Origin: Burkholderiaceae bacterium
GTDB lineage: Bacteria > Pseudomonadota > Gammaproteobacteria > Burkholderiales > Burkholderiaceae_C
Direction of reading: 5' to 3'
NCBI GenBank assembly: GCA_041913045.1
Contig: JAYSGB010000009.1
Span: forward strand, 9,566 to 73,565
Length of the DNA stretch: 64,000 bases
In this document: positions 1 through 64,000 of the stretch, one piece after another
Position numbering within the stretch: position 1 is the first letter of the stretch
Layout of the letters: each line of letters opens with the position of its first letter
Made by a program: the position numbers and the translations under genes
The notes under the pieces: model-generated
What the model was told of the DNA's origin: nothing
Database searches by the model: none
What the model saw: the letters and a program-made list of their open reading frames with translations, nothing else

Positions 1-55
1 TCCTGCCTTCCGAATGACCGCTTGCGGAATAAGAAGCCGGTCATAACACACGATG

Positions 56-604
56 CTAAGCGGAGAGCGAGGTCCGATTCATCAATGCATCCAGGGGACT
101 TGCGGTCGTCCCAGCTTGCACTTTGAGGACGTGGGTGTAGATCATCGTTGTGTTCAGTTCCCGATGACCGAGCAGCTCCTGAACCGTTCGAATATCGGTT
201 CCTGCCTGTAATAGGTGCGTGGCAAAGCTATGGCGTAGCGTATGCACCGAAACCGGCTTGTGGATGCCTGCGGGCAACAGCGCCTTCTTGATCGCACGTT
301 GCAATCGCTCATGGAAAAGATGATGGCGACGCACAACGCCACTGCGAGGATCCGTCGAATGGTTCGACGCCGGGAACATCCAGAACCATCCCCAAGTCTG
401 TGCCACCTGCGGATACTTGACCTCCAGGGCGTGAGGCACCTCGACGCCGCTGCGTTGTGCATGGCGGTCCTCTTCCCACAATGAACGGGCGACTAACATC
501 TGCTGGCGCATCGCGGGAATGAGTGATTGCGGCAGCATCACCACTCGGTCTTTTGCGCCCTTGGAGTCACAGCTCTGTCGTGCACAGCGTGACTGCTGCG
601 CAAC
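56..604 (-). pseudogene. intI: integron integrase (IntI-type tyrosine recombinase), 5'-truncated remnant
   Basis: The translation carries the IntI-specific insertion ([29 protein letters not shown]) and the box II/C-terminal motifs ([31 protein letters not shown]). It aligns with roughly the C-terminal half of IntI1 as I recall that sequence. Upstream in frame, [10 protein letters not shown] is still IntI-like. Similarity then fades at about nt 570 and the frame hits a stop at 605-607. No N-terminal half is present. Confidence 0.8.
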
Positions 605-662
605 TTAACATTTCGGCCCAGCGGCGATCGCCTTCGGCGTCGCCTGGCCTCCAACGTTATGC
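603..662 (+). other. attC-like recombination site 1
   Basis: R'' is ACTTAAC (603-609) and fits RYYYAAC. R' is GTTATGC (656-662) and is near GTTRRRY. The internal imperfect palindrome is TAACATTTCGGCCCAGCGGCGA against the reverse complement of GCGTCGCCTGGCCTCCAACGTTA. It has unpaired bases, as is typical of attC. Length is 60 bp. Confidence 0.5.
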
Positions 663-1379
663 CTTGTCGACAGTTATGTGGCTCCGTTATGATACAGGCG
701 TCGAAAAAGACGGGCCGGTATGGTTAGTCCGGCCGTTCCCTGTTAGGGAGCTCTGTTTGGCTTGCCAAACCCGCGACCTTCGTCCGGCGTGCTACGCACG
801 TGGGGAGAGGTCGTGCGCAATACTCTTCTCCATGTCTTTCTCGTTGGGCGATGTTGTTCGGCATTGACCGCAACCATCTTTCAATAGGAGAAAGCATCAT
901 GAAACGTAGAATTTCACTCATCACCCTCGCGGTTGAGAACCTAGAGCGTTCCTTGCATTTTTATCGCGATGGCCTTGGTCTCGCCACGCCAGGAATCATG
1001 GGCACTGAATTTGAGTACGGAGCAGTTGCCTTCTTTGATTTGCAGGCAAATCTTAAACTCGCGCTCTACCCGCGAAAAAGCCTCTCAAAAGATTCAGGGC
1101 TGCCCTTGGGAACTCCAAATGCGCTGGAGTTCAGCATTGGGCACAATGTGTCTTCAAAAGCAGAAGTGAATCAGGTGATGGAACAGGCAAAGAATGCAGG
1201 GGCTGTCATCGTAAAGCCTGCGCAAGACACTTTTTGGGGCGGCTACGCAGGATATTTCCAAGACCCCGATGGTCATCTTTGGGAAATTGCCTGGAACCCG
1301 CAATGGCCTATCCCAGAGTGAGGCATAACATGGCGGTCAAGTGGGACGCGCAAAAAGCCGCGCGCCCCTTACCTTTACG
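657..1379 (+). mobile_element. integron gene cassette (VOC-family gene plus its attC)
   Basis: The cassette starts TTATGC just after the G of site 1 R'. It ends at the G of site 2 R' (GTTAAAA). The R'' of site 2 (GCATAAC) is the exact reverse complement of G+TTATGC. That is the relationship expected for a circularisable cassette. Confidence 0.5.
899..1321 (+). CDS. VOC family protein (glyoxalase/bleomycin-resistance/dioxygenase fold)
   Basis: The ATG at 899 is preceded by AGGAGA. The sequence has MKRRISLITLAVENLERSLHFYRDGLGL and a C-terminal GYFQDPDGHLWEIAWNP, both typical of the VOC superfamily. It lies between the two attC-like sites. Confidence 0.8.
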   Translation: MKRRISLITLAVENLERSLHFYRDGLGLATPGIMGTEFEYGAVAFFDLQANLKLALYPRKSLSKDSGLPLGTPNALEFSIGHNVSSKAEVNQVMEQAKNAGAVIVKPAQDTFWGGYAGYFQDPDGHLWEIAWNPQWPIPE

Positions 1380-1385
1380 TTAAAA
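1323..1385 (+). other. attC-like recombination site 2
   Basis: R'' is GCATAAC (1323-1329) and R' is GTTAAAA (1379-1385). The imperfect inverted repeat is TAACATGGCGGTCAAGTGGGACGCGC against the reverse complement of GCGCGCCCCTTACCTTTACGTTA. It starts 2 nt after the VOC stop codon. Confidence 0.5.
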
Positions 1386-1388
1386 CTC

Positions 1389-1559
1389 ATGATTTCCGAT
1401 CCGGCCTCAGCTCAAGCGGTCTCGCATGCGGCTGAACATTTCTTGGGCGAATTGTCTCGGGCGTTCGAGGCGGCTCGCTCATCGGCGGCACCGGAGGAAT
1501 TCGAGCGCCTGAAGCAGGTGGTTGGCGTAGTGTTAACTGTGCCGCTGCGGGAGGCTTAA
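1389..1559 (+). CDS. hypothetical small protein (possible second cassette ORF)
   Basis: A 56-aa ORF starts right after attC-like site 2. Its stop codon lies inside GCTTAAC (1554-1560), a perfect RYYYAAC. I recognise no family. Confidence 0.3.
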   Translation: MISDPASAQAVSHAAEHFLGELSRAFEAARSSAAPEEFERLKQVVGVVLTVPLREA

Positions 1560-1685
1560 CTGTGCCACCCGAGGTGTTCCAGGGCTAGACCGATGCTCGC
1601 CAGCTCAGAAACCGAAGAGCCCTCGGCCTTCACCGTATCGCAACAGCTAGGTTCTGTTCCAAGTCTGAACTGAAGTGGCCGCGCC

Positions 1686-2609
1686 TCAAGCGTCGCGAAC
1701 CGCCGCGTGCCGAGCCAGCAGTTCGTCGCGAAGCGCAGTCGCCGCAGGACCGCGCACCCGGTCGCGCCGGTGCACCACGTACGCCTGCTCGCGCGACTCG
1801 CCCGCCGGTCCAAGGTTGCGCGAAGGAAGCTTCACGAGCCGCCCGTCGTCGAGAGCCTTCCTCACTGTCCATTCTGGCAGCCGGCCCCAGCCGAGACCGG
1901 CCTCGATCAGGGCCAGCTTGGCCTCCTGCGTGCCGACGCGACAAGTTTGCGGCGACAGTACATTGAAGTCGCGCCCTTTCGACATCGGTGTCGGATCGCT
2001 CAGCACGATCTGCAGTTGCTCGGTGATGTCTTCCAGCCGAACGCCTGCGCATGGGCGAATGCGGGCAGCGAGCGCATGGCTCGCCGCAACGACCGGCACC
2101 ACGGCGACGGTGCCCAGTGGCTCCTTGGTCAGCCGGGCATCGTTCAGGTCGTCGCCGACCGTCACCGCCAGTGCGCAGCGGCCGTCCAGCAATGCCACGA
2201 GCGGCCCTCCCAGGGGCGCAACCTCCAAATGCGGGCGCACGCTGGGATAGCGCTGGTGCACGGAGAGCAGGGCCTCGCCGACGAGCGGCAACGGAAACAA
2301 TGTATCGACGACCACGGGCAACTCGAGCTCTAGCCCCATGCCGACGCCCTGCGCGCGAGCACGCATCGCGTCGACTTTGAGTAGGACGGCGCGCGCATCT
2401 TCCAACAGCGCAATGCCGGCCGACGTGAGCGCCGGGCGCCGCCCGCTGCGGTCGAAGAGCGTGATGCCGAGCTCGGCTTCCAGGCTGGCTACGGCATGGC
2501 TCACCGCAGACTGTGCACGCCGAAGCCGCGCCGCCCCGGCACGAAAGCCGCCGGCTTCGGCAATGGCAACGAAGGTGCGCAACTGGCCTAAGGTCAAAGT
2601 GTCGATCAT
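1686..2609 (-). CDS. LysR-family transcriptional regulator
   Basis: The N-terminal HTH ([42 protein letters not shown]) is followed by a LysR substrate-binding-type C-terminus. It is divergent from wrbA. Confidence 0.9.
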
Positions 2610-2709
2610 TGATCTGCTCCATCGATCGTTCTGGTCAATATTATGTGGCTTCCATCGATCGGATCCACGGGTAAGAATGCGTCCGTCAAATCAACAAGGA
2701 GGAAACCAC

Positions 2710-3348
2710 ATGACGATCCGACCCCGTGTTCTGGTGCTGTACTACTCGTCGTACGGCCACGTCGAAGCCCTGGCGCACGCGGTGCGCGAGGGTGCCGAAG
2801 AGGCTGGGGCAGGGGCTCTGCTCAAGCGCGTGCCCGAACTGGTCCCGCTGCAGGTGGCCGAGCGGGTGGGTTACAAGCTGGCGCAGCCCGCGCCCGTTGC
2901 ACGCGTCGAGGAGCTCGCTGAGTACGACGCCATCATCTTCGGCACGCCAACGCGCTTCGGGATGATGGCAGCGCAGATGAAGAACTTCATCGACCAGGCG
3001 GGGGGGCTTTGGGCGCGGGATGCCTTGGTCGGCAAGGTGGGCAGCGTGTTCACTTCTACGGGCTCGCAGCACGGCGGACAGGAGGCTACGCTGCTCTCGA
3101 GCCATGTGCCGCTGCTGCACTTGGGCATGCTCATTGTCGGGCTGCCGTACAGCTTCAAGGGGCAGAACCGCATGGACGAGGTGACGGGTGGCAGCCCCTA
3201 TGGAGCTTCGACCATCGCCGACGATGGGAAAGGCGGCGATAGGCAACCCACCGCGAACGAGCTGGCGGGCGCTCGCTTCCAGGGCGCTCATGTGACGTGC
3301 GTGGCGCGCGACCTGTTGCTCGGGCGGCAGGCCCGAGAAGCGGCATGA
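2710..3348 (+). CDS. wrbA: NAD(P)H:quinone oxidoreductase, WrbA type (flavodoxin-like)
   Basis: Motifs include [41 protein letters not shown] and SQHGGQE. The ATG follows AAGGAGG. Confidence 0.9.
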
Positions 3349-4652
3349 CCGCGCCGAATGCCGCGGCCCGCGCATCGCACTGGCCCGTGACCTTGCTGCT
3401 AGTCGGAGCCGGACTCGTCTCCGCCGTGCAGCTTGGCAAAGCACAAGCGGCATTGCAGGCGATGCCGACCGCTCTCGGCCTGTCGCTGGAGCGGGCAGCC
3501 TGGCTGCTCTCCGCCTTCGGCGCCGTGGGCGCGTTATTCGGCATTGCCATCGGCACGGTGACCGATAGGCTGGGAGCACGCCGCACACTGGTGACCGGTC
3601 TCGCGTTGCAGGGCGCGGCATCGGCTGCCGGCGCTGCGGCTCAGGATGCGACGCTGCTGATAGCAAGCCGGCTGGTCGAAGGCGTCGGATTCCTCGCCGT
3701 GATCGTCGCCGCGCCTGCGTTGATCGCGCGTGTCGTTCCCGCCTCGCGCGCCGCGGGACCGATGGCGGCCTGGAGCACCTTCATGCCCGCCGGCATAGCG
3801 CTGGTTTTGCTCACCTCGCCGTGGCTGCTGGCCGCGGGCTGGAGGGCGCTGTGGTGGATGTGCAGCGGTCTCGCAATAACGTATGCGGCACTGGCCGCAT
3901 GGCGCGCACCGCGCGACGGGATCAAGCACTCGCCAGCACAAGGCAGCGACTTACCACTGCATAGAACTCTTCTGGCGCGCGGTCCGCTCACCTTGCTGTG
4001 TTTGTTCATGCTGTACTCCGGCGCGTGGTTCGCCTTGTTCGGACTATTGCCGGTCGTGCTGGCGAGCGGCCTAGCCGCCACGCCGGCTCAGGCCAACATC
4101 CTGACCGCGCTAGCCATCGCGAGCGGTGGCGCCGGCAATCTGGCGGGCGGCGCCCTGATCGCGCGTGGTATGCGGCCCGCCTCTTTGGTAGCGGGAGCGC
4201 TCGGTGTGAGCGCTCTGCTAGCACTTTCGGTGGCCATGCCGTGGCTCGGCTCCTGGCCGCGTTACTGCCTCGTCGTTGCTTTCGCAACGGTGGCCGGTCT
4301 TGTGCCACCGGCGCTCTTCGCCGAAGCGCCGGCGCAGGCTCCGCATGCAACATCTCTGGGCCTCACAATCGGAATGATGATGCAAGGCAACAATCTCGGG
4401 CTCGTCGCCGGACCGGCAGCAGGCGCTGCGCTCACGGCCGCGGGGGGATTGCCTGCGTTGGCGGCTGGTGCGGCCGCAATGGCGGGAGCGGGTGCCTTGG
4501 CCGCAGTGTGGTTGCTGCCCAGGCGCGTGGCCGGCATGCGAACTCTGCAGGCCATCGGAGTCAAGGCGCCACAAGTTCATCACAGTCCCACGGCACGCAG
4601 ATCCATCGGACCTACCGCAGCCGATGCCGATCGGGCGCGTGACGGTCCGTGA
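3345..4652 (+). CDS. MFS transporter
   Basis: About 12 hydrophobic segments. It has an MFS loop motif ([13 protein letters not shown]). The ATGA overlap with the wrbA stop suggests translational coupling. Confidence 0.8.
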
Positions 4653-4807
4653 CAGTAGACTACATGAACGCGCCTTGTGTCATGTGACGCGCGTGTGCTG
4701 TGTTGAGTCGCTGCGGGCATTGTCCGATACGCACGAGTGCACGATTGCGACGACGTTGCGCTTACCGTCCCCTGTCCGGGTGCGATGCCGCCGCGACCAG
4801 TCGTGCA

Positions 4808-5326
4808 ATGGTCACTGGCTCAGCTAAGACGGCCAAGAACTCTGCGCAACTCTGGAGCGCAGGTGATCCTTCGAGATTGGAGCAACAATTGAATCAAACC
4901 GAGCAACGTGCAGCTGTGCTTCGCTTTGTGAAAAAGGTAGAGACAGCGATGTGGAACCGTGATGCCGATACATTCCTGAGCCTCTTCCGCCCTGATGCTG
5001 TCTGGACCAATCCCTTCGGGCGCAGGCTGACCGGTCTGGACGAGATCGCACCGTTCACTCGCCAGGGCCTGGCCGCCACACCGCCAGATACCTTTGTGAC
5101 CTATGAGCTCGAGCATTTGCAGTTTCTGGGCGAGAACGTCGCCGTGTGCAACATTCGAACTCGTGCGGTGACCGCGAACAGAGTCCCCGTTCAGAGCGAG
5201 AGTGATGGCGAAAAACTGTACGTTCTGGTGCACGAAGAGTCCGGCTGGAAGTTCGCCGCGGCTCACAACATTCTTGTCAACGAGGGTTCGATCGCCGCGC
5301 AACGAAAGGTCCTCGAGGGGACGTAG
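4808..5326 (+). CDS. SnoaL-like / SgcJ-EcaC family (DUF4440-like) protein
   Basis: The MWNRDADTFLSLFRPDAVWTNPFGRRLTGLDEI pattern and the C-terminal W.F...HN are typical of the NTF2-like SgcJ/EcaC family. The start codon is uncertain (the ORF opens at 4700). Confidence 0.6.
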   Translation: MVTGSAKTAKNSAQLWSAGDPSRLEQQLNQTEQRAAVLRFVKKVETAMWNRDADTFLSLFRPDAVWTNPFGRRLTGLDEIAPFTRQGLAATPPDTFVTYELEHLQFLGENVAVCNIRTRAVTANRVPVQSESDGEKLYVLVHEESGWKFAAAHNILVNEGSIAAQRKVLEGT

Positions 5327-5501
5327 ACGTTGAAGGGCGGCTCTTTCTGGCACTGACCGACCGCAATTTGGCCGTAACCAGACGCTCCGGATCCCGAAGT
5401 GGCAGGCCGCAATCGCTGCAAACCGGGTACTCAGACTAGGTTCACCCGCTACTCAGAGAATTGGACTAACAGTTTGTCTGGACTGTCCAAGGGCGAGGTG
5501 G

Positions 5502-5645
5502 CTAGAAACATGTGTTATAGTCACGGCCAAGTTGAGAGCAGCGCTTGGGTACAAAAGCTGAACAAACCTTGTTCGCGAAATTGATCTAAGTAGTTGATCT
5601 TAAAGGTATTTCGATTTTGGCTGCAGTGTCCCGTGCACTCCACCA
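5502..5645 (+). repeat. 144-bp repeat A, copy 1 (ends in a tRNA-3'-end-like CCCGTGCACTCCACCA)
   Basis: Aligns colinearly by eye, without net length change, with 53373-53516. Shared blocks are CTAGAAAC, GTTGAGA, GGGTACAAAAG, CTAAGT, TTAAAGGTATTTC, ATTTTGGCTG and AGTGTCCCGT. A weak hairpin plus T-run follows at 5660-5682. Confidence 0.7.
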
Positions 5646-5692
5646 AAATTTGAGAAAATGCCCACTAAGTGGCTATTTTTTTGTCCAGGTTT

Positions 5693-5768
5693 GACCCTAT
5701 CGTCTAGAGGCCTAGGACATCACCCTTTCACGGTGAGTACCGGGGTTCGAATCCCCGTAGGGTCGCCA
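5693..5768 (+). tRNA. tRNA-Glu (anticodon TTC)
   Basis: 76 nt. The acceptor stem GACCCTA pairs with TAGGGTC. The D-arm is GTCTAGAGGCCTAGGAC, the anticodon loop is CTTTCAC, the T-arm is GGGGTTCGAATCCCC and the 3' end is GCCA. Closely resembles E. coli tRNA-Glu. Confidence 0.95.
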
Positions 5769-5774
5769 CTACCA

Positions 5775-5851
5775 GGAGTGGTAGTTCAGTTGGTTAGAAT
5801 ACCGGCCTGTCACGCCGGGGGTCGCGGGTTCGAGCCCCGTCCACTCCGCCA
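5775..5851 (+). tRNA. tRNA-Asp (anticodon GTC)
   Basis: 77 nt: GGAGTGGTAGTTCAGTTGGTTAGAATACCGGCCTGTCACGCCGGGGGTCGCGGGTTCGAGCCCCGTCCACTCCGCCA. Near-identical architecture to E. coli tRNA-Asp. Confidence 0.95.
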
Positions 5852-5970
5852 ACAATACGAAAGCCGTTGTGATTTATTGATTCGCAACGGCTTTTTCCTT
5901 TGCGCGTTACACCGTTTACGCATCAGTGTTGCTGCCCCGAAGCGGCTTCGAAGAAGTAGCCACGGTGGAG
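5802..5970 (+). repeat. direct repeat B, copy 1 (attL-type: last 50 nt of tRNA-Asp plus ~120 nt flank)
   Basis: The 50 nt CCGGCCTGTCAC...CCACTCCGCCA recurs exactly at 21982-22031. The downstream flank (hairpin AGCCGTTG..CAACGGCT, then TTTTTCCTTTGCGCGTTACACCGTTTACGCA.CAGTGTTGCTGCCCCGAAGCGGC.TCGAAGAAGTAGCCACGGTGGAG) recurs at 22032-22155 with a few substitutions and a different hairpin loop. Confidence 0.9.
5862..5897 (+). terminator. intrinsic terminator after tRNA-Asp
   Basis: An 8-bp stem (AGCCGTTG / CAACGGCT) is followed by TTTTT. Confidence 0.7.
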
Positions 5971-6245
5971 CAGTCCCGACTGACTTCGCGAAGCGTTCCG
6001 AGGCCCTCGCCACGGAGCATAGCTATGTCCCACGTCCGGGCAGCTGCGAGCTATTTCAAGCTGGTTCCTGAAACTACCAGCCTTTGCCGCAGTACATGTG
6101 CCGGCGCGCCAGCGTCTGTCACTTCAATCTCAAGGTCCCGGCAGAAGTGTTGAATCACAACGAAAACTGGGCCATTTTTGGGGTCAGTTTGTACGGTGAA
6201 TCAACATTCTGACCTTGCCCTCGAAATGTGAATCCCATAACTGAG

Positions 6246-7142
6246 TCACATGTTCGCTGTTTTCGGCTGTGCCGCGAGCCAGCGTTGCTCGTATTGCATG
6301 GGGCTGATGTAGCCCAGCGTCGAATGCAGCCTGCGGCTGTTGTACCAGAGCAGCCAGTCGATGACTTCATCCTTAGCGGCTCGGCGGGTTTGAAACCGCA
6401 TGCCATACAGCCGCTCCACCTTGAGTGACCCGAACAGGGTTTCGCTGCACGCATTGTCCCAGCAGTCGCCCTTGCGGCTCATGGAGCTGCGCATACCGTA
6501 GCCCTTGAGCAGGCCTTGGAAGTCGCTGCTGCAATACTGGCTACCCCGGTCGCTGTGGAAGATGAGGCCGCTGCGCTTGTCTGGGCAGCGGCGGAACCAC
6601 GCCATGCGCAGGGCGTCCATGACCAACTGGCGCGTCATGCGCTCACCCAGGCTCCAGCCCACCACCTGGCGGCTGAACAGGTCGATGACCACGGCCAGGT
6701 ACAACCAGCCTTCGTCGGTGGCGATGTAGGTGATGTCACCCGCCCAGGCCTGGTCGGGGGCCGCCACATTGAATCGACGCTCCAGCAGGTTGGGCGCCAC
6801 TGGCAAGTTGTGCCGACTGTTGGTAGTGGCCTTGAAACGCCGCTTGCCTCGTGCCTTGATGCCGTGTTGCTGCATGAGCTTGCGTACCCGGTCTTTGCCC
6901 ACCCGAATACCACGCGCAACCAACTCCTTCCACACCCGTGGCCAGCCGTAGCTGCCTTTGCTCTCGGCGTGGATGGCTTTGATGTGCACCAGCAAGGCAT
7001 CGTCGCTCAGGCGGTTGCGCTCAACGCCTTGTGCCTGGCGCGTGAAGTGCTGGTGGTAGCCGCCAGGGCTCACGCCCAACACTTCGCACATCACCGACAC
7101 CGGCCAGCGGCTACGCTGTCGCTGGATAAATGCGTACTTCAC
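6246..7142 (-). CDS. IS3-family transposase OrfB (DDE / rve integrase core)
   Basis: Motifs include WAGDITYI..WLYLAVVIDLFSR.VVGW, HSDRGSQY and NACSETLFGSLK.E, a typical IS3 DDE domain. Its GTG start overlaps the orfA stop (GTGA). It is probably made as an OrfAB fusion by -1 frameshifting. Confidence 0.9.
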   Translation of the reverse strand: MKYAFIQRQRSRWPVSVMCEVLGVSPGGYHQHFTRQAQGVERNRLSDDALLVHIKAIHAESKGSYGWPRVWKELVARGIRVGKDRVRKLMQQHGIKARGKRRFKATTNSRHNLPVAPNLLERRFNVAAPDQAWAGDITYIATDEGWLYLAVVIDLFSRQVVGWSLGERMTRQLVMDALRMAWFRRCPDKRSGLIFHSDRGSQYCSSDFQGLLKGYGMRSSMSRKGDCWDNACSETLFGSLKVERLYGMRFQTRRAAKDEVIDWLLWYNSRRLHSTLGYISPMQYEQRWLAAQPKTANM

Positions 7143-7432
7143 AGCGACTCTTTCGCGAAGTACGCCGTGGCCTTTTTTAGGATGTCGCGCTCCATCTTGA
7201 CCCGCGCCAACTCAGCACGCAACCGGCTGATTTCCATCTGCTCAGCACTCACCGGCTTGCTGTCCGCCCCTGTAAGCCGACCTTCCCGACTGGCCTTGAC
7301 CCAGTTGAACAAGGTCTGCTCCACCAGCCCAAGGCTGCGCGAGACCGCCGCCATGCTCTGCCCCGATTGCACCAGCCGCACCGCCTCCTGCTTGAACTCC
7401 AGCGTGTAGCGCGACCTCACCGTCTTCGTCAT
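7139..7432 (-). CDS. IS3-family transposase OrfA (HTH)
   Basis: Contains MTKTVRSRYTLEFKQEAVRLVQSGQSMAAVSRSLGLVEQTLFNWVK and a leucine-zipper-like C-terminus. Confidence 0.9.
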   Translation of the reverse strand: MTKTVRSRYTLEFKQEAVRLVQSGQSMAAVSRSLGLVEQTLFNWVKASREGRLTGADSKPVSAEQMEISRLRAELARVKMERDILKKATAYFAKESL

Positions 7433-7495
7433 TCCATCTCTCCTTGCCTGTATTGAATCACTCAGCAAGAGATTCGTTTTTCAGGGGCAAGGTCA

Positions 7496-8767
7496 TTTCT
7501 CTCCTGGGCGCTAGTGGATACCACCGCTGCGCTTACGCAGGTTGGCTCTTCAGCAAAAGAGACAGAGAGGGCGATCAGCGAGCTTCTTAAGGTCGCAGGG
7601 GGCAAATTTTTGACGTCTCTGGCGGGACTTTTCGCATCCATCGTCTGGACTTACAAGTCCAAAAGGGCATTGAATGAACTGAATGGTGCCTGTGGGGCAC
7701 TGTTGGAAGCTTTGAGCAGGCTCGCGCCACCAAACGGTGCCGAGTTGCTTTTGCGCCAAAAGCTGGAGGTCGCCAAGGACTCGTTAGGCCTATCCGAAGA
7801 GATGTTGACAGAAGCGCGGGAGCAGACTGGAACTTTCAAGCGGTTTGAAACAGATCTGGCGGTCACTTTAGCGGGGGCTATCACTAAGTCGTTCTCCCCT
7901 CAAATGGAAGCGATGACCGCTAAGTTGGTGGCATCCATTGATGGGCTCAGCGACAAGCTGGGAACAATGAATCAGGAAGCGCTGCAAAAGATGCTTCAAG
8001 ATTTCGCTGTCATGCTCAAACAGGAAACGGATTCGGAAATGGCTCAACTACGGCAAACCTTGTCTGAGTTGGCTGGAAAGCTCGAAGGTGCCGGTGCGAC
8101 ATTGGGTAAGGGGGCAGAGGGAGCGGCCACCGCAATCAACGATGCTGGCGCTCAGTTGGTTGCCAGAGTGCAAGAGATTTCACAGAACCTCTCAACTGGA
8201 GCCTCGAATTTGGAGGTTGCCGCTGGATCGGTGAAGCTGGCGATGAATGATCTGGAGGTAACCATGATGGAAGCATCCAACATCGGCAAGCGTGGCGCAC
8301 TTTTTGTGAACGAAGCACTGGAGAAAACAGGAAAAACCGTCCAAAGCCTTGATTCCATATCAGGTGGACTGGCAGATGCTGCGACCGCACTTCAGTCAGT
8401 AAGTGGGAAGATTGGCGAGGTGGTCGACAACGTCGAGGAACTGTCGCGTGAGCAAAGAGCTGTCGTATCAGCTGTGCGTGAGGTCGCCCCCGCTGCGCAG
8501 GCAGCGGTTGAGCGAGTCGCTTCGGTCCTCGAAGTGGCTGGCAGGCAATCTAAAGAGTCTATAGAAGCCACTGCAGCCACCTTGACGCGGACCGTCGCTT
8601 CTATCACCGAAGGGGTGACGTCGTATACAGACCAAGTGGCAGATCTTCACCGCAAGATGGACGGTCAATTGGCCAAGGCTGTGGGCAGTTTTGACAAAGG
8701 CGTCAGTGAGCTTTCGGAGTCTGTCGAAGAGCTGGCCGAAATCATGCAGAAGTCCAAGAGGGCGTGA
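7496..8767 (+). pseudogene. zorA: zorA (Zorya MotA/ExbB-like stator subunit), 5'-truncated at the IS3 boundary
   Basis: The reading frame is open from the first base after the IS end. Only one hydrophobic helix remains (FLTSLAGLFASIVWTY). It is followed by ~370 aa of Ala/Glu/Leu-rich coiled-coil-type sequence, as in a ZorA tail. The N-terminal membrane domain is absent. The call rests on context with zorBCD. Confidence 0.7.
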
Positions 8768-9510
8768 TCATGTTGCTACATCGGTCTACCTCTGAACATG
8801 GCCTAAGTGATGAACCGGAACACAGTTATCTTGCATCAGCAGCGGATTTGATGATCGGATTGCTTTTTGTGTTCATCATCATGGTGGCATTTCTTGCATT
8901 GCAGAAAAAGGCTGAGCAAGAAGCTCGTGCTGGCGACAGAGATCCTCGGGGTGCGGTCACGATAGCAATTGGTGAGGAAATTCGAAAGACTTTACCCACG
9001 GTCAAGGTGGACCCGTCTAGTGGGGTGATCACATTGCCGGAAGACTTGTTGTTTGATATAGGGAGTTCTGTGCTCAAGGAGTCGGCGGTTGAAAGGCTCG
9101 GAGAGACATCAAAAAAGTTAGCAGAGGTCTTGAGGTGTTTTGTCGCCAATCAAATGACTAAGTTAACGTGTAAACAGAATCCATTTGGTCATCAGATTGA
9201 GACCATATTTATTGAAGGTCATACCGATAGTCGGCCCATGAATCGGCTTGGTGGCAATATCAAGCTCTCTCTTGATCGCGCCATTTCGGTCAACGCGGCT
9301 CTGGTTCAAGGAACCTCTTTGTCTGGATTCAAAAACAAGAACGAACATCCTGTTTTTTCCTACAGTGCGTATGCGGAAAGCCGTCCTCTGATTAAGGAAG
9401 ATCCTTCAGATGGTCGGAATCGACGCGTCGACTTGAGAATCGTCTTGACATACAAGCCAGCCGATGCCGATACGCAAATTGATGCAGTGAGTTCAGCTGT
9501 TAAAAACTGA
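8764..9510 (+). CDS. zorB: ZorB (MotB/OmpA-like, peptidoglycan-binding)
   Basis: The N-terminal TM helix has the conserved Asp (SAADLMIGLLFVFIIMV). The C-terminal domain is OmpA-like (IFIEGHTDSRP....N..LSLDRA..V.....RRVDLRIV). Its start overlaps the zorA stop (GTGA). Confidence 0.85.
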   Translation: MIMLLHRSTSEHGLSDEPEHSYLASAADLMIGLLFVFIIMVAFLALQKKAEQEARAGDRDPRGAVTIAIGEEIRKTLPTVKVDPSSGVITLPEDLLFDIGSSVLKESAVERLGETSKKLAEVLRCFVANQMTKLTCKQNPFGHQIETIFIEGHTDSRPMNRLGGNIKLSLDRAISVNAALVQGTSLSGFKNKNEHPVFSYSAYAESRPLIKEDPSDGRNRRVDLRIVLTYKPADADTQIDAVSSAVKN

Positions 9511-9512
9511 AA

Positions 9513-10904
9513 ATGTTTACGCCCCTGCCTCAGTCAATGTCCAAATTGGAAGCGGCCGTGCAACTGCTCGACGACCCAGGGCTGCAGCCGCCACCGCCCG
9601 ACATCTTAGAGATCGGTGAGCGTCTGAGAAAAGTTTATGCGCGGGCGCGTTCAAATGGCTACACCGATATCAGTCGCAGTGAACTGCGTAAGTTGCCTTT
9701 TGCGTACTGGGCCTCCTCCTCTCCCGTACTTACCCAGGTTGAACCTGATCTCGTAAGTCAGTATTGGAATATACACCTTCCCCAGGCGTTGACCGCCAGT
9801 CCACGGCGTGCCAAGCGATGGTTGGCGCCGCTCTTCTTCGTCTACTGTGAGCGCTTTTCTCAAAAAGACAGCGAGTTTCTTGCCTTTGCGTCAAGGCTCG
9901 TACGCGCGATCCAGATGGCGCAGGGCTTGTTTGCCCAAAGGATGCAATTCCTTCAGTCGGAGTATCGATTTTTTAATCCAATCGAAGCTCCGAGTCGTTT
10001 GGCCAACTTTTTCTTTCTGAGTCGAACAAAGGCCTTGGATGCATTACTCAGCGATCTTCAACTTTGGCCAGGTTTCCTCGCGTCCGAATTTGGATCAGCT
10101 GTTTTTAAAGCAGGTCTCGGTGCTTCTGTGGAGAGTCTCCGGGATTCACAGACTGTTCATCGATTGCTGGATTGGGCAAGACGTGGACAGGTCAAAGTAG
10201 TCAAGACAGACCTACGTATTACGTTTGCTAACGCACTGTTGAGCTGCTGGGTCGGCCGTAAGCCCGTAGAGTCTTTGAAGAATGTCTTAGTGGATCATTT
10301 TTTGAAGGAGTACGGCGACCCCCGATTCCAATCTCATCTTCACTATCAGTGGGATGGTGTTTCTCAGCAAGCCAAAGGAGTCATTCTCAATTGGTTGACT
10401 GGTGACACATTGCGCGGCTTTATGAAGTTGCTGCAGCGCACTGCGGATGATATTTGGCAGTATCGACAGAAGTTCTGGATGGCGTACTACGAGAGGGGAT
10501 ATATCGATGAAGCATGGATGGCTCTTGGAGACACAGCATGGTGGGCTGCTCAGAGCCTAAAAGCAGATGAAAAGGGAATGGGTTGCGCACGTTTGGATGG
10601 TGGCGCGGCGAGCAATCAATCCGTTCTGATCCTGAAGATTGGGGGCCTCGTTTTTACTGAATGGAGTCACAACGGCAGCTTGCGTGCTTATCGTGAAGGT
10701 AGTCCGGAAGCGCCGACGCTTTACAAGTCCAGTTACCACGGTGCGGACCTGCGATCGGCAACGTCACTTGATTTTCACGACGGCATGAACATGAATCCTG
10801 AACTTCGACACATGAACGCTGAGGGTGGAACTTGGCAACGCAAAGCAAGAGATTTCATTCGTCGACAAACCAACGTGCATTTGAGTGATTCGGAGATTTT
10901 GTGA
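9513..10904 (+). CDS. zorC: ZorC-like protein (EH-signature-domain candidate)
   Basis: A 463-aa protein in the position between zorB and the SNF2 helicase. It has a possible E..H signature (FTEWSHNG). The assignment rests mostly on conserved Zorya type I gene order. Confidence 0.65.
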   Translation: MFTPLPQSMSKLEAAVQLLDDPGLQPPPPDILEIGERLRKVYARARSNGYTDISRSELRKLPFAYWASSSPVLTQVEPDLVSQYWNIHLPQALTASPRRAKRWLAPLFFVYCERFSQKDSEFLAFASRLVRAIQMAQGLFAQRMQFLQSEYRFFNPIEAPSRLANFFFLSRTKALDALLSDLQLWPGFLASEFGSAVFKAGLGASVESLRDSQTVHRLLDWARRGQVKVVKTDLRITFANALLSCWVGRKPVESLKNVLVDHFLKEYGDPRFQSHLHYQWDGVSQQAKGVILNWLTGDTLRGFMKLLQRTADDIWQYRQKFWMAYYERGYIDEAWMALGDTAWWAAQSLKADEKGMGCARLDGGAASNQSVLILKIGGLVFTEWSHNGSLRAYREGSPEAPTLYKSSYHGADLRSATSLDFHDGMNMNPELRHMNAEGGTWQRKARDFIRRQTNVHLSDSEIL

Positions 10905-13717
10905 ATCTTGACTTGACTCCACACGGTGTGACGTGGCTTCTCAGTAATACCGTCTCTAATTGGCAAGCGTCTCTGCCCATTCAGGCGGCGACGGCTTTGA
11001 ACGATTTCCTTGCCGAGCACATGGAAGTGCTTGATCAGACATCCCTTACTGTGCCAGCGGAGATCGTTGCGTCATGGTCGGAGGTTGCAGCATTGCAGTT
11101 GGGTCTTCCATCGAATTGCCCGCTCGCTTTTGATGTGCGTCTTTCTGGTGCGATGGGTAAGCCTGGTGCGCAAATCAGTGTTCGGTGGCTTCAGCCAGGT
11201 AAAACTATCTCAGCTCGTGATGTTTCAATTGATAGACTTTGGTTGAACTATCAGGGGAAAAAATACAGGGTTAACTCACCAATTTATGACGTGCTGGGTC
11301 TTGTCGAGCGATTTAACAAGACACTGGACGCGACCATCGAGGAGCAGTTCCGTCTTTGGGCTGACATTCGGACTGCCTTGGGTGATTCTGGGGCCGAGAA
11401 GCTCACCGACAGTTTTTTGCGGTCTTTCCGGGTGATCTCGGCCTCAGCGTTGACCTTCTCGATAAGAACAGATGCGCGTGGGGAAGTGCAGCTAGATCCT
11501 GTTCTGTTGACCGAGAGGGGTGAGAGCGGTGACGGAACATCCGCACTCGTTCGTGCTTTGTCTGAAGTGGATGAGGAGCTTTTCCCTCAGAGGTTGGATC
11601 AGTTGCGCGAAGGGGTGCCAGCGTTCCCCTTAAGTCAGGGTACCTATGTCGTTGCCGATGAGCCTTTGCAGCGTGCATTGGCGGCGGTGCGTAAGCTCAG
11701 GAAGGCTCCTGCAGAGCAGCGCAAGCGTGCTGCAATGTATCCCGAAGCGGTTATTCGCGAATTGATGGAGGCCGAAGAGTCAGAGCCAACGGTTTTTGTC
11801 GAGACTGAAAAGTTCGCCGAGCGTGTTCGTGATGTCGGTGAGTGGTCTGCACCGGTGTTGCCATGGATCAAGATTTCCCCTCAAAAGTGGGATGCACCAC
11901 AGTCTGGTGGTATTCGAATTGACGGGGTTGATTTGCCACTTGACCAGTCGGCTGTGGCGCAGGCTGTACACGACATACAGGCTGCAATTTCTGAGGGCAA
12001 GCCGTCTATCACCGTCGGTGGTCAGAGCATTCCCGCTACTTCGGCGAATGCAAGCGCGCTGGGTCAGCTGTACAGAGCCATGACCAAACCTCCTGGAGAG
12101 TCTGGCACTGAAACACCTGATGATCCTTCAGTCAAAAACGTCCTGATCATCGAGACCAATTTCGATGAAACCTCATTTACCCGTACATCCCTTGGCAAAC
12201 GTGCTGGCTATGAGCGACTGCCGCATGGCTTGAAAACAAGCCCCAAAAAACACCAGGAGCTGGGTTTGAGTTGGCTCCAAAAGCACTGGATTGAAGGCAG
12301 CAGAGGAGCCATGCTGTGCGACGACATGGGCTTGGGTAAGACCTTCCAGGCACTCGCTTTTTGTTTGTGGCTGCACGAGTGCATGGATGAAGGTTTGTTG
12401 CCGAAGAAGCCTTTGCTGGTTGTCGCTCCTGTTGGTCTTCTGCGAAATTGGGAGTCCGAGATCGATGAGCACCTCTTTGCTCCCGGCCTTGGGGACATGG
12501 TTCGCGCCTACGGCGATCATCTCAAATCGCTTCGGCGAGGTCGGCATCTGGATGGTACAGCTGGACTGGACACTGCACGGTTGGCCTCTGCCAATGTGGT
12601 GCTCGCCAACTATGAAGCGGTATCGGATTATCAGTTGAGTTTTGGAGCCGTACCTTTTGCTGCGGTAGTGTTGGATGAGGCGCAGAAGATCAAATCGCCG
12701 AAGGCTCGGATGACGCACGCCATTAAGGGGTTGAATGCGGATTTCATGCTGGCTATGACAGGAACGCCAATTGAGAATCGTTTGGCCGATCTTTGGTGTA
12801 TCGCGGATGCAGTGCAGCCAGGCGCACTCTCCGACCTGAAGGAATTTAGCGCAACCTACGAGGTCGAGGGCGCCAATGTTCAGCAACTGCGAGAACAGGT
12901 GTGGCAGGAGGAATCTGACATCCGACATGTGCCGAAGCTGCTCTTGCGACGTCTGAAAACTGAAAAGCTTGATGGACTTCCGGCCAAGCATGAGCACTTG
13001 TTGAAGATCCCGATGCCAGCCCGTCAGTTAGAGGCGTACAAGCGTGCACTGGCTATGAAGGAGATATCTGGGCCTGCAGGTACATTAGGGATGATCCATG
13101 CTCTCAGACGTGCGTCGTTGCACCCCGCATTGATTGAGGGCGGTGCTAAGGCCTCTGAGTTGAAGGTAGAGGATTCAGCACGGTTTATTGCCCTGATGCG
13201 TATCTTGGATCGGGTGGCAGAGGGTGGCGAGAAGGTCTTGGTTTTTCTGGAGTCGTTGGACCTTCAGGATGCGGAGCAGTTACCCCTGCTTTTGCAGCGC
13301 CGCTACGGATTGCCCAAATCGCCCATGGTCATCAATGGGCAGGTCAGCACCGAGGTTCGGCAGCAGCGTGTCAACGCCTTTCAGCGTGATAAGGGCTTTG
13401 ACGTGATGCTGCTATCTCCAAAGGCGGGTGGCGTGGGGCTAACGCTGACAGCGGCCAACCACGTTATTCATCTGTCCCGGTGGTGGAACCCTGCAGTGGA
13501 GGACCAATGTTCAGATAGGGTTTACCGAATCGGTCAATCCAAGCCTGTTCACATTTATTACCCTCTGGCGGTCTTGCCGGGTCGCGAGGAACACAGCTTT
13601 GATTGGCAGCTGCAGATCCTAATGGATCGGAAACGTAAGCTGGCGTTGAATCTTCTGTCTGCGCCTGCGTTTACCCACGAGGATTATCAAACTCTTGTGG
13701 CTGGTATCCAAAAATAG
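10901..13717 (+). CDS. zorD: ZorD (SNF2-family helicase)
   Basis: SNF2 motifs are present: DDMGLGKTFQALAF, VVLDEAQKIKSP, MTGTPIENRLADLW and LLSPKAGGVGLTLTAANHVIHLSRWWNPAVEDQCSDRVYRIGQ. It has a long N-terminal extension. Its GTGA start overlaps the zorC stop. Confidence 0.85.
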   Translation: MNLDLTPHGVTWLLSNTVSNWQASLPIQAATALNDFLAEHMEVLDQTSLTVPAEIVASWSEVAALQLGLPSNCPLAFDVRLSGAMGKPGAQISVRWLQPGKTISARDVSIDRLWLNYQGKKYRVNSPIYDVLGLVERFNKTLDATIEEQFRLWADIRTALGDSGAEKLTDSFLRSFRVISASALTFSIRTDARGEVQLDPVLLTERGESGDGTSALVRALSEVDEELFPQRLDQLREGVPAFPLSQGTYVVADEPLQRALAAVRKLRKAPAEQRKRAAMYPEAVIRELMEAEESEPTVFVETEKFAERVRDVGEWSAPVLPWIKISPQKWDAPQSGGIRIDGVDLPLDQSAVAQAVHDIQAAISEGKPSITVGGQSIPATSANASALGQLYRAMTKPPGESGTETPDDPSVKNVLIIETNFDETSFTRTSLGKRAGYERLPHGLKTSPKKHQELGLSWLQKHWIEGSRGAMLCDDMGLGKTFQALAFCLWLHECMDEGLLPKKPLLVVAPVGLLRNWESEIDEHLFAPGLGDMVRAYGDHLKSLRRGRHLDGTAGLDTARLASANVVLANYEAVSDYQLSFGAVPFAAVVLDEAQKIKSPKARMTHAIKGLNADFMLAMTGTPIENRLADLWCIADAVQPGALSDLKEFSATYEVEGANVQQLREQVWQEESDIRHVPKLLLRRLKTEKLDGLPAKHEHLLKIPMPARQLEAYKRALAMKEISGPAGTLGMIHALRRASLHPALIEGGAKASELKVEDSARFIALMRILDRVAEGGEKVLVFLESLDLQDAEQLPLLLQRRYGLPKSPMVINGQVSTEVRQQRVNAFQRDKGFDVMLLSPKAGGVGLTLTAANHVIHLSRWWNPAVEDQCSDRVYRIGQSKPVHIYYPLAVLPGREEHSFDWQLQILMDRKRKLALNLLSAPAFTHEDYQTLVAGIQK

Positions 13718-13921
13718 AAAGTCGATTCATGCCTCAGTTCGATGAGGTCTGCGAAGGAAATGTTCTGATTTCCTGCCGGTTTCCCACAGGGGCGCGAGCC
13801 TAGCGTGGTCGGGCGTCAGTTTGGATTGCCCTTGTAGTCCACGTAAGGCGTTAGGTCGACGTGTTTGGCGCTGAGCCGAAAGGTCGAATCTTGCGGTTCC
13901 GATATATCTTTGTCGTCCGTT

Positions 13922-14524
13922 TCAAATCGCCGCAGCCCAGTCGGTGATGGCGCGTGCAAGTTTTTGGCCGGCCTGCCCAGATGGCTCGATCGGTGACGCC
14001 TCGGAAAAATCCGCCGCCTCGGTCAGCAGTGTGCGAAGGTCGAGGATGTCAAAGCGGTGTTGCATTGCGCTACGAGTCACCACATCATTGAAAACCGACA
14101 GCGCGGTCTCAAGGGCCGGGGTCAGTCCCGGCACGGCGTCGTAAATCGTACAGACCAGGGTAGGCAGTCGGCGCTCGGACACTCGATCCATAAGGTAATC
14201 GTAGTGACTCGTGAAATCCGTCTGGATGTGGTTCAGGTGCGCCAGGGCTTCCATCACGGAACTCACCGGGTGGTCTAGGGTGGGCAGCCATGACAGGGCA
14301 TCGTTACCACCGACGCTCAGCACCAGATGGGTCGTGCTCTGAGGCAACCGCTGCAACTGGGCATGCACCTGCCGCGTCACATCGCCGTCGACGGCCAGCA
14401 GGGTACAGGCGTGTGGGGATTTCAGCGTACGATGAAGGTGTTCTAGGACAGATTCGGAGGGCGCCACGTAGCTGGCGTTGTCGAAGATGGAGTCGCCCAG
14501 GAGAGCCAGATGGTGGGAGTTCAT
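13922..14524 (-). CDS. SGNH/GDSL-like hydrolase-fold protein (atypical block V)
   Basis: Block I is LLGDSIFDN and block III is SVGGNDA. The position normally occupied by DxxH reads SPIEPS. Confidence 0.65.
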   Translation of the reverse strand: MNSHHLALLGDSIFDNASYVAPSESVLEHLHRTLKSPHACTLLAVDGDVTRQVHAQLQRLPQSTTHLVLSVGGNDALSWLPTLDHPVSSVMEALAHLNHIQTDFTSHYDYLMDRVSERRLPTLVCTIYDAVPGLTPALETALSVFNDVVTRSAMQHRFDILDLRTLLTEAADFSEASPIEPSGQAGQKLARAITDWAAAI

Positions 14525-14609
14525 GGGTTCACATTCCTTAGTGATTGCCGCCAGAAAGAAGGGGGTGTCTGTCGTTTCTCGAAGCGTCTGCGCTGAGTTT
14601 GGGATGTGT

Positions 14610-15578
14610 TCATGAATAGGCCCGAATGGCCTGGGCCAGTTCCGCCTTAAGGGCGCTTCTCAATTCCTTGGGCTCCAGCGCCTCGACATGCGCCCCGTGA
14701 CGGAGAACGTCTAGCGTCAACTCCCTCAGGTCCGTGTATGGCAGCCGCATCTCCATGCGCCCGTCCGTGAGCCACGTGATTTCCTGCTTCGGGTGCCACA
14801 TCTCCCTTGATACCCAGCGTGCCCGCTCAGCCGAGAACCGCAGCCGCGCCCACTGCACTTCTCCACCAGAAAATATCCCGTACCCTTGTCCAACGAACTC
14901 CTCGAGCGCCCGCTCATCCACCTCCCGGCTCTTGACTTCCAGCAGGTGCACTTCTTCCATCGAGTCGAGGGCAAAGGAGCGCAAGCCGCCTCGCATGTGG
15001 CACCACGCTACGAGGTACCAGTTGCCCCGGTAATGCACCACCACTTGGGGTGAGACCACCCGTTCGCTTCGTTCGTCCCTGGCCCGGACGTAGTACCGCA
15101 GCGCTAACTGGCGGCGGGTGAGGAGGGCGGTGGCCACCATTTCGAAGTGCTGAGCCGCCACCGCACGGTGACCGGTGGTCAGCAGACGGAAGCGCTTCTC
15201 CACATCGTCGGCCGCGTGCTGGCCGGATTCAATCAGGGCCCGCAGCCGTGCTTTCAACGGTTCAACCTGTGCCTTGAGCAGCGTCGGCTGCAGGTCGGAC
15301 AGCATCGCCTGCATCATCAAGAGCGCGTAGGCCTCCTGGGCGTTGAACCAAAGGCCTGGCAGGTTCTGGGTTTCTGCCGCACCGTCCTGCTCGTACCGAT
15401 AGCCCCGCGACTCCCGGTCCCAGACGATGGGGTAGTTCAGCCGGTCGCGCATGTACTCGATGTCGCGCTTGAACGTTGCCCGGGAGACCGCCAACATTTC
15501 CAGCATCGTGCCGATGGGCACCGATCGCCCGCCTTGTAACAGGGCGTCGATTTTGTAGAAGCGCTCGGTCCGGTCCAT
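14610..15578 (-). CDS. WYL-domain transcriptional regulator (HTH-WYL-WCX architecture)
   Basis: The N-terminal HTH is MLEMLAVSRATFKRDIEYMRD. The central WYL motif is VVHYRGNWYLVAWCH. It has a C-terminal extension domain. Length is 322 aa, typical of BrxR/CapW/PafBC-like regulators. Confidence 0.85.
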   Translation of the reverse strand: MDRTERFYKIDALLQGGRSVPIGTMLEMLAVSRATFKRDIEYMRDRLNYPIVWDRESRGYRYEQDGAAETQNLPGLWFNAQEAYALLMMQAMLSDLQPTLLKAQVEPLKARLRALIESGQHAADDVEKRFRLLTTGHRAVAAQHFEMVATALLTRRQLALRYYVRARDERSERVVSPQVVVHYRGNWYLVAWCHMRGGLRSFALDSMEEVHLLEVKSREVDERALEEFVGQGYGIFSGGEVQWARLRFSAERARWVSREMWHPKQEITWLTDGRMEMRLPYTDLRELTLDVLRHGAHVEALEPKELRSALKAELAQAIRAYS

Positions 15579-15579
15579 C

Positions 15580-16383
15580 TCAGAGCAGCCTCACCGTTTC
15601 CAGGTCGGCCTTGCCGCCGTAGAACTGCTTCAGAGCCAAATGGAACACCGAGTGCGGTGCGGCCGATGCCCGTTCAAAAAGCGTCGCGCAGGAGCGAAAC
15701 TTCATCGCATCCACCGTCCCGAAGATGTCCTCTGCCCGACGGTTGGGGTGCTGCAGGATCAGGCGGAAGCACTCGTGCAGCCGCCGACCCAGTAAGGGGT
15801 GCTCCAGATACGCCCGGGCCTCGTCCAAGTCCACGATGCCGTACCTCTGGGCTTTCCTAGAGTGACCCAGCCCGTGTAGCTGCGGAAACACAAACCACAT
15901 CCAGTGCGTTTCCTTGCGACCGGCCCGAAGTTCCTCCATCGCGGTGTCGATGACTGGCGCCTGGGCCTGCACAAAGCGCTCCAGACCTGCGGGTGTCATT
16001 GTGCGACGCTGAGTCACCCTCTCAAGACCCGGCGGCTGTTGCCAATACTCACCGGACGAGTAGACCGGCCGTTCGAACCGCTTTACCCGTCGGAGGGGAA
16101 ACTGGGGCAATCCGGCCACCGCCCGAAATCCCGGCTGTTCACTGAGCGGCGTGAAGCCGTTGAACGCCAGGGCATGCTCGGCCTGAGCTGCATTCGCGTA
16201 CACCACTTCATCGAACACCAAACCGTGGTCATCGAAGAACAGGATGGACGTACCCGTCTGAGCCGACGAATCGGCCGTGCAGGCCTCGGCCAATATTGCC
16301 CAGTTCTGCTGCAGCATGCCTGTGACCTTGAACCACAGCGGTCCTCGGGGCAAGTCCAGCAGTTGAGCCTGTGGTCTGGCCAT
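15580..16383 (-). CDS. DUF1810-domain protein with an unknown ~130-aa N-terminal domain
   Basis: The C-terminal half matches DUF1810 as I recall it: LERFVQAQ, HWMWFVFPQLHGLGHS, AQRYGI..LDEARAYLEHPLLG.RL, FGTVDAMKFRSCATLF and QFYGGKADLETV. I prefer the start at 16383 (AAGGA upstream) over 16407. The gene ends 1 nt before the WYL start codon. Confidence 0.7.
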   Translation of the reverse strand: MARPQAQLLDLPRGPLWFKVTGMLQQNWAILAEACTADSSAQTGTSILFFDDHGLVFDEVVYANAAQAEHALAFNGFTPLSEQPGFRAVAGLPQFPLRRVKRFERPVYSSGEYWQQPPGLERVTQRRTMTPAGLERFVQAQAPVIDTAMEELRAGRKETHWMWFVFPQLHGLGHSRKAQRYGIVDLDEARAYLEHPLLGRRLHECFRLILQHPNRRAEDIFGTVDAMKFRSCATLFERASAAPHSVFHLALKQFYGGKADLETVRLL

Positions 16384-16428
16384 CTTCGTCCTTGGTGAAT
16401 TCGGCATGTATTCAGGTTATCTTGTTTA

Positions 16429-16449
16429 GTGGCTCATGCTGTGAGCCAC
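16429..16449. promoter_or_regulatory. perfect 8-5-8 palindrome (GTGGCTCA-TGCTG-TGAGCCAC), candidate operator
   Basis: It lies in the 123-bp divergent intergenic region between the DUF1810-WYL-SGNH operon and the COG3904-like / HExxH-HicA gene pair. Its function is inferred only. Confidence 0.35.
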
Positions 16450-16506
16450 ATGTCTGCCAATACTACCCCTATTGCAATCACTGTCTTATGGAGGTGGGGT
16501 GCTCAC

Positions 16507-17520
16507 ATGAAAGTTACCCTGCGCTTGCCCAAACTGGCCCGTCGCGACTACGTATCTCCCAGGTCCAATAATTGGCCAGGCATGAGGCAGTTCTTGTGTC
16601 TGCATTGGCGGGGTGAACTCGGGCTGTTTCGGACTCTGGTGGTTGCACTCTGTGTGGTGTTTTTGCCGACCACCTTGATCCTTTTTGGGGCCTTTCTGCT
16701 CAGCCTGGCCTTTCATCCCGAAAGCAAGCCCGTGGACATGATTTTTCGCCTTGGCTCCGCGGCACTGTTGCCCGCCATGTTCTGGTGGGCCGGGGGAACG
16801 TACCGCAAGTCCATGAACCTCCTGACCGAGTCGAGGACGGCGGCAGCTCTTCTCACATTTCTGATGGCTGGATTTGGAATCTGGATGCTGTGTGGTACGA
16901 CCAGGGAAGTCATCCAAGATAACTGGAAATCCCCCAGCGCCTACGAGCGTATGCTCAGCGAATGCGAGCGACGTGCAGATAAATGGATTTCGAAGCCTTG
17001 GGCCGTCACGGCGATGCCTGAACTCAACCGGATCGTCGTGAGCGGGAGCATTGGGGAAGGCAGCGCCAAGGCGCTAGAGCGAACGATCATGGATAACCCG
17101 CACCTAAAGCTTCTGCAGCTTGATTCCCCTGGGGGACTGGTTCATGAGAAAGAACTCATCATCGAGATCGTAAGAAAGCATGGCCTGGATACCCTTGTGC
17201 AAGGCCGTTGCGTGAGCGCTTGCACCGGCATCTTTCTAGCCGGTGAGCGCCGCTTTATCACACCAGATGCACGATTTGGCTTCCACCGTGCGGGCTACTG
17301 TGGACTACCGCGAGAAGCGCCCTGGATGATTTCGGACTACATGACCTCGATCTACTACCGCGAGCGTGGTGTTGAGGAGGGCTTCATGCAGGAGGCGATG
17401 GAAACACAGTATCACGACCTCTGGCGGCCCAGCGCCCTCGAGGTGAAGCTGGGCAAGTTCGCAACGCACTGGTGGTCAGAAAGGCCGGAAGAGTACAGCC
17501 GCGCGGCATTCATGAAATGA
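16507..17520 (+). CDS. membrane protein with a ClpP/S49-like (COG3904-type) C-terminal domain
   Basis: GGAGGTG lies 9 nt upstream of the ATG. There are three hydrophobic helices in the first ~150 aa. The C-terminal domain reads IVVSGSIGEGSAKALERTI..NP.LKLLQLDSPGGLV.E...I..IVRKHGLDT.V.G.CVSACTGIFLAG..RFI.P.A.FGFHRAG. This resembles the ClpP/SppA-type xDSPGG fold. Confidence 0.6.
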   Translation: MKVTLRLPKLARRDYVSPRSNNWPGMRQFLCLHWRGELGLFRTLVVALCVVFLPTTLILFGAFLLSLAFHPESKPVDMIFRLGSAALLPAMFWWAGGTYRKSMNLLTESRTAAALLTFLMAGFGIWMLCGTTREVIQDNWKSPSAYERMLSECERRADKWISKPWAVTAMPELNRIVVSGSIGEGSAKALERTIMDNPHLKLLQLDSPGGLVHEKELIIEIVRKHGLDTLVQGRCVSACTGIFLAGERRFITPDARFGFHRAGYCGLPREAPWMISDYMTSIYYRERGVEEGFMQEAMETQYHDLWRPSALEVKLGKFATHWWSERPEEYSRAAFMK

Positions 17521-17583
17521 GGGTTGGCCGGATTGTGGCTCTAAAGATCAGTTGCAAGCTCGGCTTCACAATGGAGTGACCTT

Positions 17584-19521
17584 ATGAACAGCCCAAGCAA
17601 CAGCCCCCCGCGGCTGCGAAGCTGGATTCCACCCAGCTTCGCATGGACGACTGCACCTGACGTGTTCTGTATTGATGTGCCGATCACCGATCCTGACGTT
17701 GTCGAATTAATATCAACTGGCTCGCTTGAGGTAACCATCTACGGAACTAAGGCCACAGCGCGAGCATTAGCCCGTCTGCGAAGCGGTACCGGGCTAATGG
17801 GAGAACTGGAGCAAGCGGTTTGGTCTCCTGACAAGCTCAAAACGACCGACTCACGCATTAGCCCCGGTACAAAGGTTATCGCGTATTGCTACGGTGTGTT
17901 TTTGCTGCCTGGCGACAAGACCCTATGCGTGCTGGTGGGCCGATCGAAGCCGTTTGTGCCGGATGCCTGGATATCGCCTACCCTCAAAGCCAGTGCAGAT
18001 GCGCTGCTTCTGGAGCATCGGGCCAAGGTCGCCGAATTCGACGATGCGATCAGTCGTAAGAAGCAGGACAACGAGGACTTCTACGGCCGCAACGGTGACA
18101 TGAAGAAGTTCGAAGGGTTCGCCCAGGCGCAGTTGGCGATGGAGAGCCAGTTTCAGCGCCCGGTTGTGACTGCGGAGCGGCTACGGACTTTCATGCTACG
18201 TGCCGTGAAGTTCCCACAGCCTACTTCGGGTGACACGGAGAAGCTGGCACGTTCAGCAGTTTCCGCGGTCGCCGCATCTGGCTGGCCACCTTCCCGTGAT
18301 GGCAACTACGTCGGCATTCTCCCCGGCACTGCTGGGCGCCGCGCGCAAGGCCTCATCTCATGGGTGCCCCACTCAGGCTTGCCCTCGTACCCGGAAGTCC
18401 GCTGGGCCGTTCAAAGGCGCTTGCCTGCGGCACTGCGCAAGCCGCGTAGGGAGAATATGGGTCGTCCCAACTTCGACACTGGCGCTCAGGCGGTGGTGGA
18501 GTCGGTTCAGGCCCAGAGCTTTGTTCCGGAGGCGAACGACCTCATGGATTCGCTGGGCGATCTGGAGCTCGACCAAATCGATTACCGTGACCGGGTTGAC
18601 GGCGTTCGCAAGGGCTTAAAGGGACAGGGCTTCGAGGCCATTGCCTGGTTCCAGCCCTATCACGTCTGGACCGAGGAAACGTGGGGCATCTACGTCGACG
18701 CCCGAAAGCTGGACGACCTGGCGCTCAGCTTTCTGAACGACTTCAAGCTGGCGCATGTTAGTGGGTCGCACAGCCTCGCTGCGCTGCTGGCCTTTGGCCT
18801 GACCTACGCCCACGAGCTGTTCCACGCTCGGGTGGAGGCCGCACTTTCGTGGCTGGAGATCAACGCCCAGCAGCCGCGACACCTGCGCTACCAGGACCGC
18901 GTCTACCAAGCGCTGCGCGAAACGCCCGACTGGCTTGAAGAGGCGCTGGCCAACTGGTCAGCATGGGACTGGTTTAAAGCACCTGGCATCCAGTCGTTGG
19001 TGGCACGCATGGCGTCGAACATTGAGGGCCTGGACCGGGTCGTCGAAGGAGCTCTCGACCTCGCACCACCTGGGTATCAGGAGTGGCGCCTGGGACATCA
19101 GGCTGCCACATGGCGCACCTTTGCCAACCAGTTAAGCACTGCCAACCCCAAGACCAACGCCACCAGCATCGGCCTGCCGCTTGAAAGCGCGCTGACCGGC
19201 CCGCTGCCGTACGACTTCCAGCCCGCCGACATCCCTTTGCGTTTTGTGGGCCCCGGGGTCATCGCTGACCGTCTCCAGAGCCACCCGGCCACGTTCAACG
19301 TGCCGCCTCGCCGCGAGCTTGAGCGGGCGCTAAGACACTTCCGCCACAGCCTGGACGCATCAGGCGGCAAAGGCGGCCACCAGAAGTGGACGGGGCCGGA
19401 TCAACGTGCCTTCATTCTTCCAACGCGCGACCCGGTGAGCCCGGGCGTCTTCAAAACGTTCCTGCACCACGTGGGCATCGACAAAGCTACCTACGTGCGT
19501 CAAGTTCGACCTAATCTCTGA
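17584..19521 (+). CDS. 645-aa multidomain protein: unknown N-terminal region, HExxH zinc-peptidase-like motif, C-terminal HicA-like domain
   Basis: GGAG lies upstream of the ATG. YAHELFHARVE is followed ~38 aa later by EEALANW, a gluzincin-like spacing. The last ~70 aa (LERALRHFRHSLDASGGKGGHQKWTGPDQRAFILPTRDPVSPGVFKTFLHHVGI) align by eye with the HicA/YcfA toxin pattern. The first ~400 aa match nothing I recognise. Confidence 0.6.
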   Translation: MNSPSNSPPRLRSWIPPSFAWTTAPDVFCIDVPITDPDVVELISTGSLEVTIYGTKATARALARLRSGTGLMGELEQAVWSPDKLKTTDSRISPGTKVIAYCYGVFLLPGDKTLCVLVGRSKPFVPDAWISPTLKASADALLLEHRAKVAEFDDAISRKKQDNEDFYGRNGDMKKFEGFAQAQLAMESQFQRPVVTAERLRTFMLRAVKFPQPTSGDTEKLARSAVSAVAASGWPPSRDGNYVGILPGTAGRRAQGLISWVPHSGLPSYPEVRWAVQRRLPAALRKPRRENMGRPNFDTGAQAVVESVQAQSFVPEANDLMDSLGDLELDQIDYRDRVDGVRKGLKGQGFEAIAWFQPYHVWTEETWGIYVDARKLDDLALSFLNDFKLAHVSGSHSLAALLAFGLTYAHELFHARVEAALSWLEINAQQPRHLRYQDRVYQALRETPDWLEEALANWSAWDWFKAPGIQSLVARMASNIEGLDRVVEGALDLAPPGYQEWRLGHQAATWRTFANQLSTANPKTNATSIGLPLESALTGPLPYDFQPADIPLRFVGPGVIADRLQSHPATFNVPPRRELERALRHFRHSLDASGGKGGHQKWTGPDQRAFILPTRDPVSPGVFKTFLHHVGIDKATYVRQVRPNL

Positions 19522-19742
19522 ACCCTCAAGCTCTCGTTGCTGGGGCGTGGCAAGATTTTCTGAACCTCTGGATGATAAAAGCACAGCGACTCACTCGATG
19601 GGGTAAGCGGCAGACACTAAGATCGTTTCTCGCAGTGGAGCCGATCACGCGGCCATCGTCATTTGCCTTCATTTGTCACCACGCGGAGGGGGGTGTTCCG
19701 GGGGATCGATGGAATGGGCTTTACGGAAAAATAAGACGCGAC

Positions 19743-19816
19743 AAGGGCTTAGAAATCACGCCCATGTACTGCTGCATTCCCCCTGTCCTAGGTTCGAGTC
19801 TCGTTAGCCCATCGCC
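19743..19816 (+). other. degenerate tRNA-like remnant (T-loop GGTTCGAGTC plus acceptor-like pairing)
   Basis: AAGGGCT (19743-19749) can pair with AGCCCAT (19806-19812). GGTTCGAGTC sits at 19791-19800. No convincing D arm or anticodon arm is present. It lies 23 nt from the integrase stop codon. Confidence 0.25.
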
Positions 19817-19838
19817 GGGATTGGCCCAAGAGAACACC

Positions 19839-20948
19839 TCAACGAGCTGGAGCCGCAGAGCGACTCTTGCGGCGATCGTAGACCGTTTTGATCATTTTTT
19901 CACTGCGATGCAGCGTCGCGTCTTGAACGTCCGTATGTCCCGCTGTGAGTTTGTCGGTCACCCCTTTCGGGCGTACATCAAGCAAGCTGAAGCGTTCGAA
20001 GGGAATGCCGCGTGCTTCAGCTTCGACCGCGCAAGCCCGCATCAATCTCCTGAGGGTCGCTTTCCACCCGCCCTTGGTGTAGCGAGTGCCGCTTTGCGTG
20101 CGAAAAATCAAGCCTTCATCCGGGATGCAATTGTGTCCATCTAGTGCCATCACCTGCTGGATGATGTCCTTCATTCTCGGTGTCCAATGAATCGTCACAT
20201 CCCTTTTTTTCTGATTGCGCTTGGTCTTCTTTTCCGTCCAAACCAGACCCTCAGGCTGGACCATCGACCATTTCGCTTCCAGCACTTCGCCGGGCCGCCG
20301 CAGACACAGGTAACCCATGGCCAAAGCCAATGAGGCTCGGAGCAGTTGCCCTCCTTTCTTTGCGCCAACTTCGAGTACCAATTCAAGTTCCTCATCTTTG
20401 ACGTAACGTGTGCTGGGGGAAGTGGGAAGCTTCTCAATGTCGTTAAGGGGATTGCTGTCGATCAGGCCCTTGCGCACAGCGCGCTTGAGGATCAACTGAA
20501 AGAGCTGAATTTCCTTGTTTCCCTTGGGCCCACGTCCCAACTCATCACACTTGTCCAGGTAGGAGTAAGCGTGATGGGGCCGGATGTCGGTGATCAGCAT
20601 TTCACCGAAGACAGTCATCAAAGTCTTCGCTTCGCGCTCGTTTTCTTCAATCGTGGAGTCGGCACGTTTGTTCGGGCTCTTGGCGGGCAGCGCACGTTGC
20701 CACTTGAACCAGTCGGCGGTCAATTGCGACACAGTCTGGATTTCTTCACCGGTCTCCGAATACAAAAGCGCTCGCTTGGTCGCCTCGTTCCGCAGCCGCT
20801 TGATCTGATTCTTGTCGTTGATCGGGCATGACAGTCGAAACGCCCAAGTGCCATCTTTTCGCTTGTAGCCAATGGAGTAGGTTTCCACCCCGCTGCGCTC
20901 ATAGACGCGATGGGGCAGACCATCATGGGTTGCACGCACGCGACTCAT
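19839..20948 (-). CDS. int: tyrosine-type site-specific integrase
   Basis: A 369-aa protein with a C-terminal catalytic region: LCLRRPGEVL (Arg I), LLDVRPKG (box region) and TLHRSEKMIKTVYDRR (His and the Tyr nucleophile). It sits next to the island's right-hand att repeat. Confidence 0.85.
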   Translation of the reverse strand: MSRVRATHDGLPHRVYERSGVETYSIGYKRKDGTWAFRLSCPINDKNQIKRLRNEATKRALLYSETGEEIQTVSQLTADWFKWQRALPAKSPNKRADSTIEENEREAKTLMTVFGEMLITDIRPHHAYSYLDKCDELGRGPKGNKEIQLFQLILKRAVRKGLIDSNPLNDIEKLPTSPSTRYVKDEELELVLEVGAKKGGQLLRASLALAMGYLCLRRPGEVLEAKWSMVQPEGLVWTEKKTKRNQKKRDVTIHWTPRMKDIIQQVMALDGHNCIPDEGLIFRTQSGTRYTKGGWKATLRRLMRACAVEAEARGIPFERFSLLDVRPKGVTDKLTAGHTDVQDATLHRSEKMIKTVYDRRKSRSAAPAR

Positions 20949-21241
20949 TGCAACCTCGCAAACTTATCGAGGGCGTCAAAGCGAGGCTGGCGTGCCGTGG
21001 CTTTCGATGCCTTTTCCTGCATCTTTTGAACGAAGACAAATCGCGCCACGCGCGGGTAAGAACTCTTACCCATCGCATTGGTGTAAGGCCAGTCGTTGGC
21101 GTCCAGCCAGTAGCGTTGTCGGGAGGGCTGCCGGCTGCCCGTGAGAGCGGTCAATTCCTCGCGCGTCAGCAGCAGCGACTGCCCCTCATCCGCAGAGTGC
21201 GGCGGGGTAGAAGCTTTACCAATGTGACCGGAACGAAGCAT
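20945..21241 (-). CDS. DUF4224-like small phage/island protein
   Basis: The LLLTREELTALTGSRQPSRQRYWLDANDWPY pattern is typical of DUF4224 proteins found immediately upstream of integrases. It overlaps the integrase start. Only the last 98 codons of the 372-aa track ORF look credible. Confidence 0.6.
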   Translation of the reverse strand: MLRSGHIGKASTPPHSADEGQSLLLTREELTALTGSRQPSRQRYWLDANDWPYTNAMGKSSYPRVARFVFVQKMQEKASKATARQPRFDALDKFARLQ

Positions 21242-21430
21242 GCAAGTCGTGTGAGTTGCGATGGCTTCGAGTCTCGAGGCGATTTTTGATACGCAGTACC
21301 TCACACCCAATGTCGCGATACAATCTCGTCGTTTTTCTTCCGATTTGAGGGGCGGGAGTTGCTCCTGATGTGTAAGGCTGGCCGCCAGATTTGGGTGGCG
21401 TGAGGACTGGATGGCAAAGGAAGGTGAGGT

Positions 21431-21874
21431 TTGAGCTTCTTCAGAAACACGGAAAGTGAGCGCCGGTGCGCTGAGCGCATGCTTGCTATCCAGCGAGGGT
21501 GGTACCCGATCGATTCCGACGAATTCAGCGTCGATGAAATTGCAGATCGATACCAAGTGCATCGGGATACCGTTTACAAAGGCGTGCGCTCTGGCAGCCC
21601 ACTTTTCCCCAAAGCGACCCGAAAGCGGACAGGTCCCAAAGCCTGGCTGTACTTCTCTTCTGAGGATGTCCGGGATTGCGATCAGAACCGTATTGCCTTC
21701 TACCAAACCACCCCGTCCTGGAAAGTCTTGACCGGGCAAGAGGCCAAGGCTGCGCCCCCGAGGCGGTCGGCTAAAGAAGTCCTGAAGGGGCAGGCAACCC
21801 AGGTCCGAAAAAACGCTGGGAAGATGGGTGCAGCCGGGCCCGAAAAACGCTCCAACGCGGGGGCTCAGAAATGA
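21431..21874 (+). CDS. excisionase-like HTH DNA-binding protein (MerR/HTH_17-like)
   Basis: FSVDEIADRYQVHRDTVYKGVRSG resembles an excisionase-family HTH. The C-terminus is basic. A TTG start follows a strong AAGGAAGGTGAGG, with an alternative ATG at 21479. It lies between the integrase and the att repeat. Confidence 0.45.
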   Translation: MSFFRNTESERRCAERMLAIQRGWYPIDSDEFSVDEIADRYQVHRDTVYKGVRSGSPLFPKATRKRTGPKAWLYFSSEDVRDCDQNRIAFYQTTPSWKVLTGQEAKAAPPRRSAKEVLKGQATQVRKNAGKMGAAGPEKRSNAGAQK

Positions 21875-21880
21875 GTCAAG

Positions 21881-21942
21881 TTTTGGAATATCCCTTTTCG
21901 CTACGAGGGGGATTTGGAGCAAAAAACGGCCATTTTGGAATA
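21881..21942 (+). promoter_or_regulatory. direct repeats TTTTGGAATA x2 (plus ATTTGGA), candidate integrase arm-type sites
   Basis: TTTTGGAATA occurs at 21881-21890 and 21933-21942, and GATTTGGAGC at 21911-21920. All lie just inside the right att core. A related CCATTTTTGGGG occurs at 6172-6183 near the left end. Confidence 0.3.
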
Positions 21943-21981
21943 AGAATCGGCCGCAAACCCGCATGGATACTCGCATGACCC

Positions 21982-22155
21982 CCGGCCTGTCACGCCGGGG
22001 GTCGCGGGTTCGAGCCCCGTCCACTCCGCCATACCTAATTACAAAAAGCCGTTGTAAATCCATGACTTACGACGGCTTTTTCCTTTGCGCGTTACACCGT
22101 TTACGCACCAGTGTTGCTGCCCCGAAGCGGCCTCGAAGAAGTAGCCACGGTGGAG
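21982..22155 (+). repeat. direct repeat B, copy 2 (attR-type: 3'-terminal 50 nt of tRNA-Asp plus flank)
   Basis: See the entry for copy 1. The 5' part of the tRNA is absent here: the preceding sequence GCATGGATACTCGCATGACC is unrelated to the tRNA. Confidence 0.9.
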
Positions 22156-22229
22156 ATACCCTAATTCATAGAGAGAGCATTCGTAGAAGTTTTTGGGGTC
22201 GCTGTGTCTGATTTCTTTGTTCGGCCGCT

Positions 22230-23216
22230 TTAATTTGGGTCGGCCATCGCGGCCCGCACCTGCTGCGCATGTGGCAGCGGCTCCACAGCACCATACCCCT
22301 GCACCGCAAGCGATGCGGCCGCATTGGCCCATCGTGCGGCGCTGAACAGGTCGTCTCCTGCGCAAAGTCGGGCCAGTATGTTCCCTGAGTAACAGTCGCC
22401 CGCCCCGGTGGCATCCACCAGTGTCACCTGGCGGCCGGGCACATGCAGTCGTTCCGCTCCGGTACTCACCAGCGCTCCTTGGGGACCCAACTTCAGCACT
22501 ACCTGAGCCGCTCCGTGGTCATGGCACCATTGAATAATGGCGTCGTGGTCTGTCAGACCGGTAAGCGTGACCATGTCATCCAGACTTGGGAGGAACAGAT
22601 CACAGGTCGCTAGTGCGGCCGACAGGCAGGCCCTGGCCCGGGGCAGAGGCCAAAGCTTTAGACGCAGGTTGGCATCCAGCGACACCCGTGTGCCATGTTG
22701 GCACGCCATCTCGATGGCCGCCATAACCGTGTCACAGGCCGTACTCGAAATAGCCATGGAAATGCCGGAAATGTGCAGCCAGTGACTATGTTGCAGCCGC
22801 TTGGCTACTGAGGGCGTGCTGAGCCAAGCCGGCGTCATGCGGCTGGCCGCCGAGTTAGCGCGTCGGTAGTCAAAGGTGTGTCCTTGCGGACCATGGGTGA
22901 CAAAGTAGAGTCCGGTGTCTTCGCCTTCAGCCAGCGTCACTCCAGCTGTATCTACACCCTCGTTCTACCAAAGTTGCTGCAAGGAGTGGCCAAAAGTGTC
23001 GTTCCCCAATCGGGTGAGATAGGCGCAGCGCGCGCCTGCACGGGCTGCTGCAATGATAGCGTTGCTGGTGTCCCCGCCGAAGCCTTGCAGGAAATCTGGA
23101 CGGCCTGTATGCGTCTGGTTGAATTCGACCATGGCTTCGCCCAGGCTGCAAATGTCGAAGCTGACTGGGCCGAACTCGTTGGAGATGGCGTTATCTGTGA
23201 GGCAGGAGTCGTTCAT
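22230..23216 (-). pseudogene. kdgK: PfkB-family sugar kinase (2-dehydro-3-deoxygluconokinase-like) with an in-frame TAG
   Basis: The two track ORFs (22965-23297 and 22230-22940) are in the same frame, separated by a single amber codon at 22965-22967 (..LQQLW*NEGVDTAGV..). The C-terminus has the PfkB signature DATGAGDCYSG. Confidence 0.75.
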
Positions 23217-23244
23217 ACTAGAGCTTCCTGAATGGGTAACGACG

Positions 23245-23772
23245 ATGCAGGCAACACAAGCGATTTGGTTGGTGATGGGGGTATCGGGTAGCGGCAAAAC
23301 GACGCTGGCTTGTGCACTGGCACAGGCGAGCGATGGTGCCTGGCTCGATGCCGACGATTTTCATCCACTGCGCAATGTCGAGCGGATGCGACAGGGGCAT
23401 CCGCTGTGCGACGAAGATCGCTGGCCCTGGCTGGCCGCTGTCGCTGAGGCAGCCAACCGTTTGCGGCAACGATCGGTGAGGCCCGTATTTGTGGCCTGCT
23501 CCGCCCTTAAGCAGCGCTACAGGGATTTCTTGAGGGACCGTCTGCCCGGTTTGGAGGTTTTGTACCTGGATGGTCAGGAAGCCCTTATTTTCGAGCGGAT
23601 GTCGCGACGGCAAAACCACTACATGTCGGCCGGAATGCTGCGCAGCCAGTTCCTTGATCTGGAGCCTCCTCTCGAGGAGTCTGGGGTGACCGTGCTTGAC
23701 GTCAGTCAAGAACTGGAGGTGTTGGTGGAGGTCGCCCTGGCGCGCGTCGGCGGTCGCCAAGTCGAGGACTGA
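23245..23772 (+). CDS. gntK: gluconokinase (GntK/IdnK family)
   Basis: It has a P-loop (VMGVSGSGKTT). Further motifs are LDADDFHP..N...M..G.PL.D.DR.PWL and SALK..YRD.LR. Confidence 0.85.
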   Translation: MQATQAIWLVMGVSGSGKTTLACALAQASDGAWLDADDFHPLRNVERMRQGHPLCDEDRWPWLAAVAEAANRLRQRSVRPVFVACSALKQRYRDFLRDRLPGLEVLYLDGQEALIFERMSRRQNHYMSAGMLRSQFLDLEPPLEESGVTVLDVSQELEVLVEVALARVGGRQVED

Positions 23773-23776
23773 CCAC

Positions 23777-24421
23777 TCAGCTTCGAACATTCCGCCAAGA
23801 CTCTACGAAGGCCCTTGCCTGTGTTGCCACGGTGGAGACTGAATCGCCAGGTTTGTACAGAGATGAGCCCAGGCCAAAGCCGCAGGCTCCTGCGGCGCGA
23901 TAGGGCTTCAGCAATGAAGGTGTGATGCCCCCCACCATGAGCAGGCGAACTGCTTTGGGCAACACCGCGCACATGGCTTTGATCGTATGGGGCGCCACCA
24001 GCTCGGCAGGGAAAATCTTGAGGGCATGGGCACCTTGACGTAGCGCCGCAAACGCTTCGGTAGGGGTCATGACACCGGGCAGGCTGATCAGCCCTCGAGC
24101 TACAGTGATACTGACCACCTCCTGATCGAAATGGGGTGATATCACAAGCTGACCACCTGCAGATTGGACTTGGCGTACCTCGTCTATATTGGTCACCGTG
24201 CCGGCACCGATAACCGCTTCTGGCAGGTGATGTGCCAGTTTTGCAATGCTCTCTAAAGGCTGAGGTGAATTGAGCGGCACCTCGATCAGGCGAAACCCTG
24301 CCTCGAACAGAGCCGAGCCCACAGGCAGGGCTTCGGCAGGGGATATGCCACGCAATATAGCCACCAAGGGCATTTGTTCTAGAGCTCGCTCAAAGACTGA
24401 GTGAGTGGATGTGGTGTTCAT
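23777..24421 (-). CDS. dgoA: 2-dehydro-3-deoxy-6-phosphogalactonate aldolase
   Basis: PLVAILRGISPAEALPVGSALFEAGFRLIEVPLNSPQPLESI is DgoA-like. The ATGA overlap with the dgoK stop favours the start at 24421. Confidence 0.8.
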   Translation of the reverse strand: MNTTSTHSVFERALEQMPLVAILRGISPAEALPVGSALFEAGFRLIEVPLNSPQPLESIAKLAHHLPEAVIGAGTVTNIDEVRQVQSAGGQLVISPHFDQEVVSITVARGLISLPGVMTPTEAFAALRQGAHALKIFPAELVAPHTIKAMCAVLPKAVRLLMVGGITPSLLKPYRAAGACGFGLGSSLYKPGDSVSTVATQARAFVESWRNVRS

Positions 24422-25308
24422 AGGGACTTGTATAAATGCCACAACGCTTGCCAGCTTGCCTGCCCAGGAGCAACTCGGGCAGGCAGACCAGCCAGGGAAA
24501 GGGCTTGCTGGTAGCGGGAGGTAAGACTATTCGCACCGATAATCCACAAAGGCCCTTCGACCGTGGCGGCCTGTTGGCGTACCTCCTCTCCGATGACCAA
24601 CCCCGACAGGTAGTCGGTCAAGCGTGTGGCTGGTACACACTCAAACAAGGCTAGGGTGCGTGTGCCAAATGCGTTGTGCAACAACCCGCCTCCGGCAAGG
24701 GCTCGGCTCACGCCTTGCTCGAATGCTTCACTATCGGGGTCACCCTCGGTTTGGGGCAATGTGCGCGCCAGCAGCGAATGGTGCCGCAGCAGTTGGTAGA
24801 ACTCACCAGTCATGTAAGTGGAGAAGTGCTGGATGCGACGGTCCCGCACAGTCACCCATTTGCTGTGCGTGCCAGGTAGCACCAGGGTCGCGTCCTGCAG
24901 GCCAAGGGTGAGCAGTGCACCCAGCACCTGCACCTCTTCTCCCCGCATTACGTCTGGTGGTGTAGACCATGTATGCGCCCCAGGATGTGTATTGCAACTC
25001 AGGCCCGGGACGATGGCCAACCGGCCCGGCTTGATCCAGTGCAAGGCCGCAGCCAGATCGTCCCAGCCAGCCGGGCAGGGGCAGTAAGGGGCAACTTGCC
25101 AACCCTGCTGACTGCCCACCATCCCCGACATCAGACACAGTTTTTCCTGCTGCCACCAGTCACCAAAATGGGTTTGGAATACGGCGGGAAACTCCCCAGC
25201 AGGAACGTTCAGTATCCCCAGCGGCGTCTGTTTTTCCTCAAGCACCCGACCGTGGGCATCCAGGCGTGCACCTCGCAATGAACTAGTGCCCCAATCAATA
25301 GCAATCAT
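24418..25308 (-). CDS. dgoK: 2-dehydro-3-deoxygalactonokinase
   Basis: The MIAIDWGTSSLRGARLD N-terminus and overall length fit DgoK. It is adjacent to dgoA. Confidence 0.8.
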   Translation of the reverse strand: MIAIDWGTSSLRGARLDAHGRVLEEKQTPLGILNVPAGEFPAVFQTHFGDWWQQEKLCLMSGMVGSQQGWQVAPYCPCPAGWDDLAAALHWIKPGRLAIVPGLSCNTHPGAHTWSTPPDVMRGEEVQVLGALLTLGLQDATLVLPGTHSKWVTVRDRRIQHFSTYMTGEFYQLLRHHSLLARTLPQTEGDPDSEAFEQGVSRALAGGGLLHNAFGTRTLALFECVPATRLTDYLSGLVIGEEVRQQAATVEGPLWIIGANSLTSRYQQALSLAGLPARVAPGQASWQALWHLYKSL

Positions 25309-25319
25309 GGCCGGGGTCT

Positions 25320-26069
25320 TTAGCCGCGACCCACGTAGGGCATCTTGGTGGCCATTACCGTGGTGAACAGGATGTTGGCCGACAGCGGCAGTCGGGCCAT
25401 GGTCATAAAGGTGTCGACCACCGCCGACATATCCATACGGGCTTCGGGACGAACGCTGCCGTCGGCCTGTGGTACCCCGGCCGCCATGGCGCTCGTCATG
25501 TCGCTGGCCACGTTGCCGATGTCGATCTGGCCCACGGCGATGTCAAAGCGCCGCCCGTCGAGTGCTGCCGCTTTCGTCAGGCCGGTGATGGCGTGCTTGG
25601 TTGCGGTGTAGGGAATGGAGCCTGGCCGAGGTGTGTGCGAGGAAATGGAACCGTTGTTGATGATGCGCCCTCCCTGAGGCTGCTGTTCACGCATCAGGGC
25701 AAAGGCCTGCGACAGGCAGTAGAAGGCGCCGTTGAGGTTGACCGCCACCGAGCGGTGCCAGTCGTCCAGGGTGGTCTGGTCGGGCGGCACCGAGGGAGTG
25801 AAGATACCGGCGTTGTTGAACAGCAGGTCGAGGCGGCCGTGCTCACGCCTGATGTCGGCAAACAGGCGCGTCACAGCAGCCGGGTCGCTCACGTCGGCAG
25901 GTGCCACATGGGCCGCCGCACGGGCGCTCCCAGCGGCGTCGGCCGTGGTGCGCAGGGCGTCTTCACGCCGGCCCACCAGAATCACTTGCCAGCCCTCGGC
26001 CAGCAGGGCCAGAGCGCAGGCGCGGCCAATCCCGCCGCTGGCCCCGGTGACCATTGCAATCTTGCTCAT
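25320..26069 (-). CDS. SDR-family oxidoreductase
   Basis: Has TGASGGIGRA, NNAG and Y...K (YTATKHA) motifs. Confidence 0.85.
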   Translation of the reverse strand: MSKIAMVTGASGGIGRACALALLAEGWQVILVGRREDALRTTADAAGSARAAAHVAPADVSDPAAVTRLFADIRREHGRLDLLFNNAGIFTPSVPPDQTTLDDWHRSVAVNLNGAFYCLSQAFALMREQQPQGGRIINNGSISSHTPRPGSIPYTATKHAITGLTKAAALDGRRFDIAVGQIDIGNVASDMTSAMAAGVPQADGSVRPEARMDMSAVVDTFMTMARLPLSANILFTTVMATKMPYVGRG

Positions 26070-26099
26070 CGTGTCTCCAACCGTATGCGTGAATGTGGG

Positions 26100-27107
26100 T
26101 CAGTGGCCGAGCCCGCACAGGGCGTCGGCCGGGTAGCCGGGACGGGACCGACAGTCGTCAATGTACTGCTCGATTACGTCGCGGAAGGAGGAATCGGGCT
26201 GTAGGCCCAGGGCCGTTGCCCGTTCGGCGGTGGCCCCGCGAGCCCAGTTGCCAACGATATTGGCAATGCGCTCGTCGCGTTCGAAACGTACGCGCTGGCG
26301 CACCGTGGGACCGGCTACCGCTTCCAGTGCGTCCAGCATGTCGCCCACGCGCACGTTCAGGCTCGGAAGGTTGAGTGCCAGGCGTCCGCCCATGGCGTCG
26401 GCACTGGCCTGGTAAACCGCCAGCAGGCCAGCCACGGTGCGGGCGGGCGAAGACACTGGGTGGGTGACGTCGGGATCGACCGGGCAGGTGGTTTCCACCC
26501 CGGCCAGCGGTTCGCGGATGATGCCACTGAAAAACGACGAGGCGGCGCCGTTGGGACGACCTGGCCGCACGGTCACTGTCATCAGTCGGGCCGAGCGACC
26601 ATCGATGTAGCCCTTGCGGGTGTAGTCGGCGATCAGGTACTCGCACATCAGCTTGTGCGTCCCGTACGAGGTCTGTGGCGAGGGCAGCGTGGTGTCGGTG
26701 ATCAGTGCCGGCATGGCCTGGCCGTGCATGGGGCCGAACACTGCCACGGAACTGGCGAATACCAGCTTGGCGACCTTGCCTGACTGGCGCAGGCCCTCGA
26801 GCATGGCGCGGGTGCTGTCTAGGTTGGAGCGCAGGCCGAGCTCAAAGTCGAGTTCGCATTCGCCAGACACTGCAGAGGCCAGGTGGAACACCCCGTCAAA
26901 GCCGCTGGCAAATAGCGTGGTCTGTTCCAGCATGGGGCCGGTTTCGGCACTGACCCGGGGGTCGGACAGCAGATCGGCTGGTGGAGGGAACAGGTCGGCA
27001 ATCACCAGTTCGGTGATGGCGCGGCCATCGAGTTGTCCTTGCTTCAGCAGCTCGCGGGCCAGACGTGCACCCAGGAAGCCGCCGCCGCCTGTCAAAAGGA
27101 TGCGCAT
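26100..27107 (-). CDS. NAD-dependent epimerase/dehydratase-family protein (possibly D-erythronate dehydrogenase-like)
   Basis: Has a GGGGFLG Rossmann motif and YGTHK (YxxxK). The DenD-like idea rests on the sugar-acid context and my recollection of that family. Confidence 0.7.
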   Translation of the reverse strand: MRILLTGGGGFLGARLARELLKQGQLDGRAITELVIADLFPPPADLLSDPRVSAETGPMLEQTTLFASGFDGVFHLASAVSGECELDFELGLRSNLDSTRAMLEGLRQSGKVAKLVFASSVAVFGPMHGQAMPALITDTTLPSPQTSYGTHKLMCEYLIADYTRKGYIDGRSARLMTVTVRPGRPNGAASSFFSGIIREPLAGVETTCPVDPDVTHPVSSPARTVAGLLAVYQASADAMGGRLALNLPSLNVRVGDMLDALEAVAGPTVRQRVRFERDERIANIVGNWARGATAERATALGLQPDSSFRDVIEQYIDDCRSRPGYPADALCGLGH

Positions 27108-27122
27108 GGTGGTGGGTTCCGT

Positions 27123-28862
27123 TCAGTGGTTGTCTTTGGGCACGAAGGCGCCCCGCTGGCCGACCAGAAAGTCCAGGTCGGCGCCTTCGTCGGCTTGAAG
27201 CACGTGGTCGATGTAGAGCTTCCAGTAGCCCGAGTTCAGCGGGGGTGCGGGCGGACTCCACTGGGCCAGGCGGCTTTGCAGCTCGGCTTCACTGATCTCC
27301 AGGTGCAGGCGGCGCTCGGGCACGTTGAGCTCAATCATGTCGCCGTTCTTCACCACCGCCAGCGGACCCCCTGCGGCGGCTTCGGGTGAGGTGTGCAGCA
27401 CAACCGTGCCATAGGCGGTGCCGCTCATGCGGGCGTCGCTGATGCGCACCATGTCGGTGATGCCCTTGCGCAGCACCTTGGGCGGCAGCGGCATATTTCC
27501 GATTTCCGCCATGCCCGGGTAACCCTTGGGACCACAGTTCTTCAGCACCAGAATGCAGGTTTCGTCGACGTCCAGATCTTCGTCGTCGATGCGGGCGTGG
27601 AAGTCTTCGCTGTTCTCGAACACCACCGCACGGCCACGGTGTACCAGCAGCTCGGGCGATGCCGCGCTGGGCTTGATGACGGCACCACGTGGTGCCAGGT
27701 TACCACGCAGGATCGCGATGCCGGCCTTGTCCTTGAACGGATGCTCGAAGGACTTGATGACCCGCGGGTCGTAATTTTGCGCATCGGCGATGTTCTCAGC
27801 CACGGTCTTGCCGCTCACCGTCACGATGTCCTTGTGCAGCAAGTGCTGGATTTCCTTCATCACTACCGGTAGTCCGCCGGCATAGCAGAAGTCTTCCATG
27901 AGGTGTTCGCCCGAGGGCTGCAGGTTGAGCAGGCAAGGCATCTCGCTGCCCAGGCGGTCGAAGTCGTCGACGCTCAGAGCGATGCCGAGGCGACGTGCAA
28001 TAGCGATGAGGTGAATGACGGCGTTGGTGGAGCCGCCGATGGCCGCGAGTGTGCGGATGGCGTTTTCGAACGCCTCGCGGGTCAAGACCTTGGAGATGGT
28101 CTGGTCTTCGTGCACCATCTCGACGACGCGCCGCCCGGCGTTGCGCGCCAGCACGTTACGGCGACCGTCCACGGCAGGGTAGGTGGCGTTGCCCGGCAGG
28201 CCGATGCCTAGCGCCTCGACCATGCTGGCCATCGTGCTGGCCGTACCCATCGTCATGCAATGGCCGTGGCTGCGGTGCATGCAGCTTTCGGCTTCGAAGA
28301 AATCCTGCAGCTTCAGGGTGCCTGCGCGCACCTGCTCGCTCATGCTCCAGACACCGGTGCCGGAACCGAGTTCCTGGCCGCGCCACTTGCCGTTCAGCAT
28401 GGGGCCGCCCGAAACGCCGATGGTGGGCAGGCCGACGCTGGCTGCACCCATGAGCAGAGAGGGCGTCGTTTTGTCGCAGCCCATGAGCAGAACTACGCCG
28501 TCGAGCGGGTTGCCCCGGATGCTTTCCTCCACGTCCATGCTGGCCAAATTGCGGTACAGCATAGCGGTGGGGCGCAGCAGTGTTTCGCCCAAGCTCATTA
28601 CCGGGAATTCGAGGGGAAAGCCGCCTGCCTCGTAGACGCCGATCTTGACCTGCTCGGCCAGGGCTCGGAAGTGGCTGTTGCAAGGCGTGAGTTCGCTGAA
28701 AGTGTTGCAGATGCCGATGACCGGGCGGCCGTCGAACTGATCGTGCGGCACGCCCTTGCCCTTGACCCAGCTGCGGTACATGAACCCGTCGCGGTCCTGG
28801 CGGCCGAACCATTGTTGGCTGCGCAGCGCATGGGCCGGTTTTTTCGGTGGGGTCTGGCTCAT
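27123..28862 (-). CDS. IlvD/Edd-family sugar-acid dehydratase (arabonate/xylonate/galactonate type)
   Basis: LRSQQWFG, the CDKTTPS cluster and overall IlvD/Edd length fit the family. The start is taken at MSQTPP. Confidence 0.85.
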   Translation of the reverse strand: MSQTPPKKPAHALRSQQWFGRQDRDGFMYRSWVKGKGVPHDQFDGRPVIGICNTFSELTPCNSHFRALAEQVKIGVYEAGGFPLEFPVMSLGETLLRPTAMLYRNLASMDVEESIRGNPLDGVVLLMGCDKTTPSLLMGAASVGLPTIGVSGGPMLNGKWRGQELGSGTGVWSMSEQVRAGTLKLQDFFEAESCMHRSHGHCMTMGTASTMASMVEALGIGLPGNATYPAVDGRRNVLARNAGRRVVEMVHEDQTISKVLTREAFENAIRTLAAIGGSTNAVIHLIAIARRLGIALSVDDFDRLGSEMPCLLNLQPSGEHLMEDFCYAGGLPVVMKEIQHLLHKDIVTVSGKTVAENIADAQNYDPRVIKSFEHPFKDKAGIAILRGNLAPRGAVIKPSAASPELLVHRGRAVVFENSEDFHARIDDEDLDVDETCILVLKNCGPKGYPGMAEIGNMPLPPKVLRKGITDMVRISDARMSGTAYGTVVLHTSPEAAAGGPLAVVKNGDMIELNVPERRLHLEISEAELQSRLAQWSPPAPPLNSGYWKLYIDHVLQADEGADLDFLVGQRGAFVPKDNH

Positions 28863-28981
28863 TCTGCCTCCGTAGTGATTGTGTGTCGGGTGGGGATATT
28901 CGGGTTTACATGTTATGGTAATACAATTAAAACGTTGTCGCAATGCACAAGCGACAGTGCCGAACAACAACAGGAGACTCC

Positions 28982-29947
28982 ATGAATGCCCCTTGTGTGC
29001 TTACCGTCGCGTCGCTTTCGCCGTATTACCTCGAAGGCCTCCAAGCCATGGGTGTCGAGGTGCTGGATCGCTTGCACGAACGCGATCCCGAGGCCTTTGC
29101 ACGGCAGGCGCACCGAATCCGGGCGGTCGCCGCTGCCGGTGACTCCTTGGTGCCGGCTGCCTTAATCGCGCAGTTGCCGGCGCTGGAGGTGATTTCGGTG
29201 ATGGGGGTGGGCTATGACGGCGTCGATCTGCCCGCGGCACTGGAGCGAGGCGTTTGTGTTGGTCATACGCCTGGTGTGCTGAACGACGACGTGGCCGACC
29301 TGGCCCTGGCCCTTATGTTGGCGGTCTCTCGTGGCATCGTCGGTGCTGATGCACATGTGCGGGCTGGGCGCTGGCACACCGCAGGGCGTCCCCTTCAGCG
29401 CAAGATGTCGGGCGCACGCCTAGGTTTGGTGGGCATGGGGCGAATCGGCCGCGCCATTGCGCAGCGCGCCCTCGCGTTTGGTATGCAGGTGGCCTACACT
29501 TCGCGCCAGCAAAAGGTCGACCTGCCGTGGGCCTTCTATGCGGACGTAGCAGAACTGGCGGCATGGAGTGATTTCCTGGTATTGATTACCCCAGGTGGTG
29601 CGGGTACGCGTCACTTGGTCGATGCCCGAGTGTTGGCGGCGCTGGGTCCCAAAGGCTACTTGATAAACGTCGCCCGGGGTTCGGTCGTGGATGAGGCGGC
29701 CTTGGTGCAGGCCCTGGCCAATGGCACCATTGCAGGGGCGGGGCTGGATGTGTTTGAGCGCGAACCCGCAGTGCCTGAAGCCTTGTGGTCCATGGAGCAG
29801 GTGGTGCTCACCCCTCACATTGGCAGTGCCACGCACGAAACCCGGCAGGCCATGGCGGCGCTGGCCTGTGACAATCTGCGTGCCCGCCTTGCGGGCCAGG
29901 CGATGCCGACGCCGGTGCCCGAGTGTGCTCAGCGAGCAGGGCGATAG
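28982..29947 (+). CDS. D-isomer-specific 2-hydroxyacid dehydrogenase
   Basis: Has GLVGMGRIGRAIAQRA, NVARGSVVDE and TPHIGSAT motifs. Confidence 0.85.
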   Translation: MNAPCVLTVASLSPYYLEGLQAMGVEVLDRLHERDPEAFARQAHRIRAVAAAGDSLVPAALIAQLPALEVISVMGVGYDGVDLPAALERGVCVGHTPGVLNDDVADLALALMLAVSRGIVGADAHVRAGRWHTAGRPLQRKMSGARLGLVGMGRIGRAIAQRALAFGMQVAYTSRQQKVDLPWAFYADVAELAAWSDFLVLITPGGAGTRHLVDARVLAALGPKGYLINVARGSVVDEAALVQALANGTIAGAGLDVFEREPAVPEALWSMEQVVLTPHIGSATHETRQAMAALACDNLRARLAGQAMPTPVPECAQRAGR

Positions 29948-30010
29948 GGGTTTTCCTGGGGTTGGCATGGCTTGTGGCGAACATCTTATCGTCATACCAT
30001 TGAAACTTCC

Positions 30011-30796
30011 ATGAGACCGCTAATGATCAAAAATGTTCACGGTAATACAGTAGATCTGCTGGGTGAGGCCATCGTGTCTGGGCGTTACCCAATAGGCACT
30101 TCCCTGCCGCCGGAGCCAGTTCTGGGCGAATCCCTGGGGGTCAGTCGCACTGTGGTGCGCGAGTCCATCAAATCCCTGATCGCAAAGGGGCTCATCACTA
30201 CCGGGCCCAAGGTGGGCACGCGTGTCCAGCCCGAAGACCAGTGGAACTGGTTCGACCCCGACGTGATCACCTGGCGCTCCAAAGCCGGTATCACCCCCGA
30301 ATTCCTGCGCGACCTCCAAGACCTACGCCGCATCGTCGAACCGGCCGCGGTGCGTCTGGCGGCCCAGCGCGCCACGCCCGCCGACATCTCAGATCTGGAG
30401 CAGGCCTTTGCCGGCATGCATCATGCGCTGCACTACGGTGGCGACTATGTCGTACATGACCTGCGCTTTCACCAGATCCTGCTGCGGGCAGCTGGCAACA
30501 GGTTGCTCCTTCACATGAGCCGTGCCATCAGTGCCCTGCTGCGCACCAGTTTCGAACTTTCCACGCGCAGAAAAGACAGCCCGCTGCATTCCCTGCCGCT
30601 GCACCGCGCGGTCCTCGACGCGGTGGCTGCCGGCGATCCCGATCGCGCCGAGCGCGCCATCCACGTCCTGATCGAGGGTGCCCATCAGGACATTGAGGAA
30701 GTCTTGGCGCCCAAGCGCCGTCGTACGCAAGCCAGTCCTGCAAAAACCGCCGCCGACCGGCCCGCCGCTCCTCGGCGCGCACGCAAGGCGGTCTGA
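30011..30796 (+). CDS. GntR/FadR-family transcriptional regulator
   Basis: It has an N-terminal GntR HTH (LPPEPVLGESLGVSRTVVRESIKSL). The C-terminal region is FCD-type helical. Confidence 0.85.
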   Translation: MRPLMIKNVHGNTVDLLGEAIVSGRYPIGTSLPPEPVLGESLGVSRTVVRESIKSLIAKGLITTGPKVGTRVQPEDQWNWFDPDVITWRSKAGITPEFLRDLQDLRRIVEPAAVRLAAQRATPADISDLEQAFAGMHHALHYGGDYVVHDLRFHQILLRAAGNRLLLHMSRAISALLRTSFELSTRRKDSPLHSLPLHRAVLDAVAAGDPDRAERAIHVLIEGAHQDIEEVLAPKRRRTQASPAKTAADRPAAPRRARKAV

Positions 30797-30808
30797 ACCG
30801 AGTTCTTC

Positions 30809-31354
30809 ATGCGAAAAGCCATTGACCTGTTTTTCCGCTTTCTGGAGTTGCTCATCGTGGTCGCCATGGTCGCCATGGTGGGCATGGTGTTTGGCAACGT
30901 GGTGTTGCGTTACGGATTTAACTCTGGTATCGACATTTCTGAGGAAATGTCCCGCTACTGCTTCATCTGGCTAACGTATGTCGGCGCCATAGTCGCCATG
31001 CGCGATAAAGCGCACGTGGGCGTCGACGTTGTCATCAAGATGTTGCCGCGGGCGGGCAAGAAGGTCTGCCTATTTCTGAGCGAATCGCTGATGCTGATGA
31101 TCAACGTGCTGTTCTTCATCGGTACTTGGAAGATGCACGAACTGCAAGTCACTAACGTCTCGGTGGTGGTCGGCCTATCCATGATCTGGGTCTACGGGAT
31201 CGGCTATGTGGTCAGCGTGGTGATGGGACTGATCAACCTGAAAGTACTGGCCCAACTCTTGTGCGGGAGGCTACCCGACGACGAATTGGTGCAGGTGGAA
31301 GAGTCGGTGGACACGATCGAGGCGAAAGCCGACTTGCAGGAACTCAAAGGCTGA
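30809..31354 (+). CDS. dctQ: TRAP transporter small permease (DctQ type)
   Basis: A four-TM small protein immediately upstream of a DctM-type gene. Confidence 0.85.
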   Translation: MRKAIDLFFRFLELLIVVAMVAMVGMVFGNVVLRYGFNSGIDISEEMSRYCFIWLTYVGAIVAMRDKAHVGVDVVIKMLPRAGKKVCLFLSESLMLMINVLFFIGTWKMHELQVTNVSVVVGLSMIWVYGIGYVVSVVMGLINLKVLAQLLCGRLPDDELVQVEESVDTIEAKADLQELKG

Positions 31355-31357
31355 GCT

Positions 31358-32656
31358 ATGACCATTGCCGTATTTGTTCTCAGTCTGTTGGGTGGCATGG
31401 CCATTGGCATGCCCATCGCCTATGCGCTGCTGCTGTGTGGCGTCGTACTCATGACCTTCCTCGGCCTGACCACTAACGTGGTCAGCTTCGACAGCCAGAT
31501 TCTGGCTCAGCGCTTTGTGGATGGAGCCGACAGCTTTGCCCTGCTGGCCGTGCCGTTCTTCGTGCTGGCCGGTGAGTTCATGAACGCAGGCGGCCTGAGC
31601 CGCCGCATCATCAACTTAGCAATGGCCTGGGTGGGGCACCTGCGCGGTGGCCTTGGCTATGTGGCCGTCATGGCCGCAATCATCATGGCTTCGCTGTCAG
31701 GTTCGGCCGTGGCCGACACCGCTGCCTTGGCCACGCTGCTCATTCCCATGATGCGTAACGCCGGCTACAACGTCGGTCGTTCCGCTGGCTTGATTGCCGC
31801 CGGCGGCATCATCGCACCCATCATCCCGCCCTCTATTGGTCTGATCGTCTTTGGCGTGGCGGGTAACGTATCCATCACCAAGCTTTTTCTGGCCGGTATC
31901 GTGCCGGGCGTGCTCATGGGCGTGGCCATAGGCATTGCCTGGTGGTTGGTTTCCAAGCGCGACAACGTGCCCACCCAGCCCCGCATGCCCCTGCGCGAGC
32001 GCCTGCGCTACACAGGCGAAGGTTTGCTGGCCCTGGCCCTGCCCGTGATCATCATTGGCGGCATGAAGATGGGAGTCTTCACACCCACCGAAGCTGCGGT
32101 GGTGGCGGCCGTGTTCAGTTTCTTCGTCGGCATGTTCGTTTACCGCGAACTCAAGATCAGCCACCTGTACCACCTTATTCTCGCGGCTGGCAAAACTACG
32201 GCCGTGGTGATGTTTTTGGTCGCTGCGGCCATGGTCAGCGCCTGGCTCATCACAGTGGCCGATATCCCTGCTCAGGTGGTGGGCCTGCTCGAGCCCCTGC
32301 TAGACAACCCCACGCTGTTGATGCTGGTGCTGATGGCGGTGATCTTGCTTGTGGGTACGGCCCTCGACTTCACACCCACAGTGCTCATCCTTACCCCGGT
32401 GCTGATGCCAGTGGTGCTCAAGGCCGGCATCGACCCGGTTTACTTCGGCGTGCTATTCATCATGAACAACGCCATCGGCCTCATCACGCCGCCAGTGGGC
32501 AACGTGCTCAACGTCATCTGCGGCGTAGCCAAGATCGGACTTGACCAAGCCTTCAAAGGCGTGCTGCCCTTCCTGATCGCCCACGTGGTGGTGCTGTTCA
32601 TGCTGGTCCTGTTCCCAGAAATCGTGACCGTGCCACTGCAGTGGTGGATGCGATAG
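31358..32656 (+). CDS. dctM: TRAP transporter large permease (DctM type)
   Basis: A 432-aa polytopic protein with FVLAGEFMN and other DctM-like motifs. Confidence 0.9.
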   Translation: MTIAVFVLSLLGGMAIGMPIAYALLLCGVVLMTFLGLTTNVVSFDSQILAQRFVDGADSFALLAVPFFVLAGEFMNAGGLSRRIINLAMAWVGHLRGGLGYVAVMAAIIMASLSGSAVADTAALATLLIPMMRNAGYNVGRSAGLIAAGGIIAPIIPPSIGLIVFGVAGNVSITKLFLAGIVPGVLMGVAIGIAWWLVSKRDNVPTQPRMPLRERLRYTGEGLLALALPVIIIGGMKMGVFTPTEAAVVAAVFSFFVGMFVYRELKISHLYHLILAAGKTTAVVMFLVAAAMVSAWLITVADIPAQVVGLLEPLLDNPTLLMLVLMAVILLVGTALDFTPTVLILTPVLMPVVLKAGIDPVYFGVLFIMNNAIGLITPPVGNVLNVICGVAKIGLDQAFKGVLPFLIAHVVVLFMLVLFPEIVTVPLQWWMR

Positions 32657-32688
32657 CCTTTCCCTTCACAACCAACCAGGAGACATTA

Positions 32689-33699
32689 ATGATGAAACGA
32701 CGTGCTGTTGCCACCCTGATCGCTGGGGCCGCACTGCTGGCCTCAAGCGGGGCTTTTGCCCAGTTTGCCGAGCGCACCATCAAGTTCACCAACGGTGTGG
32801 CTGCCGACCACCCCGTGGCTGACGGTGTTAAGCGCATGCAGGAAGTGCTCGACGCCAAGACCGGCGGCAAGATCAAGATCAATGCCTTTTGGGGCGGCGC
32901 CGCTGGTGGCGACCTGCAGGCCACCCAGGCCCTGCGTGCCGGCACCCAGGAAATGGTCTGCACCTCCAGCTCGCCGCTGGTTGGCATCATTAAGGAACTG
33001 GGCGTGTTCGACCTGCCTTTCCTGTTCGCTAATGAAAAAGAGGCCGATGCCGTGCTCGACGGCCCCGCCGGCGAATACTTCAACAAGAAGCTCGAAGCCG
33101 TGGGTCTGGTCAACCTGGCTTATTGGGAAAATGGTTTCCGCAACCTCACCAACAGTCGCCGCCCGGTCGCCAAGGTCGAAGACTTCAGTGGTGTGAAGGT
33201 GCGGGTGATGCAGAACAACATCTTCCTCGACACTTTCAAGACGCTGGGCACCAATGCCGTGCCTATGGCCTTCGGCGAGGTGTTCACCGCCCTCGAAACC
33301 AAGACCATTGACGGCCAGGAAAATCCTTTCGTCACCATTGACACTTCCAAGTTCTACGAGGTGCAGAAGTACCTGAGCGTGACACGCCACGCCTACACGC
33401 CCTTCCTGATTCTTTACAGCAAGAAGCTGTGGGACCAGCTCAGCCCAGCCGAGCAGGCAGTGCTGCGTGAGGCCGCCATTGAAGGCCGCAAGGCTCAGCG
33501 CGCCTCCATCCGCGCACAGAGCGACAAGGCTCTGGCTGGCTTGAAGGCCAAGGGCATGCAGGTCAACGAGATTTCGCCGACCGAGCAGAAGCGCATGTTC
33601 GAAAAGGTCAAACCGGTCTACGACAAGCACCAGGAGAGCATTGGTGCCGAAGCCATCAACGTGGTGTTTGATGCCTTGAAGAAGGTGCGCGGCAACTGA
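32689..33699 (+). CDS. dctP: TRAP transporter substrate-binding protein (DctP type)
   Basis: It has a signal peptide (MMKRRAVATLIAGAALLASSGAFA). DctP-like motifs are present (NGFRNLTN, DGQENP). Confidence 0.9.
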   Translation: MMKRRAVATLIAGAALLASSGAFAQFAERTIKFTNGVAADHPVADGVKRMQEVLDAKTGGKIKINAFWGGAAGGDLQATQALRAGTQEMVCTSSSPLVGIIKELGVFDLPFLFANEKEADAVLDGPAGEYFNKKLEAVGLVNLAYWENGFRNLTNSRRPVAKVEDFSGVKVRVMQNNIFLDTFKTLGTNAVPMAFGEVFTALETKTIDGQENPFVTIDTSKFYEVQKYLSVTRHAYTPFLILYSKKLWDQLSPAEQAVLREAAIEGRKAQRASIRAQSDKALAGLKAKGMQVNEISPTEQKRMFEKVKPVYDKHQESIGAEAINVVFDALKKVRGN

Positions 33700-33770
33700 G
33701 CCCGTACCGAATGGGCCGCAAAGGGATGCCTTTGCGGCCTTTTTTCTTTCCCGTTACTCCATTGCTTGCC

Positions 33771-34709
33771 ATGCCAGACCACAATCGCCATCCCCGTCCC
33801 GGTTACCGAGGGGTGTTCCCAGTGGTACCCACCACCTTTACCTCCAGTGGTGAACTCGACCTGTCCAGCCAGCGACGTTGCCTCGATTTCATGATCGATG
33901 CTGGCTCGCAGGGCCTATGCATCCTCGCCAACTTTTCCGAGCAATTCGCCCTCTCGGACGACGAGCGCGAAATCCTGACCCGCACCATGCTGGAACACGT
34001 TGCCGGCCGGGTGCCGGTGATCGTCACCACCTCCCATTTTTCATCGGCGGTGTGCGCCGCACGCAGCCGCCGCGCCCAGGACATGGGGGCCGCCATGGTG
34101 ATGGTGATGCCGCCCTACCATGGTGCCACCCTGCGAGTGCCCGAGGCACGTACAGCCGAGTTCTACCAAGTGGTGTCCAATGCCATTGACATCCCGATCA
34201 TGGTGCAGGACGCGCCGGTCAGCGGCACGCCCATGTCAGCCGCCTTCCTTGCTCGCATGGCCAATGAGATCGAGCACCTGGCCTACTTCAAGATCGAGAC
34301 GCCTGGTGCGGCGGCCAAGCTGCGCGAACTCATTGCCCTGGGCGGTGAAGCGATCGAGGGCCCTTGGGACGGCGAAGAGGGAATCACCCTTCTGGCCGAC
34401 CTGGATGCCGGTGCTACTGGCGCCATGACTGGTGGCGGGTTCCCCGACGGCATGCGCAGCATCGTCGACCCCTACCTGGCGGGCGACCGCGAGGCCGCTG
34501 TGGCCGCTTACGGCCGCTGGCTGCCGCTGATCAACGCCGAAAACCGGCAGGGCGGGATTCAGACCGCTAAGGCCCTGATGCTGGCTGGTGGTGTGATCGA
34601 ATGTGACACCATGCGTCACCCTTTCCCCAACATCCACCCGGCCACGCGCGCAGGGCTGCTCGACGCCGCACGTCGACTCGACCCTCTGGTACTGCGCTGG
34701 GCGCATTGA
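33771..34709 (+). CDS. DHDPS/NAL-family dehydratase, L-2-keto-3-deoxyarabonate dehydratase-like
   Basis: GVFPVVPTTFTSSGELDLSSQRRCLDFMIDAGSQGLCILANFSEQF and the C-terminal DPLVLRWAH closely resemble the Azospirillum AraD-type enzyme as I recall it. Confidence 0.7.
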   Translation: MPDHNRHPRPGYRGVFPVVPTTFTSSGELDLSSQRRCLDFMIDAGSQGLCILANFSEQFALSDDEREILTRTMLEHVAGRVPVIVTTSHFSSAVCAARSRRAQDMGAAMVMVMPPYHGATLRVPEARTAEFYQVVSNAIDIPIMVQDAPVSGTPMSAAFLARMANEIEHLAYFKIETPGAAAKLRELIALGGEAIEGPWDGEEGITLLADLDAGATGAMTGGGFPDGMRSIVDPYLAGDREAAVAAYGRWLPLINAENRQGGIQTAKALMLAGGVIECDTMRHPFPNIHPATRAGLLDAARRLDPLVLRWAH

Positions 34710-34733
34710 CGCCCCCTCACGGAGACACGACCC

Positions 34734-35930
34734 ATGAAGATCACACAGCTTGAGACACTGCGCCTGGGGGAGTTTCCTAACATCCTGTGGGTGCGGATCC
34801 ACACCGACGAGGGCCTGGTGGGCTTGGGGGAAACCTTCATGGGTGCCTCGGCGGTCGAGGCCTACCTGCACGAATGGGCTGCGCCCAAGTTGCTGGGCCA
34901 GGATCCCCTTGCGATCGAATCTCGTAATCGCGACCTCACCGGGTACCTGGGTTGGCGCGGCTCCGGGGTGGAAACGCGTGGCAATTCGGCCACCGACATC
35001 GCGTTATGGGACCTGTTTGGCAAGGCCGCCAACATGCCGGTCTACACGGCGCTTGGAGGCAAGAGCCGCGACGCTATCCGCATCTACAACACCTGCGCCG
35101 GCTACCAGTACGTACGAAGCAACACCAACCAGACCTCGTCCAACTGGGGGCTGGGCAATGCGATCGGACCCTACGAGGACCTGCAGGGTTTCCTGCATCA
35201 CGCCGATGAACTGGCCGTATCGTTGCTGAGTGAGGGTATCACCGGTATGAAGATCTGGCCCTTCGACATGGCTGCAGAAAAGAGCGATGGTCAGTACATA
35301 AGCAACGCCGACCTTGACGCTGCGCTGGAGCCCTTCCGCAAGATCCGATCCGCCGTGGGCGACCGCATGGATATCATGGTCGAGTTCCATAGCCTTTGGC
35401 GCCTGCCCATGGCGCAGAAAATCGCTCGCGCTCTCAAGCCCTTCAAAACCTTCTGGCACGAGGACCCGATCCGCATCGATAGCCTTGATTTGCTCAGGGC
35501 ATACTCCAAGGACTGCGAGGCGCTTATCTGTGCCAGCGAAACCCTGAGCTATAAGTGGGGTTTCAAGGACTACCTGCAGACCGGCGTGGCTGGCGTGGCC
35601 ATGCTCGATTTGAGTTGGTGCGGTGGCCTGAGCGAGGCGCGCAAAATCGCTGCCATGGCCGACGCCTGGCAATTGCCGGTGGCGCCGCACGACTGTACTG
35701 GCCCGGTGGTGTGGGCTGCCTCCACCCACCTTTCGCTGCACGCCCCCAATGCCCTGATCCAGGAAAGCGTACGCGCCTTCTACACCGGTTGGTACAAGGA
35801 GTTGGTGACCGAACTGCCACGGGTCGAGTGCGGCATGATCAGCCTTTCTGATAAGCCCGGGCTTGGCCTGGAACTGCAGCCTGACCTGCACAAACGCCGC
35901 GACGCTACGGTGCGCATTTCAGCGCTGTAA
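34734..35930 (+). CDS. enolase-superfamily (mandelate racemase/muconate lactonizing) sugar-acid dehydratase candidate
   Basis: MKITQLETL..VRIHTDEGLVGLGET at the N-terminus and the later metal-ligand regions are typical of MR/MLE members. Confidence 0.8.
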   Translation: MKITQLETLRLGEFPNILWVRIHTDEGLVGLGETFMGASAVEAYLHEWAAPKLLGQDPLAIESRNRDLTGYLGWRGSGVETRGNSATDIALWDLFGKAANMPVYTALGGKSRDAIRIYNTCAGYQYVRSNTNQTSSNWGLGNAIGPYEDLQGFLHHADELAVSLLSEGITGMKIWPFDMAAEKSDGQYISNADLDAALEPFRKIRSAVGDRMDIMVEFHSLWRLPMAQKIARALKPFKTFWHEDPIRIDSLDLLRAYSKDCEALICASETLSYKWGFKDYLQTGVAGVAMLDLSWCGGLSEARKIAAMADAWQLPVAPHDCTGPVVWAASTHLSLHAPNALIQESVRAFYTGWYKELVTELPRVECGMISLSDKPGLGLELQPDLHKRRDATVRISAL

Positions 35931-35968
35931 AAGGGCGAGGCACCGTCAGGACCGCACCCGTAAGTGCC

Positions 35969-36883
35969 TCACTGTTCGTGCGCGCCCTTCAGGCCGTTCT
36001 GATGGGCGACAAAATCCGCCAGCATTGGCACGAAGCGCTCGCCTTGGCCAGCGGCGTCCATGGCGGCGTAACTGTTCTTCACCAGCGACTGCAGCGGCGA
36101 TAACGCACCAATCTCGTTGGCCAGACTGGCCAGATAACGCATGTCCTTGTGGGCGTTTGTGATGGTGAACTTGTGTGAGTTCTCGTTGCCGTCGATTGTC
36201 CAACCCATGAAGGTGTCGTAGAAGCCGCAGCGCATGCGCCCGGAGCCGATGACCTGGTGCAACTTCTCTGGTGTCAGGCCTGCCTTGCGGCCGATGGCCA
36301 GTGCCTCGGCATACAGCGCTCCGTAGCCCATTGCGACGAAGTTGTTGATCAGTTTGGTGGTGTGGCCCACGCTGACCTGTCCGAGGTGCATGATCCTGCC
36401 TGCCCAGCAGGCAATCACAGGTTCGACCTTGGCGAATGTGCTGTCATCGGCACCAACCATCGCCAGCAGTTGGCCCGCCTCGGCTTCCACCGGTGTGCCG
36501 CCAAGAGGGGCGTCCATGAAGGTTATGCCCTTGCTGGCACCCTCAGCTGCCAGAGCCTGCGTGGACACAGGGTTGGAGGTGGAGCAGTCGATCACAATGA
36601 GGCCAGGTCTGCCGTTAGCGAAGACCCCAGCAGGGCCCCGCATGAGGGCCTCGACCTGCGGGCTGCCAGTCACACAGATGAAGATGACGTCGCAGGTCGC
36701 AGCCAGGTCGGCCTGGTTAGCCACCTCGGTCGCGCCTAGCGACTTGAGGCTTTCGACAGGCGTGCGGTTTCGGTGCCCCATCACATGCAGTGGGTAGCCC
36801 TTGGTGACGATGTTCTTGGCCATGCCATGGCCCATGAAGCCGAGGCCTATGAAGCCGATGACGGGTGGGGTATTGGTGCTCAT
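35969..36883 (-). CDS. NAD(P)-dependent 3-hydroxyisobutyrate-dehydrogenase-family oxidoreductase (L-threonate dehydrogenase-like candidate)
   Basis: Has an IGFIGLGFMGHGMAKN Rossmann motif. It sits next to the PdxA2 and DUF1537 genes. Confidence 0.75.
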   Translation of the reverse strand: MSTNTPPVIGFIGLGFMGHGMAKNIVTKGYPLHVMGHRNRTPVESLKSLGATEVANQADLAATCDVIFICVTGSPQVEALMRGPAGVFANGRPGLIVIDCSTSNPVSTQALAAEGASKGITFMDAPLGGTPVEAEAGQLLAMVGADDSTFAKVEPVIACWAGRIMHLGQVSVGHTTKLINNFVAMGYGALYAEALAIGRKAGLTPEKLHQVIGSGRMRCGFYDTFMGWTIDGNENSHKFTITNAHKDMRYLASLANEIGALSPLQSLVKNSYAAMDAAGQGERFVPMLADFVAHQNGLKGAHEQ

Positions 36884-36997
36884 GTAAGTGCCTCCTTCAG
36901 AACTGATCAGAAATCGAAACGGCGAATGATGTGGCGTGCCCAAGGTTGATCAGCCTTTAGTCCACAGACGGATTGGCTGGCGCGCAGAACGATGGGG

Positions 36998-38020
36998 TCA
37001 GTGCGTGTGCAGTGCACGCTGGCCAGCCACCAGGCGCGCTGCGTATTCGATCGCGTCGACCATGCTCTCGGCGCTGGCCTTGCCGGTGCCAGCTATGTCA
37101 AAGGCAGTGCCGTGGTCAACCGAGGTGCGCAGGATGGGCAGGCCCAGGGTGATGTTGACGCCACTCACAGCCTGCCAGGCGCCGGTGGTCGGGTCAATTG
37201 AGAAGCCCAGCAGCTTGACCGGTATGTGGCCCTGATCGTGGTACATGGCCACCACCGCGTCGAACTGTCCGGCCCGCAGCTTGATGAAGACGGTGTCACC
37301 GGGCAAGGGGCCGCTCACGGCGTGCCCGGCGGTCTGGTATTCCGTAACGATGGGGGCGATCACCTGGCGGTCTTCCTGGCCCAGTATGCCGCCTTCGCCA
37401 GCATGCGGATTGAGGCCGCAGACCGCGATCCGCGGTTGTGTGATGCCCAAGGCATGCAAGGCTTCGAGGGTCACGTCAAGTACCCGGCGCAGGCGCACGG
37501 GGGTGAGGCGGCGCGGCACGTCGCTGAGTGCGCAGTGCGTGCTTACATGGGTGACGCGCATGTTGCCGTGCGCCAGCATCATCACGCCATCGCGCTCGCC
37601 GCTTAAGTGGGCCAACATCTCGGTGTGGCCCTCAAAGGGGTAGCCCGCCAGGTGCAGTGCTTCCTTGCACAGCGGTGCGGTAACGATTGCGTCGGCTTCA
37701 TGGGCCTGACACAGGCGCACCGCGCGTTCTACCGCCCTGTAGGCCCAGTGGCCGCCGGCCTCGCCCACCTCACCCACCACCACTGGATGGGATACCGGGC
37801 CTACGTCTTCGATCTGCACAAGGTTGCACAGTGCTGCGTCCTTGGTCAGACCTAGGTCGCGCATTGCACGCGTATAGGCCTGGGCGCTACCCAGCACGCG
37901 GAGCGAAAGTCGGCCCTTCTGCAGGTCGGGCAGCAGTTGGTGGGCCGCCTTGGCAATGATTTCGGGGCCGATACCGGCAGGGTCGCCCATGGTCAGGGCC
38001 AGTCGAACAGGATTGCTCAT
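36998..38020 (-). CDS. pdxA2: PdxA-family 4-hydroxythreonine-4-phosphate dehydrogenase paralogue (PdxA2-type)
   Basis: It has GDPAGIGPEI, HTEML, SVDHGTAFDIAG and other PdxA motifs. Its start overlaps the DUF1537 gene stop. Confidence 0.85.
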   Translation of the reverse strand: MSNPVRLALTMGDPAGIGPEIIAKAAHQLLPDLQKGRLSLRVLGSAQAYTRAMRDLGLTKDAALCNLVQIEDVGPVSHPVVVGEVGEAGGHWAYRAVERAVRLCQAHEADAIVTAPLCKEALHLAGYPFEGHTEMLAHLSGERDGVMMLAHGNMRVTHVSTHCALSDVPRRLTPVRLRRVLDVTLEALHALGITQPRIAVCGLNPHAGEGGILGQEDRQVIAPIVTEYQTAGHAVSGPLPGDTVFIKLRAGQFDAVVAMYHDQGHIPVKLLGFSIDPTTGAWQAVSGVNITLGLPILRTSVDHGTAFDIAGTGKASAESMVDAIEYAARLVAGQRALHTH

Positions 38021-39087
38021 TCGTGTGTTTCCAGGTCAAGGTGCGGCCACAGGGCCAGTAGGTCATCGGCGGCGCCAAAGGCACCGGAACGGGTCAGGCA
38101 GAGGGTGCCATGCCAGCGGCCATCCAGAAGCTGTGCCTGGCCCCAGCCCGGAAGGGGTGTGGGGCCGGCCTGCAGTGTGGTGGCTCCGGTGCATCGGCAC
38201 AGAGCCAGCAAGGTGTCACCTCCGACCACCGCGAGCACGGGCGGTGCTGGCCGGGTGTCGACCCAACGTTGCAGTGCGGCTCGCAGGGCCTGTGCAGCCG
38301 CAACCGGGGTAAGGGGCTCTGGGGCCATGAAATCTGCCAGAGGGGCATCAGGCCAGGCCGCTCGTAGATTTCGCAGCTGCTGGCGCAGTACTGGGTGCTG
38401 GCTGGCCGTGACTAGCGCGGTGGGGGTGACGGCCAGCGATCCCGACAGGATGGGTGCCGGGTCGGCAATGGCCTGTGCCAACCCGGCACTGCCGCACCAC
38501 AACCAGCCCGCACCCGCTGGGCTGTGGGCCAGTGCGGCCAAGTCTTTCAGATCCTGAGCGTGCAGGGCGTCGGGAAGCCACAACACAGGGTGATCGGGGC
38601 TGCTGTGGTTGACGGGTCGCAATGGGCAAGTCTTCACCTGTACACCGTAGGCGGCAAATGCCAGCACCAGGTCATCGACGACACACTCCTGTGCACTAAT
38701 ATCTGGTTGGCTGGGTGGGCCTACCCAATGTCGGCCCCGGGCAGTGAAACGGCCCTGGGCCGGGAAGGCAGGGGCAAATACCGCACCCTGAAAGCGTCTC
38801 TGGCGCAATAACCAGGCTACCTCGGCCAGGCTGTTGCCGCGCAGCAGGCTGTCGACTTTCTTGTAGGCTCGCTCGCCCTGGCATAGCCAGTCGAGGCTAG
38901 CCGCCAACATCGCCGTGCTGGCCGCGATGGGTAGGTCGCGGCTGCCGGTGCTCACCGCCTGCACTTTCGCGGTGTCGGGGAGGGGGCGGTCGAGGAATAC
39001 CGGCACAGCTTCCTGCGCCGTACACCAAGCAGCCGCCGTGTCGAGAGCACCGGTCAGATCGTCGGCCAGGATACGCCAATGTGTCAT
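38017..39087 (-). CDS. DUF1537-family four-carbon acid sugar kinase (DtnK/OtnK-like)
   Basis: It has an N-terminal ILADDLTGALDTA motif. It pairs with a PdxA2-type gene, as in the published threonate/erythronate pathways. The start is taken at MTHWRIL. Confidence 0.75.
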   Translation of the reverse strand: MTHWRILADDLTGALDTAAAWCTAQEAVPVFLDRPLPDTAKVQAVSTGSRDLPIAASTAMLAASLDWLCQGERAYKKVDSLLRGNSLAEVAWLLRQRRFQGAVFAPAFPAQGRFTARGRHWVGPPSQPDISAQECVVDDLVLAFAAYGVQVKTCPLRPVNHSSPDHPVLWLPDALHAQDLKDLAALAHSPAGAGWLWCGSAGLAQAIADPAPILSGSLAVTPTALVTASQHPVLRQQLRNLRAAWPDAPLADFMAPEPLTPVAAAQALRAALQRWVDTRPAPPVLAVVGGDTLLALCRCTGATTLQAGPTPLPGWGQAQLLDGRWHGTLCLTRSGAFGAADDLLALWPHLDLETHE

Positions 39088-39097
39088 GGGCCAAGCA

Positions 39098-39844
39098 TTA
39101 AATTGTGATGCCGCCGTCGATGGCGTAGGCCTGGCCAGTGACGAAGGCTGATTCGTCACTGGCCAGGAACACCACAAGTGGTGCGATTTCATGCGCCTGG
39201 GCCAGACGCCCCATGGGCTGACGGGCGATGAATGCCTTGCGCGCTTCCACCGGGTCAGCATTGGCATTGATCCGGTCTTGCAGCGAAGGGGTGTCCACCG
39301 TGCCGGGGCAAATAGCGTTACAGCGCACGCCAAGCCCCACGTAGTCGGCGGCTACGCTTTTGGTCAACCCGATGACGGCGGCCTTGGAAGTCCCGTAAAT
39401 GAAGCGGTTGGGTAGGCCCTTGATGCTGCTGCAGACACTGGCCATATTCACAATGCTGGCTCCCCCTTGCGCCTTGGCCCGGGCCAGCAGGCCGGGCAGG
39501 GCGGCCTGAATGGTCCAGAACTGGGCTCGTACATTGAGATTGAAGGCAAAGGACCATTCGTCGTCGGTGGCCTGTTCAATGGTGCCGTTGTGCACAAAGC
39601 CGGCGCAGTTGAACAGGATGTCCAAGGGCGGGAGGGTGGCAAACAGCTGCTGGATGGCGGCTTTATCGAGTACATCCAACACTGCAGTGCGCACCGATGG
39701 TATGCCCTGGTATGCGGCCAGCAAGGTCGGGTTGACATCGGTAGCCCAGACCTCGGCGCCTTGCGCCGCCAGGGCCATGGCAGTGGCTTTGCCGATGCCC
39801 TGACCGGCGGCAGTGACGAGGGCGGTTTTGCCATGCAATCTCAT
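39098..39844 (-). CDS. SDR-family oxidoreductase
   Basis: Has TAAGQGIG, NCAG and Y...K (YGTSKAA) motifs. Confidence 0.85.
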   Translation of the reverse strand: MRLHGKTALVTAAGQGIGKATAMALAAQGAEVWATDVNPTLLAAYQGIPSVRTAVLDVLDKAAIQQLFATLPPLDILFNCAGFVHNGTIEQATDDEWSFAFNLNVRAQFWTIQAALPGLLARAKAQGGASIVNMASVCSSIKGLPNRFIYGTSKAAVIGLTKSVAADYVGLGVRCNAICPGTVDTPSLQDRINANADPVEARKAFIARQPMGRLAQAHEIAPLVVFLASDESAFVTGQAYAIDGGITI

Positions 39845-39972
39845 GAGGTCTCCAGGGTAGGTGGGTCTAGGGTTTTCTCTAATTTGATCGCTCTTGACGT
39901 CAATCATCATATGATGACATGATCGATCTTAATTGGTCTGACCACTTGTCCAATACTGGATTTCCCCTAGGT

Positions 39973-40710
39973 ATGCTCCAAGCCGTTGAACCCCAGCGCC
40001 TGTATCGGCAAATTGCGGACCGCCTGCGTACTGCTATTGCCGCTGGTGAGTTCGGTCCTGGCAGCCGCTTGCCGGCCGAGCGAGACTTGGCGCAGCAGTT
40101 GGGCGTCAGTCGACCGTCTCTGCGTGAAGCCCTTATTGCCCTTGAGGTGGAGGGGCGCATTGAGGTTCGGACTGGCTCAGGCGTGTACGTTCTGGACGCG
40201 CCAGTGGGCCGTCGGCCTCCGGAGGCGCAAGACGCGCAGCTGGTCCCGCAGGGTGATAGTCCGCAGGAATGGGGGCCGCTGGAGGTGTTGCGAGCGCGGC
40301 AGGTGTTCGAGGTGGAAATTGCCGCCATGGCGGCCAGTCATGCTCGCCGCGAAGATCTGCTGGCTATTGCTCGAGCGTTGGAGCAGATGCGACAAGAGGT
40401 GGCGGCAAATCGGGCGCCCCGGCACGGCGACGAAGCCTTTCATCTGGCGGTGGCCAAGGCCTGTGGCAACGATGTGCTGTACGACGCGGTTTGCCGTACC
40501 TGGCAGGCGCGCAGCAGCGCTTTGTTCGAGCGACTCGGTGACTATTTTGAGCATCCCCCGGCCTGGACTCAGGCCATCGACGAGCACGAGCAGGTATACC
40601 AAGCCATCCGCAACCAGGACGCCCGGGGCGCTCGCCGCGCCATGCAGCACCACCTGCGCCAAGCCATGAAACGTTACAGCGCGAGCTGGCGCCGCGCTTC
40701 TTCCCGTTGA
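39973..40710 (+). CDS. GntR/FadR-family transcriptional regulator
   Basis: It has a GntR HTH (LPAERDLAQQLGVSRPSLREALIALE) and an FCD-like C-terminus. The start is uncertain (39919 or 39973). Confidence 0.85.
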   Translation: MLQAVEPQRLYRQIADRLRTAIAAGEFGPGSRLPAERDLAQQLGVSRPSLREALIALEVEGRIEVRTGSGVYVLDAPVGRRPPEAQDAQLVPQGDSPQEWGPLEVLRARQVFEVEIAAMAASHARREDLLAIARALEQMRQEVAANRAPRHGDEAFHLAVAKACGNDVLYDAVCRTWQARSSALFERLGDYFEHPPAWTQAIDEHEQVYQAIRNQDARGARRAMQHHLRQAMKRYSASWRRASSR

Positions 40711-40756
40711 AACGCGTCAGCCGTCCCTTCTTTCCCATCTACACAGGAGACAAGTC

Positions 40757-41743
40757 ATGAAGAAACGTCAATCCCTCAAGCTGCTCGGCGCGGTCGCGGC
40801 ACTGTCCGTTGGCCTGATGGCAGGTACCTCGGTCTTTGCTCAACAAAAACTCAAGTGGGCGCATGCCTACGAGGCATCAGAGCCCTATCACACCGAATCG
40901 GTATGGGCGGCCGAGGAAATCAAGAAGCGTAGCAATGGCAAGTTCGACATCCAGGTTTTCCCGGCCTCTTCGCTGGGTAAGGAGAGCGACATCAACCAGG
41001 GGCTTACCCTCGGCACCGTCGACATGATCATCAGTGGCACATCGTTTGCAGCACGTGCCTACCCACGATTGGGTATTGCCTATTACCCCTTCATCTTCCG
41101 TGACGGCGAACACCTTCTGGCGTATTCTCGCAGTCCCGTGTTCAAGGACATGGTGGACGAATTCCGAAAGCGCACCGGTATCCAGATCACCGCGTACACC
41201 TATTACGGTGCACGTCACGCCACCGCGCAGAAGGTGTTCACCAACTGCGAGGGCATGAAGGGTCTGAAGATCCGAGTGCCAGACGCCCCAGCCTACACTG
41301 CCACCCCGCGAGCCTGTGGCGCAAACCCGACCCCCATCGCCTTCGCCGAGGTCTACCTGGCGCTGCAGAACGGTACCGTGGAAGCGCAAGAGAACCCGCT
41401 CCCCACCATCGAGGCCAAGAAGTTCTATGAAGTGCAGAAGGCCATCATGCTCACCGGTCACATCGTCGATGGCCTCACCACTCAGATTGCGCCACACGTT
41501 TGGAACCGCCTGACCGACGCTGAAAAGAAGATCTTCTCTGAAGTGACACAGGAAGCTGCGGCTCGTGCTTCGGCCAAAGTCAAGGCGCGCGAAGCCGAGC
41601 TGACTGACATCTTCAAGTCCAAGGGCCTGCAGGTGGTCAACGTAGATCGCGAGAGCTTCCGCCAGGCCGTGCTGAAGAACGTGACGCTGGAGTCCATGGG
41701 TTTCACGCGCGCCGACTACGACGCCATCCAGGCGGCCAAGTAA
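40757..41743 (+). CDS. dctP: TRAP transporter substrate-binding protein (DctP type)
   Basis: Has a signal peptide, and its DctP-like length and motifs (QENP) fit the family. Confidence 0.9.
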   Translation: MKKRQSLKLLGAVAALSVGLMAGTSVFAQQKLKWAHAYEASEPYHTESVWAAEEIKKRSNGKFDIQVFPASSLGKESDINQGLTLGTVDMIISGTSFAARAYPRLGIAYYPFIFRDGEHLLAYSRSPVFKDMVDEFRKRTGIQITAYTYYGARHATAQKVFTNCEGMKGLKIRVPDAPAYTATPRACGANPTPIAFAEVYLALQNGTVEAQENPLPTIEAKKFYEVQKAIMLTGHIVDGLTTQIAPHVWNRLTDAEKKIFSEVTQEAAARASAKVKAREAELTDIFKSKGLQVVNVDRESFRQAVLKNVTLESMGFTRADYDAIQAAK

Positions 41744-41863
41744 CGCCATGAGCCGGAATCTGCGCCGCCACTGGTTGGCGGTGCGGATCTCTAGTCCGTT
41801 TTTTCCAACTGCGCCTGATTTCTGCCGTACCCCATCGGGAGTCGGCACTAGGGAGTATTCGCG

Positions 41864-42406
41864 ATGCCCGCTCACCAAGATCAGCAAGCTGCCGCCGGTA
41901 AACCGGTTTTTCACGTGGAAGACGAAAGGGTTGACCTGTCGGGCACACCTCTCGAGGGCTGGCTGGCCTTAGGGTTTTTCCTCCTGTTGGGGGCCACGGT
42001 GTTCTACCAGTTCCTGACCCGCTATGTGCTTAATGACTCGGCCGCGTGGACTGAGGAGATAGCACGCTACCTGCTTATCGCCACGGTGTTTGTCGGCTTG
42101 GGCATTGGCGTTGGAAAGCATTCGCATATCTATGTCGATTTCTTCTATCGCTTCCTGCCCATGCCATTTCCGCGGTGGCTGGCGACGGCGGTGGACGTCA
42201 TCTCACTGGTCTTCTACCTCACCTGCGTCGTGCTAACGGGGCTGATGATGCAGAAGATGGGCAGTTACCAGATGACCATCGTCGACCTGCCGATGAACAT
42301 CCTTTACGGCATATGCCTGCTGGGTTTTGCGTTTGCAGCCTGGCGCGCATTGCGTGTCATGGTAAAGCATTGGCGCGAGCAGTACCGCGGCGTGGACGAT
42401 ATCTAA
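41864..42406 (+). CDS. dctQ: TRAP transporter small permease (DctQ type)
   Basis: A four-TM protein between the DctP and DctM genes. Confidence 0.8.
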   Translation: MPAHQDQQAAAGKPVFHVEDERVDLSGTPLEGWLALGFFLLLGATVFYQFLTRYVLNDSAAWTEEIARYLLIATVFVGLGIGVGKHSHIYVDFFYRFLPMPFPRWLATAVDVISLVFYLTCVVLTGLMMQKMGSYQMTIVDLPMNILYGICLLGFAFAAWRALRVMVKHWREQYRGVDDI

Positions 42407-42470
42407 CGTCAGCACCTGCCTCCGATCTCTTTCGCCTCACGTCCTTTTCTTTTTTTCAGGGCCGCGTGCC

Positions 42471-43862
42471 ATGCTCCAATCCCTCTTCTTGCTGCTGACC
42501 GTAGCGGGTGTGCCGATCGCCATTGCCATGTCGGCTGCCGCCCTGATCTACATCATGGTCAGTGGCAACCTGCCCCCATTTGTGGTCATCCACCGCATGA
42601 TCAGCGGCATTGATAGCTTCCCGTTGCTGGCTGTGCCCTTTTTCATTCTGGCCGGCAACCTGATGAATAACGCCGGTATTACCAACCGCATTTTCGAAAT
42701 TGCAATGGCTCTGGTGGGCTGGTTGCGAGGCGGTTTGGGCCATGTCAACGTGGTGGGGTCCATTATCTTTTCGGGCATGAGCGGCACTGCTATTGCGGAT
42801 GCTGCAGGCCTTGGCACCATTGAGGTCAAGGCCATGAAGCAACATGGGTATTCGGTCGAATTTGCGGTTGGTGTCACATCTGCCTCGGCCATGCTGGGGC
42901 CCATCATCCCGCCTAGCCTGCCCATCGTCATTTACGCGATGCTCGCGAACGTTTCTGTGGGAGGCATGTTCTTGGCGGGAATACTGCCGGGTCTATTGAT
43001 TGCCTTGTTGCTGATGATCATGGTCACTTGGTTCGCGTGGAAAAACGGTTGGGGAGACGACGAAAAATTCGTCGGCAGCCGTTTTGCCAAAGGGTTGCTG
43101 GAGGTGGCGATTGTTATTGGCTGGCCACTGGCGTTGTGGGCGCTTGTCCAGTTTGGTGCGCCGCCCCGTACCACGGTGTTTATTGGTCTGGCGTTGCTGT
43201 TTCTAGCCGATCGGGTGTTTCGCTTCGTCGCTGTGTTGCCCATGATGACCCCGGTATTGCTTATCGGTGGCATGACGGTCGGCTTGTTCACCCCTACCGA
43301 AGGGGCCATTGCTGCCTGTATCTGGGCGGTGGTACTCGGCATGTTTTGGTACCGCACCCTGGATTTCAAGCGGATCATGAAAATCTGTCTTGATACGGTC
43401 GAAACCACTAGCGTAGTGATGTTCATTGTGGCCGCCTCAAGCATCTTTAGTTGGATGCTGACCGCCGAAGGCGTAACCGCCGAAGTGGCCGGCTGGATCC
43501 TGGGTGTGACTGACGAACCTTGGCAGTTTCTGTTGCTCGCCAATTTACTGATGCTCTTCGTCGGTTTGTTCTTGGAGCCCATTGCTGCGATCACGATTTT
43601 GGTTCCGATCCTGTTGCCGGTGGTTACGCAACTCGGCATCGACCCTATGCACTTCGGCTTGATCATGGTGCTGAACCTAATGATCGGCCTTGTCACACCG
43701 CCCGTGGGTTTGGTGTTATTCGTGATGGCTCGCATCAGCCAGATGAGTGTCGAGCGAACCATCGTGGCCATCGCTCCCTGGATGGTTCCACTTTTGGGGG
43801 CCCTTCTCATCATCACCTACGTGCCGCAGGTCACGCTGTGGTTGCCGGGGTTGGTGAAGTGA
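42471..43862 (+). CDS. dctM: TRAP transporter large permease (DctM type)
   Basis: A 463-aa polytopic protein with FILAGNLMN and other DctM-like motifs. Confidence 0.9.
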   Translation: MLQSLFLLLTVAGVPIAIAMSAAALIYIMVSGNLPPFVVIHRMISGIDSFPLLAVPFFILAGNLMNNAGITNRIFEIAMALVGWLRGGLGHVNVVGSIIFSGMSGTAIADAAGLGTIEVKAMKQHGYSVEFAVGVTSASAMLGPIIPPSLPIVIYAMLANVSVGGMFLAGILPGLLIALLLMIMVTWFAWKNGWGDDEKFVGSRFAKGLLEVAIVIGWPLALWALVQFGAPPRTTVFIGLALLFLADRVFRFVAVLPMMTPVLLIGGMTVGLFTPTEGAIAACIWAVVLGMFWYRTLDFKRIMKICLDTVETTSVVMFIVAASSIFSWMLTAEGVTAEVAGWILGVTDEPWQFLLLANLLMLFVGLFLEPIAAITILVPILLPVVTQLGIDPMHFGLIMVLNLMIGLVTPPVGLVLFVMARISQMSVERTIVAIAPWMVPLLGALLIITYVPQVTLWLPGLVK

Positions 43863-43996
43863 CGCTGAAGTCTCAGCCAAGAGCCCAACAGGTGGCCTTA
43901 GTTACCGGGGCCAACTCTGGAATCGGTTTGGCGACAACAGCCACCTTTATCACTGCGGTCTACTGGGTCGGTGCTATCGCTTTGAGCTCGGTCTGA
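43859..43996 (+). pseudogene. N-terminal fragment of an SDR gene (remnant)
   Basis: The 45-aa ORF contains the SDR cofactor motif VALVTGANSGIGLAT and then terminates. The remaining ~170 bp before the next gene has no intact ORF. Confidence 0.35.
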
Positions 43997-44170
43997 TGTC
44001 TTGTAGCGACGTGCCATGCGATGACCTCGACATTGATAAGGCGAGGGTCGCCCGTTGCCCCTACCAGCTTGCCTACCTGCCGGTCAACTGCCTCAAGCAC
44101 GACAGCACGCTCTGGAACTGGTGAGCCCCAATAAGAGACCCGATCCTCCTCCACCCAACCAAACCCTATC

Positions 44171-45697
44171 ATGAACCCGACCCTGCGCCTGCACCCCAAC
44201 GACGATGTCCTCATTGCCCGCAGTCAACTGGTCAGCGGCACCGCAGTTGACGGCGTCACCGTGCGCGGCTTGGTGCCGCCCGGGCACAAAGTGGCGGCGC
44301 GTGACCTGACCGTCGGGGCCCCCGTACGCCGCTACAACCAGATTATTGGCTTTGCCAGCCGCCCCATTGCTGCAGGCGAGCATGTGCATGTGCACAACCT
44401 CGACATGGGGCCGGACAAAGGCGACTTTGCGCGCGAATACGCTTTTGGCGCCGACCTGAAGCCGGTCGTCGCAGCGCAACAGGCCAGTTTCATGGGCATT
44501 CGCCGCGCGAATGGCCGAGTGGCCACGCGCAACTACATCGGTGTACTCACTAGCGTCAACTGTTCGGCCACGGCGGCCCGGGCCATTGCCGACCATTTCT
44601 CGCGTCGCACAAACCCGGCAGCCCTGGCCGACTACCCCAACGTGGATGGTGTGGTGGCGCTGACCCATGGCACTGGTTGCGGTATGGCCAGCGACGGCCT
44701 GGGCATGGACGTGTTACGGCGCACCCTGACCGGCTACGCTACCCACCCCAACTTTGCCGGTGTGTTGGTGGTAGGCCTGGGCTGCGAAGGCAACCAGATC
44801 GGTGCCTGGCAGGCCGCCAGCGGCTTGGCCGATAGCGGTCAGCTGCACAGCTTCAATATCCAGGACACCGGCGGCACCCAGCAGACGGTGGCCAAGGGCA
44901 TTGCTCTCATCCAGGCCATGCTGCCTCAGGCCAACGACGTGGTGCGCACCCCCTGCGGCGCCGAGCACATAGTCATCGGCCTGCAGTGCGGCGGCTCCGA
45001 CGGGTACTCGGGTATCAGCGCCAACCCAGCCCTGGGGGCGGCGGTCGACCTGCTGGTGGCTCACGGTGGCACCGCCATCCTCAGCGAAACACCCGAGGTC
45101 TATGGCGCCGAGCACCTGCTCACGCGCCGCGCGGTGTCACGCGCGGTGGGAGAGAAGCTGATTGAGCGCATCCACTGGTGGGAAGACTACACCCAGCGCA
45201 ACGGTGGCGAGATGAACAACAACCCCTCGCCCGGCAACAAGGCCGGTGGCTTGACCACTATCCTGGAAAAGTCGCTGGGTGCCGTTGCCAAGGGCGGCAC
45301 CACCAACCTGTGCGCGGTGTACGAGTACGCCGAACCGGTGCGCGAGCGCGGTTTCGTCTTCATGGACACCCCCGGTTACGACCCGGTGAGCGTCACCGGC
45401 CAGGTGGCCGGTGGTGCCAATGTGGTCTGCTTCACCACCGGCCGCGGGTCTGCCTATGGTTGCGCGCCGTCGCCATCGCTCAAGTTGGCCACCAACAGTG
45501 CGCTGTGGCAGCGCCAGTCCGACGACATTGACATCAACTGCGGCGAGATCGTCGACGGGAGTAGCACGGTGCAGGCCATGGGCCAGCGCATCTTCGAGCG
45601 CGTGCTGCAGGTGGCCTCGGGCGAACGCACCCGCAGTGAACAACATGGCTACGGCCAGAACGAATTCGTGCCCTGGCAGTTGGGCGCAGTGATGTGA
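44171..45697 (+). CDS. UxaA-family sugar-acid dehydratase (altronate/galactarate dehydratase-like)
   Basis: It has an N-terminal SAF-like domain (LHPNDDVLIA..L..G...DGVTVRGLVPPGHKVA). The C-terminal UxaA domain is large (508 aa total). Confidence 0.8.
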   Translation: MNPTLRLHPNDDVLIARSQLVSGTAVDGVTVRGLVPPGHKVAARDLTVGAPVRRYNQIIGFASRPIAAGEHVHVHNLDMGPDKGDFAREYAFGADLKPVVAAQQASFMGIRRANGRVATRNYIGVLTSVNCSATAARAIADHFSRRTNPAALADYPNVDGVVALTHGTGCGMASDGLGMDVLRRTLTGYATHPNFAGVLVVGLGCEGNQIGAWQAASGLADSGQLHSFNIQDTGGTQQTVAKGIALIQAMLPQANDVVRTPCGAEHIVIGLQCGGSDGYSGISANPALGAAVDLLVAHGGTAILSETPEVYGAEHLLTRRAVSRAVGEKLIERIHWWEDYTQRNGGEMNNNPSPGNKAGGLTTILEKSLGAVAKGGTTNLCAVYEYAEPVRERGFVFMDTPGYDPVSVTGQVAGGANVVCFTTGRGSAYGCAPSPSLKLATNSALWQRQSDDIDINCGEIVDGSSTVQAMGQRIFERVLQVASGERTRSEQHGYGQNEFVPWQLGAVM

Positions 45698-45707
45698 GAA
45701 ATCCCCC

Positions 45708-46799
45708 ATGAACCCATCCGATATCCTGCTCTCACCCGCCGCCTTGCGGGCAACCACCGAACGCATCGTTCAGGCCGCCGGCAGTACGGCCGAGGAAGCC
45801 CGCACGGTGGCGCATAACCTGGTCCTGGCCAACCTCAGCGGCCACGATTCGCACGGCGTTGGCATGCTACCGCGCTACGTGGACGCGGTGCTGGAGGGGG
45901 ACTTGCAGCCCAACGCCCAGGTGTCGGTGCAGCTCGACACGGGCAGCCTTTTGGTGCTCGACGGCCAGCAAGGCTACGGCCAGTCGGTAGGCGAGCAGGC
46001 GATGCAACTGGGCATTGAGCGTGCCCGCGCCCACGGCAGCTGCATCATGACACTGGCGCATGCACACCACCTGGGGCGCATCGGGCATTGGGCGGAAATG
46101 GCGGTTGACGCGGGCCTGGTGTCGCTGCATTTCGTCAACGTGATAGCCCAGCCGGCGGTGGCCCCCTGGGGTGGCGCCGATGGCCGATTTGGCACCAACC
46201 CGTGCTGCATCGGCATTCCTGTGGCTGGGAACGATCCTTTCGTGCTCGACTTTGCCACCAGCCGCGTGGCTCAGGGCAAGATGCGCGTGGCCTACAACGA
46301 AGGACGCCGCGTAGGCGAAGGCTACCTGATCGATCCCGACGGCCGCCCGACCACCGACCCCGGCGTGGTGGTAGTACCACAGGCACCGGGGGCGCGCGGC
46401 AACCTGTTTGGTGCCCTGCTCACCTTTGGTGAACACAAGGGCTATGGCATGGCCGCAGCTTGCGAGCTGTTGGGTGGAGCACTCACCGGTGGCGGCACCT
46501 GGCATGGTGCGCACGATGGCCGCCGTGCGGTCTACAACGGCATGCTTACCATCCTCATCGACCCCGAGCGCCTAGGTACCCGCGCCGTGTTTGAACGTGA
46601 AACCGTGGCGTTTGTCGAATGGCTGCAGCAGGCCCCGGCCGCGCCCGGCACCGACGCTGTACAGCTGGCCGGCGAGCCGGAACGGCACCAGCGTAAGTTG
46701 CGTGAACAGCACGGCATTCGGGTAGATGCCGGCACCTGGGCCGAAATAGGCCAGGCCGCCACCAAGGTGGGCCTTGAACTGTCTGCTTCCTTTGTTTGA
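45708..46799 (+). CDS. Ldh_2-family (malate/L-lactate/sulfolactate-type) dehydrogenase
   Basis: The GHDSHGV, GEHKGYG and other motifs are typical of Ldh_2. Confidence 0.8.
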   Translation: MNPSDILLSPAALRATTERIVQAAGSTAEEARTVAHNLVLANLSGHDSHGVGMLPRYVDAVLEGDLQPNAQVSVQLDTGSLLVLDGQQGYGQSVGEQAMQLGIERARAHGSCIMTLAHAHHLGRIGHWAEMAVDAGLVSLHFVNVIAQPAVAPWGGADGRFGTNPCCIGIPVAGNDPFVLDFATSRVAQGKMRVAYNEGRRVGEGYLIDPDGRPTTDPGVVVVPQAPGARGNLFGALLTFGEHKGYGMAAACELLGGALTGGGTWHGAHDGRRAVYNGMLTILIDPERLGTRAVFERETVAFVEWLQQAPAAPGTDAVQLAGEPERHQRKLREQHGIRVDAGTWAEIGQAATKVGLELSASFV

Positions 46800-46802
46800 A
46801 CG

Positions 46803-48005
46803 GTGAACCCCATGCAACCTGTTGCCCTTGACCCTTCCCGCTGCCTGCCCGACGACGGCTGTGCCGGTACCCTGTTGGCCCGTGTCTGGACCACCAGCGA
46901 TGCCGTGCCTGGCCCCTCGGTGGCCGTCATCCGCGCCGACGGCGTCTACGACCTTGGCCACCACGTGTCCACCATGAGCGAACTGCTCGATCAGCCCGAT
47001 GCGGTGGCCCGGGTGCGTGCTATGTACGGGCGCCGATTGGGTAGCCTGGCCGAACTGCTGCGGCACACCGAGGCCGCCGCGTATGGCCAGGTCAGTGGCC
47101 CGTACCTGTTGGCCCCGTGCGACCTTCAGGTGATCAAGGCGGCTGGCGTCACCTTTGCCTCCAGTATGGTTGAGCGAGTGATCGAGGAACGTGCCGCTGG
47201 TGACCCGGCCCGTGCGCAGGCCATCCGGGCCCAGGTGACGGCGGTTGTGGGCGATGACCTGCGCGCCGTCAAACCAGGTTCGGCGCAGGCCATGGCGCTG
47301 AAGCAGGTGCTGCAGCAGCAGGGCCTGTGGTCGCAGTACCTGGAGGTGGGCATCGGCCCCGATGCCGAGGTCTTCACCAAGGCCCCGGTACTGGCTGCGG
47401 TGGGCACCGGTGCGCAGGTCGGCATACGCGCCGATTCGGCCTGGAACAACCCGGAACCTGAGGTGGTGCTGGTGGTTGACAGCCGCGGCAGCATCGTCGG
47501 TGCCACCCTGGGCAACGACGTGAACCTGCGCGACATCGAGGGCCGCAGTGCGCTGCTGCTGGGCAAGGCGAAGGACAACAACGCTTCCTGCGCCATCGGC
47601 CCCTTCATCCGCCTGTTCGACGAAACCTTCACGCTCGACGACGTGCGCCACGAGACCGTGGACCTGCGCGTCGAAGGCATGGACGGTTTTGTGCTGCAGG
47701 GCGTCAACAACCTCGCCCGCATCAGCCGGGACCCGCAGGACCTTGTCGATCAGACAATAGCCGCGCACCAGTACCCCGACGGTTTCCTTCTCTTCACCGG
47801 CACCCTGTTTGCCCCCATTGAAGACCGCGATCAGCCCGGCAGCGGCTTCACTCACAAGCTGGGTGATGTGGTGAGCATCCGCAGCCCGCACCTGGGCGAG
47901 CTGCGCAACACGGTGACCCATGCTGAAACTGCCCCGCCGTGGCGATTTGGCCTGACGGCCTTTTTTCGTAACCTGGCGCAGCGTGGCCTTTTATCGTCCA
48001 CCTGA
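46803..48005 (+). CDS. fumarylacetoacetate hydrolase-family protein (long form)
   Basis: GNDVNLRDIEG....LGKAKD and the C-terminal FTGT are FAH-fold motifs. The start is GTG. Confidence 0.75.
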   Translation: MNPMQPVALDPSRCLPDDGCAGTLLARVWTTSDAVPGPSVAVIRADGVYDLGHHVSTMSELLDQPDAVARVRAMYGRRLGSLAELLRHTEAAAYGQVSGPYLLAPCDLQVIKAAGVTFASSMVERVIEERAAGDPARAQAIRAQVTAVVGDDLRAVKPGSAQAMALKQVLQQQGLWSQYLEVGIGPDAEVFTKAPVLAAVGTGAQVGIRADSAWNNPEPEVVLVVDSRGSIVGATLGNDVNLRDIEGRSALLLGKAKDNNASCAIGPFIRLFDETFTLDDVRHETVDLRVEGMDGFVLQGVNNLARISRDPQDLVDQTIAAHQYPDGFLLFTGTLFAPIEDRDQPGSGFTHKLGDVVSIRSPHLGELRNTVTHAETAPPWRFGLTAFFRNLAQRGLLSST

Positions 48006-48035
48006 GCCCCTTCTTCTCTGAACGGAATTTGCCCC

Positions 48036-48899
48036 ATGAAACTTGCACGCATCGGTCCCCGTGGCCATGAAAAACCTGCACTGCAGCACGTTGACGGTAC
48101 CTGGCGCGACCTGTCCGGCCTGCTGCCCGACATCACCGCCCAGACGCTCACTCCGGCTGGTTTGGCCGCACTGCGCGCAGTCAATGCCGCCGCCTTGCCG
48201 GTGCTGCCTGCTGGCCGTCCGGGCGTGCCCTGGACCGGCTGCGGCAAGTTCCTCTGCGTTGGCCTGAACTACGCCGACCATGCCGCGGAATCCAACCTGC
48301 CCATCCCGCAGGAACCGGTGCTGTTCACCAAGCACACCAGCACCATGGTGGGCGCCAACGACAACGTGGTACTGCCGCAGGGATCGGTGAAAACCGACTG
48401 GGAGGTGGAACTGGGCGTGGTGATCGGCAGCAAGGCCCGTTACGTGAGCGAGGCGGATGCGTTGCAGCATGTGGCCGGTTACTGCGTTGTTAACGACGTG
48501 TCGGAACGCGAATACCAGCTCGAGCGCGGCGGCACTTGGGACAAGGGCAAGGGCTGCGACACCTTTGGCCCAGTGGGCCCCTGGCTGGTAACTGCCGACG
48601 AGGTGCCCGACCCGCAGGCCCTGGCCATGTGGCTGGACGTGAATGGACACCGCTACCAGAACGGCAACACCCGCACCATGGTGTTTGGCGTGGCCCACCT
48701 GGTCAGCTACATCAGCCGCTTTACCACCCTTTATCCGGGTGACCTCATCACGACTGGCACACCGCCGGGGGTGGGCATGGGCGTCAAGCCCCAGGCCGTT
48801 TACCTGAAGGCGGGCGACGAGATGCGTCTGGGCATTGTTGGCCTCGGTGAACAGCACCAGCACGTCTTTGCCTGGGATCCGGCTCGAATCGATGGGTGA
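48036..48899 (+). CDS. fumarylacetoacetate hydrolase-family protein (2-keto-3-deoxy-acid hydrolase/hydratase type)
   Basis: Has GLNYADHA, DWEVELGVVIG, NDVSER and GDLI.TGTP.GVG motifs. Confidence 0.85.
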   Translation: MKLARIGPRGHEKPALQHVDGTWRDLSGLLPDITAQTLTPAGLAALRAVNAAALPVLPAGRPGVPWTGCGKFLCVGLNYADHAAESNLPIPQEPVLFTKHTSTMVGANDNVVLPQGSVKTDWEVELGVVIGSKARYVSEADALQHVAGYCVVNDVSEREYQLERGGTWDKGKGCDTFGPVGPWLVTADEVPDPQALAMWLDVNGHRYQNGNTRTMVFGVAHLVSYISRFTTLYPGDLITTGTPPGVGMGVKPQAVYLKAGDEMRLGIVGLGEQHQHVFAWDPARIDG

Positions 48900-48903
48900 T
48901 GGC

Positions 48904-50358
48904 ATGACGGCATTCCACGCTTACTCCCCCCGCAGCGCCAACTGGGGCAGTGAACCCTATGCCGAGTCCAGTGCCGTCGAGGTCGATGCTGCCGTGCAGG
49001 CCGCAGCAGCAGCCGCGCCCGCCTGGGCAGCTGCGGGTGCAGAGACCCGCTCCGCACTGCTCGATGGCCTGGCCGCTGCCCTGGAAGCAACCCGCGAAGA
49101 ACTGGTGCCGATGGCCGATGCCGAAAGTGCGCTGGGCTTGCCGCGCCTGAACGGCGAGCTTGACCGCACCGCGTTCCAGTTGCGCCGTTTTGCCAGCCTG
49201 TGCCGCCAGGGCGTACCATTCCAGGCTGTGGACGACCCGGCTGTGATCGGCCCGCCACCGGCCGGCCACCCACCCATGCGCCGCCTGTTTCTGCCGCTGG
49301 GCCCGGTGGCCATGTACGCGGCGAGCAACTTCCCCTTCGCCTTTTCGGTGCTGGGCGGTGACACGGCCAGTGCCCTTGCCGCCGGCTGTCCTGTGGTCAT
49401 CAAGGCCCACCCGGGCCACCCTGGGTTGTCGCGCCGCACTTGGGCCCTGGCCCAGTCGGTCCTGGCGGAGCAGGGCCTGCCCGCTGGCCTGATCGGCTTT
49501 GTACAGGGCGCCTCGCCGGAGGTGGGCCTTGCGCTGGTGCGTCATCCGTCCATTGCCGCCGCGGCCTTCACCGGCTCCACGCGTGGGGGCATTGCTCTGT
49601 GGAAAGAGGCCCAGGCCCGCCCGCGCCCGATCCCCTTCTTCGGCGAACTGGGGGCCATTAACCCGGTGCTGGTGTGGCCAGGCGCGCAAACCGACGCCCT
49701 GGCCGACACCCTGGCGGCCTCCATCACACTGGGCTGTGGCCAGTTCTGTACCAACCCGGGCCTGATCGTACTGTTGCAGGGGCCGCAGACCCCGGCGTTT
49801 GTGGCCCGCTTAACCAGTGCCCTGGCCCAGCAGCAGCCGCACCCCATGCTCACCCCCGGCATGCGCCAGGCCTTCGTCGATGGCACCCATCGCCAGTTGG
49901 CGCACGGTGCCAAGGTACTGTTGCAGGAGCCCGACACGGCCCAGGCCCCACGGCCCTTCCTGGCGGAGGTGGACGCCACCACATTTGTGGCCGAACCCGA
50001 ACTTCGTGAAGAGGTGTTTGGCCCGTCCAGCCTGTTGGTGCATGCGCCCGACGCGGCAGCGGCCGAAGCCACCCTGCGAGCCATCGGCGGCAGCCTCACG
50101 GTAACCCTGCATGGCGCCCAGGACAATGCCGAGGGGCGTGCGCTGCTGCAGGCCGCGCTGGCGGTGGCTGGCCGTGTGCTATTTGCCGGGGTGCCCACCG
50201 GCGTGGCAGTGACTGCGGCACAGCAGCATGGCGGGCCTTGGCCAGCCACAACGGCGCCGCAGACCACCTCTGTGGGTGACGCGGCGTTGCAGCGCTTTCA
50301 GCGTCCTGTATGCCTGCAGGACGCGCCCGACTGGGTGTTGGGGGCCTTGCCAGCGTGA
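48904..50358 (+). CDS. aldehyde dehydrogenase, alpha-ketoglutaric semialdehyde dehydrogenase-like
   Basis: It has an ALDH fold with FTGST, ELG..NP and GQFCT (catalytic Cys). The context of Weimberg-type dehydratases fits this call. Confidence 0.8.
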   Translation: MTAFHAYSPRSANWGSEPYAESSAVEVDAAVQAAAAAAPAWAAAGAETRSALLDGLAAALEATREELVPMADAESALGLPRLNGELDRTAFQLRRFASLCRQGVPFQAVDDPAVIGPPPAGHPPMRRLFLPLGPVAMYAASNFPFAFSVLGGDTASALAAGCPVVIKAHPGHPGLSRRTWALAQSVLAEQGLPAGLIGFVQGASPEVGLALVRHPSIAAAAFTGSTRGGIALWKEAQARPRPIPFFGELGAINPVLVWPGAQTDALADTLAASITLGCGQFCTNPGLIVLLQGPQTPAFVARLTSALAQQQPHPMLTPGMRQAFVDGTHRQLAHGAKVLLQEPDTAQAPRPFLAEVDATTFVAEPELREEVFGPSSLLVHAPDAAAAEATLRAIGGSLTVTLHGAQDNAEGRALLQAALAVAGRVLFAGVPTGVAVTAAQQHGGPWPATTAPQTTSVGDAALQRFQRPVCLQDAPDWVLGALPA

Positions 50359-51092
50359 TTTTTTCGTCTAGTCTGCGGCGCGAGGCCGTGTTTGTTGATG
50401 GCATTCGAGACATGCTGCCCCAGGCCCCGGGCATTGCTGCCTGGGGCCTGATGACGGGCGTGGCCATCATCAAGTCGGGCATGGGCCTGACCGAATCGCT
50501 GGCTATGACGCTGCTGGTGTTTGCCGGCTCTTCGCAACTCGCCTCGCTGCCGTTGATTGTTGCGGGTGCGCCGGCCTGGGTCATCCTTGCGACCGGCTTC
50601 TGTGTCAACCTGCGCTTCGTGGTTTTCAGCCTGCACCTGCGCCCGCACCTGATGCACTTGCCGCGCTGGCAGCGTTTGGCGCACGGCTATTTCACAGCCG
50701 ATATCACCTATGTGCTGTTCACCCAACGGTATCCTCACGCTGGCCAGACGGCGCAGGAGCGACGCAGCCAAGAAGCGTATCTGGCAGGCAATGGCTTGGT
50801 TAACTGGTTGTCGTGGGTGGGGGCCGGTCTGGTGGGGGTGGCCTTGGCAAACCTCATCCCAACAGAGTGGGGGCTTGGCTTTGCCGGCATACTTTGCCTG
50901 GTGGGTATCCTTTGTTCGCTGGCAACTACTCGTTTGCGTATGCTCGCTGCCGCGGTGGCTGGCTCTGTGGGGGTGGTGGCTTACGCGTTACCGCTCAAGC
51001 TCAACATCGTTCTTGCTATCGCGGTGGCCGTGCTCATTTCTTTGTCGGCCGAAAAGCTGCGTCTATTTGTTACTGCCGGGAGGCACAAATGA
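50355..51092 (+). CDS. azlC: AzlC-family branched-chain amino acid exporter subunit
   Basis: A polytopic protein with the FAGSSQ motif. It is followed by an azlD-like gene with an ATGA overlap. The start is uncertain (50310 or GTG 50355). Confidence 0.75.
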   Translation: MIFSSSLRREAVFVDGIRDMLPQAPGIAAWGLMTGVAIIKSGMGLTESLAMTLLVFAGSSQLASLPLIVAGAPAWVILATGFCVNLRFVVFSLHLRPHLMHLPRWQRLAHGYFTADITYVLFTQRYPHAGQTAQERRSQEAYLAGNGLVNWLSWVGAGLVGVALANLIPTEWGLGFAGILCLVGILCSLATTRLRMLAAAVAGSVGVVAYALPLKLNIVLAIAVAVLISLSAEKLRLFVTAGRHK

Positions 51093-51418
51093 TAGATCTC
51101 TGGACGTTGAGCGTCATCGTTGGCCTGGCTGGTGTTACTGTGGTCACACGATGCTTCTTCCTCTTCTCCAATCGCTCTTGGAACTTGCCTCCCTGGGCGT
51201 TAAGAGCGCTGCAATACGCTCCCATTGCCGCCTTGTCTGCAGTGGTTGTTCCCGAGGTGGTGACGACGCAGGGTCTCCTCATTAATACCTGGCGCGATGC
51301 GCGCCTGTTTGCCGCTGCGGCCGGTGCTGTTTGGTATTTCTGGCGCGGTGGTGTTCTGGGTACCATCGTAGTTGGCATGGCAGTCTACTTGCCATTGCGA
51401 ATGAGCCTGGGCTGGTAG
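51089..51418 (+). CDS. azlD: AzlD-family small membrane protein
   Basis: A 109-aa hydrophobic protein directly after azlC. Confidence 0.7.
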   Translation: MIDLWTLSVIVGLAGVTVVTRCFFLFSNRSWNLPPWALRALQYAPIAALSAVVVPEVVTTQGLLINTWRDARLFAAAAGAVWYFWRGGVLGTIVVGMAVYLPLRMSLGW

Positions 51419-51518
51419 CCTGCGTGATCTTTTGGAGATCAATATGAGGAATTCACGTCTCACTATTGACTTCACTGGTCTGGGCCACATAGGTCTCTGT
51501 CAGGATGATGAGCTTGCT

Positions 51519-51540
51519 TGTCTGTCTGTCTGTCTGTCTG
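51519..51540. repeat. tetranucleotide microsatellite (TGTC)5.5
   Basis: TGTCTGTCTGTCTGTCTGTCTG lies in the convergent intergenic region between azlD and the MCP gene. Confidence 0.9.
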
Positions 51541-51811
51541 GGCATCGGGTGGTTACGTCGTCCACAACGAGGCCATCTAGCGGCCAGAAGTTGGTTTGCT
51601 TGAACTTAAGTGTCGTGCCATACGGTCCCGTCCCAGCATTTGCTCCGCGCGTAACGGAAGCTCTGGTCCTGGGGTGTGAGCAGACTCTGATGCGTTGAAT
51701 CATCCATATACGCAAACTCCACTGGGGTATAGGCTACGGATTAAAGTCAAGGTGGGCCTAGTTGGTTCCCGACTTGACTCCACATGTCGGCCCGCGTGAG
51801 CGGGTTTCGGA

Positions 51812-51835
51812 CCCGGCTTATGCCGGGCTTTTTTC
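51812..51835 (+). terminator. intrinsic terminator (CCCGGC-TTAT-GCCGGG plus T-run)
   Basis: The stem-loop is followed by CTTTTTTC. It is preceded by two more hairpins: CCCGC-GTGA-GCGGG at 51791-51804 and AGTCAAG/CTTGACT at 51745-51779. Confidence 0.6.
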
Positions 51836-51935
51836 TTGTGGTCAGTGTCTGAATCGACTACGTGAACAGAACCGGCAGCAGTTAAACAAGACCTACTTCT
51901 GGGAAATCCAAGGATTGGTCCATAGCAAGAGAAGC

Positions 51936-53069
51936 TCAAAGTCTGAACATTTGAACTGCTTTATCAAGCCTTTGGGCTTGCTCACGCAAGCCGACGGTAG
52001 CTGCAGCGGCCTGCTCCACAAGTGCTGCGTTCTGCTGGGTCATCTGGTCAAGTAGACCAATTTCTCTGTTGATTTCACCGAGTCCATTGGACTGCTCGCT
52101 CGAGGTGGCCGTGATGCTTGCAATCGTCTCCCGGACACGCTGCACGGATCCCACAATGTCCTGCATGGTTGTTCCGGCTGCTTGCACCAGTTCCGAGCCA
52201 GACTGGACCCGCGCGACCGATGTCTCAATCAGGTCCTTTATCTCGCGTGCGGCCTCTGCGCTCCGTCCGGCCAGGTTGCGAACCTCCCCCGCCACAATGG
52301 CGAAGCCACGTCCTTGCTCACCGGCACGTGCGGCCTCCACTGCGGCATTCAGAGCGAGGATGTTGGTCTGAAACGAAATCCCATCAATTACGCTGATGAT
52401 GTCGCGGATCCGCTGGGAACTGAGACTGATCTCGTCCATGGTCTTCACAACTTGGTCGACGACCTTGCCACCCTGGAGCGCCACGTCAGAAGCTGATGCA
52501 ACCAAAAGGCTGGCGGTTCGAGCTGCTTCGGTCGATTCGCGTACGTTGCCTGTCAACATCTCCAGACTGGACGCTGTGTGCTGCAGGTTGCCTGCAGCGC
52601 GCTCGGTGCGGTCGCTCAAGTCCTGATTTCCGGTGGCAATTTCCGTGGACATTTGGGTGATGCTTTGACTAGCCTGCCTAATGTCGCCCAGAGCAATCTG
52701 CAAGCTGTCAACGAGTCGTTGCAATGAATGAAGCAGACTGCCTTCATGCGCCGCAGGGACCTGCACACTCAGGTTGCCATCGGCTAGCGCGGCCAGTACA
52801 TCGCTTGCGGTGGATGGCTCGCCACCAAGAACATGCCGTGCCGTGCGCCTGATCCAGATGGTGAAGCCGACACAGGCAGTGACGCAGATAGTTGTGAGCA
52901 CCGCAGTCAAAGCGCCGCCCATTACCAGATAGCCCGCCATCACCTCGGCATCGACTTGGCGACTTTGCCGCTGCAGCCACCAGGCACCTAGCGCTACCGT
53001 GGAGCCAGCGCCTGCAACCATGAAGGTTGGCACGAGCATGGACAAAGTGAGCTTCTGCGTATAGTTCAT
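51936..53069 (-). CDS. methyl-accepting chemotaxis protein (short, membrane-anchored)
   Basis: The signalling domain includes the highly conserved [34 protein letters not shown]. The N-terminus has two TM helices and a HAMP-like region. Confidence 0.9.
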
Positions 53070-53372
53070 CGGGTATGGTCCCACGCCTCAAAGTCAGAGA
53101 TCCATTCTAGATGTGCAAACGGTGCCGTGTACGGGCACGTTTGAGGAGATACGCACGGCGACAGTTCGCCATTCTTTCTAGACTACGTCTTTGCGCACAA
53201 CTGGGAGACAGATAGTGTGGTGTACCTCTGGTGTGTCTGGTCACCTTGATCGTCGCCTATGGCAAGCTCAAACGAGGTGGGGTAACGACCTGGGATGCGG
53301 ATGGCGGTTTCGAGGTCGTGCACGGACCGGTTGGTATCGGCCGGACCTTGGCGTGGTTTCTGCTGAAAATCA

Positions 53373-53516
53373 CTAGAAACTTGTGCTATGGTTGCGTCAG
53401 CGTTGAGAACAACGCAAGGGTACAAAAGACAGACAAATGTTGCTTGTCATTCTGGCCTAAGTGATTGATTTTAAAGGTATTTCTATTTTGGCTGTAGTGT
53501 CCCGTCCACTCCGCCA
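53373..53516 (+). repeat. 144-bp repeat A, copy 2 (ends in CCCGTCCACTCCGCCA, identical to the last 16 nt of tRNA-Asp)
   Basis: See the entry for copy 1 at 5502-5645. A strong terminator follows immediately. Confidence 0.7.
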
Positions 53517-53530
53517 GCATTCAGCAAAAA

Positions 53531-53552
53531 GCCCGCCTTTGGCGGGCTTTTT
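53531..53552. terminator. bidirectional intrinsic terminator (GCCCGCC-TTT-GGCGGGC flanked by A-run and T-run)
   Basis: A perfect 7-bp GC-rich stem, with AAAAA upstream and TTTTT downstream. Confidence 0.75.
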
Positions 53553-53604
53553 CATTGGGCGCTCGGAGATTAGGCGCTCGGAACGCACCACCCGTACACA
53601 CCTT

Positions 53605-53985
53605 TCAGGGCTGGTGTGCTGCTGCCCTGACGAGCTGTTGTTGCCACCAGTTCTGGGCTTCTTCACCCAAAGGCTCGGCGAGCCGGGCGGGCAATGGCCA
53701 TTGCAGCAGTTCTGCCAAGCGGCTCACCACCCAGAGTGCCTCACCTTCGCTCAGACGGCCTTCTTCTGCCACCAGGCCTTGCAGCATGCGGGCCAGCACA
53801 TCGCCTTCAGTGATGCCAAGCTTCACCAGCACCTGGCTAGCGTGTTCGGTGAGCATTTGCGCCATGTCTTCGCACAGCTCGAATTTTTCGGCCAAGGCTG
53901 CACGATCAATGGACGGTTTGCGCTGGCCGGGTGTGATGAAAAGCTCCGCGAAAGAGTCGGGCACAAGCAATTGGGACTCATCCAT
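53605..53985 (-). CDS. conserved hypothetical protein
   Basis: It has coding-type composition and its start, MDESQLLVPDSF, looks plausible. I recognise no family. Confidence 0.5.
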   Translation of the reverse strand: MDESQLLVPDSFAELFITPGQRKPSIDRAALAEKFELCEDMAQMLTEHASQVLVKLGITEGDVLARMLQGLVAEEGRLSEGEALWVVSRLAELLQWPLPARLAEPLGEEAQNWWQQQLVRAAAHQP

Positions 53986-54154
53986 GGGCGGTCCCATCGC
54001 GCCATTCGCGCACTTCGGTGAATGAGAATTTGCAGCGTACACACTGGTAGCGGCCAGTGGGGCGCATGGCACCAAGCGGGTCCCGGTCGAGGACGGGGCG
54101 GTAGGCAGTGGCGCCGCAACGGTGGCAGGCGTTCATGGGTCTCCCTGGGTTCAT
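53978..54154 (-). CDS. small zinc-ribbon-like protein (CxxC...CxxC)
   Basis: CHRCG ... CVRCK lie within the last 58 codons of a long, otherwise antisense ORF. It overlaps the downstream gene start by 8 nt. The call is weak. Confidence 0.35.
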   Translation of the reverse strand: MNPGRPMNACHRCGATAYRPVLDRDPLGAMRPTGRYQCVRCKFSFTEVREWRDGTAHG

Positions 54155-54457
54155 GCTGGCATTGTGCCAAGTTTCACGCGCGCTTACGGGCATGCCTTGA
54201 ATGGCCTTGGGCGTGGCGTGCATGCCCATGTAGAGAACGTTGGAGGTGTGCATCCGTGGCTCCTTTGCGGCACAGGGTGTACCGTGGTTGGGTCCATTGT
54301 GGGCAGCCTCCGTATCAAAAAACGATACGCCTTCGGTAGGTCGCGCGGGCCCAGGCACGAGGGGGCATTGTCCGGATTGGCTATTTCCGAAGGCGTATGG
54401 ACAGCCGGTGGCCCTTGAGGCAATCTGGGTGTTTGACTCACACCGCAAACATAGCCT

Positions 54458-55138
54458 ATGGACTCCAATGACGATCTGTTGTCGCGCCTGCGCGAGTTTC
54501 ATGCAGACTACTTTCCCAGGCACCAGCAACGCCTCCAGGATCTGGTAGCCGAGGGGCAACACCCCAAGACACTGTTCATCGGGTGTTCGGATTCGCGTGT
54601 GGTGCCATGGCTGTTGACGGGGGCGGGGCCGGGTGACCTGTTCATTGTGCGCAACGTGGGGGCGCTGGTGCCGCCGTACGACGGTTCGCATGGCCTGCAC
54701 GGCACGATGGCGGGTGTGGAATTCGCGGTGTTGAGCCTGAAGGTGGAACACATCATTGTGTGCGGGCACAGCCACTGTGGCGCCATTCGCGCGGCGTACG
54801 AAGGAGCGCCCGAAGGGGCACCTGCGTTGAAGAGCTGGCTGCACCTGGTGGACGAGGCCTTGCTGCCCGTGCAGACCACCAAGGAGGCGCTGCGGCGCAC
54901 CGAGCAGCGCAGCGTGGTGCTGCAACTGGAACGTCTGTTGGACTACCCCATGGTGCGCGCTGGCGTGGAAGCTGGCACCTTGCAACTGCACGGCTGGCAC
55001 TTCGTCATTGAAGACGGTGAGGTGCACGTGTTCGACGCTGAGACAGGCCTGTTTGTGCCTGCGTCCGAGGCGCAGCACAGCGGCACGGGACCTTTCCCGC
55101 CCTACGTGGAGAACGACGGGCAGGTCCCGGAGGTGTGA
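54458..55138 (+). CDS. can: beta-class carbonic anhydrase
   Basis: CSDSRV, the HSHCG zinc-ligand motifs and FIVRNVG are typical of beta-CA. Confidence 0.9.
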   Translation: MDSNDDLLSRLREFHADYFPRHQQRLQDLVAEGQHPKTLFIGCSDSRVVPWLLTGAGPGDLFIVRNVGALVPPYDGSHGLHGTMAGVEFAVLSLKVEHIIVCGHSHCGAIRAAYEGAPEGAPALKSWLHLVDEALLPVQTTKEALRRTEQRSVVLQLERLLDYPMVRAGVEAGTLQLHGWHFVIEDGEVHVFDAETGLFVPASEAQHSGTGPFPPYVENDGQVPEV

Positions 55139-55162
55139 GCTTGACTGGCCCTTTGCGATGTT

Positions 55163-55603
55163 TCAACCGCGGGGCAACCGGCGCTGGGGCTGGCCAGTTT
55201 GCCCATGCACGAGGCGGATGAAGTCGAGCAACTCCTTGTCGGAGCGGCGGATGTGTAGCGAAAGCCAGTCGCGCAGCACGGTGGACAGCTGTGCCGCCAC
55301 GGTGATGTGGCCCGCCTCGTAGCGCTGCTGCAGTTCGCGCAGGCTGTTCACGAAGTGGGCGTGGCCTTTGCGGTGCCCTTCCAGGTTGGGGAAGTGCACG
55401 GCTTCCATCTGGGCTTCCTCGCGGCGCAGGTGGTCGCTCGTGTAGCGGATGAGTTCCTCCAGGATCTGACCGACGATCTCGACGCCACGGCCTTCGCTCG
55501 TGGCGGTGTGCAACTGGTTGACCAGATCGACGAGGTGGCGGTGGTCTGCGTCGATGGGGCCGTTGTCGATGACCATGTCATCGGCCCATTGGAAGTAAGC
55601 CAT
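55163..55603 (-). CDS. bacteriohemerythrin (hemerythrin-like metal-binding protein)
   Basis: IDADHRHLVDLVN, HL.REE, H...H.HF and LRDWL..HI...D are characteristic iron-ligand His/Glu/Asp spacings. Confidence 0.85.
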   Translation of the reverse strand: MAYFQWADDMVIDNGPIDADHRHLVDLVNQLHTATSEGRGVEIVGQILEELIRYTSDHLRREEAQMEAVHFPNLEGHRKGHAHFVNSLRELQQRYEAGHITVAAQLSTVLRDWLSLHIRRSDKELLDFIRLVHGQTGQPQRRLPRG

Positions 55604-55619
55604 GCGGTTGTCTCCTGTT

Positions 55620-57167
55620 TCAGGCGGCGAGGCGGAACACGCTGACCGCCTGCACCAGCGCTTTGGCCTGGTGTTCAAGGGATTGAGCGGCGGCAGCCGA
55701 CTCTTCCACCAGGGCTGCGTTCTGCTGTGTCACCTGGTCCATCTGGCCCACGGCCTGGTTGATCTGGTCCAGGCCGCTGGACTGGTCCTGGCTGGCCATG
55801 GTGACTTCGCGCATGAGGTCAGCCACGCGGCGCACGTGCACGACGATCTCGTCCATGGTGCTGCCCGCCTGTTCCACGAGCTTGCAGCCCTGGGACACGT
55901 TTTGGACGGAGTTGCCGATCAGGTCCTTGATTTCTTTGGCAGCTGTGGCGGAGCGCCCGGCCAGGCTGCGCACTTCGCTCGCCACCACGGCAAAACCACG
56001 CCCCTGTTCACCGGCGCGCGCGGCTTCCACGGCGGCGTTGAGCGCCAGGATGTTGGTCTGGAAGGCAATGCCGTCGATGACGCCGATGATGTCAGCAATG
56101 CGTTTGGACGAGGCGTTGATGGCTTCCATGGTGTCAACGACCTGACCGACCACGGTGCCGCCTTTGACCGCCACTTCGGAGGCGGACTCGGCCAGCTGGT
56201 TGGCGTGCCTGCCGCTGTCGTAGTTCTGCTTCACGGTCTGGGTGAGTTCGGCCATGGACGCAGCGGTTTGTTCCAGCGCGCTGGCTTGTTCTTCGGTACG
56301 GGACGACAGATCGAGGTTGCCCGCCGCAATTTGGCTGGTGGCCGTGGCCATGCCGTCTGCACCCTGGCGTACCTGGCTGACGATGCGGGTGAGGCTGTCG
56401 TTCATGTCGCGCAACGCTTCAAGAAGCTGCCCGCATTCGTCGCGGCTGGTCACGGTGATCTGGTTGTCCAGATGGCCTTGTGACACGCGCTGTGACAAGG
56501 TGACGGCCTGGCGCAAGGGGCGCGTGATGGAGCGTGTGACCCACATGGCAAAGCCCACGGCAATGAGCACGCTGGCCAGTCCCAGAACCACCAGCAGTTG
56601 CCGTGAAGCGGCAATGCTGGCTTGCACCTCGGCGCTGCTGGACGTGACGACTTTTTGCTGCAGGGCGTTGAGCTTGTCGATGGGTTGCTGCAGGGCGTCG
56701 AGCGCGGGCAGTGTTTCGGTGATCATGAGGCGGGTGGCGCCTTCGCGGTCCCCGGCGTCAACAAGTTGGGCCACGCGCCCGAAGGAGGCGACGTATTGCG
56801 CGCGGGCTTGTTTCAGCGTGGCAAGCAGGTCTTTGCCTTCTTGCAGATAGACCAGGCGGTCCAGCGTCTCCAGCGCAACGTCGATGTCTTTCTTGTTGCT
56901 GGCGATGCGTTCCTTGACCTGGGTGATGTGCGCGGGATCGGTGCTGATGAGCAGTTCCATCGTACGCCGGGCATTGGCGCGCGTGGTGGCATTGATGGTG
57001 CCCGCCGCCTGTGCCTTGACCCAATCGGATTCGATGATGCGGGTGTTGATGCCACCGATGCCGTTGAGGCGGAGGATGGCGATTGCCACGGCCAGGACGG
57101 AGAGAAAGATGAGAAGGCCGAACCCGAGGCCGAGGCGGGTGCCTATCTTCAAGTCGTTGAATTTCAT
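55620..57167 (-). CDS. methyl-accepting chemotaxis protein (4HB-type sensor, HAMP, signalling domain)
   Basis: It begins [18 protein letters not shown] periplasmic four-helix-bundle-like region and a HAMP domain follow. The signalling core is conserved ([37 protein letters not shown]). Confidence 0.9.
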
Positions 57168-57277
57168 GCCTCAATCGTAAGAATTCAAGGCATGCGTGGG
57201 GATCGCCCGCAGGTACTATCGGCGCCCCCTGCGGGGGATGCAAAGGAACTATCCGGGGTATGGGGATGCTGTGCGTG

Positions 57278-57892
57278 TCAGGTCAGGCGGGACCAGTAGG
57301 CGGTAACGTCTGGGCGCTGCCGGGGGCGCCGTTCCGTGGCGATGGTGCCGACATTGACGAAGCACAGCGCGTGTTCGCCTGGTGCCAGTCGAAACAGCGT
57401 GCGAATGGCCTGGGATTCCATGGACTTGCCGCTGGTGAGGCTGGACCCATAGCCCAGGGCGGTGGCCATGAGCAGCATGTTCTGGATGGCGGCGCCAGCG
57501 GAGACCAGCCGGTCGTGTGAAGAGATTTCCGTCTGCTCGTCTTGCAGGCGGGCGACGGCGAGCAACAACCAGGGCGAGCGGTGGGCCTTTTCTCGGGCCT
57601 GTTCTACCTCTTCGGGGCCTGCCTGAGGGTCGCGTTCCAGCAGTGCGGCGGCGAAGGCATCGCCCAGGGCAGCACGGCGGTCGGGCGGGATTTCGATGAA
57701 GCGCCAGGGCAGCAACTGGTCGTGATCGGGCGCGGCCGCAGCGGCGCGCAGGATGGACTGCTGTTGCAGCGGGTCGGGGCCGGGTTCGGCCAGACGCTTG
57801 GGCAGGGTGGTGCGGCGGCTGTGCAGGAGCGTTTCGGCCCACTGGCGGGCATCCTGGTTGCTGTCCTGCGGGGCAGGTGGTTGCTGGTGCAT
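57278..57892 (-). CDS. nitroreductase-family protein
   Basis: RRTTLPKRL..P.P...Q...IL.AA..APDH..L.PWRF is a nitroreductase N-terminal pattern. It lies 19 nt downstream of nnrS. Confidence 0.75.
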   Translation of the reverse strand: MHQQPPAPQDSNQDARQWAETLLHSRRTTLPKRLAEPGPDPLQQQSILRAAAAAPDHDQLLPWRFIEIPPDRRAALGDAFAAALLERDPQAGPEEVEQAREKAHRSPWLLLAVARLQDEQTEISSHDRLVSAGAAIQNMLLMATALGYGSSLTSGKSMESQAIRTLFRLAPGEHALCFVNVGTIATERRPRQRPDVTAYWSRLT

Positions 57893-57911
57893 GTCTCGTG
57901 GTGTGAGGGAA

Positions 57912-59270
57912 TCAGTCGGGGCGGCCGTCGGCACGCGGGCGGCCAAACCAGTCGAGCAGCCGCAGGCTCCACGGTACCACGCAGACGCACCACAGCAGGG
58001 CTGACAGCAGGGTCAGGGCATTGGCCAGTTCGGGTTGCCCGGTGCTCATGGCAGCGGCCACACGGGCAAGGGCAGCCAACTGGAGGAGGCCGAACAACGA
58101 CCAGGTGAGATTGTCTGCCACGAGTTTGCGCCCGCCATGGCCACAGGAAACGCGGGTGACCATGGCCAGCATGAGTGATCCCATGAAACCGATGGTGGTG
58201 GCGTGCAAGGCGCCCAGCGCCCAAGGGGCTGAGCGGATGACGACGGACCAGAAGTGCCCAAGGGCGTCTAGCAGGAAGGCGATGCCCAGCCACACAAAGC
58301 CGACGTGCAGCATGGCGAGCAGGCGGATGCTGAGGCTTTGCGCCAGACCCCACATGAAGGCAAGCCACAGCACGACCAGGCCGCTGACGGCCATCCAGAA
58401 GCTGCTGAGGGTCTGCAGGGTGGTCACATTCCAGCCGGACCATTCAAACCAGACGAGAACGACTTTTTGCGCAACGGCCAGCAGCAGGAAGTACAGCACC
58501 CACATGGGCCGCCATACCGCCACCATGGGCAGGGCGCTGGAGGTGAAGAAAGGAATGAGCCGGTGCGCCGCAGCGATGTAGGTGGTGGCAACGAAGCCCC
58601 ACAGGCCGGTGAGGAGCCAGACACGCGTGAGGTCCACCCTGCCTGCGAGCAGAGAGATGCCAGCGCTGGCCAGGCACAGCGAGCCAAGGGCCCCAGCGAG
58701 GAGGATGACGTGGGGGTGTGTCTTGTCGTCGGCGTCGCTGCTGCGGGTGAGGTGCCAGAAGCGCCAGAGATTCCAGCTGAGGCCTGCCCACGCCAGGGCC
58801 ATACCGCCGAAGGCTGCGAACGGGTGCCAGTGGCTGCCCGCAATGAAAGTGAGCCAGCCCACAGTTTGCAGCAGGGTCGCGCCAGCCATCTGGCGGGCAG
58901 GCGGCGCCAGCACACCCAGCCACTTGGGCCCGGCAGTGAACAGAAAGCCCGAGAAGAACAGCGGCATGAAGCCATAGACCATCAAAACGCCGTGGGTGAT
59001 GGTGGGCGATACCGCCATGTAGGGCACGGGCAGCCAGCCCATGCGGGTGGTCTGCAGCCATAGCCACCACGCACTGCTGCAGATGAGCAGCAGGCACGCC
59101 GCTGCAAACCCCAGACGGTGTGGGGCCCACAGCAACCGGGCAGGACGCCAGTGGACCGAATGGTCCACGCCGTCGGGCCAGGCATGGAGGTAAAAGGCTT
59201 TGTCGCGCACGATGCAGCAAATGTGGCTTGAAGCGGACTTTGGCGCTATCCTCCGATGGTCGGTCAGCAT
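57912..59270 (-). CDS. nnrS: NnrS-family membrane protein (NO-response associated)
   Basis: About 12 TM helices. NnrS-like His-containing helices are present, beginning with WAPHRLGF. The start codon is uncertain. Confidence 0.7.
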   Translation of the reverse strand: MLTDHRRIAPKSASSHICCIVRDKAFYLHAWPDGVDHSVHWRPARLLWAPHRLGFAAACLLLICSSAWWLWLQTTRMGWLPVPYMAVSPTITHGVLMVYGFMPLFFSGFLFTAGPKWLGVLAPPARQMAGATLLQTVGWLTFIAGSHWHPFAAFGGMALAWAGLSWNLWRFWHLTRSSDADDKTHPHVILLAGALGSLCLASAGISLLAGRVDLTRVWLLTGLWGFVATTYIAAAHRLIPFFTSSALPMVAVWRPMWVLYFLLLAVAQKVVLVWFEWSGWNVTTLQTLSSFWMAVSGLVVLWLAFMWGLAQSLSIRLLAMLHVGFVWLGIAFLLDALGHFWSVVIRSAPWALGALHATTIGFMGSLMLAMVTRVSCGHGGRKLVADNLTWSLFGLLQLAALARVAAAMSTGQPELANALTLLSALLWCVCVVPWSLRLLDWFGRPRADGRPD

Positions 59271-59350
59271 CTGTGATCTTTGAGTGTCTGGCCGCACTAC
59301 CGCTAGTTCTTTCGAACGATGTTCGACCCCTGCCGACCAGAAACCATTGC

Positions 59351-61216
59351 ATGGCTCGACAAAGACGCTTGTCCACGAAATTCATGGCGCTCGGCCTGGG
59401 CCTGCTGGTTCTTGCGCTGGTGTCCATTGCCTCGACCATGTGGGTTACGCGCACGCTGGACGGCGGCGCTGCGGCGGTGAACGAGGCAGGCCGCCTGCGG
59501 ATGCAGGCGTGGCGCCTGGTGAGCACCAAGGTGGTGGGCATGGACCCGGCACGCCAGCGCGAACTGGTGCATGAACTGGACGACACCATGCGCCTGCTGC
59601 GCGAGGGGGACCCGACGCGCCCGCTGCAAGTTCCCTGGGACGATGCGACCCTGCCGCTGTTCGAGGAAGTTGAGCGTGCCTGGAATGACATGCGCCCCTT
59701 GTGGGGCGATGCGGGCGAAGTGCAACCACCGCCCGAACTGCTGACACGCTCGGTGGATGCCTTTGTGCAGGAGGTGGACCGGTTGGTGCGCGGTATTGAA
59801 GGCGTGATGTCGCGCATGACGGCCCTTCTCAACCTGTTCCAGTTCGTGATGATGGGCCTGGCGGTGGCGGCAGCGGTGCTGGCGTTATATCTGGGCTACC
59901 TGTTCATCATCCAGCCCCTGCAGCGCCTTCGCGGCGGCTTGCAGCGCGTGCAACGCGGCGATTTCGACACCCGTATCGAGGCTGAGTCCCTGCTGGAGTT
60001 CCAGGAGCTGGCTACCGGCTACAACCACATGGCCGAGAACCTGCGCGCCCTCTACCACGGCCTGGAAGCACAGGTGCAAGCCAAGACGCAGGACTTGCAG
60101 GCTGAACGCTCACGCCTGGAGGCCTTGTATGAGGTGAGTATCTTTCTGGCGCAGGCCGGTTCGCTGGAGGAACTGGGGCGCGGTTTTGCGCAGAAGCTGC
60201 GCCGCATCAGCGGGGCGGACGCGGTGGCGGTGCGCTGGTCTGATGAAACCAGCCAGCGCTACCTGATGCTCGGCAGCGATTGCCTGCCCCAGGAACTGGT
60301 GGATGAGGAGCGCTGCCTGGAAGCCGGGCTATGCGCCTGCGGGCAGCCCAAGGCCACGGCGCGCACCCGTGTGATACCCATCATCTCGGAGGACGATTAC
60401 CGCTTGGGCAACTGCGCCAGGGCAGGCTACAACTCGCTCATCAGCGTGCCCGTGCGGTTGCAGCAACGCGTTCTGGGAGAGGTGGATCTGTTCTACAGGC
60501 ACGAGGCTGCGCTGGACGCCGAAGACCGGTCGCTGTACGACGCTCTGGCTGGGCACCTGGCCAGTGCCATGGAGAGCCTGCGCAGCGAGGCGCTGCTGCG
60601 CGAGGCAGCAGTGAGCGAGGAGCGCACGATGCTGGCGCGCGAGCTGCACGATTCGATTGCGCAGTCGCTGGCGTTTTTGAAGATTCAGATGACGCTGCTG
60701 CGGCAGGCGGTGCAGCGTGCAGACGCACAGCAGACGGCGCAGGTGATCGAGGAGCTGGACGCAGGCATTCGCGAGAGCACGAACGACGTGCGGGAACTGC
60801 TGGTGCACTTTCGCACCCGCGCCAACGGCGATGACATTGAGCAGGCGTTGCGCACCACGCTGCGCAAGTTTGAACTGCAAAGCGGGCTGGAGGCCCACCT
60901 GGACCTGCAGGGCGATGGTCTGGCGCTGCCTTCGGACGTGCAACTGCAGGTGTTGCACATTGTGCAGGAGGCCTTGTCCAACGTGCGCAAGCACGCCCAG
61001 GCCAGCGAGGTGTGGGTCAGCGTGCAGCGCGGGCCGCGCTGGACCTTCACGGTGCGGGACAATGGGCGCGGATTCCAGCCAGCGGCCCCGTTGGCTGAGG
61101 ACACCCACGTGGGTCTGCACATCATGCGCGAGCGCGCCCAGCGCATAGGCGCTGCCGTGCGACTGCAGTCACAACCCGGTGAAGGTACCGAGGTCTGTCT
61201 TGAACTGAGTGATTGA
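59351..61216 (+). CDS. narX: nitrate/nitrite sensor histidine kinase (NarX/NarQ type)
   Basis: It has an N-terminal TM helix and a P-box-like region (AVNEAGRLRMQAWRL), then HAMP and a GAF-like region. The HisKA_3 H-box is ELHDSIAQSLAFLKIQ, and an HATPase domain follows. Confidence 0.85.
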   Translation: MARQRRLSTKFMALGLGLLVLALVSIASTMWVTRTLDGGAAAVNEAGRLRMQAWRLVSTKVVGMDPARQRELVHELDDTMRLLREGDPTRPLQVPWDDATLPLFEEVERAWNDMRPLWGDAGEVQPPPELLTRSVDAFVQEVDRLVRGIEGVMSRMTALLNLFQFVMMGLAVAAAVLALYLGYLFIIQPLQRLRGGLQRVQRGDFDTRIEAESLLEFQELATGYNHMAENLRALYHGLEAQVQAKTQDLQAERSRLEALYEVSIFLAQAGSLEELGRGFAQKLRRISGADAVAVRWSDETSQRYLMLGSDCLPQELVDEERCLEAGLCACGQPKATARTRVIPIISEDDYRLGNCARAGYNSLISVPVRLQQRVLGEVDLFYRHEAALDAEDRSLYDALAGHLASAMESLRSEALLREAAVSEERTMLARELHDSIAQSLAFLKIQMTLLRQAVQRADAQQTAQVIEELDAGIRESTNDVRELLVHFRTRANGDDIEQALRTTLRKFELQSGLEAHLDLQGDGLALPSDVQLQVLHIVQEALSNVRKHAQASEVWVSVQRGPRWTFTVRDNGRGFQPAAPLAEDTHVGLHIMRERAQRIGAAVRLQSQPGEGTEVCLELSD

Positions 61217-61939
61217 ATGAAAGAAGCAACTGCATCACCCATCCGCCTGCTGGTGGTGGATGACCACAACCTGTTCCGCCGGGGCCTGATAGCGCTGCTT
61301 TCGCAGGACCGGCGCTTCAGCGTGGTGGGCGAGGCGGCTGACGCCAACGCTGCGCTGGCGAGCGTGCGTTCGCTGCAGCCCGACCTGGTGCTGCTGGACA
61401 ACCACATGCCCGGCGTGAACGGCGTGGATGCCATTGCCGGTTTGAAGGAAGTGCATCCGGCGGCGCGCATCGTCATGCTGACGGTGAGCGAGAACGTGGA
61501 AGACCTGGCCGCCGGCCTGCGTGGCGGGGCTGACGGTTACCTGCTCAAGACCATCCATACCGAGGACCTGTGCGACTCCATACAGCGCGTGTGGGAAGGC
61601 GACTCGGTGATCAGCCCCGAGATGATGGGCAAGCTGGTGGGCCTGCTGCGCCAGGCGCCGGGTGCGGCACCGCCTGCCAGCCAGCCCCTGGCGGCCGAGG
61701 TGGAACAGGCCGTGGCCGTGCCGCTGCTGGACGCCAACGACCCGATCCACAGCCTTTCGCCGCGCGAAACAGAAATATTGCGCCAGATTGCCAAGGGGGA
61801 GAGCAACAAGCAGATCGCCCGCACGCTGGACATTGCCGAGACGACGGTGAAGATTCACGTGCAGCACATTCTGCGCAAGCTCAACCTGAGCAACCGCGTG
61901 CACGCCGCCGTGTACGCCAGCGAACGCGGCCTGGGCTGA
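61217..61939 (+). CDS. narL: NarL-type response regulator (REC plus LuxR HTH) with an extended linker
   Basis: Contains LLVVDDH, DLVLLDNHMPG and the LuxR HTH LSPRETEILRQIAKGESNKQIARTLDIAETTVKIHV. A ~30-aa Pro/Ala-rich insertion lies between the domains. Confidence 0.85.
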   Translation: MKEATASPIRLLVVDDHNLFRRGLIALLSQDRRFSVVGEAADANAALASVRSLQPDLVLLDNHMPGVNGVDAIAGLKEVHPAARIVMLTVSENVEDLAAGLRGGADGYLLKTIHTEDLCDSIQRVWEGDSVISPEMMGKLVGLLRQAPGAAPPASQPLAAEVEQAVAVPLLDANDPIHSLSPRETEILRQIAKGESNKQIARTLDIAETTVKIHVQHILRKLNLSNRVHAAVYASERGLG

Positions 61940-61954
61940 GCCAGACGCGAAAAA

Positions 61955-61970
61955 TACTACCAAAGGAGTA
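61955..61970 (+). promoter_or_regulatory. candidate NarL 7-2-7 heptamer pair (TACTACC-AA-AGGAGTA)
   Basis: The second heptamer fits AKRRGTA exactly. The first has two mismatches to TACYYMT. The site lies ~110 nt upstream of the narK start. Confidence 0.3.
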
Positions 61971-62079
61971 GGGGGAAGGGCGCCGGATCGTCCTTCCCGG
62001 GCTGTGCCCCTGTCAGTCAGGAGGATATTCAGTCCTTCTGAAAAAAACGAAAGTCCACCCATGTGTTTGGAGAGAAACC

Positions 62080-63348
62080 ATGGGAATGGAATTGAGCAAT
62101 AGACGCAAGGCCTGGTCGGTGCTGATCGTCAGCACCTTGTCGTTCACGGTCTGCTTCATGGTCTGGATGATGTTCGGGGTGATTGGCATCCCGATCAAGA
62201 AGATGCTGGACCTGAACGCCACGCAGTTTGGCCTGTTGACGGCCACGCCGGTGCTGACTGGCTCGCTGGTGCGGGTGCCGCTGGGTATCTGGACCGACCG
62301 CTACGGCGGCCGCATCGTGATGGCGGTGCTGATGGCAGTCACGGTGCCCGCCATCTGGCTGATGGCCTATGCCACCGAGTACTGGCACTTCTTGACGATC
62401 GGCTTGTTCGTGGGCCTGGCGGGGGGATCGTTTTCGGTGGGCACGCCTTACGTTGCCCGCTGGTTCCCGAAGAGCCAGCAGGGCATGGCGATGGGGGTGT
62501 ACGGCGCGGGCAACTCTGGCTCGGCGGTGAACAAGTTTGTGGCGCCGGCCATTCTGGTGGCCTTTGGCTGGGCGGCCGTGCCGCAGGTGTACGCAGCCAT
62601 CATGGCGGGCACGGTGGTGCTGTTCTGGCTGTTCAGTCACAGCGACCCGGCGCACCTGGTGCCGAGCAACGTGAGCTTCACCGACCAGCTCAAGGCGCTG
62701 AAGGACCCGAAGGTGCTGAAGTACTGCCAGTACTACAGCATTGTGTTCGGCGGCTACGTGGCGCTGGCGCTGTGGATGGTGCAGTACTACATCGGCGAGT
62801 ACGGGCTGGACATCCGTGTGGCCGCGTTGCTGGCGGCATGCTTTAGCCTGCCCGGCGGTGTGCTGCGCGCAGTGGGCGGCGTGCTGAGCGACAAGTACGG
62901 CGCGCACAAGGTCACCTGGTGGGTGATGTGGGTGAGCTGGATCTGCCTGTTCCTGCTGAGCTACCCGCAGACGCAGTTCACCATCGCCACGGTGAATGGC
63001 CCGCAGACCTTCCACATCGGCTTGAATGTCTACACCTTCACTGCGCTGATGTTCGTGCTGGGCATTGCCTGGGCCTTCGGCAAGGCCAGCGTATTCAAGT
63101 ACATCGCCGACGACTACCCCAAGAACATCGGCGCCATCAGCGGCATCGTGGGCCTGGCTGGTGGCATGGGCGGCTTCATCCTGCCGATCCTGTTCGGCGC
63201 GCTGCTTGACATCACCGGCATCCGCTCCAGCGCCTTCATGCTGCTGTACGGCGTGGTGTGGGTGTCGCTGATCTGGATGTACTTCACCGAGGTGAAACGC
63301 ACCGAAGTGATGGGCGACAACGCCCCGGCCTTCACTCTGCGCAGTTGA
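62080..63348 (+). CDS. narK: NarK-family nitrate/nitrite transporter (MFS)
   Basis: A 12-TM MFS protein with nitrate-signature-like motifs (GAGNSG, GLAGGMGGF). It lies downstream of narXL. Confidence 0.85.
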   Translation: MGMELSNRRKAWSVLIVSTLSFTVCFMVWMMFGVIGIPIKKMLDLNATQFGLLTATPVLTGSLVRVPLGIWTDRYGGRIVMAVLMAVTVPAIWLMAYATEYWHFLTIGLFVGLAGGSFSVGTPYVARWFPKSQQGMAMGVYGAGNSGSAVNKFVAPAILVAFGWAAVPQVYAAIMAGTVVLFWLFSHSDPAHLVPSNVSFTDQLKALKDPKVLKYCQYYSIVFGGYVALALWMVQYYIGEYGLDIRVAALLAACFSLPGGVLRAVGGVLSDKYGAHKVTWWVMWVSWICLFLLSYPQTQFTIATVNGPQTFHIGLNVYTFTALMFVLGIAWAFGKASVFKYIADDYPKNIGAISGIVGLAGGMGGFILPILFGALLDITGIRSSAFMLLYGVVWVSLIWMYFTEVKRTEVMGDNAPAFTLRS

Positions 63349-63376
63349 AGTGCGGCACCACCAACGGAGCAATGAC

Positions 63377-64000
63377 ATGAATTCCACCTCAACCAATACC
63401 GCTGCCGCCGAGCGCGCGGCCAAGAGCGGTTCGGCCGACATCGAGATCTGGCAACCGGAGGACGAACGCTTCTGGGAAAGCACGGGCAAGCGCATTGCCT
63501 ACCGCAACCTGTGGTTGTCGGTGCCAGCGCTGCTGTGTGGCTTCGCCATCTGGGGCATGTGGGGCATCATCACCGTGCAGATGCACAACCTGGGCTTTCC
63601 CTTCAGCCAGGCCGATCTGTTTTCGTTGACCGCCATCGCGGGCCTGGCTGGCGCGACGATGCGCATTCCCGCATCCTTTCTGGTGCGGCTGGCGGGCGGG
63701 CGCAACACCATCTTCCTGACCACGGCCATGCTGCTGTCGCCCGCCATTGGCACGGGCATTGCTCTGCAGCACCCCGAGTGGCCGCTGTGGGTGTTCCAGC
63801 TGATGGCACTGTGGTCGGGCGTGGGTGGCGGCAACTTTGCCAGCTCCATGTCCAACATCAGCACCTTCTTCCCCAAGCGGCTGCAAGGCACGGCGCTGGG
63901 CCTGAACGCAGGCCTGGGCAACTTCGGCGTGACGACCATGCAGATCGTCATCCCGCTGGTGATGACCATTGGCATCTTCGGTGCCTTTGGCGGCGAGCCC
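63377..64000 (+). CDS. narK: second NarK-family nitrate/nitrite transporter, 3'-partial (runs off the window)
   Basis: The frame is open from the ATG at 63377 to the window end. It contains YRNLWLSVPALLCGFAIWGMW and GVGGGNFASSM, the NarK2-type signature. Confidence 0.8.
   Translation, partial: MNSTSTNTAAAERAAKSGSADIEIWQPEDERFWESTGKRIAYRNLWLSVPALLCGFAIWGMWGIITVQMHNLGFPFSQADLFSLTAIAGLAGATMRIPASFLVRLAGGRNTIFLTTAMLLSPAIGTGIALQHPEWPLWVFQLMALWSGVGGGNFASSMSNISTFFPKRLQGTALGLNAGLGNFGVTTMQIVIPLVMTIGIFGAFGGEP

Follow-up and report, generated by a model that had tools for sequence, protein, structure and literature searches.

WYL-controlled regulons and the setting of the locus

DriD (Caulobacter), DdaA (Acinetobacter) and PafBC/SiwR (mycobacteria) are ssDNA-sensing WYL activators of damage or defence regulons, and control recA, uvr and similar core genes. 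The box recognised by DdaA is CGWCA-N5-TGWCG (PMC12392091), and DriD homologues have a box of their own about 17 nt upstream (PMC10853764). BrxR and CapW are repressors (of BREX, CBASS and defence islands), and CapW likewise senses ssDNA (PMC11662680). Iyer, Burroughs, Anantharaman and Aravind (2022) predicted systems centred on an ADP-ribosylglycohydrolase (ARG), regulated by WYL or Nudix proteins, accompanied by vWA proteins, restriction endonucleases and helicases, and countering viral ADP-ribosylation (PMC9503650, section 3.8).

The locus described here is a variant of the WYL-controlled damage or defence regulons (features in Table 1; "the window" is the whole stretch of 64,000 nt that was analysed, "Ndom" is the N-terminal domain of the fusion protein, and L and P numbers denote related loci and Ndom proteins respectively). 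Together with an adjoining Zorya I system it lies on a mobile 16.2-kb island integrated at tRNA-Asp, in agreement with the place next to Zorya noted in the earlier sequence-only reading. One of the two integrase-like ORFs (19839-20948) showed a weak Phage_int_M match (E 0.0028); the other (20945-22063) had no family match in the profile scans. The preferred reading of the whole, about evenly poised between right and wrong in our judgement, is a regulon of the PafBC/DriD/DdaA type, triggered by ssDNA and driving, beside Zorya I, a two-domain Ndom-DUF1810 protein as its main cargo, which would act on ADP-ribose-type or similar adducts.

Table 1. Positions of the locus and island features in the window.
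Feature	Position	Strand	Remarks
attL, tRNA-Asp 3' end	5802..5851	+	left copy of the island-bounding 50-bp direct repeat
ZorA to ZorD	7514-13717		PADLOC
SGNH-like gene, 200 aa	13922..14524	minus	85 nt beyond the WYL gene
HTH-WYL-WCX regulator gene, 322 aa	14610..15578	minus	starts 1 nt past the stop codon of the fusion gene
Fusion gene, Ndom and C-terminal DUF1810	15580..16383 (ORF open to 16407)	minus	Pfam and PDB matches
-10-like hexamer TAACCT (family consensus TAAYCT)	16414..16419	minus	starts 9 nt from the box, fusion-gene side; six aligned promoter regions
Probable operator, GTGGCTCA-N5-TGAGCCAC	16429..16449	.	centre near -32 in each of the divergent promoters
-10-like hexamer AATACT	16459..16464	+	starts 9 nt from the box, divergent side
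First divergent gene, 338-aa predicted membrane protein	16507..17520	+	ATG at 16507, under the same box
Second divergent gene, 645 aa	17584..19521	+	HELFH motif; C-terminus HicA-like by eye
Integrase-like ORF	19839-20948	minus	directly inside attR
Integrase-like ORF	20945-22063	minus	directly inside attR
attR	21982..22031	+	right copy of the island-bounding 50-bp repeat

The regulator and its probable operator

The sequence-only reading had described a DUF1810 protein with an extra N-terminal domain, followed after 1 nt by a full-length HTH-WYL-WCX regulator, and both genes were confirmed in this order and spacing. The three families named in that reading were all matched by profile: PF08837 in the DUF1810 half of the fusion protein (E 5.7e-54, full profile spanned) and, in the regulator, WYL (PF13280, residues 144-211, E 2.7e-22) and WCX (PF25583, residues 241-317, E 4.4e-16). 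The N-terminal HTH_11 match (E 5e-4, 20.3 bits) was below the 25-bit cut-off of Pfam, and the full-length WYL model of PADLOC spanned residues 3-306. The 1-nt gap between the fusion stop and the WYL start indicates that these two genes are probably co-transcribed, with the regulator controlling its own expression.

Compared with solved structures, the regulator matched PafBC (E 1.6e-19) and DriD (about 4e-11) best, but CapW only at E 1.4e-4 over 79 residues, and no BrxR structure was retrieved at E <= 0.001; by sequence it is far closer to the ssDNA-sensing activators PafBC and DriD than to CapW. Six of the nine residues by which DriD contacts ssDNA (residue list from PMC10853764) were identical in the alignment (Y168, R176, R178, R189, Y192 and R204), the remaining positions being changed from W206 to F, S172 to A and R207 to A. 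The probable domain architecture, these structure matches and the conservation of most ssDNA contacts are shared with the DriD/DdaA/PafBC group, whereas for the locus described here ssDNA binding and activation are predicted functions. More than 5,000 database proteins matched the regulator at E <= 1e-30, the closest named ones coming from Burkholderiales genera, and some WYL homologues about 60% identical to it were single genes amid metabolic genes.

The 8-5-8 palindrome reported between the divergent genes was exact, and no other site in the window came within two mismatches of it (0.04 expected from shuffles). Its arms were identical in about eight diverged loci (L003, L004, L010, L022, L024-L026, L205), with regulators 62-95% identical to that of the window, while the spacers (CAGCA, TAGCG, TGACG, TAGAA, TGGCA) and the flanks differed; taken over all homologues with this operator, the range of identity was 59-95%. 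A variant box, (C/G)TAGCTCA-N5-TGAGCTA(C/G), accompanied the more distant regulators of L001 and L207. In the window and in L003, L022 and L024, 45 nt separated the box from the ATG of the fusion gene downstream. Separate WYL genes had a box of their own, ending 18-38 nt before the ATG (L001, L024, L205, L207), an arrangement matching that of the DriD homologues (PMC10853764). The box pattern also had 84 chance matches in IMG/VR, none with a WYL homologue nearby, and these served as a negative control.

The palindrome was placed midway between two conserved -10-like hexamers. One followed the consensus TAAYCT, and the other was kept as AATACT in the window, L022, L024 and L205 and as CATACT in L004; both are interpreted as putative -10 elements. 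The aligned promoter regions contained no -35 element, which fits the outcome of a simple sigma-70 scan, by which no promoter was called in the intergenic region. Identical arms in diverged loci with varying spacers and flanks, together with the midway placement and the missing -35, make the palindrome very probably the WYL operator, and its symmetric placement and conservation support the suggestion of the sequence-only reading that it is shared by both divergent units. As in DriD- and DdaA-type systems, a palindromic box occurs both in the promoter of the regulator and in those of its targets and covers the -35/-26 region, and the inner operator GCTCA-N5-TGAGC has the same half-site spacing as the DdaA box. 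The locus differs in its half-site (GTGGCTCA), in having one box for two symmetric divergent promoters, and in its mobile island setting with mosaic cargo, where the described activators control core genes. A subfamily of WYL regulators is thereby given a precisely defined probable operator and a promoter arrangement serving both directions.

The missing -35 points to activation. In the mechanism that we propose, a dimer of the regulator would bind GTGGCTCA-N5-TGAGCCAC, in place of a -35 for two back-to-back promoters; ssDNA arising from DNA damage or phage attack would bind the WYL domain, and the ssDNA-bound regulator would then activate both promoters, the first driving the fusion, regulator and SGNH-like genes and the second the two divergent genes (membrane protein and HExxH protein).

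A repressor might just as well bind over the -35 region, where the box overlaps core promoter elements and so could block RNA polymerase. The regulator might then be a repressor like BrxR or CapW, with which it shares the probable three-domain architecture, the defence-island location and a palindromic promoter operator, and would silence a new three- or five-gene anti-phage system until infection; the ssDNA sensing of CapW, the mobile island beside Zorya and the abundance of defence genes in the related loci would all suit this alternative. The similarity to CapW is, however, marginal and that to BrxR was undetected, promoters lacking a -35 are typical of activator-dependent promoters, the gene set is not kept as a unit, no known defence system was recognised in the cargo (no PADLOC match), and no toxic effector was evident among the genes of the window. 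We regard repression of this kind as unlikely, and the BrxR/CapW analogy of the sequence-only reading was not upheld.

Far less probable still is an incidental adjacency, with DUF1810 as a housekeeping protein and the palindrome as a chance repeat or terminator-like hairpin. Stand-alone DUF1810 genes are indeed common, with neighbours that are not conserved, and the single WYL genes amid metabolic genes would agree with it. Against it, the spacing between box and fusion gene is constant across diverged loci, separate WYL genes are preceded by the box as well, the number of matches to the box expected by chance in the window is far below one, the 1-nt stop-start gap between the fusion and WYL genes recurs in L003 and L004, and in L022 a 32-codon remnant of a WYL gene follows the fusion gene at that position. 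On the comparative sequence data this reading is already contradicted.

Cargo genes and related loci

Neither the trio of fusion, regulator and SGNH-like genes nor the five-gene block, put forward earlier as candidate systems, behaved as a fixed unit: Extensimonas, a close relative with about 90% identity, was the only other place where they recurred, and elsewhere the box and an Ndom-DUF1810 gene were combined with different cargo. Under the same box the related loci carried genes for an SprT-like protease, VIT/vWA, MerR, RmuC, NOV_C and helicases (vWA, NOV_C and helicases under or near it in L004, L022 and L024), and defence genes abounded in them (Hhe, Mokosh-like helicases, PD-T4-1-like NOV_C proteins and type I R-M). 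A single regulator and its box are thus carried between genomes with cargo that can be exchanged.

No match in PADLOC-DB 2.0 was obtained for the fusion protein, the SGNH-like protein or the 338-aa and 645-aa proteins, and among the genes of the locus the regulator alone was matched, by generic WYL models. The proposal of an undescribed stress or defence system agrees with the setting, a mobile defence island, but finds no backing in PADLOC matches of the cargo. A look-up in a contig index returned no exact copies of the fusion or WYL proteins of the window.

The SGNH-like protein matched Lipase_GDSL_2 (E 1.8e-8) in a Pfam alignment that ended before block V. Blocks I-III were present (GDSIFDN, VDGDV and SVGGNDAL, invariant in four homologues), but the His of the block V DxxH motif was absent, these four homologues having an invariant SPIEPS instead, and the protein had no conserved His after residue 66. 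The SGNH-like gene and the 85-nt gap of the sequence-only reading were confirmed, and the GDS, Gly and GGND blocks are there, but a canonical SGNH hydrolase is not supported. Orthologues (50-57% identity) belonged to the box regulon of L004 and L024/L025 as well, where they occupied other positions.

The divergent membrane protein had no Pfam, NCBIfam or PADLOC match; homologues were present in L003 (90% identity) and beside a WYL gene in L001 (28%). For the neighbouring 645-aa protein, which also has a 90%-identical homologue in L003, the HELFH motif of the presumed HExxH/HicA module is present, but the HicA part was seen by eye alone and no family was matched (Pfam, NCBIfam, PADLOC).

The Ndom-DUF1810 protein and the ADP-ribose lead

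The fusion ORF encodes 275 aa, with DUF1810 at residues 141-275. Translation probably begins at M9 (16383), for a protein of 267 aa: an AAGGA Shine-Dalgarno sequence, the length of most homologues (267 aa) and a box-ATG distance equal to that in L003, L022 and L024 all favour this start. Invariant polar residues of the 267-aa protein include E151, K157 and D225. The two-domain architecture was common to about 90 homologous clusters. DUF1810, represented by Rv1873 of Mycobacterium tuberculosis, has had a crystal structure since 2007 and no assigned role; literature searches returned no functional study of either, in line with the sequence-only reading, which knew of no established function. In the AF2 model of the fusion protein (pLDDT 88.3), the DUF1810 half superimposed on the Rv1873 structure, 2JEK (Foldseek E 1.2e-12, TM 0.93, rmsd 0.8 Å; E 2e-41 by sequence), with 57% identity over 134 aligned columns. 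Rv1873 differs in being a single domain, whereas here DUF1810 is fused to Ndom and under WYL control. 2JEK was the only fold match in the PDB, and no fold common to known ADP-ribose hydrolases was found.

Ndom covers about residues 10-116 of the 267-aa form and is marked by the motifs LWFKVTGMLQQNWA, FFDDHG.VFD, NGF and RPVYSSGEYW. By the sequence searches it constitutes a small family of its own that is new, with 469 cluster representatives and no Pfam model; no match of Ndom to the TY-Chap1-3 or ARPP families of PMC9503650 was established, and the conserved Cys of ARPP is missing from Ndom. Fold searches (Foldseek against the PDB, and BFVD viral models) gave no match below E 0.3, and Foldseek no chaperone-like match. 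The Ndom profile retrieved nothing from PDB sequences at E <= 10, and relaxed Pfam matching of 71 members produced only scattered noise, the commonest family being Imm59 (3/71, E 0.06 or worse). A WGR-like fold, prompted by a weak BFVD match, was rejected (hhalign probability 0.2% against an approximate PARP1 WGR sequence). Across 50,697 phage genomes tblastn found no Ndom and one DUF1810, and just 4 of 2.9 million IMG/VR contigs encoded Ndom; judged by these searches, neither is a phage protein.

Most Ndom proteins were stand-alone. The 45 longer members included fusions to DUF1810 (7), ADP_ribosyl_GH (3; the Ndom-ARG fusions include P0207 and P0238), NUDIX (2) and, once each, Macro, PARG, PTP-SAK, Nmad2 and an Hhe-like helicase (P0199). 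Domains specific to ADP-ribose or NAD metabolism were present in 8 of the 38 longer proteins without DUF1810, a share far exceeding any background frequency. Ndom was N-terminal to its ARG, PARG, NUDIX and Nmad2 partners (N-terminal position in P0207, P0238, P0214, P0156, P0235 and P0234). This position, and its occurrence with Macro, suggest that Ndom may be a targeting or sensing module and DUF1810 a hydrolase or binder whose targets would be adducts of ADP-ribose or a related kind carried by nucleic acid or protein.

Stand-alone DUF1810 genes had no conserved partners. For 56 same-strand neighbours in 80 metagenome loci, no ADP-ribose enzyme was among the 25 commonest families, and five plasmid contexts were equally varied; an association of stand-alone DUF1810 with ADP-ribose enzymes, showing no enrichment in either survey, was discarded. 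The lead consequently rests on the Ndom fusions and two single cases, an ADP-ribosylglycohydrolase gene directly 3' of Ndom-DUF1810 (L011) and a SIR2 gene overlapped by DUF1810 (L029). The partners of Ndom hint weakly that DUF1810 acts in ADP-ribose or adduct removal; being mostly ADP-ribose-processing enzymes, they provide, through context, a first pointer to what this domain does.

The common theme of the partners may also be nucleic acids in general, given the fusions to TruD and DUF429 and the nucleases adjoining Ndom. Such a theme would make the locus a mobile regulon for repairing DNA damage, with no tie to ADP-ribose, in which an ssDNA-sensing WYL activator induces the processing of DNA adducts or DNA-protein crosslinks and Ndom is a general nucleic-acid-binding module. 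The kinship of the regulator with the damage-response activators PafBC and DriD, the cargo driven by the same box elsewhere (from the SprT-like protease to the helicases), the fusions to TruD, Nmad2, DUF429 and a helicase-nuclease, and LigD and Ku adjoining one DUF1810 gene would all be in keeping with such a regulon; the share of ADP-ribose/NAD domains among the DUF1810-free Ndom proteins and the ADP-ribosylglycohydrolase gene of L011 are not, and we find it doubtful, if somewhat less so than repression.

Returning to the ADP-ribose reading, its fullest form is one that we advance tentatively, as a minority possibility. DUF1810 would bind or enzymatically process adducts of ADP-ribose type, a role so far unrecognised, and Ndom, an adaptor also serving ARG, PARG, Macro and NUDIX, would bring it to its substrate; under phage attack or the action of a toxin, the ssDNA-induced, WYL-activated locus would clear host DNA, RNA or protein of ADP-ribose or a similar modification, as a mobile counter to ADP-ribosylating enzymes alongside Zorya. 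The systems of PMC9503650, as described in section 3.8, resemble the window and its relatives in several respects: a WYL (or Nudix) one-component regulator, vWA proteins, restriction-endonuclease-fold proteins and helicases in related loci, Ndom fusions to ARG, Macro, NUDIX and a DSP-type phosphatase, mosaic and rapidly shuffled neighbourhoods, and no coupled ADP-ribosyltransferase among the genes scanned. They differ in that the window lacks ARG and phosphatase, DUF1810 taking that position (none of ADP-ribosyltransferase, ADP-ribosylglycohydrolase and phosphatase was detected among the window genes scanned); the main text of that paper does not mention DUF1810. If the ADP-ribose link is true, the locus would add new components to the predicted host systems that reverse viral ADP-ribosylation.

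A further resemblance was to Hhe, the helicase-nuclease defence gene of PADLOC. The window has no Hhe gene, but in L001 a stand-alone Ndom gene and an Hhe-type gene overlapped at the stop codon of the latter, and in P0199 Ndom was fused to a similar helicase.

Anatomy and setting of the WYL locus

The anatomy and regulatory logic of the locus were solid: as judged from sequence, an island-borne WYL factor of the PafBC/DriD/DdaA type would control exchangeable cargo through a conserved operator that lies between two divergent promoters. With strength decreasing in this order, the signal would be ssDNA, the regulator would activate its promoters, and the cargo would remove ADP-ribose-type adducts.

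The three minus-strand genes described in the sequence-only reading were present with the spacing claimed: a fusion of an N-terminal domain (Ndom) to DUF1810, a WYL regulator and an SGNH-like gene (Table). Pfam searches matched the entire DUF1810 profile (PF08837, E 5.7e-54), WYL (E 2.7e-22) and WCX (E 4.4e-16), with a weak HTH_11 match under the Pfam cut-off (E 5e-4). The DUF1810 half also matched the crystal structure of M. tuberculosis Rv1873 (2JEK, E 2e-41). The fusion gene most likely starts at M9 (16383; 267 aa), since AAGGA precedes this ATG, most homologues have 267 aa, and the distance from operator to ATG is identical in several loci. Members of the SGNH-like family retain the GDS, Gly and GGND blocks; those of the window, L003, L004 and L024 carry an invariant SPIEPS in place of the catalytic DxxH block V, from which the conserved His was absent in the family alignment. 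It may represent a non-canonical or non-catalytic SGNH fold.

Coordinates of features in the window and in compared loci (L-handles)
Locus	Feature	Coordinates	Strand	Remarks
Window	50-bp direct repeat, tRNA-Asp 3' end	5802-5851; 21982-22031		bounds 16.2-kb island
Window	ORF upstream of ZorA	6516-7409		another frame
Window	ZorA, ZorB, ZorC, ZorD	7514-13717
Window	ZorA ORF	7514-8767		417 aa only
Window	SGNH-like gene	13922-14524	minus	85 nt after WYL gene; Lipase_GDSL_2 E 1.8e-8
Window	WYL regulator	14610-15578	minus	322 aa; starts 1 nt past fusion-gene stop codon
Window	Fusion gene ORF	15580-16407	minus	275 aa; residues 141-275 DUF1810
Window	Operator palindrome	16429-16449
Window	First divergent gene	16507-17520	plus	338-aa predicted membrane protein
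Window	Second divergent gene	17584-19521	plus	645 aa; HELFH motif; C-terminus HicA-like by eye
L004; L022; L024	MerR-VIT/vWA-SGNH-like/SprT-like operon	5069-9859; 3636-7943; 3862-7884		same operator, predicted driver
L001; L004; L022; L024; L205	VRxQQRG small proteins	12026-12433; 9470-9859; 7443-7943 and 14160-14603; 7471-7884; about 6511-6921
L006; L009; L008	Protein of about 650 aa	7903-9861; 7893-9857; 1-1698		precedes Ndom-DUF1810
L001	Stand-alone Ndom and Hhe-type genes	3438-10348		overlap 1 nt
L029	Stand-alone DUF1810 and SIR2 genes	5001-6324		overlapping

The repeat-bounded island holds Zorya I, the WYL locus, the divergent gene pair and two integrase-like ORFs, which marks the locus as mobile accessory DNA; the adjacency to Zorya claimed earlier was correct. 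Similar hairpins follow both repeat copies, and the integrase-like ORFs lie in tandem immediately inside the right-hand copy. Alignment of the short ZorA ORF to the PADLOC ZorA profiles starts at about position 160, and the ORF upstream gave no PADLOC ZorA match. A truncated or split ZorA is one possible reading, in which case the Zorya system of the window may be defective. Neither protein of the divergent pair matched a Pfam, NCBIfam or PADLOC model; a 28%-identical relative of its membrane protein adjoins a WYL gene in L001.

Operator, promoters and type of regulator

The predicted palindrome, GTGGCTCA-N5-TGAGCCAC, was found as described. It was the single match in the window at up to 2 mismatches (0.04 in shuffles) and is very probably the WYL operator. 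In loci chosen as encoding relatives of Ndom or of the WYL protein, both 8-nt arms were identical in L003 (Extensimonas perlucida), L004 (a contig binned as Fimbriimonadaceae, JBKBQD010000011.1), L010 (a Tepidimonas MAG), L024, L025, L026, L205 (Variovorax) and one of two L022 sites, the other having 1 mismatch. Where present, the WYL proteins of the identical-arm loci were 62-95% identical to that of the window; the spacer varied by locus (CAGCA, TAGCG, TGACG, TAGAA, TGGCA) and the flanking DNA had diverged too. L001 and L207, with more distant regulators (59% identity), carried the variant (C/G)TAGCTCA-N5-TGAGCTA(C/G). WYL genes lying apart from the fusion gene had their own palindrome, ending 18-38 nt before the ATG (L001, L024, L205, L207), much as DriD homologues have one about 17 nt upstream (PMC10853764). 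In a control search of IMG/VR, 84 stretches carried the exact pattern, and none of them (0/84) had a WYL homologue nearby.

The likeness to the repressors BrxR and CapW proposed earlier was not supported in that form. Among solved structures, the regulator matched PafBC (E 1.6e-19), PafC (E 1.9e-11) and DriD (7TZV, 7U02, 8TP8, 9PFQ; E about 4e-11) far better than CapW (E 1.4e-4), and BrxR was absent among matches at E <= 0.001. Aligned with the ssDNA-contact residues listed for DriD (PMC10853764), it had Y168, R176, R178, R189, Y192 and R204 identical, W206 conservatively replaced by F, and S172 and R207 lost (A in each case). In geometry the half-sites, GCTCA-N5-TGAGC, resemble those of DdaA (CGWCA-N5-TGWCG; PMC12392091). 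From these two features, ssDNA sensing is a reasonable inference. The subfamily is large (over 5,000 proteins reach E <= 1e-30) and includes single chromosomal copies amid ordinary genes.

In the aligned regions two conserved hexamers flank the palindrome, each beginning 9 nt from it: TAAYCT on the fusion-gene side and AATACT (CATACT in L004) on the divergent side. This arrangement supports well the earlier proposal that one regulator serves both units. If the hexamers act as -10 elements, the palindrome would extend from about -42 to -22 in each promoter and the -35 position would fall inside its variable spacer, in keeping with the lack of any promoter call there in a simple sigma-70 scan. 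Promoters lacking a -35 element, with the factor's site in its place, have been reported for DriD, DdaA, PafBC and SiwR (PMC12392091, PMC10693628, PMC10853764), and this shared layout favours activation by the window regulator over repression by occlusion.

Exchange of genes around the operator

The fixed trio or five-gene block suggested previously was not general: identical order was seen only in Extensimonas (about 90% identity), with housekeeping genes on one side, a helicase-rich segment on the other and no Zorya adjacent. Other loci were mosaic, the constant part being the operator and Ndom-DUF1810, with the WYL gene directly behind or absent there. L004, L022 and L024 had a different operon on the other side: a 137-aa protein, MerR, a VIT/vWA protein, then SGNH-like, SprT-like, or both. 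The SGNH-like gene (orthologues 50-57% identical) therefore stays in the regulon while its position changes, a pattern that speaks for a functional link and against a fixed trio. The WYL gene was decayed in L022 (a 32-codon remnant), lay 6.5 kb away with its own palindrome in L024, and was not found in the DNA examined for five Ndom-DUF1810 loci (L005, L007-L009, L011) from the Limnohabitans/Hylemonella group and unclassified Betaproteobacteria.

L022 carried two copies of the MerR-VIT/vWA module, each with its own palindrome. The commonest gene divergent from the operator in the WYL subfamily encoded a small protein (about 135-166 aa; motif VRxQQRG(I/V)..VLDCL(L/V)AYGR), a family absent from the window, without PADLOC match and with none in precomputed Pfam annotations. 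The WYL (74% identical to that of the window), Ndom-DUF1810 and SGNH-like genes of L004 are typical of Comamonadaceae, and their presence in a Fimbriimonadaceae bin is due either to horizontal transfer or to misbinning of the contig. The protein of about 650 aa preceding Ndom-DUF1810 in the Limnohabitans group matched DUF2779 in L006.

The Ndom family and DUF1810

Two by-products were the recognition of a new domain family and, from gene and domain context, a first hint about DUF1810. Ndom, earlier noted as unassigned, had indeed no match in Pfam, NCBIfam or PADLOC. Its AF2 model (pLDDT 87.8; four beta strands, then two helices) found no significant fold match in PDB or BFVD, nor did its sequence profile match PDB chains; judged against these five resources, Ndom is a new family. 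The profile (32 sequences) recovered 469 cluster representatives at E <= 0.001, mostly stand-alone proteins of about 100-115 aa, and Ndom was encoded in only 19 of 185,579 species genomes, scattered across many phyla.

Pfam partners among the 45 longer members were DUF1810 (7), ADP_ribosyl_GH (3), NUDIX (2) and, in one member each, Macro, PARG_cat_microb, PTP-SAK (DSP phosphatase), Nmad2, DUF429 and a DUF4011/AAA_11/AAA_12/MTES_1575 helicase-nuclease; one Ndom-TruD fusion was also found. Ndom was N-terminal in the ADP-ribosylglycohydrolase (ARG), PARG, NUDIX and Nmad2 fusions, as with DUF1810. The gene for an Hhe-type defence helicase-nuclease in L001 (2187 aa; PADLOC Hhe, E 9e-302) has a stand-alone Ndom gene overlapping its stop codon, and PD-(D/E)XK-type nucleases neighbour Ndom genes elsewhere (NOV_C in L002 and L024; in L018 a weak match to PDDEXK_5). 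The pattern is very much like that of the ARG-centric systems for which Iyer et al. 2022 predicted a role against viral ADP-ribosylation (PMC9503650, section 3.8) and which combine ARG, phosphatase, WYL/Nudix transcription factors, chaperones including vWA, Macro/NADAR, REases and helicases; DUF1810 is unmentioned in the main text of that paper. P0199, an Ndom-containing protein of 1871 aa, has Ndom at the N-terminus of a helicase similar to that of L001.

DUF1810 sits behind Ndom in the slot taken by ARG, PARG and NUDIX in other proteins. In one case (L011) an ARG gene directly follows Ndom-DUF1810, and in another (L029) the gene overlapping stand-alone DUF1810, which adjoins LigD and Ku, encodes SIR2 (sirtuin). 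Together these observations give a weak lead to ADP-ribose or NAD-derived substrates, weak because a census of stand-alone DUF1810 (56 same-strand neighbours, 80 metagenome loci) yielded neither a recurrent partner nor an ADP-ribose enzyme, and 2JEK was the only match in the fold search. Five plasmid contexts of DUF1810 were equally varied, often amid mobile genes.

Follow-up and report, generated by a model that had tools for sequence, protein, structure and literature searches.

Two co-oriented genes, here called g1 and g2, lie side by side in a tRNA-Asp island within a 64-kb stretch of Burkholderiaceae DNA (64,000 nucleotides, referred to as the window), which raises the question of whether they act together or are neighbors by chance. 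A sequence-only reading of this DNA had taken them for a dedicated two-gene abortive-infection system, with g1 as a membrane ClpP-like partner of an HExxH-HicA protein, g2. We addressed the question through the predicted proteins, the island that carries them, and the loci that encode their relatives.

The tRNA-Asp island and its genes

The last 50 nt of the tRNA-Asp gene recur as a perfect repeat downstream of g2 (Table 1), so the island extends from 5852 to 22031, giving it a length of 16.2 kb with g2 at its integrase end. The type I Zorya genes carry OmpA, EH_Signature, and SNF2 domains, and zorD ends 2.8 kb upstream of g1, which agrees with the distance read from the sequence. The minus-strand genes encoding the DUF1810, WYL-WCX, and GDSL proteins together occupy 13922-16407, and the placement of the pair between a WYL operon and the island integrase holds on the WYL side. 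On the other side, the open reading frame had no Pfam match at E≤0.001, so its label as an integrase rests on its position by attR and on the sequence-only reading. Other g2-bearing islands share sequence with this one up to 19777, where the match ends within a terminator hairpin, and no Rfam RNA was found near g1 or g2 in the window.

Both open reading frames were confirmed, along with the 63-nt gap between them and a Shine-Dalgarno sequence on each, GGAGG upstream of the g1 ATG and GGAG 7 nt upstream of the g2 ATG; a longer g1 with a GTG start at 16429 is possible. The homologues of both (32 for g1, hundreds for g2), together with the purifying selection on g2, mark them as genuine genes and not chance reading frames. 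PADLOC v2 (PADLOC-DB v2) returned no model match for g1, for g2, or for a BREX-embedded orthologue of g2 (L011:9998-11917), in line with the claim that the pair is not assigned to a named system.

Table 1. Features of the island and of the g1 and g2 genes, numbered from the first nucleotide of the window
Feature	Position	Strand	Basis or remark
attL, 3' 50 nt of tRNA-Asp	5802..5851	+	
Type I Zorya: 5'-truncated zorA, then zorB, zorC, zorD	7514..13717	+	
GDSL/SGNH hydrolase	13922..14524	-	last gene of WYL operon
HTH-WYL-WCX regulator	14610..15578	-	
DUF1810 protein	15580..16407	-	first in operon divergent from g1
Perfect 8-bp inverted repeat GTGGCTCA-n5-TGAGCCAC	16429..16449	n/a	read directly from sequence
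g1	16507..17520	+	337 aa from ATG; predicted membrane-anchored ClpP/SppA-like, COG3904 family
g2	17584..19521	+	645-aa single-chain protein, unnamed family; orphan copy outside BREX
g2 residues 1-334: alpha/beta segments, long helical hairpin, disordered linker	17584..18585	+	AF2 secondary structure
g2 residues 335-530: conserved helical domain plus two short strands	18586..19173	+	alignments, model
HELFH, residues 410-414	18811..18825	+	sole HExxH of g2
E452-E453 in WLEEALANW	18937..18942	+	candidate third metal ligand
g2 residues 531-575, connector LPLES…PYDF…DIPLRFVG…IAD	19174..19308	+	alignment
HicA-type (dsRBD-like) domain, g2 residues 576-645	19309..19518	+	profile, fold, motif
G597-G598-H599	19372..19380	+	equals Gly22-x-His24 of B. 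pseudomallei HicA
Integrase-like open reading frame of island	19839..20948	-	position only
attR, perfect 50-nt repeat of tRNA-Asp 3' end	21982..22031	+	

Architecture of the g2 protein

The g2 protein was shown to be a three-part member of a large unnamed family (at least 261 homologues, with 151 representatives at E<1e-30), composed of a variable N-terminus, an HExxH helical domain, and a C-terminal HicA-type domain. The window copy is intact and under purifying selection, with a dN/dS of 0.26-0.29 (about 0.28) against its closest relatives, L004 and L027, and of 0.15-0.19 for residues 335-645 of the orphan copies; a comparison pair of BREX-embedded relatives gave a similar value (0.27). The window copy presumably remains active by itself.

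Residues 1-334 are the most variable part, with a mean pairwise identity of 0.43-0.61 versus 0.75-0.82 in the C-terminal half, and the first 77 codons are swapped relative to L027. Neither a fold nor a profile match was found for this part, which is a candidate sensor or specificity region.

The C-terminal domain is confirmed as HicA-type by profile matches, its predicted fold, and a conserved motif, as the sequence-only reading had seen by eye. On its own, g2 scored 12 bits against the 27-bit cut-off of Pfam HicA_toxin (PF07927; E=0.24, model positions 2-58 of 58), and the same model matched 39 of 66 diverse relatives at E≤0.01, with a best E-value of 4e-9. When a profile of the family C-terminus was compared with the PDB, 1WHZ was matched over the whole domain (E=4.5e-8) and the HicA structure 5YRZ at 0.0023. 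The AF2 model places residues 576-644 in an H-E-E-E-H-H order, an alpha-beta-beta-beta-alpha layout, and Foldseek against BFVD returned small phage HicA-like and RNA-binding proteins (probability 0.93-1.0, rmsd 2-3 Å, 54-66 columns). The motif GGKGGHQKW begins at residue 594, and G595, G597, and H599 are invariant in the domain; G597 and H599 do not vary among 91 sequences and are kept by at least 90% of a set that extends down to 21% identity. This G-x-H aligns with KGGH in 1WHZ and KGSH in 5YRZ, and mutational evidence shows that the equivalent residues of B. pseudomallei HicA, Gly22 and His24, are required for toxicity (PMC3969222). In its layout and its Gly-x-His, the C-terminal 70 residues of g2 thus resemble the HicA of type II HicAB systems (PF07927; 1WHZ, 5YRZ, B. 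pseudomallei). Unlike HicA toxins, which are stand-alone proteins of ~60 aa with an adjacent HicB, the g2 domain forms the last part of a 645-aa chain. No HicB-like or other small reading frame was found near g2 in the window, the lack of a HicB having been noted before; nor is a HicB present in the conserved contexts of the family, where the neighbors at BREX loci are BrxC and PglXI.

The HExxH domain is more difficult to place. Its invariant residues are H360, H410-E411-x-x-H414, E425, E452-E453, N457, and G497-Y498, and the HExxH, E425, EE, N457, and GY remain invariant down to ~21% identity within the family. The EEALANW segment begins at residue 452, 38 residues beyond H414, and WLEEALANW is reminiscent of the glutamate helix W-x-x-E-G-x-A of gluzincins. 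This arrangement, an HExxH followed by a helix with EE, is like that of gluzincins and minigluzincins (HExxH + Glu, clan MA), and the model also has a strand-strand-helix unit ahead of the motif helix, as gluzincins do. On our reading of the model, the predicted strand-strand-helix-helix(HExxH) order is compatible with the upper subdomain of zincins. Unlike gluzincins, minigluzincins, and YgjP-type zincins, however, g2 has no detectable sequence-profile or structural likeness to any peptidase family. Among 66 full-length members (E≤0.01) and 29 domain-only members (E≤10), none matched a Pfam peptidase family, NCBIfam gave no match for g2, and a profile of the HExxH domain gave none among PDB sequences at E≤10. 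No peptidase came up when the PDB was searched by Foldseek with either the full model (pLDDT 76) or the model of the HExxH domain (pLDDT 71.6, strands of low confidence), the best E-value being ~1 in both cases. The gluzincin-like arrangement proposed from the sequence therefore stands as a motif that is invariant across the family, while a peptidase profile or fold match was not found, and the assignment of g2 to the metallopeptidases (clan MA) is unproven, with the motif as its sole basis. YgjP-type zincins occur in type I restriction-modification (R-M) operons, and a YgjP-like peptidase is encoded in such an operon adjoining one g2 relative. The connector that joins the HExxH and HicA domains is unusually conserved (mean pairwise identity 0.79 over residues 531-575).

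Genomic contexts and possible function of g2

Seventy loci encoding g2 relatives were surveyed, 52 of them at ≥50% identity. Type 3 BrxC and/or PglXI flank the g2 relative in 39 of the 70 loci (38 of the 52), where it appears as an extra gene between brxC and pglXI, the almost constant setting of relatives at ≥50% identity; the 39 BREX loci cover 55-82% identity, and gene gaps inside the BREX of L011 measure 3-15 nt. The linkage of the family to type 3 BREX had been overlooked in the sequence-only reading. Other relatives lie beside type I R-M genes, with OLD-like ATPases and SNase, or with an MmeI-type methyltransferase and a PLD-SNF2 helicase, and in L026/L027 the homologue directly follows zorD. 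The family was absent from plasmids and viral contigs. No BREX genes were found in the 64-kb window by tblastn with the six BREX proteins of L011, which detected only weak helicase similarity in ZorD. Members of the g2 family are thus chiefly additional genes within type 3 BREX operons; the copy in the window is an orphan that lacks BREX.

These contexts have precedents. One is the rare gene BxaP, found within type 3 BREX and type I R-M loci, which defends alone, by an abortive-infection-like response (PMC10799925). The g2 relatives resemble it as extra genes within type 3 BREX operons and also with type I R-M, a likeness of genomic context alone, since solo protection was shown for BxaP and the proteins are unrelated: BxaP has DUF4145 and a HEAT-like region, and DUF4145 had no match in g2 or 66 relatives. 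Backup RNase effectors also occur embedded in BREX loci, and a second-layer role upon BREX inhibition has been proposed for the auxiliaries described there, namely GmrSD/BrxU, PARIS-like OLD-TOPRIM, HEPN, Schlafen, and PIN RNases (PMC12839542). Like them, g2 relatives are encoded within the core operon with BREX genes on either side; no HicA domain or HExxH protein appears in the text or supplements of that survey. A third comparison is with the fused HicA proteins of Gerdes 2024 (PMC10865869), which are described in the relevant part of that study as proposed cis-regulated defense toxins that may act like the cis-inhibited CapRel, with Class 13 comprising proteins of 340-440 aa with a helical N-terminus and a C-terminal HicA, and Class 14 being SMC-HicA. 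Like those proteins, g2 is monocistronic and consists of a larger chain that ends in HicA. Short forms of the g2 family (~320-355 aa) fit the description of Class 13, a match by description only, and unlike the Gerdes classes as described there, the family has an HExxH, a 640-aa long form, and BREX linkage.

We favor, with moderate confidence, an explanation in which g1 and g2 are adjacent by accident, g2 is an autonomous, cis-inhibited, toxin-type accessory of R-M-like defense, and g1 goes with the WYL cassette. As for mechanism, we infer that g2 would be a self-inhibited 'backup' or abortive-infection effector for R-M-like defense systems. Its variable N-terminus may sense a signal from phage, or that the neighboring system has failed or been inhibited. 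The HExxH domain would then act as the gate, and its likeliest activity would be that of a metal-dependent hydrolase cutting the conserved connector or a partner. Once freed, the HicA domain could degrade RNA and growth would stop.

The constant slot between brxC and pglXI, the 3-15 nt gaps, the spread of the 39 loci over 55-82% identity, and the absence of the family from plasmids and viral contigs would also suit a g2 that forms an integral, seventh part of type 3 BREX in a betaproteobacterial subtype, where it might, for example, act on BrxC or PglXI as a regulator or processing factor, or use its dsRBD-like HicA fold to bind nucleic acid; BREX-less copies, including the one in the window, would then be leftovers or repurposed. 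We consider this unlikely, as at least three different island backgrounds (the window, L004, and L026/L027) carry intact orphan copies under purifying selection, and distant members accompany type I R-M, MmeI-type methyltransferase, or OLD-like genes with no BREX. Canonical type 3 BREX, moreover, has six genes, none of them g2-like (PMC10799925; PMC12839542), and g2 has retained a G-x-H of the catalytic type.

It is also doubtful that the HExxH domain is a non-enzymatic cis antitoxin, HicB-like in function, that holds HicA inactive, which would make g2 a fused toxin-antitoxin, perhaps acting mainly as an addiction module that stabilizes defense islands and operons, and possibly, going by description only, a long form of the fused HicBA of Class 13 as delineated by Gerdes. 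Such a role would account for the lack of detectable peptidase homology in the HExxH domain (Pfam, PDB profile, and Foldseek) and of a separate HicB, and for the short forms that consist of the HExxH domain and HicA only, which resemble the mostly helical, 340-440-aa proteins of Class 13 as described. On the other hand, H360, H410, E411, H414, E425, E452, E453, N457, and Y498 are invariant to ~21% identity, a pattern one would expect of residues in a catalytic site or metal site, not of a binding surface.

The g1 protein and its adjacency to g2

The g1 protein is a predicted membrane-anchored serine peptidase of the ClpP/SppA type. It has hydrophobic segments at residues 35-70 and 111-132 and a weaker one in between, in keeping with the three helices read from the sequence, and its ClpP/SppA-like motifs begin at residues 205 (LDSPGG), 235 (CVSAC), and 258 (GFHRAG); SPGG, C-x-S237-A-C, and G-F-H260 are invariant in 22 sequences of the family. 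PHROG protease families were matched down to E=6e-7, supporting the earlier assignment. The SPGG oxyanion motif, the conserved Ser237 and His260, and the N-terminal membrane anchor are shared with ClpP/SppA (S14/S49, clan SK) and with NfeD-type membrane-bound serine peptidases, although matches to ClpP, SppA, and NfeD profiles are weak and far beneath curated cut-offs: Pfam CLP_protease gave E=0.049 (14 bits vs the 20.2-bit cut-off), and NCBIfam ClpP-related and SppA scores were far under theirs. Unlike those types, the g1 family is small, with 32 proteins, and specifically tied to a WYL-WCX regulator and SIR2.

A joint system of g1 and g2 is suggested by their co-orientation across a short gap, by the Shine-Dalgarno sequence on each, and by the lack of a predicted terminator in the 63 nt between them, and the two could be co-transcribed in the window lineage. 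The pair also recurs in Extensimonas perlucida (L004) and Diaphorobacter sp. J5-51, but both recurrences are the same island segment as in the window, at ~91% nucleotide identity (91% for L004). L004 is the only one of the 70 loci in which a g1 relative adjoins the g2 relative. In the near-identical L026/L027, 94% identical over g2, g2 comes directly after zorD with no g1, and a 4.1-kb block is absent that comprises the GDSL, WYL, and DUF1810 genes, g1, and the first 77 codons of g2. Likewise, g2 is missing from each of the seven contexts of the g1 family that lie outside the window lineage, and the families differ greatly in size (32 proteins vs at least 261). The survey of homologues thus placed g2 beside defense genes, with BREX in 39 of 70 loci and R-M or Zorya in others, but did not reveal the conserved pairing expected of a two-gene module with a membrane partner. 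Co-occurrence has already largely refuted a dedicated abortive-infection pair, which we regard as very improbable; on our favored reading, the two genes became neighbors by chance in a mosaic island.

What g1 does belong with is the cassette of the divergently transcribed WYL-WCX regulator. Orthologues of this regulator (58-62% identity) accompany g1 relatives at four independent loci, and among the g1-family contexts outside the window lineage (seven, six of them distinct), WYL-WCX is found in five of the six and SIR2 in four. The 99-bp divergent intergenic region between the DUF1810 gene and g1 contains the 8-bp inverted repeat listed in Table 1, which is a candidate operator.

A tRNA-Asp island carrying two adjacent ORFs

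A sequence-only reading of this DNA had taken two adjacent ORFs, g1 (ClpP/SppA-like) and g2 (a HExxH and HicA-type fusion), for a candidate two-gene abortive-infection-type module. Both ORFs were recovered where that reading had placed them, separated by 63 nt, with GGAGG before the g1 ATG and GGAG before the g2 ATG in the window sequence, and all the motifs quoted for them were found; ORF and Pfam calls likewise bore out the neighboring WYL operon and Zorya genes. NCBI calls the Comamonadaceae orthologue of g2, WP_144731168.1, as a 574-aa protein beginning at the equivalent of M72 (the difference is window 17584-17796), but the first 71 residues are conserved across the g2 family, so the 645-aa start is the correct one.

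The last 50 nt of the tRNA-Asp 3′ end (5802-5851) recur perfectly at 21982-22031, 16.18 kb downstream, and are followed by a 111-nt flank repeat of 90% identity (5860-5970 and 22045-22155). The tRNA-Asp repeat delimits a 16.2-kb genomic island (5852-22031) that contains Zorya, the WYL cassette, g1, g2, and an integrase-like ORF, which is labeled by its position because it had no Pfam match at E≤0.001. An IS3-family transposase gene (rve, HTH_21; 6246-7468, minus strand) lies directly beside the ZorA ORF (7514-8767, plus strand), whose 417-aa product has no MotA-like membrane part at its N terminus; Zorya in the window is probably disrupted.

Coordinates of the features in the window, of the SIR2/g1-relative segments in other loci (locus coordinates), and of the parts of the g2 protein (residues)
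Feature	Position	Strand	Remarks
Zorya genes	7514-13717	+	OmpA-type ZorB, EH_Signature ZorC, SNF2 ZorD
DUF1810/HTH-WYL-WCX/GDSL operon	13922-16407	-	ORF and Pfam calls
g1	16507-17520	+	337 aa; longer GTG-started alternative begins at 16429
g2	17584-19521	+	645 aa
Integrase-like ORF	19839-20948	-	label from position
SIR2/g1 relative, locus L022	5150-7023
SIR2/g1 relative, locus L023	5108-7014
SIR2/g1 relative, locus L075	5126-7008
SIR2/g1 relative, locus L024	4460-6966
g2 N-terminal region	1-283		alpha/beta segments and long helical hairpin (AlphaFold2 model)
g2 linker	284-315		disordered (AlphaFold2 model)
g2 helical domain	~335-530		helical, two short strands (AlphaFold2 model)
g2 connector	531-575		connector (AlphaFold2 model)
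g2 C-terminal unit	576-645		alpha-beta-beta-beta-alpha-alpha (AlphaFold2 model)

Origin of the g1-g2 adjacency

Among 70 loci encoding g2 relatives (21 genomic and 49 metagenomic), a g1 relative stands beside the g2 relative in only one, L004 of Extensimonas perlucida, which is the same island segment as the window, since the two share 91% nucleotide identity over window 13910-19777. The near-identical islands L026 and L027 match the window at 98.5% identity over the Zorya genes and at 94% over g2 from codon 78 on, and in them zorD is followed directly by g2; both lack a 4.1-kb block (window 13705-17814) that holds the GDSL, WYL, and DUF1810 genes, g1, and codons 1-77 of g2. The right-hand boundary at 19777, within a terminator hairpin, is common to the window, L004, and L026/L027 islands. 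Given the shared segment in L004, the missing block in L026/L027, and the common boundary, we attribute the g1-g2 adjacency to inter-island recombination, and the two-gene module has to be abandoned. Adjacency within a mosaic defense island is not in itself evidence for a system.

The hairpin has a 10-bp stem (window 19740-19815, CACGCCCATG…CATGGGCGTG, then a T run), and 19777 is the point inside it where the segment common to the three g2-bearing islands ends. It is complete in L004 (12163-12263) and L027 (8124-8224), but in the window the 3′ arm is gone and the sequence beyond 19777 resembles a tRNA T-arm (GGTTCGAGTC).

Outside the window lineage, g1 relatives were found in six distinct contexts, none of which (0/6) includes a g2 relative. 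A WYL-WCX regulator is nearby in five of the six, and in L022, L023, L024, and L077 it is 58-62% identical over its full length to that of the window. A SIR2 gene lies upstream of the g1 relative in 4/6 contexts; in L022, L023, and L075 it directly abuts or overlaps the g1 relative, and in L024/L025 a YbjN gene intervenes. An orthologous WYL-WCX regulator is encoded at most a few kb from these genes. As these contexts carry WYL-WCX, often SIR2, and never g2, g1 belongs to the WYL cassette, which is transcribed divergently from it. The g1 relative, SIR2, and WYL-WCX genes together look like a WYL-controlled cassette in its own right that is not yet characterized, and g1 is better studied with these neighbors than with g2. 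Locus L075 encodes two g1 paralogues. The 99-bp region between the DUF1810-WYL-GDSL operon and g1 holds a perfect 8-bp inverted repeat (GTGGCTCA-n5-TGAGCCAC, 16429-16449), a candidate operator for the WYL-WCX regulator.

The g1 family comprises 32 proteins. Two strongly hydrophobic segments (residues 35-70 and 111-132), with a weaker one in between, precede LDSPGG at 205, CVSAC at 235, and GFHRAG at 258. Pfam and NCBIfam gave sub-threshold matches to ClpP, SppA, and NfeD, and PHROG families of ClpP-like proteases matched down to E=6e-7. S-P-G209-G210, C235-x-S237-A-C239, and G258-F-H260 are invariant in the family. The protein is ClpP/SppA-like, and these features are compatible with an active clan-SK serine peptidase anchored in the membrane.

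Anatomy of the g2 family

At least 261 homologues of g2 are present in a 90%-clustered collection, every one annotated as hypothetical. When 1.84 billion representatives were searched with a profile, 151 relatives passed E≤1e-30 and 300 passed E≤1e-10, the majority being 600-680 aa long; short forms of ~320-355 aa consist of the HExxH domain and HicA and nothing else. The window protein has a single HExxH (HELFH at 410), EEALANW at 452, and GGKGGHQKW at 594. The AlphaFold2 model, built from a 91-sequence alignment (mean pLDDT 76, pTM 0.50), divides it into the parts listed in the table, and mean pairwise identity in the family is 0.43-0.61 for the N-terminal parts, 0.75 for the helical domain, 0.79 for the connector, and 0.82 for the C-terminal unit. 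Down to 21% identity, H360, W367-G368, H410-E411-x-x-H414, E425, E452-E453, N457, G497-Y498, G595, G597, and H599 are invariant or nearly so. Five apparently HicA-less variants (P0185, P0172, P0181, P0218, and P0225) are frameshifted or truncated gene calls and give no evidence of effector swapping.

Single-sequence searches of g2 with Pfam, NCBIfam (zero matches), PADLOC (no system match), and PHROG returned as their sole match a HicA_toxin hit below the Pfam cut-off (E=0.24), yet this hit spans model positions 2-58 of 58. Pfam HicA_toxin was found at E≤0.01 in 39 of 66 diverse relatives (best 4e-9). Searched against the PDB, the full-length family profile retrieved nothing real, and one built on the last 80 residues matched the HicA-family structure 1WHZ over the whole domain (E=4.5e-8) as well as Streptococcus pneumoniae HicA 5YRZ (E=0.0023), the G-K-G-S/G-H of the g2 family aligning with the KGGH/KGSH of these structures. 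Foldseek of the g2 model against BFVD gave small phage HicA-like and RNA-binding proteins (probability 0.93-1.0, rmsd 2-3 Å). The invariant G597-x-H599 is the counterpart of Gly22 and His24, which are needed for the toxicity of Burkholderia pseudomallei HicA (PMC3969222). The HicA resemblance first seen by eye is thus confirmed, and the C-terminal domain belongs to the HicA family. A by-eye resemblance of the N-terminal region to HicB was dropped, as neither Pfam nor Foldseek supported it.

The suggested metallopeptidase fared less evenly: the HExxH…EE motif is invariant, and membership in a peptidase family found no profile or Foldseek match. Pfam gave no peptidase match in the 66 full-length members or, even at E≤10, in 29 domain-only members, among which no Pfam family of any kind recurred at that threshold. 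The HExxH-domain profile had zero matches among PDB sequences, its search for other domain combinations retrieved only fragments and short forms of the g2 family, and Foldseek comparison of the full model, and of a separately predicted domain model (pLDDT 71.6), to PDB structures turned up no peptidase (best E about 1). As homology to a peptidase family was not found, we regard this as an orphan domain whose signature is zincin-like; g2 cannot be classified as a clan-MA peptidase, and the domain may be a new metallohydrolase family. A main rival reading makes it a non-enzymatic cis antitoxin for the HicA domain; against this stands the invariance of HExxH…EE, which argues for a metal or catalytic site.

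Linkage to type 3 BREX and a possible function

In 39 of the 70 loci, all chosen for carrying g2, the g2 relative lies between BrxC/PglY (DUF6079) and PglXI, in operons of the order BrxF-BrxC-[g2]-PglXI-BrxH-PglZ-BrxA, often with a WYL (BrxR-like) gene ahead, that PADLOC and Pfam identify as type 3 BREX. This position is occupied in 38 of 52 relatives with at least 50% identity, a linkage counted solely on g2-bearing loci, and in the BREX operon of L011 the gaps between genes are 3-15 nt. The other main rival explanation, that the g2 protein is integral to a BREX subtype, has this linkage in its favor. The six genes of canonical type 3 BREX do not include a g2-type gene (PMC10799925; PMC12839542); neither the text nor the supplements of a 2026 BREX survey mention a HicA or HExxH protein (PMC12839542). 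The 64-kb window contains no BREX genes, and BREX-less copies of g2 are intact and under purifying selection (dN/dS 0.26-0.29, and 0.15-0.19 for residues 335-645), similar to a BREX-embedded pair (0.27). More distant relatives precede a type I R-M operon carried by a relaxase-bearing element (L019/L020) or adjoin OLD-like ABC ATPases or SNase, and a short form (L078) adjoins an MmeI-type methyltransferase and a PLD-SNF2 helicase. Searches of plasmids and viral contigs found no family members.

We rate g2 as a fused-toxin accessory gene of R-M-like defense. Its domain content, the catalytic-type residues conserved in both C-terminal domains, the absence of HicB, R-M-like defense operons as its home, the faster-evolving N-terminal region, and the independent persistence of BREX-less copies under selection lead us to infer that g2 is an accessory or backup effector of the toxin type, inhibited in cis. 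In this model the N-terminal region would sense either a phage cue or that the neighboring system has failed, the HExxH domain would gate the response, possibly by cutting the unusually conserved connector, and the HicA domain would then break down RNA and cause growth arrest. Such a mechanism agrees with the one proposed, by analogy with CapRel, for fused HicA proteins (PMC10865869), with BxaP, which was shown to protect alone by an abortive-infection-like mechanism (PMC10799925), and with the description of a "backup RNase" layer in BREX (PMC12839542). We consider it unlikely that the family represents a distinct seven-gene type 3 BREX subtype, in which a new zincin-like hydrolase domain without detectable relatives would couple BrxC/PglXI to a HicA RNase as a built-in, protease-gated, and detachable abortive-infection arm; such an arm could operate by itself or alongside Zorya or type I R-M, as it would in the window.

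The g2 protein shares a HicA-type domain with canonical HicAB modules and is not itself one, and it may be a long form of the Gerdes Class 13 fused HicBA. BxaP has the same genomic habit but is an unrelated protein, and identity with it was rejected because g2 has no DUF4145 domain and a different insertion site. Neither the g2 architecture nor its link to type 3 BREX has been described before, and the family widens the known HicA-domain architectures by a long, HicB-less form. To our knowledge, the BREX mechanism is still unresolved and type 3 BREX has barely been studied, and a conserved extra gene with a toxin-type RNase domain, always between brxC and pglXI in an entire clade of type 3 systems, is a concrete way into the question of how BREX links sensing with an effector or a backup suicide response.

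Several BREX loci contain further genes. A 467-aa ORF without a Pfam match lies between brxC and the g2 homologue in L002 (8556-9959), L013 (8556-9959), and L038 (1095-2438). L006 has a 606-aa ORF (12377-14197) between pglXI and brxH, the insertion site reported for BxaP, and gaps occur there also in L031 and L039. Directly 5′ of brxF, a PsyrT/PsyrA pair (RecQ-like helicase and DprA/SLOG protein) is encoded in L003 (2229-5707) and L005 (24-3265).
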